The position numbers and the translations under genes were made by a program. Of a stretch of 36,863 nucleotides of DNA, positions 1 through 36,863 are shown one piece after another (position 1 is the stretch's first letter; the number at the start of each line of letters is the position of its first letter). Origin of the DNA: a bacterium (GTDB lineage Bacteria; Patescibacteriota; Gracilibacteria; BD1-5; UBA2023); assembly GCA_043778375.1 (NCBI GenBank), contig JAYWGH010000012.1:1-36863 (forward strand). Reading direction: 5' to 3'. The notes below the pieces were generated by a model. It did not search any database, had not been told where the DNA came from, and saw nothing but the letters and a program-made list of their open reading frames with translations.

Positions 1-1058
1 CGTGTACCTGATCGTGAGCAGTAACCGACTTTGTGCGTATATGGCTCAACTCGTAGGAGATTGCCTCGAGCTCGTAGGAGCTCTACAATATTCTCTCGCG
101 CAGTCGTTGCAGCGTCCTGACCTGCAAATATTCAGGCTTCACTATTCATCTTGCCGTTGCGGTCGATCACCGAGTAGTCGAGGGTAAGATTATGGCGCTT
201 CCCCATCTCAAAGTCCGATGCATCGTGCGCAGGGGTAATCTTGACGACTCCTGTTCCAAAGTCACGATCAACTGACTCATCAGCAATGATAGGGATTTCT
301 TTATTGAGGATTGGGAGCATCGCCATCCGACCGATCATCTTTTTGTAGCGCTTATCTTTTGGATGTACTGCCACGGCCATATCTGCGAGAAGTGTCTCGG
401 GCCTCGTGGTCGCGATCGTAAACTCATTATCAGAGCCCGACACAAAGTAGGTTATATAGTACATGAACGACTCCTCCTCCTTCATATCTACCTCGAGGTC
501 AGAGATCACCGACTGAAGTCCCGGTGAGTAGTTGACCATATACTCACCCCGATAGATGAGTCCCTTGGCGTAGAGATCTATAAACACATGCTCGACGAGT
601 TTGTTCGCTGGAGCATCAAAGGTAAATCTCTCGCGACTCCAGTCACAACTCGAACCCATCTTTCGGATTTGATTGTTGATGTTTGCTGCGTATTCGTCTT
701 TCCACTTCCATACTTCCTCGAGAAACTTCTCTCGTCCGAATCACTCGCGAGTGAGTCACTTCTCAGCGAGTTGCTTCTCTACTCGAGCCTGAGTCGCGAT
801 CCCAGCGTGATCTGTCCCTGGGATCCAGATCGTCGCGTCCCCACAGAGCCGGTGATATCGAGTCATGATATCCTCGATCGTGAGTGTGAGAGAGTGTCCG
901 ATATGGAGATTCCCGGTGACATTTGGCGGAGGAATCGGGATATAAAAAGTCTTCCCTGACCGTGAAGTCTCAGTAGGGGCAAAAAGTCCAAGTGACTCCT
1001 CACGAGCATAGATCTGATCTTCAAAATCTTTTGGATTATACTGTTTTGGAAATTCCAT
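1..1058 (-). CDS. valS: valyl-tRNA synthetase, N-terminal ~350 codons (gene continues past the left edge)
   Basis: Track ORFs 756..1058 and 132..659 plus 1..131 form one frame joined through in-frame TGA at 756, 741 and 132. It carries the class I HIGH motif ([13 protein letters not shown]), TRPETLLAD and ITPAHD. The TGAs fall on conserved Gly columns (..TRE-TGA-FGREKF; NSEA-TGA-IFAGQD). Confidence 0.93.
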
Positions 1059-1177
1059 GGTGGAGGATTGCTAAGGTATCTTTTGAGTTTGCGGTATTGA
1101 GTGTGTTTTGAGACAACTTTTGAAACACCGTAACGAATACCTCAACTATATGGAGAGTGCTCTCTATTGCAAGGCGC

Positions 1178-1208
1178 GCAAACAAAAATCTCAGAGTAAA
1201 CTGAGATT
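1178..1208 (-). terminator. rho-independent terminator downstream of the 1223..2242 gene
   Basis: In minus-strand RNA the stem is AAUCUCAG (1201-1208) with loop UUUACU and partner CUGAGAUU (1187-1194), followed by UUUGUUUG. The hairpin starts 14 nt after the TAA at 1223-1225. Confidence 0.6.
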
Positions 1209-1222
1209 AAGTGACTACTGAG

Positions 1223-2242
1223 TTAACGAACCACTTTGAGCTCACCAAGCAATCTATTTTGTTCTCGTGTAATCCTATTCCAGTCTGGTTTTCTCTGAAA
1301 ACTAAATACACTTTTACGTTTTCTTGGCGCTGATTGGCGAGTAAGATCATATACTACACTACGAGTGTAATCAGATAGAGCACCAACCACCTCCTCGGGA
1401 TAAGCAGCTAAACTATAGTCTTTCGCTACATCATCACTATGACGATCTAGATTTTCGGAACGGATAGGAATAGTAGAACCTCATTTCATAACAATTGCGT
1501 TCGGTACAGCATCTTTACTCACTCTAAAATTCTCAAGATAATAGTTATCTCAAAAGTAGAAGGCGAGCAATGCTCCACGGACAGCGCTCCTGTACTTATT
1601 GAGTATAGTTTCATCAAACTGTATATTAGAATGAGCGTGAATAGCGCGAGATATGTCTCAGAGCTGAGGAGCCTTAAATCCAAGTGCAATAAGTGAATCT
1701 ACATCTCGAATAAAGTCTGCAGTCGCTATAATATTTACCCTTGCAATTGCAAGTTCATCTCTTCTGTCTGTAGCGAGCTTATCATTTCACTTTCTAGATA
1801 TGGCTCGTGCATTCTCAAATCTGTCTTCTACTTGAAATTCTACTCATCGTGTATAGACCTGAATATACAAAAAGTCATACAAACGACTCTGTACAAAGGA
1901 CAGAGATGAAGTATTTCGCTGAGTCACAATGTTTTGCTCATATGAGAGTATGAGTTTAATCAAGGTATCCAGTTTATGTTCTGAGAGATCTGCATTTGTA
2001 ATAAACCTTGTTTTAAGTTCAGAAATCAGTCATTGTGTTTTTTGGCTGCAACCTTTAAATTTACTTGGGAGATCTTCAGTCCAATTAGTACGCAAAATAT
2101 GATCAAAAAGGTCAGCTCGTTTTTGAAGCTTTTTTATTTGATCTGGAGAAGCAACCTCAGTTTCTATTTTTCTACCTGGGCCTGAAAGTATTATCGACTT
2201 TTTATATGGCGTACCACCTGAAATACCTATAACAATTGACAT
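1223..2242 (-). CDS. hypothetical protein, 339 aa, AT-rich orphan; weak HEPN-like R-x4-H motif
   Basis: The frame is open from ATG 2240-2242 to TAA 1223-1225 only if several in-frame TGAs (e.g. 2030, 1844) are read as sense. I checked that no in-frame TAA/TAG occurs. The standard-code track shows only the first 70 aa (2030..2242). No family was recognised. It contains ..GDISRAIHAHSN.. (R-x4-H) and an N-terminal VIGISGGTPYKKS that resembles a Walker A loop but fails its consensus. Confidence 0.6.
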
Positions 2243-2299
2243 AGTATTAATCTACTCGTGTCACCTACTTTGTAAAGTAATTTTAGAATTTAATTCTTA

Positions 2300-3655
2300 C
2301 TACTTCCCAACGATATCATGAGTCCCCCGTTTAACATCAAATTTCCCAATTTCGTGATCAACATAAATCGGAAAACTCTCCTGAAATCTTGCTCGAAACT
2401 CAAGCCCTATCGCCTTTGCGAGGAACTGTAATGTCGGGTGCACAAAATGTGTAGATCGGAGCTCTAGGAGATATATCCATGCTGGAAGTCCTCATCGTAA
2501 ACGGCAACTTACCTGATATCCCATAGGGACGAGGTACTGCATTTCCTCTTTAGAGAGATTTAAAGTTAAAGTTGCTTCTTTCTGAGTATTCAAAAATATT
2601 ATAGATTCTTCTTGGAGATGAGCTGGTAAGTTCTGGATGTACCAAGGATGAAATCCAAGATCAAATGTAAGAAGTGGCATGCGCTGAGATACTGCGCGAT
2701 GACGCTGCAAGTCTCGATAGCTTCAAAAATCAATAGGGAAATCTACTCCTATAGTTCAAAAGTCTGCAAGAAATGTAGGAAGTTCTGTTTTTGGTGGTCG
2801 TGACTTGAGTACTTGTGAAAATCCAGCAAGTCCTACCTGATCAAAAAGACTAAAATCAATAGAAGTACTCTGAGTTGTGGGATTATGATAGAGATAGTCC
2901 TGATTCACCCAAGATGCATTATAGTCCTCAGTCGACTCATACACTTTGTGATCAAAGCTATTTGGATGAGCTCTCTTAAGAGCGCGCAAAATAGTATGAG
3001 CAATATCTTGTACCTCTATTAATGGGTGATGTCGTAAGAGAGCGATCTTGTCAGCAGCTTGGCGAAGATTTGTATGCCAAGCAAGATTTGTTGATGCACC
3101 AGCTGGAAGGAGTCCACGGGTAATATCAAAAGCACGAGCATTTATAGCCTTTTCCCATACTTTCTCATCCTCACCTTCCATTCGCGGATGCTTGAGAGCA
3201 AGGTCTATCTTTGAAGCCTCAAGAGCTTTGAGGTAAAATGCCCGATACGACTCAGTAATTTCTGATTGAACCGCCTGATCTTTTCCTGCTACGAGAAAGG
3301 CTTGCCGAGAAAAATCAATATAACGAGTAGAAGCTTCCTGACCACTATAGAGTGCCCAGTCTTGAACCGCTTTTGCTGCGAGCATAGAAACTCCCTCGAT
3401 AAATATAGTCGTCGAACCACAGTCTCAGATAGATTTATGCCCATATCCGACATAAAAATTCTTCATAAAGTTATCAGAGCCTTTCGCCTCTAAAATAGAA
3501 AGATGAGATCTGAGTCATCCAACCGAGCGTGAGTGGAGCGCCTGAAGCATAGCGTCCGACTCTGGAGATATCACAGCTCCCGTATCGAGTACTATTACTT
3601 CTCCCCCACTTTTAAGGACTTCAGAAGTGTGATTAAGTTGAGAAATATCAGACAT
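2300..3655 (-). CDS. thyX: FAD-dependent thymidylate synthase ThyX, long two-domain form (451 aa)
   Basis: Track ORFs 2756..3385 and 2492..2710 plus their flanks form one frame from ATG 3653-3655 to TAG 2300-2302, joined through TGA at 3515, 3425, 2756, 2723 and 2492. The ThyX signature LQRHRAVSQRM lies in the C-terminal half. The N-terminal half is ThyX-like with a degenerate LHSRS in place of RHR. Confidence 0.8.
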
Positions 3656-3664
3656 AAAGAAAAT

Positions 3665-4720
3665 TTAGAAATCCCAACTCCCCTTCATACTCGACGACTG
3701 AGCATAGTTGATAACCGTCGTCTCAAAGAAATTTCCCTTATCGGAGTTTGGATCCTGTAGGCGATCAAGGTGCTTGTATGGGTTTACCATAGCCTCAGGA
3801 TAAATAGCCGCAATACCGAGCATCGCAAGACGCTGATTGGCGATCCACTTGGTATATCCAGCAGTTGTCTCCCCATTGATCCCCATAATTTTTGAGCCAA
3901 GGATATGGTTTGACCAAGTAATCTCCTGCTCAACCGCAGTACGAGTAAGCTCAATGATCGTAGATTCGCTATATACATCAGGGAACTCGCGCTTGATCTC
4001 TCGCAAGATATTTGCAAAGAGGGTCATGTGTGTGAGCTCATCTCGACGGATATAGGCGATCATACGACCAGTTGCCGGCATCTTCATCATATCTACGAGC
4101 GTATCAAAAAACGCAAATCCGTTGTAGAAGTAGAGCCCCTCAAGGAGAAAGTTTGCGACAAGTGCCCGAAAGAATGTCTTATCGTCTGGTCGATCAATGA
4201 ACTCTTGGTATACTCCCCCGATGTACTTGTTGCGCTCGAGCAGCACATTGTCTGTTCTCCAAAAATAGTAGATTTCCTCACGCTCCTCGGGAGAAACTAC
4301 TGACTCAAGGATAGTCGCGTATGACTGAGAGTGAATCGCCTCCTGATAGGCATGGATTGAGATGAGGAGATTGACCTCTGGAGCGGTAATATAGTCCGAG
4401 AAGTTTGGGAGATTGACCGTCTGGATAGAGTCGAGAAATATCAAAAACGAGAGAATCCCCTTGTAGGCTCGCTGCTCCTCAGGAGTGAGAGTAGAGTGGA
4501 AGTCTCGTTGATCGTCCTTGAGTCCAGAGACTTTTTCTGGAAGCCAGAAGTTACCTACCATTACCTGATAGAGCCCCTTCGCCCAAGAGTACTTGACGGC
4601 ATTAAGATTGAAAAGACCGGTCGTAGACCCCTTGATGATCGTGCGATGCTCAACCTGATCATTTCCGATGGGGTTGAAGAGGGGGTTTGCTTGGATGAGT
4701 GTACTTTCTTGGGTGGTCAT
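3665..4720 (-). CDS. nrdB: ribonucleotide reductase class I beta subunit
   Basis: This is an intact 351-aa ORF ending in TAA. It has R2-type di-iron ligand helices (..IHAYQEAIHSQSY.., ..NFLLEGLYFYNGFAFF.., ..RDELTHMTLF..) and sits directly downstream of nrdA. Confidence 0.9.
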   Translation of the reverse strand: MTTQESTLIQANPLFNPIGNDQVEHRTIIKGSTTGLFNLNAVKYSWAKGLYQVMVGNFWLPEKVSGLKDDQRDFHSTLTPEEQRAYKGILSFLIFLDSIQTVNLPNFSDYITAPEVNLLISIHAYQEAIHSQSYATILESVVSPEEREEIYYFWRTDNVLLERNKYIGGVYQEFIDRPDDKTFFRALVANFLLEGLYFYNGFAFFDTLVDMMKMPATGRMIAYIRRDELTHMTLFANILREIKREFPDVYSESTIIELTRTAVEQEITWSNHILGSKIMGINGETTAGYTKWIANQRLAMLGIAAIYPEAMVNPYKHLDRLQDPNSDKGNFFETTVINYAQSSSMKGSWDF

Positions 4721-4793
4721 GAGTTAATTGGAAGAATATACAGACTAATTCATTTCTTTAATTTTAGGTAGAATTCACTTTTATTCAAGCTTT

Positions 4794-7412
4794 CTACCCA
4801 CTACAACTCACACAATCTTCCTTTGCCTCGAGGGAAAGCGATCGCACATAGTAAACTGTCTTTATCCCCTCTCCCCACGCCTTCATGTAATACTCCGAGA
4901 GATCCTTTGGTGTGACCTTAGCAGGATCGATCATCCACTCAAAGCTGATCGACTGATCAATCCATTTGTAGATCGTCGAGATCATGTCGATAACATCATT
5001 CATATCCATGCTCACATACTCTTTGTAGAGCCAGAAGTTTTTGGCATCGAGCTTTGGAGCAATGCGGATCGTCGGTGAGGAGAGATTGGTCTCAACAAAG
5101 TACTTTTTGTAAATCGGGAGGAGTGCGGCTGTTGTCCCAACGACTCAGGCAGTAGAAGTATTTGGTGCTGGACCTGTCACATACCCAAACCTGACTCCAT
5201 ACGTTTTCATCCGAGCAAAAAGTCCCTTCCAATCAAGATGCGTGAACTGCTTTTGACCCTCAAAGTCTTCGGATTTACGTCCGAGGAGAATCCCCTTGTC
5301 ATACTCAGATCCTGGATAAAGCTCAAATGTACCACGTTCCTCAGCGAGCTGAATCGACGACTCGTAAGTGTAGTAAGTATAGAGCTCAAAGAGTTCATTC
5401 ACATGTTTACGAGCCTCTGCTGAGTCGTAGGCATATCCGTTTGTCGCGAGGTACTCAGCGAGTCCGAGATATCCGAGTGCTACCGATCGGTAACGCTTGG
5501 CAGTTCGCTCTGCGGCCTTTACTGGGAATTGATTGAGAATGATAATATTATCAAGAATTCTCATAACAACTGGGTACACCTTTTTGATCTCTTCCTCGGT
5601 ATTTACCTTCGCAATATTGATCGATGAGAGGTTGCAAGTCACCACATCCCCTGGCTCATATCTGATAACAATCTTCCCGTCCTCGATCGTCTCCTCGATA
5701 AACTTACATGGAGAGGTATTCTGACAAATCTCCGTACAAAGCTGCGTCGAGTAGACATTTCCTGCATGTTTATTTGGATTGAGGCGATTGACCGTATCTC
5801 GGAAGAACACATATGGCATCCCGGTCTCTACTGTAGTCTTGAGGAAGGTTTTGTAGAGATCCTTTGCCTTGATAGTCTTACGCATGTGGAGTCTGTCGTC
5901 CTTTTCGAGCATGAGATAGAACTCTTCAAACTCCTCACAAAAAGTATCTTGGAGTTTTTTGGGGTAGAGCTTACCGATCTCATATGGATCCATAAGCGTC
6001 CAGTCACCATCCTCCTGCACTCGTCGCATAAATATATCTGGTACACTCACTGCAGGGAATATATCAAACGCTTTTGCGCGAACATCTCCCGTCTCCGTCT
6101 GAAGCTCGAGAAAATCAAATATATCACGGTGCCAGATGTCAAGAGTTACTGATACTGCCCCAAGTCGCTGCCCGAGTTGATTGACTGCTACTGCGGTATC
6201 ATTGATAACCTTGATCCATGGATTTACCCCTCCTGCAGCTCACTTTATCCCTCGTATCTCAGCTCCCTGTGCTCGGATGTTCCCAAGATATACCCCGAGG
6301 CCTCCCCCAAATTTTGAGATCTGAGCAATATCCTCTACCGCGTGGTAAATAGCCCGGAGATCATCGTCAACATTGATCTTGAAACAACTTGAAAGCTGGT
6401 GCCAGTTGGTACGAGGATTATTGAGTGCTGGAGTCGCGAGTGAGATCTTCCCTTGTGAACAATACTCATACACTTTTTTTGCGAACTCAAGCCGCTTCCC
6501 TGCTGGCTCTGGGATAGCGTAAAACAGAGCTACAGAGAGGTAGAGCTCTTGTGGGAGCTCGTGTACTACTTTATTTGGGTTGAGGAGATAGCGCTTTGAG
6601 AGGGAGAGTACTGTCGTATACCCATATCCCATGTCGGTCTCTCGAGAGAGCCACTTCCCTGCCTCGAGGAGATCTGCGTCCGAGTAATACTCCATGAACT
6701 TACTGTAATAGTGCCCCTTCGCCATGTAGTCCTGAAAAAACGCGAGGTAGCTCTCAGGAGTATAGAGCTCACCCATAGTCATGTTCCGATTCTTGCAGGC
6801 TTGCTTGTAGAGATTCATGAGAGCAAATCTCCCAGCAATGTGCTCCCACGATATGTTCTCAACACTCACAAGATCTATACAGGTTTTTGTGAGAAGCTTG
6901 ATAATGTCCGAGGTCTTGATCTCCTCGACAAGATTTTTCTTGAAGGCTTCCATAAGTGCTTCAAAAGTGCAAGTCGCGTCGTATTCCGCTCCTGCTATCA
7001 CAAACATCTTTGCAATCTTAGATGGATCAAAATACTCTTTCGAACCATCAGACTTGGTGACCTTGAGTTTGTTCTTCTCAAACTGCTCAACAAGCTTTTC
7101 TTGTTTTTCATCCCGCTGCTCTTGTTTACTCGCCCGATAGATGATGTATGACTTCGCTACCTCAAACTTGTTAAACTTCATGAGATTGCGCTCAACGATA
7201 TCCTGTACATCTTCTACAGATGGAATACGATTGACAAACACTTCTCCGTATACATGTTCAAGATCTTTGACAATAAAGTCAGTGATCACGGGTACAAACG
7301 ATGTATCCGTCTCCCCAGCAGACTGAGCAGCGGCGAGTATCGCCGACTCAATACGAGTACGATCGAAGTCTATGAGTTCTTCGTTGCGACGGCGTACTTG
7401 AGAGAGAGACAT
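4794..7412 (-). CDS. nrdA: ribonucleotide reductase class I alpha subunit with N-terminal ATP-cone (872 aa)
   Basis: Track ORFs 6240..7412, 5145..6050 and 4794..5015 are one frame joined through TGA at 6240 (..EIRGIK-TGA-AAGGVNPWIKVINDT..) and 5145 (..PNTSTA-TGA-VVGTTAALLPIY..). The gene ends at TAG 4794-4796. Confidence 0.93.
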
Positions 7413-7484
7413 AAGGAAGAGTGAATTATGACAAAAGTATAAATGTTTCTCTCTTGATTTCTTGTAGGAGAGAAAAGTACGAAA

Positions 7485-7534
7485 ACACTACATTTTGTGG
7501 TCCACATATTTATCCAAGTACTACATATTGTCAA
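7485..7534 (-). promoter_or_regulatory. nrdA promoter with two NrdR-box-like 16-mers
   Basis: The two boxes are acactacattttgtgg (7485-7500) and agtactacatattgtc (7517-7532), with centres 32 bp apart. Each resembles the NrdR box palindrome acaCwAtATaTwGtgt. In minus sense there is a TTGACA (7529-7534), a 16-nt spacer and TAAATA (7507-7512). Box 2 overlaps the -35 and box 1 covers the expected transcription start. Confidence 0.55.
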
Positions 7535-7568
7535 AACAAAAAGCAAAAAATGTGATCAATAATGTGGG

Positions 7569-7597
7569 TTTGCGTACGCAGATGCGATCACTACAAT
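7569..7597 (+). promoter_or_regulatory. candidate sigma70-type promoter for the 7633 gene
   Basis: TTGCGT (7569-7574), a 17-nt spacer, then TACAAT (7592-7597), lying 35 nt upstream of ATG 7633. Confidence 0.4.
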
Positions 7598-7632
7598 ATC
7601 AGTAATAGAAAAAGTAATTTGCAAGTATTTTT

Positions 7633-7989
7633 ATGCGAAAAAATCATCTCCTGACATATGTTGTTTTCGGATTAATTTTTTGAGGGCAGAGTGTCTTTGC
7701 AGTAAGTATCCCACCCCAAACTGATCCTTGATATGAGACTATTCTAGCAACACTCATTGACCGAGCCTCAGCACTCTGGACAAGTACAAGTACTAGGGCT
7801 ATGGAGTCACTCATTCATTATGAATCTGTTATTTCTCCAAAAATAGAACCCTTGAGAACTTGGTATGAGGCTAACAATGTTAATGTAAATATAATCCCGA
7901 GTCTCATGACCGTGCATATTCTCGATTTTGTACTGATAGTCCTTGCGATATTCTTATTCGGTTGGTTCGTCCTCAAGAGTCTCGCCTAA
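7633..7989 (+). CDS. small exported / C-terminally anchored hypothetical protein (118 aa)
   Basis: Reading TGA at 7681 and 7729 as Gly extends track ORF 7801..7989 upstream to ATG 7633. This gives a signal-peptide-like N-terminus (MRKNHLLTYVVFGLIFGGQSVFA) and a C-terminal hydrophobic helix (ILDFVLIVLAIFLFGWFVL). The stop is TAA. Confidence 0.55.
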
Positions 7990-9033
7990 TAACTCATCAT
8001 TCACTCCATCTAGGTCAAGCGTCCCATGAAAGGGGCGCTTTTCATGGTCAGGCACTGCTCACCAGTGCTCAGGATGGTCAAAGTAGCTAAATCCCATCTT
8101 TGGGAGATCCTCCTTGAGTGGACCACAAAACTGATGATGATCCCCCCAGAGAGTAAACTCGAGCTTCCAGGCGTGAAGCCATTGTCTCGTAAGACCTACG
8201 CCCTCCCTGAGGAGCTCATTTTCTCGGGAGCGACCGTAGATCTTGTCCCCGACGATTGGAAATCCTATCGAAGCGAGATGTACTCGTATCTGGTGGGTAC
8301 GCCCTGTAAGGAGATCAACCTCGAGAAGAGAGTAGCCATCTCGCCTCTCTCGCACGAACGCGCGAGTGCGGGCAAGTTTTGGGAGGAGTGGGTTCAGAGC
8401 GGTCATCCGCTTGCGGTCGGCAGGATCACGCCCAATATATGACTCAATCGAGAGCTCATCCTCAGGGACTTCTCATATCACTACCGCAAGATAGCGTTTT
8501 GAGATGGTACGACGCTCGATCTTGCGAGCCAGTTCTCGCAGAGTCTTATCATCCTTAGCGATGAGCATGAGTCCACTCGTATCTCGGTCAAGCCTGTGCA
8601 CGAGTCCTGGTCGCTCTTCACCTCAGATGACAGAGAGTGGACCGAAGTGATGGAGGAGTCCATTGACGAGAGTCCCAGACTTCCCCCCTTCTCCTGGTAC
8701 TGGGTGTACATTCATCCCGGGATCTTTGTTTATCACCGCAAATCCTGTGCTATCGTAGATTACCTCTATATCCATGGGCTCAGCGCCAAACTTCGCGTCC
8801 TCTACTTTCCACTCAATGGTGATAATATCGCCCCGAGAGACTTTAAAATTCTTATGTGCAACGATCTCCCCTACGAGCACAGACCCCTCTACAATAAGTC
8901 TCTGTACATACGAGCGACTCATATCAGCAAAAAGAGCCGACAGGTATAAGTCGACTCTCCGCGAGTTACGGGCATGTATATAAACGCAGAATTGACTCTG
9001 GCGTGAGACTTTAGTAGGCAAAATCTCGTCCAT
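7954..9033 (-). CDS. rluD: RluA-family 23S rRNA pseudouridine synthase (RluD-like) with S4 domain
   Basis: Track ORFs 8623..9033 and 8059..8406 are one frame joined through TGA at 8623, 8473 and 8059. It contains HRLDRDTSGL, YLAVVI-TGA-E (the conserved Gly after Y.A.V) and GRTHQIRVHL. Under table 25 the frame runs 35 codons past the standard-code stop to TAA 7954-7956. Confidence 0.88.
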
Positions 9034-9448
9034 AGGTAAAGAGCTCCTCGTCTCGAAAAAATCTTAGCACCTCTACTGCTGCTGTCTCAAGTGAGTCAGA
9101 CGAGTGAATCAAGTTATTATCGATAGACTTCGCGTAGTCACCTCGAATCGTCCCAGTCACCCACTCATTCTCAGCAGTAAGACCGCACATCTTACGTACT
9201 ACTGCGACAGCGTCGTGTCCCTCAATAGCAACCGCCACGATCGGACCTGCGCCCATGAAGCTGACAATAGCTGGATAAAAAGGCTTACTCGTCATGTGAG
9301 AGTAATGCTCATCACAAAGGACCTTATCCATATTCATCATCTTGAGTCCAGCGATCTTAAGACCCTTTTGCTCAAATCGAGTAAGGAGAGTACCAACAAG
9401 TGATCTCTGGATAGTATCTGGCTTAAAAAGTACAAGCGTTCTCTGCAT
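9011..9448 (-). CDS. ndk: nucleoside diphosphate kinase
   Basis: MQRTLVLFKPD.., ..GTIRGDY.., NLIHSSDS (catalytic His). I chose ATG 9446-9448 rather than the track start at 9478 because it matches the family N-terminus. The stop is TAA 9011. Confidence 0.9.
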   Translation of the reverse strand: MQRTLVLFKPDTIQRSLVGTLLTRFEQKGLKIAGLKMMNMDKVLCDEHYSHMTSKPFYPAIVSFMGAGPIVAVAIEGHDAVAVVRKMCGLTAENEWVTGTIRGDYAKSIDNNLIHSSDSLETAAVEVLRFFRDEELFTYGRDFAY

Positions 9449-9538
9449 ATAATGAAGTATCAAAAAAATAGTATGCATACTATAGAGGAACTCACTACAA
9501 AGGCAAGTCTGAGTGCAAAAAAGTCAGCTCGCAAGAGG

Positions 9539-10174
9539 CTAGAAATTAAAAACATCCACCACCTTCCCACTAATATCTATTGAGTCCGTCTCAGTGAGGA
9601 CTATAGGCATATGCTCACTATCTCGAGAGTCAGGAAGGAGATATATATCAGAGCCCTCATGCTTCACACGCTTGACGGTAGCCGCCCCATTGACGATACA
9701 GAGGTAAGCAGCAAATGGATTATCCACACACTTTATACTCGAGTCAATCAGGACAAATGCACCATCAGAGAGATACTTCCCACGGATACTAAAATTATTC
9801 ATCGAAGTCCCCTGGAGCTTCACACAAAAGTATTTTTTTACATCGCCTGAAAGGGCAGTGGGTGATATGAGGAGCTTCCCCTGATCGGACTCGTCAGCAT
9901 AAACGAGTGGTCGACCAGCATTCGCAAACCCGAGTATCGGTACCGGGATCGCTATCTGCGAAGCGATAATACGATCCCCGAGGCGAATAGAGCGATATCC
10001 TCTCCCTCGCGATATAAACCCCTTTTGCTCGAGATAGTCGAGGAACTGCACGACTGAGTGCTTGCTCCGCAGGCCTACAAGTCCTTGGAGCTCATCGAGA
10101 GTCGGAGACTCGCCATGAGACTCGATATAGTCCTTTACAGTGTCAAATACTTTTTGTTGTTTTGGAGTGAGCAT
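9539..10174 (-). CDS. lexA: LexA-type repressor (wHTH plus S24 self-cleaving peptidase)
   Basis: N-terminal MLTPKQQKVFDTVKDYIESHGESPTLDEL, the peptidase Ser in LQGTSM and Lys in ATVKRV. It is 211 aa and ends in TAG. Confidence 0.88.
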   Translation of the reverse strand: MLTPKQQKVFDTVKDYIESHGESPTLDELQGLVGLRSKHSVVQFLDYLEQKGFISRGRGYRSIRLGDRIIASQIAIPVPILGFANAGRPLVYADESDQGKLLISPTALSGDVKKYFCVKLQGTSMNNFSIRGKYLSDGAFVLIDSSIKCVDNPFAAYLCIVNGAATVKRVKHEGSDIYLLPDSRDSEHMPIVLTETDSIDISGKVVDVFNF

Positions 10175-10204
10175 ATATACAGAGTTATGTACAGAGTATA
10201 TATG
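10172..10204 (-). promoter_or_regulatory. inverted repeat plus 12-bp-period direct repeat overlapping the lexA start codon (candidate operator)
   Basis: catatatac (10172-10180) and gtatatatg (10196-10204) are perfect 9-bp inverted arms separated by 15 nt. Inside them, tacagagt occurs twice (10178-10185 and 10190-10197). The left arm contains the lexA ATG. Confidence 0.35.
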
Positions 10205-10233
10205 TAATAGGGGGCGTGTAAAGGGAAAATTTC

Positions 10234-11202
10234 CTACCTCAAGTACTTCCTCTTATTTGCGTTGTGCTCATCGAGCGTAAGACCATAGTAGATCTGCCCA
10301 TCTGGCGCATGGAGATAGTAGAGCGCCTGAGTTTTCTCAGGGCTCATAGTAGCGATCCAGGTCTGCCTGCTCACACTTGCGATCGGTGTAGGTGGAAGAC
10401 CTGCAAACTTGCGGGTATTGTATAGGCTCGTACTCGTGAGTCACTCTACGATACTCTTGGGGGTACAGGTCGACGACCCGAGCGCGAGAGCATAACAAAT
10501 AGTTGCGTCCGCTCCGAGTGACATACCAATCTCGAGCCTACGGGCGAGAACTCCTGCTACCTTTGACTTCTCAGCAGGGTCACGCTCCTCGCGCTCAACA
10601 ATCGATGCGAGCTTGAGAGTATTATACCAATCTTTACGGCCTGCAAGCTTGGAGTATATTTGTTTATCAAACTCTGCGAGGAGTACACCGAGAACTTCCT
10701 CGAGCTGCGCCCCCTGTCGCACCCGATAGGTATCAGGAAAGAGAAATCCCTCAAATGACTTTTTATCTGATAAAAATGGGTACTTGGTGATGAGCTTTGG
10801 GAACTCAGCAGGACGAGCACCCACGAGGTCTCAGGCGAGCATGACTCCAAGCTCAGCGAGATATGGATCAATATCATAAATGTTCCATCCCGGCAGGAGG
10901 GTAACAGTGAGATCGGTATGGAGTGGCTTTGCGAGAGAGTTCGCAAGTACTCATCTCAGGGTTACACCCTTCTCTACCGCAAAGGTCCCCGCCTTTGGCA
11001 CAAAGTCTGCAGCAAAAAGTCGACGATACAGAGATACTCGCGTATCTCCAGCGTCTACTCAGAGAATACGCACCACACTCGAAAAACTTGCACCAGTTGG
11101 TATTACAATGGGTCAAGACTTCGTAATAGTGCCCCCGAGGCTCCACACATAAGCAGCTCAGAGGATGAGTGCACCTAGTACGAAGAGGATGAATTTTTTC
11201 AC
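10234..11202 (-). CDS. mltG: endolytic murein transglycosylase MltG (YceG family)
   Basis: One frame runs from GTG 11200-11202 (the codon upstream-but-one is a stop) to TAG 10234-10236, through six in-frame TGAs including 10831 and 10441. It has an N-terminal TM helix (KKFILFVLGALILGAAYVW), FPDTYRV, ASIVEREE and LYNTRKFAGLPPTPIAS. Four overlapping track ORFs here are wrong-frame artefacts. Confidence 0.85.
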
Positions 11203-11205
11203 GAT

Positions 11206-11658
11206 TTATCTAGAAGCGCCAGTACTCGTAGCTCCAGTTGCACTCACTGACCCCGAGAGACTCACTGACCCTGAGAGTGACGCCCCAGTGAGAGTTGTGA
11301 GAGCACCTAAATTTTCTTTGACCGCTGATGCCGCCCGAGAGAGATCCTCTACACTTTTGACCACTGCCTGGGTTTGATCTACTTTTTGTTCGATAGTCGA
11401 GCGAGTTGTCTCTACCACTGATCGTGCACTATCGATCGTAGTCTTTGCATTATCAAGAAGACCACCAGTATTATTTTTGAGATCAATAAGGGTATTAGAG
11501 ATATTGTCTGCCTGGCCCTTGAGTGATCGTATTTGCTCATTGAAGCCTGGCACACCAATGAGACTTGCTACTTCATCAGCTTCTTTTGGAGCAAAAAATA
11601 CTGCGAGGACATAGAGTCCTGCAACTAGGAGAAGAGCCGAGAATATTTTAGAAATCAT
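11206..11658 (-). CDS. membrane-anchored hypothetical protein (about 150 aa)
   Basis: Starting at ATG 11656-11658 gives MISKIFSALLLVAGLYVLAVFF (a TM helix) followed by a helical, polar region and a GSVSLSGSVS repeat encoded by an 18-nt tandem near 11242-11280. The longer track start at 11760 would lie inside the upstream gene. Confidence 0.55.
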   Translation of the reverse strand: MISKIFSALLLVAGLYVLAVFFAPKEADEVASLIGVPGFNEQIRSLKGQADNISNTLIDLKNNTGGLLDNAKTTIDSARSVVETTRSTIEQKVDQTQAVVKSVEDLSRAASAVKENLGALTTLTGASLSGSVSLSGSVSATGATSTGASR

Positions 11659-12085
11659 TGGTGAAAAGGTCTTGTGCAGATACAGCGCCACCCTTGAGTT
11701 TTGTATGGAGTGCGACGATATCATCGTCCTTGATAGCTTCTTTCTTTTTCGGATTTGCAAGTGTTTCTATAGCTTCAGCCATTACCGTATCAACACTCAT
11801 CATGTGAGAGAGGATTCCATTTGAGAGTTCAATATTCATTGAGCTTATATTTTGTCCTGTATGCCCGAGTGCTTTCTGGAGATCTTCGCTATTTTTGAGG
11901 AGATTGATCTCAGCCTTGATGGTACACTCATCATGGCAGTGTGGGCAGTGCGTAGAGAGCGCAACCTCATGATCAGTCGCTCCAACTACCGTCACATCCC
12001 GCTCACTGATGTGATTATTACAGTTGCGACAAGCAAAGTGTGCGATCGTCGTATCTACAATACTTTTGAGGATGAGGTAGTTCAT
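11648..12085 (-). CDS. zinc-ribbon hypothetical protein (145 aa)
   Basis: Intact ORF with a CRNC...CPHC four-Cys pair and a TAA stop. No family was recognised. Confidence 0.55.
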   Translation of the reverse strand: MNYLILKSIVDTTIAHFACRNCNNHISERDVTVVGATDHEVALSTHCPHCHDECTIKAEINLLKNSEDLQKALGHTGQNISSMNIELSNGILSHMMSVDTVMAEAIETLANPKKKEAIKDDDIVALHTKLKGGAVSAQDLFTNDF

Positions 12086-12117
12086 GAAATAGATTTACAA
12101 TAGGTATTGTACGAGAT

Positions 12118-13590
12118 TTATGCTATTTTCTCAAGTAAAGCGCGCACTCTTTGGATTGACAATTTTGGACCAAGAATCGCGAGACATTCAAAAGCTCCTG
12201 GAGAGAACTCCTCTCCCGAGAGCGCGATTCTTAGTGGCCAGAGGATCTGCCCATTTTTGTGACCTGCAGCAGCGATCCCAGAGATCATATACACCTTAAT
12301 CGCTTCGCTGTCTGCGTCATTTGGCAAACTCTCTAAGAGTGAGAGTCCAAAACTGAGGAACTCCTTAGCTTGAGTAAGTGACTCGATCTTCATCTTCGCG
12401 TTTACAAGAAGCTCTGGCTGCTGTCTTGCCTCACCATAGAAGAATGTTGTAAGCTCAGGATAATCCGAGAGTCTCTTGAGTCGTGTTTGAAGCTCTCGTA
12501 CGATCGCAAGATTACGGATCTGGCCTGCTGGCTCAAAGGTGCTTGTATAAAAGTCCTGCTGATACCGAACGAGATACTTGGTAAGTCGATCTAAGAGATC
12601 TTGAGCTGGGAGTGCGGTGATATACTGCGCGTTCATCCAGTCGAGCTTTACTGGGTCGAGGATAGCTCCTGACTTTCACATGTTTGTGATCTCAAAAGCG
12701 CTCACGAGCTCCTCAAGAGAGAATATTTCTTGGGTAATTTTTGGATTCCAGCCGAGAAATGCAACAAAGTTGAGGATCGCCTCGGGGAGATAGCCTTTTT
12801 CGAGATAGAGCTCGACTGCAGTGTCTCCTGTTCGTTTGGAGAGCTTTTTACCATCTGCCCCCATGATGTTTGGCATATGGGCGTACTCGGGGAGAGTGAC
12901 CCCGAGAGCTCTCGCTGTGAGAATCTGCTTTGGAATCGAGCTAATCCACTCCTCGCCTCGCATCACATGTGTCACCCCCATGAGATAATCATCGATCACG
13001 ATCGCACCATGGTAGGTTGGGAATCCATCCGTCTTCTGGAGTACTTGATCCTCTACCTCGGTCGTATTAAACTCGATCTTCCCTCGTATCATATCCTGCA
13101 TCTCGATTTTTTCCGCCTTTGGCACTCGTAGTCGTATAATATATGGCTCACCTGCGTCTACTCTCGCCTTTGACTCCTCGTATGGCAGATCACGACAATG
13201 ACCGTCGTATTTGAGTGGAAGTTTTAAACCCTCCTGCTCGGCGCGCAGAGTATCGAGCCGCTCTGAGCTACAAAAACAGTAGTACGCACTCCCCTTCGTA
13301 ACCATTTCATGGAGGTATTTGCTATATATATCAAGCCTTTCAGACTGCTTGTATGGCCCATTTCCGAGATCATGACTCGGCCCCTCATCAGGCGTGAGCC
13401 CAAACTCATCGAGTATAGTCAGGAGATTTTCAAGTGCTCAGGGCACAAAGCGACTCTGATCTGTATCCTCTACTCGGAGCATAAAAATACCCTGGTGCTT
13501 GCGTGCCCAGAGGTAGCAATAAAGTGCAGTACGCAATCCTCATATGTGGAGGTATCCGGTCGGTGACGGAGCAAATCGTGTTTTAATCAT
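12118..13590 (-). CDS. gltX: glutamyl-tRNA synthetase
   Basis: ATG 13588-13590 to TAA 12118, joining track ORFs 12676..13305 and 12118..12636 through TGA at 13540, 13438 and 12676. The HIGH signature reads [21 protein letters not shown] (family consensus HIGG). The KMSKS equivalent is KLSKR. Confidence 0.93.
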
Positions 13591-13596
13591 GCGGGG

Positions 13597-13602
13597 AGTA
13601 TA
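13597..13602 (-). promoter_or_regulatory. -10-like TATACT hexamer 6 nt upstream of the gltX ATG
   Basis: The minus sense reads TATACT-ccccgc-ATG. The same geometry recurs at three other operon-first genes (see findings). No convincing -35 was found here. Confidence 0.35.
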
Positions 13603-13637
13603 GATAAAACTCTCACAAAATAAAGACGTTTAGCTCG

Positions 13638-15425
13638 CTAAAACCTGAGCTCAAAAACTTTCCCTCGACTATAAATAGTTTTTTTATCGAGTGAGACGAT
13701 TGCTGGAAATATCACATCACAAGATCGAGCATCAGCGGTAAATGCGAGATCTATCGCACACGGACAACTCGAGCAAGTAGCTCGTCCGTAGAGAGCTCAA
13801 ACATCTTTTGCATACCCAAGTCTACATGAGCCACCTACTCCTGGGAGAGTGAGAGTAGAATTCAGACTTCCAAGGCTCGAGATAACTGACCTTGTCGCTG
13901 TATTTGTAGGTGGAATATAGACCGTTACGTTCGGACAGCCCTTATTGTCTTTGAGTCCAAACACAGCCGGGCAGAGATCATCTCGGTTGAGCACTCCATC
14001 TCCATCAAGATCAGCGTTCTCGTCAAATACTAGTACAACTGAGGCAATAGAAGTTGCTCACTTTGAATCTCTTACCGTCAGGGTCACAGGCCTCACTCCC
14101 CCTGTCTCATAGAGGTGGCTTGGATTTGGATCAGTACTAAAAGATCCATCCGCAAAGTCCCATCGGTAGGTATACGGCCCTGTTCCTCCGTTAATCTGAC
14201 TACTAAGGTTTACTGTAGAGGGCGCAGTCGTGGAGAGTACATTCGCACGGATTTGTACTGAGAGTCCCTGAAGTGATCCGGTAGGCACAGGTGTACCATC
14301 ACGTACTTCAACTGAGGCAAGAGAGGTACTTGTTACTCAGGTCGCCGGGTCTCGTACCGTAAGTCTCACGAGCCATGTTCCATTCCCAGAGAGTGCAAAA
14401 TTAGATAGACATGCTCCCGTACCCGAAAGTCTCGTCCCATCCTGCGCTCTTGCAAACTCCCATGAGTAGATATATGGACCCCCTATTGTCTCCGTACGCC
14501 CAAAAAAAGTATAACTCGCAGCACTCGCGGAAGTGAAGTTACTTACAGGAGTACTTGTACTACAGCTTGCTCACGCATCGAGTATCCGTACTTCAGAGGT
14601 GAGACTTGATGGAGATTGATTATTTGGAGGATTCGATCCCGTATTTGGACTTGTAGGAGTTTGAGTGTTTGAGGAAGGTTGAGAAGAATTTGTAGTAGAG
14701 GAAGGAGAATTTGAATTTTGCCCGTCTGCCGATCGTAAGCTACACATATTTATCCGAAATATTTTTGCTGCCATCTGCACGAACTCCCGCTTGGAGATAT
14801 TTTCATTTGGCCTGATTTTGCCATCACTCGGAAGTGTGATCATACCAGACTGTACAGCCTTTTGCGCATATCCATACCAACTATCAGTTGCATCCGCTAT
14901 AGTTAGCGTACGTGCAAAATTTGCTGTGTTCCGAGCATTATCCCATAGACCTGCTTGACGGAGTAATACCGCAGCTGCCTCAATGCGGGTAATTTTATTG
15001 TTCGCACAAAATGGAGTAGCAGTATACGACTCACCATTCTCACATTTTGAGCTCCCATCTGGTCCTATTACGTACCCCTCAACAATCCCCTGCTCTTTTG
15101 CGTAGGACACACAATAAAAATTGGGATTTGCCCTTGCAAAATCTACAAAGGGGAGTGAGTTATACTTAATAATATCATCAAAAGTCGGCGATAAGCACTT
15201 TTTACATCCGACTCAGACAACTATAGAAACAAAGTCATCACGATTGATGAGGCTCGTAGGATTAAATCTCTTATTTGGTGAATCAGGGATTACTCCACGC
15301 TCATAGAGTGATACAAGATCTCCATAGTAGTCATCGCTCGGACTCACATCAGTAAATGGGAGATCAGCCGCAAACGCAGGTATACTCACAAAAAATACGA
15401 GGAGGGCGAGGAAAACTCGTTTCAT
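13638..15425 (-). CDS. secreted cell-surface protein (595 aa): signal peptide, SLH repeats, S/T/P/N-rich linker, two PKD-like domains, TSP3-like Ca-binding repeat, Cys-rich tail
   Basis: Track ORFs 15213..15425, 14571..15110, 14058..14288 and 13797..13994 are all one frame joined through in-frame TGA, ending at TAG 13638. I checked the gaps for TAA/TAG and found none. It contains MKRVFLALLVFFVSIPAFA, SLH-like FTDVSPSDDYYGDLVSLYERGVI, the linker NSNSPSSTTNSSQPSSNTQTPTSPNTGSNPPNNQSPSS, PKD-like GGTGPYTYRWDFADGS, and DGDGVLNRDDLCP. Confidence 0.8.
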
Positions 15426-15431
15426 GCAGAG

Positions 15432-15460
15432 AGTATAGTGGAAAAATCAACTAAAGGCAA
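15432..15460 (-). promoter_or_regulatory. promoter abutting the surface-protein ATG (leaderless geometry)
   Basis: The minus sense reads TTGCCT (15455-15460), a 17-nt spacer, TATACT (15432-15437), 6 nt, then ATG (15423-15425). Confidence 0.45.
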
Positions 15461-15490
15461 ACCCTTGGAAGATTACTAAAGATTGAAGGT

Positions 15491-16903
15491 TTAATTCTTT
15501 CAAAGCCGATACTCCACAACCGCCCCAAAATCGAGCTCCTCTGGTCCCGCGATCAAGTCTTCATACGAGATCTCATCATACTCATCGATCTCAGGCGCTT
15601 GGATCTCACGGCGGACTATCAGGGTGTCGTCCTCCATTTGCATCACATACCCGAGGAACTCTTGCCCCTGAGCTGCAAGAGCATTTGCAGCGTACACTTC
15701 ATCCAGGATTACACTGAGTTTTTTTAATCGCGCACGAGCTGTATCCTCGTCTACTTTCTGATCGAGCTTAGAGCTCGCAGCCATTGGCTCATCATGATAC
15801 TGGAATACTCCCACACTCTCAAACCGAGACTCTCGCGCAAATGCACAGAGCTCCTCAAAATCTGCCTCACTCTCCCCGGGGAATCCTACTATAAAGCTCG
15901 TGCGAATAAACGATCCGGGGGAATTGGACCGGATAAACTCCATGAGCCTCGCAATATGCGCCTGATCATAAAATCTCCCCATTCTCTTGAGCACATTCGC
16001 ACTATAGTGTTGAAATGGGATATCAAAATACGGGATAAACTTTGTGAGCTTGGTGAGTCGTTCGAGATGAGCAAAAGTGAGTGTATCAGGGTAAAGATAA
16101 AAAAGCCTGAATCTAAAATCCCCTGTTATCGCCTCAAGTCGCTCAAGCAGCTCAAAAAGTCGTGGCTCGCCATAGAGATCTGTCCCATAGCGAGTCGTAT
16201 CCTGACAGATGATCTCGATCTCACGAATCCCTGAGTTCACCATTACTGTCGCCTCTGCTACAATATCCTCGATCTCCCGAGAAGTCTGGCGACCTCGAAT
16301 CTTTGGGATGATACAAAATGTACAGTTATTATCACACCCCTCCGCGATCTTGAGGTACTCATATCCAAATGGTGCATGGATATACGCTCGCACTTCGTCT
16401 CCCTTCCAGATAAACGCCTTTTTACTGAGCTGAGATCCTCCAATAGACTCGAGGTACTCGCGGAGCTTCCCTTCTTTAAGACTTGCAAGTCCCCCTTCTT
16501 TAAGGCGCTTAAGAGCATGAGCATTAACTCGCCCCTTGACCTCTTCACCGAGGAGAAGGCGCTCGATCGCTGCATAGTCGGTAAATGGGAGGATTGCGTG
16601 CAAGTGCTTGAGGGAGGCGAGAAAAGCGTCATCCTTGACCGATACATAACATCCCATGAGGATGACTTTTTTACCGAGATCATCAAAATGCTTGAGGGTC
16701 TCTTCTGACTCCTCACGAGCCGACGAGAGAAATCCACAGGTATTTACGAGTACATACTCGACCTCGCTATCCTCAGGAGTATCAAAATACTGGATATCGA
16801 GCTTGTCCGCAAACTTAAGAATTTGCCCAACTGCAAACTCGAGGTCTACGAGATTTTTGGAACAACCGAGATTGACGGATGAAAAATGAAAAGATGGAGC
16901 CAT
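15491..16903 (-). CDS. rimO: ribosomal protein S12 methylthiotransferase RimO (radical SAM MTTase)
   Basis: N-terminal VNLGCSKNLVDLE (RimO-type), the radical-SAM CDNNCTFC motif and a C-terminal TRAM-like region. The track stop at 15500-15502 is TGA, so under table 25 the frame ends three codons later at TAA 15491-15493. Confidence 0.85.
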
Positions 16904-16955
16904 GAAATTGTTTTGACTCTATATATCCGAAAAGGGGCAAAAGTCACGGGGAGAT

Positions 16956-16981
16956 ACAAAAAATCTCCCGAAGAGGGAGAT
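16956..16981 (-). terminator. rho-independent terminator after the 16991..17413 gene
   Basis: The minus RNA reads AUCUCCC-UCUUC-GGGAGAU followed by UUUUUGU. The hairpin begins 10 nt after TAA 16991-16993. Confidence 0.65.
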
Positions 16982-16990
16982 GGGTGAGAG

Positions 16991-17413
16991 TTATTTTTGT
17001 ATAGCTGGGGGCATATACTGAACTTTGATATTTGTGTAATTTATATTCGTTGGAATGGTGTTAACTCATCTATTTGGGAGAGATAAATCTTTAGTGAAAA
17101 ATTCTGAGTGTCAGCCTACTACTTTTGTACAACGCAAACGTACTTGATGACTCAGGCTATTAAGAGAAGGGGTGGTCTTTATGTTACAATTCATTTTATC
17201 ATAGCCTTTAAGCTCAAATGCCTGGCCAGAATTCTTACCTAGGAGATCGTTTGTGAGCTCACTGGATATGATATTTAGTACATGATCTCTAGCGCCAGGA
17301 GAACTCAAGCCGTTACTCATAAGAAGCCTACCTTCAGAGGGTATATCTTTTGCTCCTACTGAACCCGCTACCAAGCTCGCTGCGAGACCAAGACCGATAA
17401 TAGTATTATTCAT
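16991..17413 (-). CDS. small secreted hypothetical protein (140 aa)
   Basis: Track ORF 17111..17413 is extended through TGA at 17111 and 17066 to TAA 16991. It has a signal-peptide-like MNNTIIGLGLAASLVAGSVGA. Confidence 0.5.
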
Positions 17414-17453
17414 AAAAAAAGTATGAGGAATCTATACATTTATACTTTGCAAA

Positions 17454-18452
17454 CTACATTAGTCAATATTTTTGTATCATTCCCCTCACCCACTCTCCCA
17501 AACTCGAGCCCGCAGCTGAGAGTTGCGCGGGGATAAAGCTCGTCTGCGTGAGCCCTGGTATAGTATTGATCTCAAGCGCAACCAGCTCACCACTCGCCAT
17601 GAGAATCATATCAGTGCGTGACATATCCTCCGCCCCCATGAGCTCATGTGTGCGTAGTGCGAGACGCTGAATAGACTCCGTCATCTCTAGATCAATGAGC
17701 GCTGGGGTAATCTCTCTGCACACTCCCGGTGTATACTTTGCCTCGTAGTCAAATAACTCCCCTTGGGTCAAGATAATCTCCGTCGGGGGCAAGGCTCGGA
17801 CTTGTCCATCCAAAAACACCACTCCACAGGTGAACTCGCGCCCTACGATACACTCCTGTAGGAGGATTTCACCGAACTCAGTGAGCCTATTTCTGAGCGC
17901 AGACTCGAGCTCAGCACGAGAGGTCACCTTTGTGAGTCATATACTTGAGCCCTCATGACGAGGCTTGAGGATCATAGGATATCCAAGTGCAGACTCCGCA
18001 TGAGTGCAAAGTTCAGAGATATTACTCGCCTGATCTACGAGGAGAGTCCTCGGAGTTCGTACACCATGGAGTCCGAGATATTTGCCCGCTTCGTACTTAT
18101 CATTTGCGAGTTTCATAACTTCTGCGGGTGAAAAAACACTCGCTATGCCCGCCGAGTCGAGAAGAGTTCGGAGAGTTCCATCTTCTCAAAATTCACCATG
18201 AATAATCCCAAATACGAGAGAATCCTGAATCCTTGGGATTAGCTCACTCCAGATATACCCAGTACCGAGCCCGTCCGTATAAGTCGTACCGTCCGTTTGA
18301 TATGAGGTCACTGAGTATCCACTCCCAACGAGCGAAAGCTCGAGAGCTACGGCTGATCTCAGAGATACTGCCCGCTCAGACCCTGGCCCACCAGTGATGA
18401 TGGTAATATTACTCAAAGCTCGAAGGTTTGAGGAGTGGGAAAAGTATGACAT
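17454..18452 (-). CDS. ddl: D-alanine--D-alanine ligase
   Basis: Track ORFs 18186..18452 and 17463..17927 are one frame joined through TGA at 18186 (IIHGEF-TGA-EDGTL, family GEDG), 17937 and 17463, ending at TAG 17454. The ATP-grasp C-terminus reads LEINTIPGLTQTSFIP. The start at 18452 overlaps the lysS end by 44 nt and is less certain. Confidence 0.85.
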
Positions 18453-20016
18453 CTCGGAGATTTTTCTGACGCGTGATGAGCGCCAGAAATCTATCTATTC
18501 CAAATCCGAGGCCTGATTGACATGGCATCCCATGCTCCATAGCTCTCACAAAGTCATAGTCTGCAGAGGTTGCCTCTTCGTCTCCCGCCTCGATAGCGCG
18601 AGATTGTTCCTCAAACCGCTCTCGCTGATCGATAGGATCGACGAGCTCGCTGTACGACTTGATAACTTCCCACCCATTGATCACTACCTGAAACTGCTCA
18701 ACGATACTCGTGTCTGCGTCGCTCGAACGCGCAAGAGGCTGCATAAACTTTGGATAGTTGTAGAGAATTGCTGGACCCGTGATGAGGGGGCGCACTTTTT
18801 TCTTGTAGAGATAGTCGATCATGACCGCGAGTGAGAGCTTATCGAGATCTGGGATCTCTACCCCGGTCGCTCGGATCGCTCCTCGCATCTCGGACTCTTG
18901 CCCAGGAGCATATTCGCGGATATTAATCCCTGTTTTCTCGAGTATCCTCTGCGCGTAGTCAATACGCTCCCAGGTAGTTGCAAAGTCTACATCTCGGACG
19001 ATTCACTCTTTGTCCTCGATCTGGATCACACTCGGGAGCTCAAGTCTCGTGAGGAGTGTACGGATCATACGCTCGATGAATTCCATATTATCGAGGTAGC
19101 TCCAATACACCGCATAGTGCTCAACCATCGTAAACTCCTGCAGGTGAGATGGGTCAGAGCCCTCGTTTCGAAAGTCTTTTGCAATCTCAAAAACTCGCTC
19201 AAACCGTCCAACGGTCGCCATCTTGAGAGACGTCTCAGGCGAGATGCGCAAAAATACATCCGTATCGTAGTCATTGTGATGTGTTGAGAATGGCTTTGCT
19301 GCAGCTCCAGACGCAGAGTTTCCGAGGATGGGGGTCTCGATCTCGATAAATCCTTCTTCCTCGTAAAAGTCTCGAAGTGCCTTGAGAAATCGCGATCGCA
19401 AGAGAAACCTCGCATAAGTATCTTCATTGGAGATGAGGTCGAGGTATCGCTGACGATAGAGTGCCTCGACATCAGACATTCAGGACCATTTCTCTGGGAG
19501 TGGACGGAGCGCCTTCGTAAGAGGGGTGAACTCCTCCACGAATACGGTGAGCTCTCACTTTTGCGTATAAAATGGTTCACCTGATACCCCGATGAAGTCC
19601 CCGAGATCGAGCATCTTCTCTGCGTACTTAAACGCTGAGTAGCCATCTGGATATGCCTTTGGATCAGCCTCGAGAGTAGAGCGCGAGTTCCCCTGAGCGT
19701 CCGTGATCAAACACCTCTTTTTGGAGAACATGAGCTGTATCTCCCCCGTCGCGTCCTGGAGCTTAGCAAATATAAGGCCCCCCATAGAACGTTTGAGAAT
19801 CACACGCCCTGCTATACGGACACTCGGTGCTGACTGCTCGAGAATCGCCTCAAGATGCCGTGGCTCAGTCTTTGCGACTTGTACTATCACACTCGCGTTC
19901 GTATGTGTACGATCAAATCTCTGCGCAAAAGAAGCAAGTCCCATGGCTCGCATAGTGTTTACTTTGCCAGCTCGAGTCTCAAACTCATTTGCTGGATTGA
20001 TAATATGGTCAGTCAT
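18409..20016 (-). CDS. lysS: lysyl-tRNA synthetase, class II
   Basis: Track ORFs 19555..20016, 19003..19479 and 18409..18888 are one frame joined through TGA at 19555 (FYTQK-TGA-ELTVF), 19480 and 19003. Class II motifs are FIEIETPIL, FRNEG and GLGFGIDRF. The stop is TAA. Confidence 0.92.
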
Positions 20017-20077
20017 AGTAGGTAAATTATGCGCTGTATCATAGGGGAAAGTGGGCGATTTTCAATGGAGCTGTAAC

Positions 20078-21955
20078 CTACTTCTTCAATATATTCACAA
20101 AAGTCTCACTCGGGATACTCACCCGCCCGAACTGTTTCATTTTTTTCTTCCCTTCTTTCTGCTTTTCGAGGAGCTTACGCTTTCGGGTGATATCCCCTCC
20201 GTAGAGCTTTGCTGTAACATCCTTGCGAAGTGCTGATATATCCTCTCGAGCGATCACATTTGCCCCAAGAGTCGCCTGGATCGCGATCGAAAATTGTGCC
20301 TTTGGGATCTCTTCCTTGAGCTTTGCGCACATACGACCACCGAGAGTACGAGCCCGCTCACGATGGACGATCATAGAGAACGCCTCAATTTTCTCTCAGG
20401 CTACAAGGATATCCATCTTGGCGAGGTCATCTTGCTTGTACTTGATAAACTCGTACGAGAGCGATCCATACCCACTCGAGAGCGACTTAAGATCATCATA
20501 AAAGTCTCCCACCAGCTCCGCAAGTGGTATTTCATATACGAGCACAGCACGACTCGCATCGAGGAAATACTGATTTTTAAATACTCCACGGCGCTCCTGC
20601 GAGAGTTGCATGAGATTGCCGACGTAATCCAGCGGGGTAATAATCTCGATCTTCGCAATAGGCTCCTCAATATACTCAAAAGTCCCAGGTGCTGGCAAGT
20701 CCTCAGGATTACTAACGAGCACTGAGGTATAAGTACGATCTCCGACCACAAACACCTCCGGACTCCCTCGGGGATGCAGTGCCGCTTTATCTCATGGCAC
20801 AATCACCTTATAGGTCACCTGTGGAGAGGTCATGATCACGTCCATCTCAAACTCCCGCCAAAGACGCTCCTTGACGATATCGAGGTGGAGAAGTCCGAGA
20901 AATCCACACCGAAATCCGTGCCCAAGAGCTGCTGATACCTCATGCTCAGTCACGAGCGCTGAGTCATTAAGGGTGAGCTTTTCGATGCTGTCCTTGAGTT
21001 TTGGATATTCGTCTGTATCGACTGGATAGACTCCTGCAAAGATAAATGGAGTGATACGTTTGAACCCCTGTATCGAGCGCTTTGCGAGCTCATCTCCACG
21101 AAACACCGTATCCCCCACTCGCGCATCGGCAATTGTCTTGAGACCAGTCACTATATATCCGATCTCCCCCTCTTCGATCACTCCAATAGGATTCCACTTT
21201 GGAGAAAAGCACCCCACCTCGAGCGCTTCTATACGAGCTCAGGTGTTGATGAAATCGAGTTTATCCCCCTTGCGAACCGTCCCAGAAAAAAGCTTCACAT
21301 AGATCACAACTCACTTGTACGTATCGTACTGAGAGTCAAATATGAGCGCTTTGACACTCGAGTGGTCATGGGCAGGATCCCCATGGAGCACTGGAGTCGA
21401 GTCAATAGTCAGTCACTTTGGCTCAGGCATACGGTCTACTACTGCATCGAGTACCGCCTCTACATTGTCCCCAGTCTTCGCAGATACACAGATGATCTCC
21501 TCTCGCTTGCAGCCAAGGAGTCGTACCACCTCCTCACTCACTCGCTCAACATCCGCAGAAGGAAGGTCGATTTTATTGAGGACGGGGATGATCGTGAGGT
21601 CATTTTCAAGCGCGAGATACACATTTGAAAGGGTCTGTGCCTCAATCCCCTGCGTTGCGTCCACTACAAGAATAGCTCCTTCTACCGATGCGAGTGAGCG
21701 AGATACCTCATACTGAAAATCCACATGCCCCGGTGTGTCGATGAGATTGAGCTCGATCCCTCGCCACTCCATCCGCACAGGAGTGAGCTTGATCGTGATC
21801 CCCCGCTCTTTCTCGATATCCATCCCATCGAGGGTCTGCTCGCGGATATCTCGCTTTGCAATAGTCCCCGTGATCTCGAGCATCCGATCTGCGAGCGTAG
21901 ATTTGCCGTGATCGATGTGGGCGATGATACAGAGATTGCGGATAGACCTGAGCAT
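20078..21955 (-). CDS. lepA: translation elongation factor 4 (LepA)
   Basis: Track ORFs 21413..21955, 20792..21217, 20396..20755 and 20078..20374 are one frame. GTPase motifs are [14 protein letters not shown] and NKID. TGA at 21413 and 21311 fall on the conserved PPPK-G and Y(R/K)-G-V columns. The stop is TAG. Confidence 0.93.
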
Positions 21956-21961
21956 GAGAAG

Positions 21962-21989
21962 TGTATATATTTTGGCTGATTGTAGCCAA
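21962..21989 (-). promoter_or_regulatory. promoter abutting the lepA ATG (leaderless geometry)
   Basis: The minus sense reads TTGGCT (21984-21989), a 16-nt spacer, TATACA (21962-21967), 6 nt, then ATG (21953-21955). Confidence 0.4.
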
Positions 21990-22012
21990 GAATGATGATT
22001 TTGAAAACCAAA

Positions 22013-22039
22013 TTGACTTGGGTTTTTTGCGAGTATTAT
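22013..22039 (+). promoter_or_regulatory. possible promoter for orphan gene A
   Basis: TTGACT (22013-22018), a 15-nt spacer (short), then TATTAT (22034-22039), lying 14 nt before ATG 22054. Confidence 0.3.
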
Positions 22040-22053
22040 CTTGGGGTTACTCT

Positions 22054-22800
22054 ATGAATACGCCAAAGGTCAATACTCCACGAACTCAAGAAGATAAGGG
22101 AGCAGCACTCGCACTCATTTCTGCAGCTGTAGAGACTCAGAAGGCTCTTTTAATTCTTGCAAAAAAGATTTCTACAATTGCAACTCCTACTAAAGAGTTA
22201 CCTCCTCCAAATTACAGCGAAACTATCGACACTGCGCTTAAACTCGATCAAGAAATCAAATATTTTTTCAATTGGACTCATTCTTTCAGAACTCTACTCT
22301 CGGGTGCAGACGAATCTGAAGTAGATACAAAGACTCTACTCATAGACCAATGATTTAATGATTATCTCGCAGAATTCTCAGAGTTATCAAAAGTTCTCGA
22401 CATATTCACCATTAGTATTTTTGCGAGTATGGAGCGCAAGGAAATACCGAGTGATCTCAGTAATCGTGAAAATACTGTCTGTCACGATATATGTGCTATT
22501 AATTTTGGTACTTCGATATCAAAACTTATCGACTTACAAAAGCTTATAAACGCACGAGAAAAGCTCGATAGAGAAAGTCCGGTGAATAATATCAGCTCGT
22601 TCCGCAGATTAATAAGTAAGTGAGTTACAGCAATGAAGAGAGACTCTGCTGAAAACTGGAGGATGATTTGATATAGATGGATACAAGAGCTCACTGAAGT
22701 CGAGCTAGCACTCGAGGCAGTACGGATACACAAAGATCATCTTGATAATAAATGTTCGGGACCTACCAGGCATGTCGTATATTCACTCCTTCTCAATTAG
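22054..22800 (+). CDS. hypothetical protein A (248 aa), AT-rich orphan
   Basis: Track ORFs 21961..22353 and 22429..22623 share a frame. Reading TGA at 22351, 22621 and 22666 as Gly gives one ORF from ATG 22054 to TAG 22798-22800. The GTG at 21961 was rejected because it lies 6 nt from the divergent lepA start. No family was recognised. Confidence 0.5.
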
Positions 22801-22803
22801 ACT

Positions 22804-23097
22804 ATGAAAAATGCTTTCCGTGAAAAAGTACAGACTCTAGCCACTCAAACCTCAGAGCTTCTCAAGAGAGCAAAAGCACTCGATAGTATGCTCGATCCAC
22901 ACCTCGATGATGAATCAGCAGACAATGAAATTGCAGTAATAACTTGTGGGGTAAATGAACTTGAAAACTCTCCAAAAGTTGAAATCACATCATCTACAGA
23001 CACTCCTATATATAGAGAAGACTCGAGAAAGGCTAGGAGTACTTATTGCGACTACAGATCTACGCCGAATACGAATAAATTTAGCAGTTACCTTTAG
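22804..23097 (+). CDS. hypothetical protein B (97 aa)
   Basis: Its ATG lies 4 nt after the stop of A, and it ends at TAG 23095-23097. The last ~50 aa are low-complexity and overlap ORF C in another frame. Confidence 0.35.
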   Translation: MKNAFREKVQTLATQTSELLKRAKALDSMLDPHLDDESADNEIAVITCGVNELENSPKVEITSSTDTPIYREDSRKARSTYCDYRSTPNTNKFSSYL

Positions 23098-23236
23098 GAA
23101 AAATAATTATTCAGGGGTAGCACTTTGGTTTGATAATTTTACCCATCACACTCAGATCGGAATTCTCGATACTCTTATAGGCGATCTACGTAAAACCATA
23201 GCTGCACGACACTTAGCGATTTGAGTTAAAAATTAA
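22955..23236 (+). CDS. hypothetical protein C (93 aa)
   Basis: ATG 22955 follows an in-frame TAA directly. The frame reads through TGA 23222 to TAA 23234-23236. The sequence looks helical and globular (..LGVLIATTDLRRIRINLAVTF..GILDTLIGDLRKTIAARHLAI). It overlaps B by 143 nt in the +1 frame. Confidence 0.4.
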
Positions 23237-24459
23237 CCTATCTCCCCCCGCACCCCCGCCACAAACTCTCCCACCGGAAAGTCACTCACAAACGAGCGTT
23301 TAAACGGTATTTGAAATGACGGCAGCCAGAAAGAGTGTTTCCAAATATTCCCGGCAAGTCGCCCATTTGGAAGATGTGCAAAGGCACACTCCCAAGCCCC
23401 CCACCGGTAACTCCGAGGTACAGCTCCTGCGAGAAGTGGCCCCCATACCGCATGATTTCCAAACGTAAACACACTCACCGAGTTGGTGTGTGAGCGCATC
23501 ATATTAATCCCACCACCATCTATTCCCATCACAAACTGATAACCTGCGGCATGGTCTGAAAGCTCGGCAAAACTAAAAGCCCTCTCTACAAATATAACAT
23601 TTTTGGGGAGGTTGGTCTCGAGCTTGAGAGCCCCTATGATGGCAAACTCATCCGCATCGTGGATGTGTATCTCTTGTTCTGGGAATACTCTCGCAAACTC
23701 CCTGGCAAGACGAGACCAGACGGTGACCTCAAAGTTGCGAAACTCCTTCGCACCGACAAACAGAAGAATATTTTTGGGGGTGACATCAGGGTACTCTGGG
23801 TAAAATCTCGTCACTTGTGAGTACACATATGAACGGAGATCAGGTAGACTCAAAAAGTCAGAAAATGCTTGTATCTGCGCCTCAACGAGCTGTGTCCCTG
23901 CACTCCCTGCAAATCTCTCAGAAGTCGTCGCGTCAAACAAAAATGAAAATGGTCCTCGGTTTGAGCTCATCCAATATGCGTTATGATACTCGCTAAACTC
24001 CCCGATCATCATCTCATTCACACTATCTACGAGATCTACAAAAGCCACTCGCGAGCGCATTCGCCCAAGTATCCTCGGTGTAAACATCACGAGAGACCGC
24101 ACACACATGCACAGTGTCCGATAAATAGACCTCGTGTAGGCGTACCGCTCTGCCGTCGAGCTCATGATCACCTCTACTCCCTGCATCGACCCAAAGGGCT
24201 CGAGGATAGCATGGTTGAGGCTCGAGGAGAGTATTCGCACACTCCCCTGCCACCCGTGCGAACGGAGATGATCGACCAAACACTCAAAAAATGGCCTCGA
24301 GATCACCGCGTCTCCAATACGATCCGCACGATTGATCACAAGGAGATCAATGTCCTCGAGAGTGATCGATTTACTCACGCGGACAAGGAGTCTCAGTTTC
24401 CCAAAAAGTGTCCAGATCGTATCGAGCACTTTGTAGGCGAGGATTTGAAGGTAGACCAT
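23233..24459 (-). CDS. GT9-like glycosyltransferase, paralog 1 (408 aa)
   Basis: ATG 24457-24459 lies 1 nt after the stop of the upstream GT4. It has an N-terminal LLVINRADRIGDAVISRPFF (compare GT9 iGDvv..tP) and a C-terminal VMGIDGGGINMMRS (compare GT9 NDSGpmHlA). It contains no in-frame TGA and is GC-rich. It is clearly paralogous to 32153..33388. Confidence 0.6.
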   Translation of the reverse strand: MVYLQILAYKVLDTIWTLFGKLRLLVRVSKSITLEDIDLLVINRADRIGDAVISRPFFECLVDHLRSHGWQGSVRILSSSLNHAILEPFGSMQGVEVIMSSTAERYAYTRSIYRTLCMCVRSLVMFTPRILGRMRSRVAFVDLVDSVNEMMIGEFSEYHNAYWMSSNRGPFSFLFDATTSERFAGSAGTQLVEAQIQAFSDFLSLPDLRSYVYSQVTRFYPEYPDVTPKNILLFVGAKEFRNFEVTVWSRLAREFARVFPEQEIHIHDADEFAIIGALKLETNLPKNVIFVERAFSFAELSDHAAGYQFVMGIDGGGINMMRSHTNSVSVFTFGNHAVWGPLLAGAVPRSYRWGAWECAFAHLPNGRLAGNIWKHSFWLPSFQIPFKRSFVSDFPVGEFVAGVRGEIG

Positions 24460-24460
24460 A

Positions 24461-25579
24461 CTAAATAAACTCAGATAAACGCTTTGTGCACTCGGTGAGG
24501 GAGAATTTCTGCCCCTGACGGATACACCCATCCCGCAAAGTGCTCACATACTCAGGAGTCATCTCCCTCACAGCTCGGGCGAGCTCCTCAGGAGTACATT
24601 CAGGTGGGAGCATGATCCCAGTCTCGGGACTCTGCATCGACTCGAGAAATCCACCCTCCGCGACCGTGATCATTGGAACTCCCGAGATGAGCGCCTCGAT
24701 CGTATTGAGTCCAAAATCTTCATTTCTGGAAATATATATCCCAGCAATTGCCCGACGCGTATAGAGCGCGACCTGCGAGTTATCCTCGAGTACCTTGAAC
24801 TCAATATTTGGAGCTCCATCAGCGAGTGCTCGAAACTCGTCTTTCTGAGGATCGTTTGCCCCATGGAGGAGGAGGAGTTTGTGATCAGGAAGCGGCTTAA
24901 AGGCTCGGATCACCGTATCTACGCGCTTTGCGTGTGCGAGTCGTGCTGTCGAGAGATAGTAGTTACCACGAGACTCACTCGGCTCCAGAGGATAGAACTC
25001 TCTCGCGTCGACTGGTGGATAGAGTACCTCAACAGTGATACCTGGGGCGAGAGTCCGCAGAGTAACCGCGTTTTGCTCGGAGTTTGCGAGGATCAAATGC
25101 ATACTCCTGAGATCCCAGAGATACCAAGCCCGAAGCGCCGTGAGCATCACTCCCGCAAAAGGTCGTGCATACCAGGATATTTTTGCAAGATATTGATCTC
25201 GCTGATCAAACAGATGTCGCGAAATACTATGTGCGTAGTAGACTCTGCGAGCACGGGGTGCCCAGAGTCTCGCACTGATAGCCTCATTTGAAAATATCAC
25301 CGTATCGTAGCCCCGCAGTACAGAGGCTCTCAGCAAAAACGAGAGCTTCATACCGATAAATCCCACTATCCCCCGCTGAAATCTCGGGTAAAGTGCCGTC
25401 ATCTGACCTTCAAAACCCATAACTCTTGGGTCAAAGCTCGCCTCTGAGAATACTGAGCTCACGAGATCTGCACCGAGATACATTGCTATCTGTATATTCA
25501 TCCGCTCCGCACCTCCACGCACAAAAAAACTATCATGCACGATAGCGTATCTTTTGCTTGGTATTTTAAGATCATTCAT
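24461..25579 (-). CDS. GT4-family glycosyltransferase (372 aa)
   Basis: GT-B fold with an EX7E-type motif (NEDFGLNTIEALISGVP). Intact ORF ending in TAG, with no in-frame TGA. Confidence 0.75.
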   Translation of the reverse strand: MNDLKIPSKRYAIVHDSFFVRGGAERMNIQIAMYLGADLVSSVFSEASFDPRVMGFEGQMTALYPRFQRGIVGFIGMKLSFLLRASVLRGYDTVIFSNEAISARLWAPRARRVYYAHSISRHLFDQRDQYLAKISWYARPFAGVMLTALRAWYLWDLRSMHLILANSEQNAVTLRTLAPGITVEVLYPPVDAREFYPLEPSESRGNYYLSTARLAHAKRVDTVIRAFKPLPDHKLLLLHGANDPQKDEFRALADGAPNIEFKVLEDNSQVALYTRRAIAGIYISRNEDFGLNTIEALISGVPMITVAEGGFLESMQSPETGIMLPPECTPEELARAVREMTPEYVSTLRDGCIRQGQKFSLTECTKRLSEFI

Positions 25580-25619
25580 ATACTGGACACATCGTAGTGA
25601 TCATCTCCAAATAGTAAAG

Positions 25620-26810
25620 ATGTCTAAAAAGACTCCCGCTGTCCAACCAGTAAATTCACTCCCCAAGAATACAAAAGTCGCCATTATTATGGACTGGCTG
25701 AAGGATTGGGGAGGAGCTGAACAGGTATTTTTTGATATACTCGAGATCTATCCAGACGCTCATATCTATACGAGCACCTTTGATTCCGTGAGATTCCCGA
25801 GCCTTTTCGGGCGTGTACGGGAGAGTTTTCTCGGGCGAATACCCTTCGTACGCAGTCACCCCAAGATGTTTCCATTTTTACGACCCTACGCATTTGAGTC
25901 GCTCGATCTGCGAGAGTACGACATTGTTATCTCGAGCTCGAGTGCTGAGTCCAAATGAGTCATCACCCTTCCAAATACTCTCCATGTGTGCTACTGCCAT
26001 AGCCCCACCAAGTACTACTGGCACAACTCTCACGCATACCTCGAGCATCCTGAGTTCGGATTTTGGAATCCTATTGCACGATTCCTGATGCCGTATTTTT
26101 TTCATAAAATGCGTATCTGGGACCTCACTGCCAGCACACGGGTTGATAGATTTATCGCGAACTCAGAGCATGTAGCAGCTCGCATCGCCAAGTACTATCG
26201 CAGATCATCTACGGTTATATGCCCGGGAATCGACGAAAAATTTTATACTCTAGGAGATGAGTCACAAAGAGGAGACTTCTATCTCGCAGTGGGACGCATG
26301 ATCCCATACAAGCGGTTTGACCTCCTTGTCGCGGCCTTTAATCAGAATGGACTCCCTCTTGTGATCGTCACCAGTACTCGCACTCGACTCACTCGAGAGC
26401 TCATGGCAATCTCGCGACCAAATATTACTTGGTGCCTCGATATATCCCACGAAGAAAAGCTCTCCTACATGCAGCGTGCTCGAGCTTTTATGTTCCCACA
26501 AGAAGAGGACTTTGGCATGGTACCGATCGAGGCTATGCTCTGTGGCACACCAGTAATCACCTTTGCTCGCGGAGGAGCTCTCGAAACTGTTACAGATAAA
26601 GTAAGTGGCGTATTTTTTGACGAGCAAACTGCTGAGAGTATTGCCTGAGCAATCACTCAGTTTGAGTTACTTACTTTTACACCAAAAACTGTGCGTAATG
26701 TAGCTCTCCAGTTTACTCGAGCGAGCTTTCAGGACAAAATGCGTACCTACATCGCAAAAGAATTCGAAAAAATGAAAAAGTCTCCTACACTATTTCATAT
26801 AAACCCCTAG
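25620..26810 (+). CDS. GT4-family glycosyltransferase (396 aa)
   Basis: Track ORFs 25554..25958 and 25986..26648 are one frame joined through TGA at 25956 and 26646, ending at TAG 26808-26810. It contains QEEDFGMVPIEAMLCGTPVI. I preferred ATG 25620 to the track start, which would overlap the divergent gene. Confidence 0.75.
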
Positions 26811-26813
26811 CCT

Positions 26814-28637
26814 ATGTGTGGCATCTTTGGATATATCGGAAATGCCGAGAGCATCTGAGCAGAATCCATCATTCTCACTGGTCTTGCAAAGCTTGAGTAC
26901 CGAGGCTATGACTCGGCTGGCATGGTAGTATTTTCCTCGCTCACCGGGTGCGACCAGTTTAAGGCAATTGGACATATACAAAGCCTCACCTCACTGGTAA
27001 ATGAGTCCAAAGATCCCCTCAAAAAATACAGATCTTGAATAGGGCATACGCGGTGGGCAACCCATGGACGGGTTACCCTCGAAAATACTCACCCCCACAC
27101 CGACGCAAAAAAAGAATATTTTGTCGTACACAACGGTATCATCGAGAATCATGCAAAACTCAGAGCTACCCTCAAAAAACAGACTTTTTATGGAGAGACG
27201 GACACTGAGGTAGTAGCAAAGCTCCTGGCAGAAACTCCTGGCGAGACACTCATAGCCCGAGTACAAACTATTGTCCCAAAACTCCATGGATCTTTTGCCC
27301 TCGTCATCATGGCAGCACAAGACCCGAGTGAGATGATCGGGATCAAAAAGTGAGGTCCTCTCATACTCGGTCGTAGTAAAAATGGTACATTTTATCTCGT
27401 GTCTGACGCAAATGCGATCAGTGGACTCGTCGAGAGTGTTGTATACCTTGAGGATGGAGACATTGTCCATATACAAAACGGGAAGTACACCATCGAAAGT
27501 CTCGGAGATCCCATAGTGCGCCCTCTCATAAAGCTTGCACATCATGCAAATTCGAGCGAAAAATGAAAATTTGAGCATTTTATGCTCAAGGAAATCTACG
27601 AGGCCCCCGAGGTCCTCACAAATGTTTTTCAGGGGCGAGTAAATTTTATCGATGGGACGATCGCAGCTGACGCGTTTCTCGATATCAGAGAGCTCCCATT
27701 TGAACGGGTAGAGTTTATAGCGTGTGGTACCTCATATCATGCTGGACTCCTTGGGAGTTACTGGATCGAGGAGCTATCGGATCTCGATACGGGGGTGACA
27801 ATTGCGAGTGAGTTTTTTAGTCGTACTCCGAGAGTGAGCTCGACTACCCTGTTTGTGTTTATATCTCAGTCCTGAGAAACTGCCGACGCAATCGAGCCAC
27901 TCAAGTGGCTGAGAGATCAGGGGGCTCATACTTTTGGGGTGGTCAATACTGTTGGCTCAACTATTGCGAGATTGACTGAGAGTGGGATTTTTACTCGAGC
28001 AGGTATAGAGGTAGGTGTAGCCTCTACAAAAGCCTATATTGGACAGATCTGAGCGCTCCTCATTATGAGCTTATTTTTTAGTATTCAGTCCTGAGCCGAC
28101 TACAAGGTATACCGAGAAATCCTCGCTGGCATCGAGGAGCTCTCACTCCTGGCAGATAGTGTGCTTGAGAGTACCCATGATATCAAAAAAGTCGCTCACG
28201 CACTCGCAGGATTTGAGCATATGTTCTTTTTGGGTCGAGGCCCATCATACGCTATAGCACTGGAGGCTGCTCTCAAGTTTAAGGAGATTACTTACATACA
28301 CGCTCACGCATCACCTCTCGGTGAGCTCAAGCATGGCCCACTCGCGCTCATTGATCCGAGGTGTCCTTGTGTCGTATTTCTCCCTGATGGGGCTGGTTTT
28401 GAGCAGGGGCTTGTATCTATTTCTGAGATCCAAGCGCGATCTGGACGAGTATGTGTCGTGTCTCAAAGTCCTGTCCCGGGTGCTGACTGGAATATCATTC
28501 TTCCAAAGTGTCATCCAGTATTTTTTGGATTCCTTGCCGCTATAGCAGGACAACTCCTCGCCTATCATGCCGCACATATCCTCGGACGAGAGATCGACAA
28601 ACCACGCAATCTCGCGAAGAGTGTAACGGTGCGGTAA
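26814..28637 (+). CDS. glmS: glutamine--fructose-6-phosphate aminotransferase
   Basis: The frame starts MCGIFGY at ATG 26814 and is open to TAA 28635-28637 through TGA at 26856, 27036, 27351, 27564, 27873, 28050 and 28092. The TGAs sit on conserved Gly columns (S-TGA-IGHTRWATHG; ISQS-TGA-ETADA; EK-TGA-KFEHFMLKEI). It ends ..NLAKSVTVR. The track shows only 27582..27875 and 28161..28637. Confidence 0.95.
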
Positions 28638-29134
28638 TGATACGAGCACTGTTTTTTGACCGCGATAATACACTCACTCTTGATCACGGATTCACCTTTA
28701 AGGTTGAGGATCTTGTTCTCCTGCCATGAGCTCACGATATCATCTCCTACGCAAAATCTCAGAGTCTCCTCATTTTTCTCATTACCAATCAGTCAGGGAT
28801 TGGTCGGGGCATGTATGGTCTCGCGCAAGCAGAGGAGTTTAATAAGGCTCTTGAAGTGACGCTCGGGATACAGTTTGATGGTATAGGAATATGTCCTCAC
28901 CTCGAGTCTGATATATGTACTTGCCGTAAACCTGCAACCTGACTAGTCACTCCGTTCATGCAAGAGTACAGTCTCACTCCTGATGAGTGTATATTCATAG
29001 GCGACAAGGAGATTGATGTGGAGTGTGGACTCGCTCTCGGCATGCGAACCGCAAGGATAACTCGAGCAGACACTCTCACAAATGCACACTTTCAGATTGC
29101 AAGTATCGCAGAGTTGACTAGTCTCCTTGAGTAA
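28637..29134 (+). CDS. gmhB: D-glycero-D-manno-heptose 1,7-bisphosphate phosphatase-like HAD-IIIA phosphatase
   Basis: Its ATG overlaps the glmS stop (TAATG). Motifs are FFDRDNTL, TNQSGIGRG, CPHLESDICTCRKPAT-TGA-L (family CRKP.pG) and IGDKEIDVECG. The frame reads through TGA at 28727 and 28940 and ends at TAA 29132-29134. Confidence 0.8.
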
Positions 29135-29135
29135 T

Positions 29136-30263
29136 ATGATCATTTCACTCATACGATTCATTGACGTTTGGATTCTGCGAGGAGTCCTTTTTCTCCTCCC
29201 AGTATCAAATATAAACACTCCACCGAGCTCCCCAAAGTGTATACTATTTATACGCCTATGGGGCATGGGGTCTGCAGTTCTGAGCCTTCCTCTCCTACAA
29301 AAACTCAGGAGCCTCTATCCTGAGGCTCGAATAGATATTCTCGTAACTCCAAATACTCGAGGTATTTTCACTCGCACTTCACTCGTAAATGGGGCTGTTA
29401 TCAATCTCTTTTCTCTGCAGGGTCTTTGACAAATTTTTCGAGCATTCAGGACATACGATCTCGTAATTGATACTGAGGAGTATTTTAGTGTCTCTTCGCT
29501 CGTGACCTTCTACTGCGGCAAATATCGTATTGGCTTTGACACCATGATCTCTCGAAAAAACGCATATCATAGAGCAACCGCATTCAATGCGATGCAACAC
29601 TTCTCAGATACCTACCTAGATCTCCTGCGGCTCAATACTGATGTGCATTTGCCTCTGGTAGAGAAACTCATCCCAATAGAATTTTCTCATGTTGCCAGAA
29701 ATACAGTTGAAGAATATATCCAGAGTCTCCCAACTCATACTCATATAATCGGCATACATCCGGGTGGCTCGACTACTGCGCCTGAGAGATTTTGGTCGAC
29801 TGCCCACTGGGTCTTTCTATGTATAGGTTTAATGGTCAAATACCCAAATACACTCATTCTCATGACTGGTACAAAGCTCGAGAAAGTAGCCCATACAGAT
29901 ATTTTGAATGCGCTCGAACACCAAGAGAGGGTGGTATCAACTATCGGTAGCATCCCTACAGACCTTGGTACTTTTGCAGCACTTCTCACTCATATGGACG
30001 CTTATATATCTAATGACTCAGGTCCAATGCATCTCGCTTGAGCTATGAGGACCCCAACTATTGGTCTTTTTGGTCCCAATCTCCCAGTACGATATGAGCC
30101 TCTCCCAAGGGACAAATGCATATGACTTTATAAAGGAAATTGAGTCCCTACTATTGATCCTCATAGAGGTGTATTTCAGCGCGATACAGAGTGACTCGTA
30201 AATAGAATTTCTCCGAGTGAAGTCTGCAAGCAAGTACAGAAAATTTTTTCAGAGAAATTTTAA
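29136..30263 (+). CDS. GT9-family glycosyltransferase (heptosyltransferase-like, 375 aa)
   Basis: ATG 29136 lies 2 nt after the gmhB stop. Track ORFs 29127..29429 and 29502..30041 are one frame extended through five TGAs to TAA 30261-30263. It contains LWGMGSAVLSLPLLQKLRSLYPEARIDILV and SNDSGPMHLA-TGA-AMRTPTIGLFGP. Confidence 0.8.
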
Positions 30264-31135
30264 TTCTTACGGAAAGACCAATTATCTTTTTCTATTTGGA
30301 TCCCAGAGAATCCGAGAGTTTCGAGGTATTTTACCGTCTCGATATGGGCAGGATTATTTTCAAAAATCTCAACGATCAAATCTACTCAGTCACCAAGTTC
30401 TCTCAGAAATTTTTCCATTCATCTGAGCACAGGAAGCTCGTATCCTTCAACATCTATAAGAATCATGCACACATCGTCTGCTTTGTATGCATGTACTATA
30501 GAATCATATGGCTTTACTGGTATTGATATTTTATGCGCAAGATGGGTATAATCGTCTGGAAACTGGGTAACTCTACTCCCACCATCATGTGAGTCAAAGT
30601 ACTCAAATGCTACCTCTCACACGTGATCGGAGAGTCCCATATTTATGAGTGTTACATTATTTTCAACACCTGAGAGAATAGTATTTACTTGTAACATCTT
30701 AAATGTCTCTGGGCTCGGCTCAAAGGCGACTGAGTGATACCCATAATTTTTCGCGAGTTCTATCACATAGCGGCCAACATGACTCCCTATATCGATAAAT
30801 ATTTTGTTCTTTTTACTCTGAAATCTCGCAATATTTGCGTCTATCACTATTCGAATTTCCTCCTCATATCCTGGTTGAGTGATCATCCAAGCATTCCGCG
30901 TATGAGCAAGATAGGTTCCCCAAGGGGTGGTAAAAAGTATAGCTTTGTTACAGAATTTATATACCCAGTGACTAAAAGTTACTAGTGCTCCTCATAAAAT
31001 TACGTTTACGATAGTAACAGCCTCTGTAAGAAAGAATCTCCACATCATATCGATTGAATGAGTACTCATCCAGTAGTGACGAGTGAGTCTAAGAATCCAA
31101 CGTGAATATCGAAGGACTCGATTTAAAAAATTCAT
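30260..31135 (-). CDS. FkbM-family SAM-dependent methyltransferase, copy 1 (291 aa)
   Basis: ATG 31133-31135 to TAA 30260-30262, through TGA at 30992, 30617, 30419 and 30386. The core reads FIDIGSHVGRYVIELAKNYGYHSVAFEPSPETFKMLQ (FkbM-type SAM motif). It is collinear with copy 2, gap-free. Confidence 0.8.
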
Positions 31136-31272
31136 AAGTACTTTAATGATAGGTGGATAGTATGAACAAGCTTGCTGATGTCAAAATTCCAAAAGGAATT
31201 GTAGTTCTAATTTCTCGTTCTTACTTGCTCTCTATGATTGAGAGATACTTAGAAAGTAGACTAAAAAAATGC

Positions 31273-32148
31273 TTAATTCTTTTTGAAAGACCAGTTTTCT
31301 CTATTGATCTGAAAGGCACTGAAGCCTAGACTCACTACAAAATCGATAGTCTCCTCACGAGCCGGATTGCTCTCAAATATTTCTACAATCATATCTGTTT
31401 CTGATGAGAGTTCTCTAAGAAACTTTTTCATACCCCTGAGTGCGTAAAGTTCATATCCCTCTACATCTACTAATATCAGCTTCACATCAGTTGTCTTGTA
31501 TGTGCGACTCAGTGAATCAAACGGCACTACAGGGATAGATAATTTCTGAGCAAGCTTTGTAAGCTCTGCTTCAAACTGGATAACTCGACTTGATCCGTCG
31601 TATGAATCACAATATTCAAAATTTACCTCTCATACATGATCGGATAGGCCTCTATTTATGAGTGTTACATTATCTTCAACACCTGAAAGAATAGTATTCA
31701 CTTGTAACATCTTAAATGTCTCTGGGCTTGGTTCAAATGCTACCGAGTGATATCCATAGTTCTTTGAAAGCTCAATAACATATCGCCCGACATGACTCCC
31801 TATATCTATAAAAACTTTATTTTTATCATTTTCAAACCTGGCAATATTTGCGTCAATAATAGAACGTATCTCTTCCTCATAATTAGGCTGAGTAACTGTC
31901 CAGGCATCTGCAGTATGAGCAAGATAGGTTCCCCAAGAAGTTGTAAAAAGTATAGGTTTGTTACAAAATTTATATACTCGGTGTTTGATACTTACATCGA
32001 TACCTCGAAAAAGGAAGCTCAAGACTGAGATAGTCTCATTCAGGAGAAATCTCCACATCATATCAATAGATCTTGTGCTTCCCCAGTAGTGTTTAAGGCG
32101 TATAAGAAAATCTTTTGAGTAGCGAGCAGCACGTTTAAAAAAATTCAT
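31273..32148 (-). CDS. FkbM-family SAM-dependent methyltransferase, copy 2 (291 aa)
   Basis: Track ORFs 31630..32220 and 31273..31527 are one frame through TGA 31630. The start was set to ATG 32146-32148 (MNFFKRAARYSKD) by homology with copy 1 (MNFLNRVLRYSRW). The stop is TAA. Confidence 0.8.
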
Positions 32149-32152
32149 ATAA

Positions 32153-33388
32153 CTATAATAAGTCTTTGATGCTATGAACAAGACTATCAATGTCAAAGTT
32201 CTCAAAAAAAGATTTCTCAAGTTCTACCTCAAAACTCGGAAGAAAAAAAGATTTTTTACTCAAATATTTCGACTTATGTGAGTAGCCTTTCCTATATCAT
32301 ATATACCAGTTATTTCAGATAGAATTCTCAACTACTTCTCCATCACTATAAGATGACCATACCCGTGCATCTCCCGTAGTATAAATAGTAAATGAGGGTA
32401 CATTCATACGTAGAATATTCATTCATCCACCGTCTATTCCCACTAAGCATTTTTGAGTGGAAATAAACTTTATAAGTTCAGTAAGTTTTTGAGAGATGTC
32501 TTTTATCACAACATTTTTCGGAAAGTTTATATAAATTAGCTCTTTCACAATTTCTCCATCTGGATCATCGATAACAGTTATAAGCTCATTTGGGAAGTAT
32601 ATAGATATTTTAGTAATTATCTCTGCCCAAAAAACTGCTGTAAAATTACGGTAGGGCTTAACACCTACAAAAATAGTAATTCCAAAATAAGTTTCCGATT
32701 CTCAGAGAGATAGGAGTTTCAGAGAATAGTTTGTATCTATCTTTTTAGCAATTGCTACTCATTCTATAAATACTTTCTGTAAGAGAAGATTATAGCTCGA
32801 AATGATATTGATCCCATCTACTGTATAAAATTTTGAATAGCCATTATCTATAATTCAGGAGCTTAGAGCAAGATTCGGCCCAAAAATCCGCATAGAAGCA
32901 TCATCTAAGAGTAACCTCGCAATTGTAGTTGGATCGCTTACTAGATCCAAGAACGCCACATTCCCCCGTGGGAGGCGTTTGTAGACTAATTTAAAAGTTC
33001 TTAAAAAACTTCTAAATCCATTAATAAGATGTTGAGAAGGTTGAATCACATAAGAATTGAGATCTTTTTGAATCATCTTGACCTCCACATTCTCATATTT
33101 TGAAAGTGGTTCTAAAATCCAATAATTTAATTGAGAACTCAAAATCTCAATTGAACCAATAAATCAATGTTCATTAAGATAGAAAATAAGTGACTCTATC
33201 CAGATATAACTTATAACAGCATCCCCCATACGATCACTTCGATTGATGATAATTTTATCAATATTCAGTACAGAAATCTTGCGAGTATCTTTGAACAGAA
33301 AAAAACATTTTCCTATAAACTGAGCTATTAAAGCAAGGAGATAAATAGAAAAGATCTGTATTCGAACACGGAAAAATTTATAGTTCAT
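32153..33388 (-). CDS. GT9-like glycosyltransferase, paralog 2 (411 aa)
   Basis: Track ORFs 33164..33412 and 32855..33142 plus an untracked 700 nt form one frame through TGA at 33164, 32855, 32759, 32702, 32423, 32315 and 32297, ending at TAG 32153-32155. It aligns with paralog 1 (IIINRSDRMGDAVIS vs LVINRADRIGDAVIS; LVGIDGG-TGA-MNILR vs VMGIDGGGINMMR; FFLPSFE vs FWLPSFQ). ATG 33386-33388 overlaps the upstream stop as TAATG. Confidence 0.65.
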
Positions 33389-34101
33389 TACCCCCCAAAT
33401 AATTTCCTCCAAATCATCCGACTCGCTATCCGCAGTGGCCCTCAGTGTCGTTGTCCCTTAGCGAGAGTATATTCATCGTAAGTGATGTTCACTGGCACTT
33501 CGGCAAAAGTGAGACCATGAATCCTCACCTGTTCAATGAGCTCGCTCGCATACTCCATCCCATCCATTGTGAGTTCAAGATGTACTAGGGATTTCACTGC
33601 GATCATGCGATACCCATTGTGGGAGTCAGTGAGTTTTATCCCTGAGATCATCCAAGTAAACATCGTCCCTCCCCAGAGGATGATGCGTCGTCCGAGTGGT
33701 ACATTGGACGCAGTCTTGGTGATAAATCTCGAGCCAAGGACCATGTCGAGTTTTGGATTTGCCTCAAAAGCATGGATAAACTCTACCATATCCAAAACTG
33801 AGTGCTGGCCATCCGCATCAAAAGTCACGATATAATCAATACCAAGAGTGGTCGCATTTCGCCTCACAAACTCAAATCCTGTCTCAAGAGCCGCTCCACC
33901 TCCACGATTGTGAGCATGGCTGAGAACTATGGTATTTGGGTAGGATTGAGCAATTCTGAGTGTATTATCTCTTGACCCATCGTCTACAATCAAAATTTTG
34001 GTAAATCCAGCCCCAGTGATACTCTCGATCACACTTCAAATACGCGTTGCCTCATTGTAAGCGCGTATGAGAAAGAGGATTTGACTGAACTTTATTTTCA
34101 T
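33388..34101 (-). CDS. GT2-family glycosyltransferase (polyprenol-phosphate sugar transferase-like, 237 aa)
   Basis: ATG 34099-34101 (MKIKFSQILFLIRAYNEATRI-TGA-S..). Motifs are IVDDGSRDNT, TFDADGQH and DSHNGYR. The track stop 33442 is TGA, so the frame continues 17 codons to TAA 33388-33390. Confidence 0.8.
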
Positions 34102-34439
34102 GACGGTGGATTTTGGCGAGACTCGAGGAGGGCTACCTCTCGGATGAGACGAGTGATGTCTTCTTTATTTTTTTCGGTTTTGTCGAGGAGGAGGAGAACA
34201 AAGTAAAATAAGAAAATAATACCTGCATATACGAGTACATCAGCCCCTCTCGGAAGTCCAAATATATGCCCAACGAAATCCCTCAAAAATGGAAAAATAC
34301 TAAATATGAGGAGACCCATACCCACTCAGATGAATACCAAAAAGTGGAGCGCGTTAAATTTTTGACGACGAGATATGTCGAATGCCAGGATAAATATAAT
34401 ACATCCTGAGAGGATGAAGAGCGCGTCGAGGAGGGTCAT
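34092..34439 (-). CDS. DUF2304-like small membrane protein (115 aa)
   Basis: ATG 34437-34439 to TAA 34092-34094, through TGA at 34329 and 34098. It has three or four hydrophobic helices, ISRRQKFNALHFLVF and LPRGADVLVY. In other bacteria this family is typically adjacent to GT2 genes. Confidence 0.6.
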
Positions 34440-34510
34440 AGTGACTATTTATGGAGTGTATATTATCCAGCCTCGCGCAATCCACCAAATAAAACTCTCA
34501 GAGTCGTGTT

Positions 34511-34987
34511 TTATACTGAGTAAGTGGTGAGAATCTTGCGAATCACGGCTGAGGTCGAATACTCTCCTACAATTGGATGAATCACAAACTTCCCGCCATA
34601 TGCAGCCACTATCGGATACTCTGGAAGGTCCTCGAGCTGATAGTCCCCTCCCTTGAGACAGAGATCAGGCTGGAGGGCAGCTATTGCGTCCACCGGTGTA
34701 TCTGTATCAAATACATAGACGTAATCTACACTCTGGAGCGCGAGGAGCATTCGAGCTCTAAAATCCTCTGAGTTTATCGGGCGCCCAGGCTTTGACGCAA
34801 AATATGGCGAGCTATCAGCATTAAGTCCTACTACTACAATATCACACTCGGATTTGAGGTACTCAAAGTTGGCGATATGCCCTGGATGCATGATGTCAAA
34901 ACATCTACCCGTCCAGCCGATAGACTGACCTTTGGTAGTGGCCTCTTGGCGGAGTGATTGGAGTTCGGCAGGAGTGGTGAGGAGCAT
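34511..34987 (-). CDS. hldC: D-beta-D-heptose 1-phosphate adenylyltransferase-like cytidylyltransferase (RfaE domain II / HldC type)
   Basis: It contains GRCFDIMHPGH (the nucleotidyltransferase HxGH motif), LNADSS, RPIN, VDYVYVFDTDTP, PDLCLKGGDY and YSTSAVIRKI. These are collinear with the C-terminal domain of E. coli HldE. It is 158 aa and ends in TAA. Confidence 0.8.
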   Translation of the reverse strand: MLLTTPAELQSLRQEATTKGQSIGWTGRCFDIMHPGHIANFEYLKSECDIVVVGLNADSSPYFASKPGRPINSEDFRARMLLALQSVDYVYVFDTDTPVDAIAALQPDLCLKGGDYQLEDLPEYPIVAAYGGKFVIHPIVGEYSTSAVIRKILTTYSV

Positions 34988-34994
34988 GGAGAGA

Positions 34995-35022
34995 ATTATA
35001 GGGAAATTGAACGAGAACTCAA
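34995..35022 (-). promoter_or_regulatory. promoter abutting the hldC ATG (leaderless geometry)
   Basis: The minus sense reads TTGAGT (35017-35022), a 16-nt spacer, TATAAT (34995-35000), 7 nt, then ATG (34985-34987). Confidence 0.45.
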
Positions 35023-35089
35023 AAGTCTACGAAAGAATTTTACAAATCACAACAGAAGTATATTCTCTTTGGTTAACCCTTAATTATTT

Positions 35090-35866
35090 ATGAACCGCAT
35101 TTCTTTTAACTTTGAAGGAACAACTACTGCTATAACTGGTGGATCGAGTGGGATTGGACTTGCAACTGCTGAACTTATCGCTCAATCCTGATGAAACGTA
35201 ATTATTAGCGAGAGTAGAAATCCAGAGAAAACTCAAACAGCCCTCACTCGCATACTCAGCGCGAGATCTTCAAAAAATAGTAGTGTACACGCACTCCCAT
35301 ACACTGCTGAAAACGAGGCGTCTGTAAAAGAGTTTTTTGAGAAGATACCAGTTGGACGACTCGACTATCTTGTACATAGTGCTGGAATTTCCCCTGATAA
35401 AGCATTTAATGAACAAACTGCAGCTGACTGGAATAAAGTACTCAGTGTAAATATGACCGGTACCTTCCTTGCAGCTAGATATGCTCAAGAAAGAATGAAA
35501 TGACAAAACATAGTTGATGAGGTACGAGGGAAAATCGTACTTGTTACTTCAACGAATGGAATAGACAGCTATGGAATATTTTCAGCCCCTTACGATGCCT
35601 CAAAGGCAGCAACCAACAACGCAGTTCGTAACTTTTGAGAAGCATTTCATAAGGAGGATAAGATTGTTGTAAATGGTATCGCCCCAGGATGGATAGATAC
35701 GGAACTCAATAATACCCTACCTGCTGACGCACGTATTGAAGAATCTGCAAAAATATGGTCTGGGAGATTTGCTACCCCCACTGAGCTCGCTATAAATATA
35801 CTTGCTTCTCTGACTCTTCCCTACAAGTCTGGGAGAGTTGATATGATAGACGGCGGCTACAGATAA
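35090..35866 (+). CDS. short-chain dehydrogenase/reductase (SDR) family oxidoreductase (258 aa)
   Basis: No track ORF covers this gene. The frame is open from ATG 35090 to TAA 35864-35866 through TGA at 35189, 35192 (a tandem TGA-TGA giving AQSGGNVII), 35501 and 35636. Motifs are [10 protein letters not shown] and the catalytic YDASKAA. Confidence 0.85.
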
Positions 35867-35892
35867 AATCTATTACACTTAACAACTCCCAT

Positions 35893-36863
35893 ATGGACTT
35901 CTACGCAGAAAGCATCAAGATGCACAAAAAATATCAAGGAAAACTCGAGACCGTCTCGCGCGTCCCAGTTGTCACCCGAGAAGATCTCTCACTCGCCTAC
36001 TCTCCCGGAGTTGCTGAGCCTTGTCGAGAGATCGCAGCCGACAAGTCCAAGGTCTACGACTACACCCTCAAAGGGCGCACCGTCGCAGTTATCTCGGATG
36101 GATCAGCGGTACTGGGACTTGGGGATATAGGGCCTGAAGCTTCTCTCCCGGTTATGGAAGGAAAATGTGTGCTTTTTAAGGAATTCGCAGGACTTGATGC
36201 ATTTCCGATCGTACTCGATGTGCATGATATAGAGGGTATTGTCGCAGCAGTCAAGGCAATTGCTCCAACTTTTGGAGGGATCAACCTCGAGGATATTGCC
36301 TCCCCAAAGTGCTTTGAGATCGAAGAACGCCTCAAGGCAGAGCTCGATATTCCCGTCATGCACGATGATCAACATGGAACAGCGATAGTAACACTCGCCG
36401 CGCTCATCAACTCGCTCAAAGTAGTAGGAAAAGATGCAGACAAAGTACGAGTAGTTCTCTCTGGACCAGGAGCAGCTGGTACTGCGGTAATGAAACTTCT
36501 CTCCCTCTATTGAGTGCGTCATATCATCGCATGTGACAGCAAGGGGATGGTATCTCCGAGTCGGACAGATCTCGACTCATCCAAGATTAAACTCCTCGAG
36601 TTTACCAATCTCGAAGGTCGCTCAGGATCTCTCGCCGATGCACTCGTCGGAGCCGATGTATTTATCGGTCTCTCAGCTCCAAATGTGATCAATCGTACGC
36701 ATGTCGCAACTATGGCCGCGGACGCAATTATATTTGGGATGGCTAACCCAACTCCAGAGATCATGCAGATGAGGCTCGCGCCGGTGGCGCTCGCATCTGT
36801 GGTACGGGACGCTCTGATATGCCAAACCAGATCAACAATGTGCTCGCATTCCCAGGAATATTC
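35893..36863 (+). CDS. NAD(P)-dependent malic enzyme (partial; apparent 1-nt frameshift near 36766)
   Basis: It starts [19 protein letters not shown] and contains [14 protein letters not shown] and [12 protein letters not shown] 36511 sits at [18 protein letters not shown]. After ANPTPEIM (to 36765) the conserved ..[32 protein letters not shown] continues in the +2 frame to the window end. Confidence 0.85.

Follow-up and report, generated by a model that had tools for sequence, protein, structure and literature searches.

A heptose-type gene cluster in a code-25 Gracilibacteria genome and its probable role in a surface glycan other than LPS

Heptose is best known from the Gram-negative outer membrane. 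The cluster described here, at positions 23233-34987 of a 36,863 nucleotide stretch of Gracilibacteria DNA (the whole of which is called the window), combines predicted heptose-precursor enzymes with glycosyltransferases, raising the question of which glycan such genes would serve. A closed Gracilibacteria genome is without a lipid A pathway and an outer membrane, but encodes S-layer-domain proteins and carries genes for polysaccharides (PMC6851277). An earlier note on this DNA presented the heptose genes as a surprise; the cluster proved to be real, but heptose enzymes occur outside LPS producers (PMC11573728; PMC9166423) and are less unexpected here than was implied.

Organization and native origin of the cluster

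The cluster consists of 12 tightly packed genes in three operons (g02-g01; g03-glmS-gmhB-GT9; hldC-DUF2304-GT2-g09-FkbM-FkbM), and ORF and profile searches recovered every gene at the coordinates first listed for it. TGA is read as Gly in the window (code 25). ORFs covered 91.5% of the window with TGA as a sense codon, versus 61% under table 11. The code was assigned from GlmS, in which five of the seven TGA codons, including those in the motifs SQSGETAD and GIAHTRWATHG, aligned to Gly of the E. coli protein and none to Trp. Since 9 of the 12 cluster genes carry TGA-Gly codons and the genes flanking the cluster are housekeeping genes, the cluster is native and not a chimeric contaminant; it is a lineage-conserved chromosomal locus of a code-25 Gracilibacteria genome.

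The first operon, on the minus strand, holds a GT4 glycosyltransferase, g02 (24461..25579; PF00534, 62 bits), separated by 1 nt from g01. The plus-strand operon begins with a second GT4 glycosyltransferase, g03 (25620..26810; PF00534, 85 bits, and PF13439), followed by g04, the glutamine-fructose-6-P aminotransferase GlmS (26814..28637; full-length match to E. coli GlmS, E 7e-116), whose stop is overlapped by 1 nt by the start of g05. The third operon, again on the minus strand, ends in two FkbM-family methyltransferases that are tandem duplicates with 68% identity, g08 (copy B, 31273..32148) and g07 (copy A, 30260..31135; TIGR01444, 90 bits). Other samples have also given assemblies of this organism, and these break inside the FkbM copies.

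Heptose-precursor enzymes and glycosyltransferases

According to NCBIfam and PDB matches, g05 (28637..29134, plus strand) encodes a GmhB-type HAD-IIIA heptose-1,7-bisphosphate phosphatase. Its best NCBIfam match was GmhB (NF006506; 102.8 bits, under the cutoff of 178), it scored above the cutoff of the HAD-IIIA model, and GmhB proteins were its top three PDB matches, HisB-N being only slightly weaker. ORF g12 (34511..34987, minus strand), predicted to encode an HldC-type heptose-1-P adenylyltransferase, scored 136.9 bits against rfaE_dom_II (under the cutoff of 181.5) versus 19.4 bits against TagD, matched PDB entry 5x9q (E 1e-25), and was 42-47% identical to HldC from heptose operons of code-25 relatives. 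The protein groups with RfaE domain II/HldC and not with TagD, as had been proposed. Judged from these matches, the cluster covers the final two steps of the ADP-heptose route with GmhB and HldC. Because gmhA and hldA were not found in the approximately 57 kb of this organism that was inspected (the window plus 10 kb on each side), which extends to the flanks an absence already reported for the window, the complete ADP-heptose pathway of the organism is one that we infer.

NDP-heptose biosynthetic enzymes have been described across kingdoms (Tang et al., Science 2024; commentary PMC11573728), and most of them have no assigned physiological role. Like these, g12 is a monodomain heptose nucleotidyltransferase outside the classical LPS producers; unlike them, it lies within a glycan locus rich in transferase genes, a setting that hints at its role. 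The g12 type of the code-25 clade has Tyr in place of Arg at the fifth position of the (F/L)xxGRSTT motif (STTR5; motif context in PMC11573728), and therefore the hallmark of CDP/UDP-heptose promiscuity is missing.

The canonical GT9 gene, g06 (29136..30263, plus strand; PF01075, 87 bits, cutoff 22), was predicted to encode a heptosyltransferase of a code-25-specific GT9 subtype. The protein keeps the GT-B fold and the D261/G263/H266-type donor motif, as in the LPS inner core enzymes, but carries Gly-Ser at the position of WaaC G12-D13 and has no equivalent of Asp D13. It matched the heptosyltransferase I/II/III models weakly, and every LPS heptosyltransferase equivalog score was below its cutoff (68 bits vs 135-185).

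In profile searches neither g01 (23233..24459, minus strand; 408 aa) nor g09 (32153..33388, minus strand; 411 aa, GC 32%, seven TGA-Gly codons) matched Pfam, and g01 matched nothing in NCBIfam. The two are paralogues (28% identity, E 1e-45). The best nine structural matches found by Foldseek for the AF2 model of g01 (pLDDT 86.6) were all GT9 (E 1.5e-10 to 3.5e-8), and hhalign gave a probability of 90.8% against the GT9 profile, with D50, R241, D314 and N319 aligned to WaaC D13, K192, D261 and H266. Intermediate sequences bridge the g01 family to PF01075, and natural fusions of family members exist with GmhB (P0175) and with Wzx (P0201). Four independent tests, namely Foldseek, hhalign, the bridging sequences and the GmhB fusion, show that g01 and g09 are a small, very divergent, lineage-restricted offshoot of GT9, in agreement with their first description as GT9-like, and no other GT family was indicated; only 130 representatives were found among 1.84e9 proteins. 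A g01-family gene adjoins hldA-gmhA in locus L010 and the heptose operon in L031. Of 15 distinct Gracilibacteria loci, 13 keep a GT4 gene upstream of the g01-family gene, and this pair was mostly distant from heptose genes. L113 and L114 have g09 orthologues in the corresponding position.

ORF g10 (33388..34101, minus strand; PF00535, 69 bits) encodes a GT2 of the polyprenyl-phosphate sugar synthase type and overlaps by 10 nt with g11 (34092..34439, minus strand; PF10066, 70.5 bits), its small DUF2304 membrane partner. This translationally coupled pair, which is a single fused protein in L024, resembles mycobacterial PpgS (Rv3631) with its partner Rv3632 (NCBIfam NF058614). In contrast to that system, the window yielded no GT-C partner, and g10 reached only 160 bits against PpgS (polyprenyl-phospho-GalNAc synthase), its best NCBIfam match, with a cutoff of 370, so that its sugar was left unassigned. 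For every transferase of the cluster, donor specificity is predicted from gene context.

Heptose operons in code-25 relatives

In eight code-25 genomes a g06-type GT9 gene follows heptose genes, either directly or at close range. Several of these ADP-heptose operons are complete. The gene order is gmhB-gmhA-hldA-hldC-GT9 in L032, gmhB-hldD-gmhA-hldA-hldC-GT9 in L031, gmhA-hldA-hldC-GT9 in L030 and gmhA-hldC-hldA-hldD-GT9 in L028; in the window it is gmhB-GT9. The orthologues of g06 in these four loci and in L023, L113 and L114 were 31-39% identical to it, and orthologues of g05 lie within gmhB-gmhA-hldA-hldC-GT9 operons of L031, L032 and L007. Relatives' GmhA (221.6 bits, cutoff 209.45) and HldD (399 bits, cutoff 274.6) exceeded their curated cutoffs, and HldA scored 250.7 bits versus 79 for ribokinase.

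In L023, L113 and L114 the GT9 gene is immediately preceded by gmhA and hldA, and gmhB and hldC are not nearby, a split complementary to that in the window. Two of these loci, L113 (LepA 86% identical) and L114, share the gene order of the window locus gene for gene and have gmhA-hldA in the slot filled by gmhB in the window. Orthologues include g03 (59% identity in L114), GlmS (64% in L113, 55% in L114), g10 (67% in L114) and the FkbM gene g07 (L113, L114, L028 and L024).

The heptose operons of the relatives adjoin a priming transferase or Wzx and not lipid A genes: L032 has a polyprenyl glycosylphosphotransferase (above cutoff) beside the operon, L028, L007 and L023 carry Wzx, and L010 has an ABC-2 exporter. 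The window itself contained no gene for a priming transferase, a flippase, a polymerase or a ligase.

Possible functions of the locus

These results suggest that the locus probably helps to build a heptose-containing cell-surface glycan other than LPS, as the earlier note proposed; support came largely from synteny in the code-25 relatives, which share the GT9 type located after ADP-heptose genes. Several points speak against it: gmhA and hldA were not found in the inspected 57 kb, GmhB and HldC scored under their equivalog cutoffs, g06 has no D13 equivalent, the window has no priming, flipping, polymerizing or ligating enzyme, some Gracilibacteria are without the pentose-phosphate pathway (PMC6851277), and the GT4-g01-family pair is mostly distant from heptose genes.

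An unlikely alternative is a surface glycan without heptose, for which the genome would have lost gmhA and hldA, GmhB and HldC would be relics or enzymes of a different sugar phosphate, and the GT9-type enzymes would take a different nucleotide sugar as donor. CAZy GT9 does include a non-heptosyl activity. The absence of gmhA and hldA from the inspected DNA, the GmhB and HldC scores under equivalog cutoffs and the missing D13 equivalent in g06 are in line with this reading, as is the arrangement in the window, which is derived, since gmhA-hldA fills the slot in the syntenic relatives. However, neither g05 nor g12 is disrupted, both are tightly coupled to their neighbours and carry or lie among TGA-Gly codons, their orthologues sit within complete heptose operons, and split loci are normal in the lineage, as L023, L113 and L114 show.

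Truncated salvage is still less probable. The organism, a likely epibiont or predator of Gram-negative hosts, would import heptose-1,7-bisphosphate or heptose-1-phosphate from its host, and GmhB and HldC would suffice to make ADP-heptose. Of the pathway, the inspected 57 kb encode these two final steps only, and the pentose-phosphate pathway, the source of sedoheptulose-7-P, is missing in some Gracilibacteria, which may depend on host metabolites (PMC6851277). Against this purely inferential reading, the locus has no sugar-phosphate transporter, the full pathway is encoded in relatives, and uptake of a late intermediate cannot explain L113 and L114, which have only gmhA-hldA at the locus.

That the cluster serves the LPS inner core of a diderm organism whose lipid A and Kdo genes lie elsewhere in the genome is highly improbable: GmhB, HldC and GT9 belong to the textbook toolkit (ADP-L-glycero-beta-D-manno-heptose with WaaC, WaaF and WaaQ), but g06 fell far under the heptosyltransferase cutoffs, no lpx, kdo (kds, waaA) or waaL genes were found in the window, as the earlier note had observed, or in the 10 kb flanking it on each side, relatives have the operon next to genes for a polyprenyl-phosphate priming transferase and Wzx, SLH proteins point to a wall-anchored S-layer, and the host lineage, to judge from a closed Gracilibacteria genome without the lipid A pathway and outer-membrane markers, would offer no lipid A/Kdo acceptor (PMC6851277).

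For a heptose glycan other than LPS, sedoheptulose-7-P would be converted to heptose-1,7-bisphosphate by GmhA and an HldA kinase whose genes lie in another part of the genome, GmhB and HldC would carry it on to ADP-heptose, and the heptose would probably be in the D,D form, because no HldD was found in the window. Transfer may be carried out by g06 and probably also by g01 and g09, on a polyprenyl-phosphate-linked oligosaccharide at the cytoplasmic face, to which g02 and g03 would add hexose or HexNAc, with UDP-GlcNAc fed by GlmS. The FkbM enzymes may O-methylate the sugars, although an 'O-methyl-capped' glycan is speculation, and g10/g11 would provide a monosaccharide on a lipid carrier with which the glycan could be decorated outside the membrane. 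Genes for priming, flipping and attachment would lie outside the window; relatives appear to use a WbaP-like transferase with Wzx or an ABC-2 exporter.

An S-layer/SLH protein, a secondary wall polymer and a glycolipid are speculative candidates for the final acceptor. The SLH protein noted earlier outside the cluster is real (13638..15425, minus strand; PF00395, 55 bits, two repeats; PF18911, 65 bits); with its signal peptide, PKD domain and S/T/P-rich linker, it is a possible glycan acceptor or wall-polymer binder.

In the S-layer glycan of Aneurinibacillus thermoaerophilus and in Campylobacter capsules, heptose is supplied by the GDP-D-glycero-alpha-D-manno-heptose route (GmhA, HddA, GmhB, HddC). 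S-layer glycans have been reviewed (PMC2943079). These systems likewise place heptose in a surface glycan other than LPS, and Aneurinibacillus is a monoderm, S-layer-bearing host; SLH proteins are encoded in the window organism. One relative, L032, additionally has an HddA/HddC-GmhB-like set, whereas the window and the relatives use the HldA/HldC (ADP-beta) branch and the window transferases are of the GT9 type. Heptose glycan genes would then be conserved in tiny, wall-bearing bacteria of a group without an outer membrane.

Genetic code and native origin of the locus

Long ORFs covered 61% of the window with table 11 and 91.5% when TGA was read as a sense codon. Five of the seven TGA codons in glmS aligned to Gly of E. 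coli GlmS and none to Trp, those in the SQSGETAD and GIAHTRWATHG motifs included. One HldC relative in the database, whose translation had rendered TGA as Trp, shows a W exactly where all others have an invariant G. Because of these alignments the window was assigned to code 25. The earlier note had assumed this code, which the ORF coverage and the GlmS alignment bore out, and all genes that it named were recovered at their positions.

The 12 genes of the cluster (23233-34987) are arranged in three compact operons, with intergenic gaps inside each of -10 to +4 nt. The first, on the minus strand, runs from g02 (GT4) to g01, a GT9-like gene. The second, on the plus strand, comprises g03 (GT4), glmS, a gmhB-like gene (g05) and a GT9 gene (g06, 29136-30263). 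The third, again on the minus strand, comprises an hldC-like gene (g12), DUF2304 (g11), GT2 (g10), the GT9-like g09 and two FkbM methyltransferases. TGA-Gly codons occur in nine of the 12 genes (e.g. seven each in glmS and g09, five in the GT9 gene), and the cluster is therefore native and not a chimeric contaminant. On the strength of these codons and of synteny in relatives, a chimeric assembly and recent transfer from a Gram-negative donor were both rejected. The window lies in a contig of 107,462 bp (ENA ERZ27314324 k141_272615). The flanks consist of housekeeping genes (ValRS, ThyX-like, NrdAB, RluD, LexA/NDK, MltG, GluRS, RimO, Ddl, LysRS, LepA and malic enzyme).

The block g07-g09 (30260-33388) has a GC content of 32-38%, compared with 43-50% in the remaining cluster, but TGA-Gly codons are nonetheless present. 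Its interpretation as a mobile island was unsupported: neither an integrase nor, apart from the duplicated FkbM genes, any repeat was detected, and synteny of the block extends to two relatives (L113 and L114). The FkbM pair (g07/g08) is a tandem duplicate with 68% amino acid and ~79% nucleotide identity, and the contigs of this organism in two further assemblies stop inside these copies, near window positions 30687 and 31750.

Between LepA and g01 (22054-23097) lie two ORFs of 248 and 97 aa, with a GC content of 39%, no Pfam match and no counterpart in syntenic relatives. In L005, a locus extending past the left end of the window, positions 17890-20364 (~7.4-9.8 kb beyond that end) encode an integrase fragment, a DinB/UmuC-type polymerase (IMS) and a UmuD/LexA-like S24 peptidase, which may form a mobile or SOS module.

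Heptose precursor enzymes and their loci in relatives

The top model for g12 was rfaE_dom_II (heptose-1-phosphate adenylyltransferase) at 136.9 bits, under the cutoff of 181.5, and its best solved relative was PDB 5x9q (E = 1e-25), which we take to be HldC of Burkholderia pseudomallei. These two matches identify the heptose-1-phosphate adenylyltransferase as present. The TagD model scored only 19.4 bits, which rules out that assignment. Identities to HldC and HldE-II proteins of many phyla were 35-49%, and matches in a scan of GTDB genomes for the HldC clade were spread over the HldC genes of all bacteria. Promiscuity for CDP/UDP-heptose has been described as marked by an Arg residue within the (F/L)xxGRSTT motif (Tang et al., commentary PMC11573728). 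In g12 and all code-25 HldCs the STTR5 position of this motif is occupied by Tyr, and ADP-heptose is therefore the expected product.

For g05 the best NCBIfam matches were GmhB models (102.8 bits, under the cutoff of 178), and a HAD-IIIA model was over its cutoff. Among PDB sequences GmhB had a narrow lead over HisB-N (72 versus 64 bits), and HisB-N was rejected chiefly on genomic context. Orthologues of g05 sit in the heptose operons of relatives, and this context favours the assignment as GmhB-type. GlmS is canonical.

No match to GmhA or the heptose-7-phosphate kinase HldA reached E <= 10 when the window and its 10-kb flanks (~57 kb) were translated in six frames with table 25, nor was an HldD homologue found in the window or flanks. 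When indexed proteins were searched for HldA with a Gracilibacterial profile, every match came from other samples; the genes of the source assembly had been called with table 11, so that a TGA-containing kinase would appear only as fragments. The pentose-phosphate pathway, the route that supplies sedoheptulose-7-P, was reported to be missing from a closed Gracilibacteria genome (PMC6851277), and parts of the pathway are encoded in further Gracilibacteria (PMC9166423, PMC11452946).

Both GmhA and HldA were present in relatives, all of which use code 25 as judged by ORF coverage. Their GmhA scored 221.6 bits (cutoff 209.45), and their HldA 250.7 bits against 79 for ribokinase. HldD was found in L031 (399 bits, cutoff 274.6) and in L028. 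The closest named relatives of the stand-alone code-25 HldA kinases include those of Methanocaldococcus, Methanotorris and Methanococcus (37-40% identity), a likeness that hints at archaeal-bacterial exchange of heptose genes.

The gene order in relatives is gmhB-gmhA-hldA-hldC-GT9 in L032, gmhA-hldA-hldC-GT9-GT9 in L030, and gmhB-hldD-gmhA-hldA-hldC-GT9 in L031, where GT4-GT4-g01 family-GT9 follow. In L028 (Absconditabacterales) it is gmhA-hldC-hldA-hldD-GT9-Wzx, with FkbM farther along, and in L023 hldA-gmhA-GT9-GT2-GT9-MT-GT4-GT2-Wzx. The corresponding part of the window is gmhB-GT9. The most telling case is that of two closer relatives that retain this same locus: L113 (LepA 86% identical), which reads LepA, an additional gene, g02, glmS, gmhA, hldA, GT9, FkbM and g09, and L114, with g02/g03, glmS, manC, gmhA, hldA, GT9, FkbM, g09, GT2 and DUF2304. 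The slot between glmS and GT9 holds gmhA-hldA in these two loci and gmhB in the window, and among the three hldC stands at the locus end in the window only. Each locus encodes a complementary half of the pathway. L023 likewise has hldA-gmhA and, within 10 kb, neither gmhB nor hldC; a division of the heptose genes between loci is therefore normal in this lineage.

A second heptose set was observed in L032, in addition to its ADP-heptose operon (15421-19305, minus strand). It comprises a GmhA-like SIS protein, an HddA-like GHMP kinase (180 bits), an NTP-transferase-GmhB fusion and an SDR epimerase, and resembles the GDP-D-glycero-alpha-D-manno-heptose route.

Two other explanations start from the missing isomerase and kinase. 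The first, that the pathway has decayed and the glycan is now free of heptose, is unlikely, given that split loci occur in relatives and that the gmhB-like and hldC-like genes are intact here. The second supposes that the organism truly has neither GmhA nor the kinase. Heptose phosphates of the host would then be converted to ADP-heptose, and the GT9-derived family would place host-like heptose on the organism's own surface. If true, this would be metabolic salvage, possibly molecular mimicry, by an epibiont of a Gram-negative host; with both enzymes present in relatives, we regard it as quite improbable.

Glycosyltransferases of the locus

The genes g01 (23233-24459) and g09 (32153-33388), both on the minus strand, encode paralogues with 28% identity (E = 1e-45). 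Neither had a Pfam match at E <= 0.01, PF01075 included, or an NCBIfam match, and pairwise BLAST detected no similarity to the GT9 protein g06. A sequence-only search of PDB chains with g01 gave no match; structure and profile-profile methods alone succeeded. The AlphaFold model of g01 has a GT-B fold (pLDDT 86.6, pTM 0.88), and its best nine Foldseek matches in the PDB were all GT9 (Veillonella 3tov, WaaC and WaaF; E = 1.5e-10 to 3.5e-8), followed by UDP-GlcNAc 2-epimerases (2e-6). By paralogy, g09 would be expected to share this fold.

With hhalign, the g01 family aligned to a GT9 alignment anchored on E. coli WaaC and WaaF over 332 columns with 90.8% probability. D50, the invariant R241, the invariant D314 and N319 of g01 aligned to D13, K192, D261 and H266 of WaaC, respectively. 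D13, K192 and D261 are catalytic or donor residues of WaaC, D13 being the proposed catalytic base. When 1.84 billion representatives were searched exhaustively with a family profile, only 130 matches were obtained at E <= 1e-3. Some weaker members pass the PF01075 cutoff of 22 bits (P0183 with 25.4 bits, P0255 and P0261 with 39-48 bits), and one cluster from Desantisbacteria is named 'Glycosyltransferase family 9 protein'. Two members are fusions: P0175 (584 aa, ENA) carries a GmhB-type phosphatase (140 bits to the GmhB model) and P0201 (820 aa, Logan) a Wzx-type flippase. The modelled structure, the profile comparison, these bridging sequences and the fusions all place g01 and g09 in a divergent branch of GT9. 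This defines a small family of GT9-derived transferases overlooked by present Pfam and NCBIfam models.

Close members of the g01 family were confined to Gracilibacteria-type MAGs, and a g02-like GT4 precedes the g01-family gene in 13 of 15 distinct loci. In most Gracilibacteria genomes this pair forms a stand-alone conserved module of two genes (window 23233-25579; L006, L008 and L012-L022), often with a prepilin-type (N_methyl) gene and GrpE in the vicinity and far from any heptose gene. The pair may therefore have a core function independent of the remaining cluster.

The GT9 protein g06 scored 87.3 bits with PF01075 (cutoff 22) and was 31-39% identical to its orthologues over the full length. 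It keeps the D261/G263/H266 donor motif and has Ser at the D13 position. The resulting Gly-Ser, at Gly12-Asp13 of WaaC, is shared by its orthologue in L023 (11503-12612), the only orthologue in the alignment, whereas the other GT9s of the same genomes and the g01 family retain Gly-Asp. A GT9 of the g06 type lies directly or closely downstream of heptose genes in eight genomes, the window included. This adjacency and the GmhB fusion P0175 suggest ADP-heptose as the donor of the GT9-type enzymes; for all transferases of the cluster, donor and acceptor are assigned from context.

For the GT2 protein g10 the best model was PpgS (160 bits, under the cutoff of 370). The DUF2304 protein g11 (70.5 bits, above cutoff) is encoded by a gene overlapping g10 by 10 nt, and the equivalents of the two are fused in L024.

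A probable surface glycan outside the LPS context

Genes for glycan priming and export adjoin the heptose loci of relatives. A polyprenyl glycosylphosphotransferase lies next to the heptose operon of L032 (TIGR03025, 319.7 bits, cutoff 295.55), Wzx flippases stand beside those of L028, L007 and L023, and L010 has an ABC-2 exporter beside a g01-family gene and hldA-gmhA. Neighbours of this kind mark glycans that are built on polyprenyl phosphate as the carrier rather than on lipid A-Kdo. In the window no priming transferase, flippase, polymerase or ligase was found. Candidate polymerases, ligases or oligosaccharyltransferases are the paired large polytopic membrane proteins (559-760 aa), without a Pfam match, that occur inside the heptose loci of L010 (14214-18157) and L007 (4905-8812).

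The SLH-domain protein pointed out in the earlier note (13638-15425) is real, with a signal peptide, two SLH repeats, an S/T/P-rich linker and a PKD domain. The long S/T/P/N-rich linker (residues ~240-290), followed by a Cys-rich C-terminal region, is of the kind that is O-glycosylated in S-layer proteins.

The earlier proposal of a heptose-type surface glycan distinct from LPS was supported by the synteny with heptose operons and by the lipid-carrier genes of relatives. In the likeliest reading, this native and lineage-conserved locus of a monoderm bacterium with code 25 directs the synthesis of a surface glycan that contains heptose, is assembled on a lipid carrier and is probably O-methylated, deploying a dedicated GT9 subtype and the new GT9-derived family. 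Classical LPS, for which heptose and GT9 genes would be ordinary core functions, is very improbable, since lpx, kds, waaA and waaL were absent from the window and its flanks and a closed Gracilibacteria genome was reported to have neither a lipid A pathway nor PilQ/outer membrane (Sieber et al. 2019, PMC6851277). Numerous genes for polysaccharides, and proteins with S-layer domains, were also reported from that genome.

Expression of hldE has been mentioned in ultra-small groundwater lineages (PMC9938205), and NDP-heptose enzymes are widespread outside Gram-negatives, with mostly unknown roles (Tang et al., commentary PMC11573728). No paper describing heptose loci in Gracilibacteria or Absconditabacteria was found. 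The enzyme families involved and their chemistry are familiar; what is new is the lineage that hosts them, the setting apart from LPS, the layout of the locus and the divergent family of transferases.

In textbooks, heptose and GT9 enzymes mark the outer membrane of Gram-negatives. The conserved, syntenic heptose/GT9 locus described here belongs to Patescibacteria with code 25 (Gracilibacteria and Absconditabacterales), whose cells have a wall of peptidoglycan and no lipid A pathway. This offers a concrete, testable prediction on the barely known surface chemistry of these uncultivated epibionts and predators, and a likely physiological role for widespread 'orphan' NDP-heptose enzymes. Moreover, because ADP-heptose is an innate-immune agonist (through ALPK1) and Gracilibacteria and Absconditabacteria inhabit the human mouth, the pathway could matter for host sensing.
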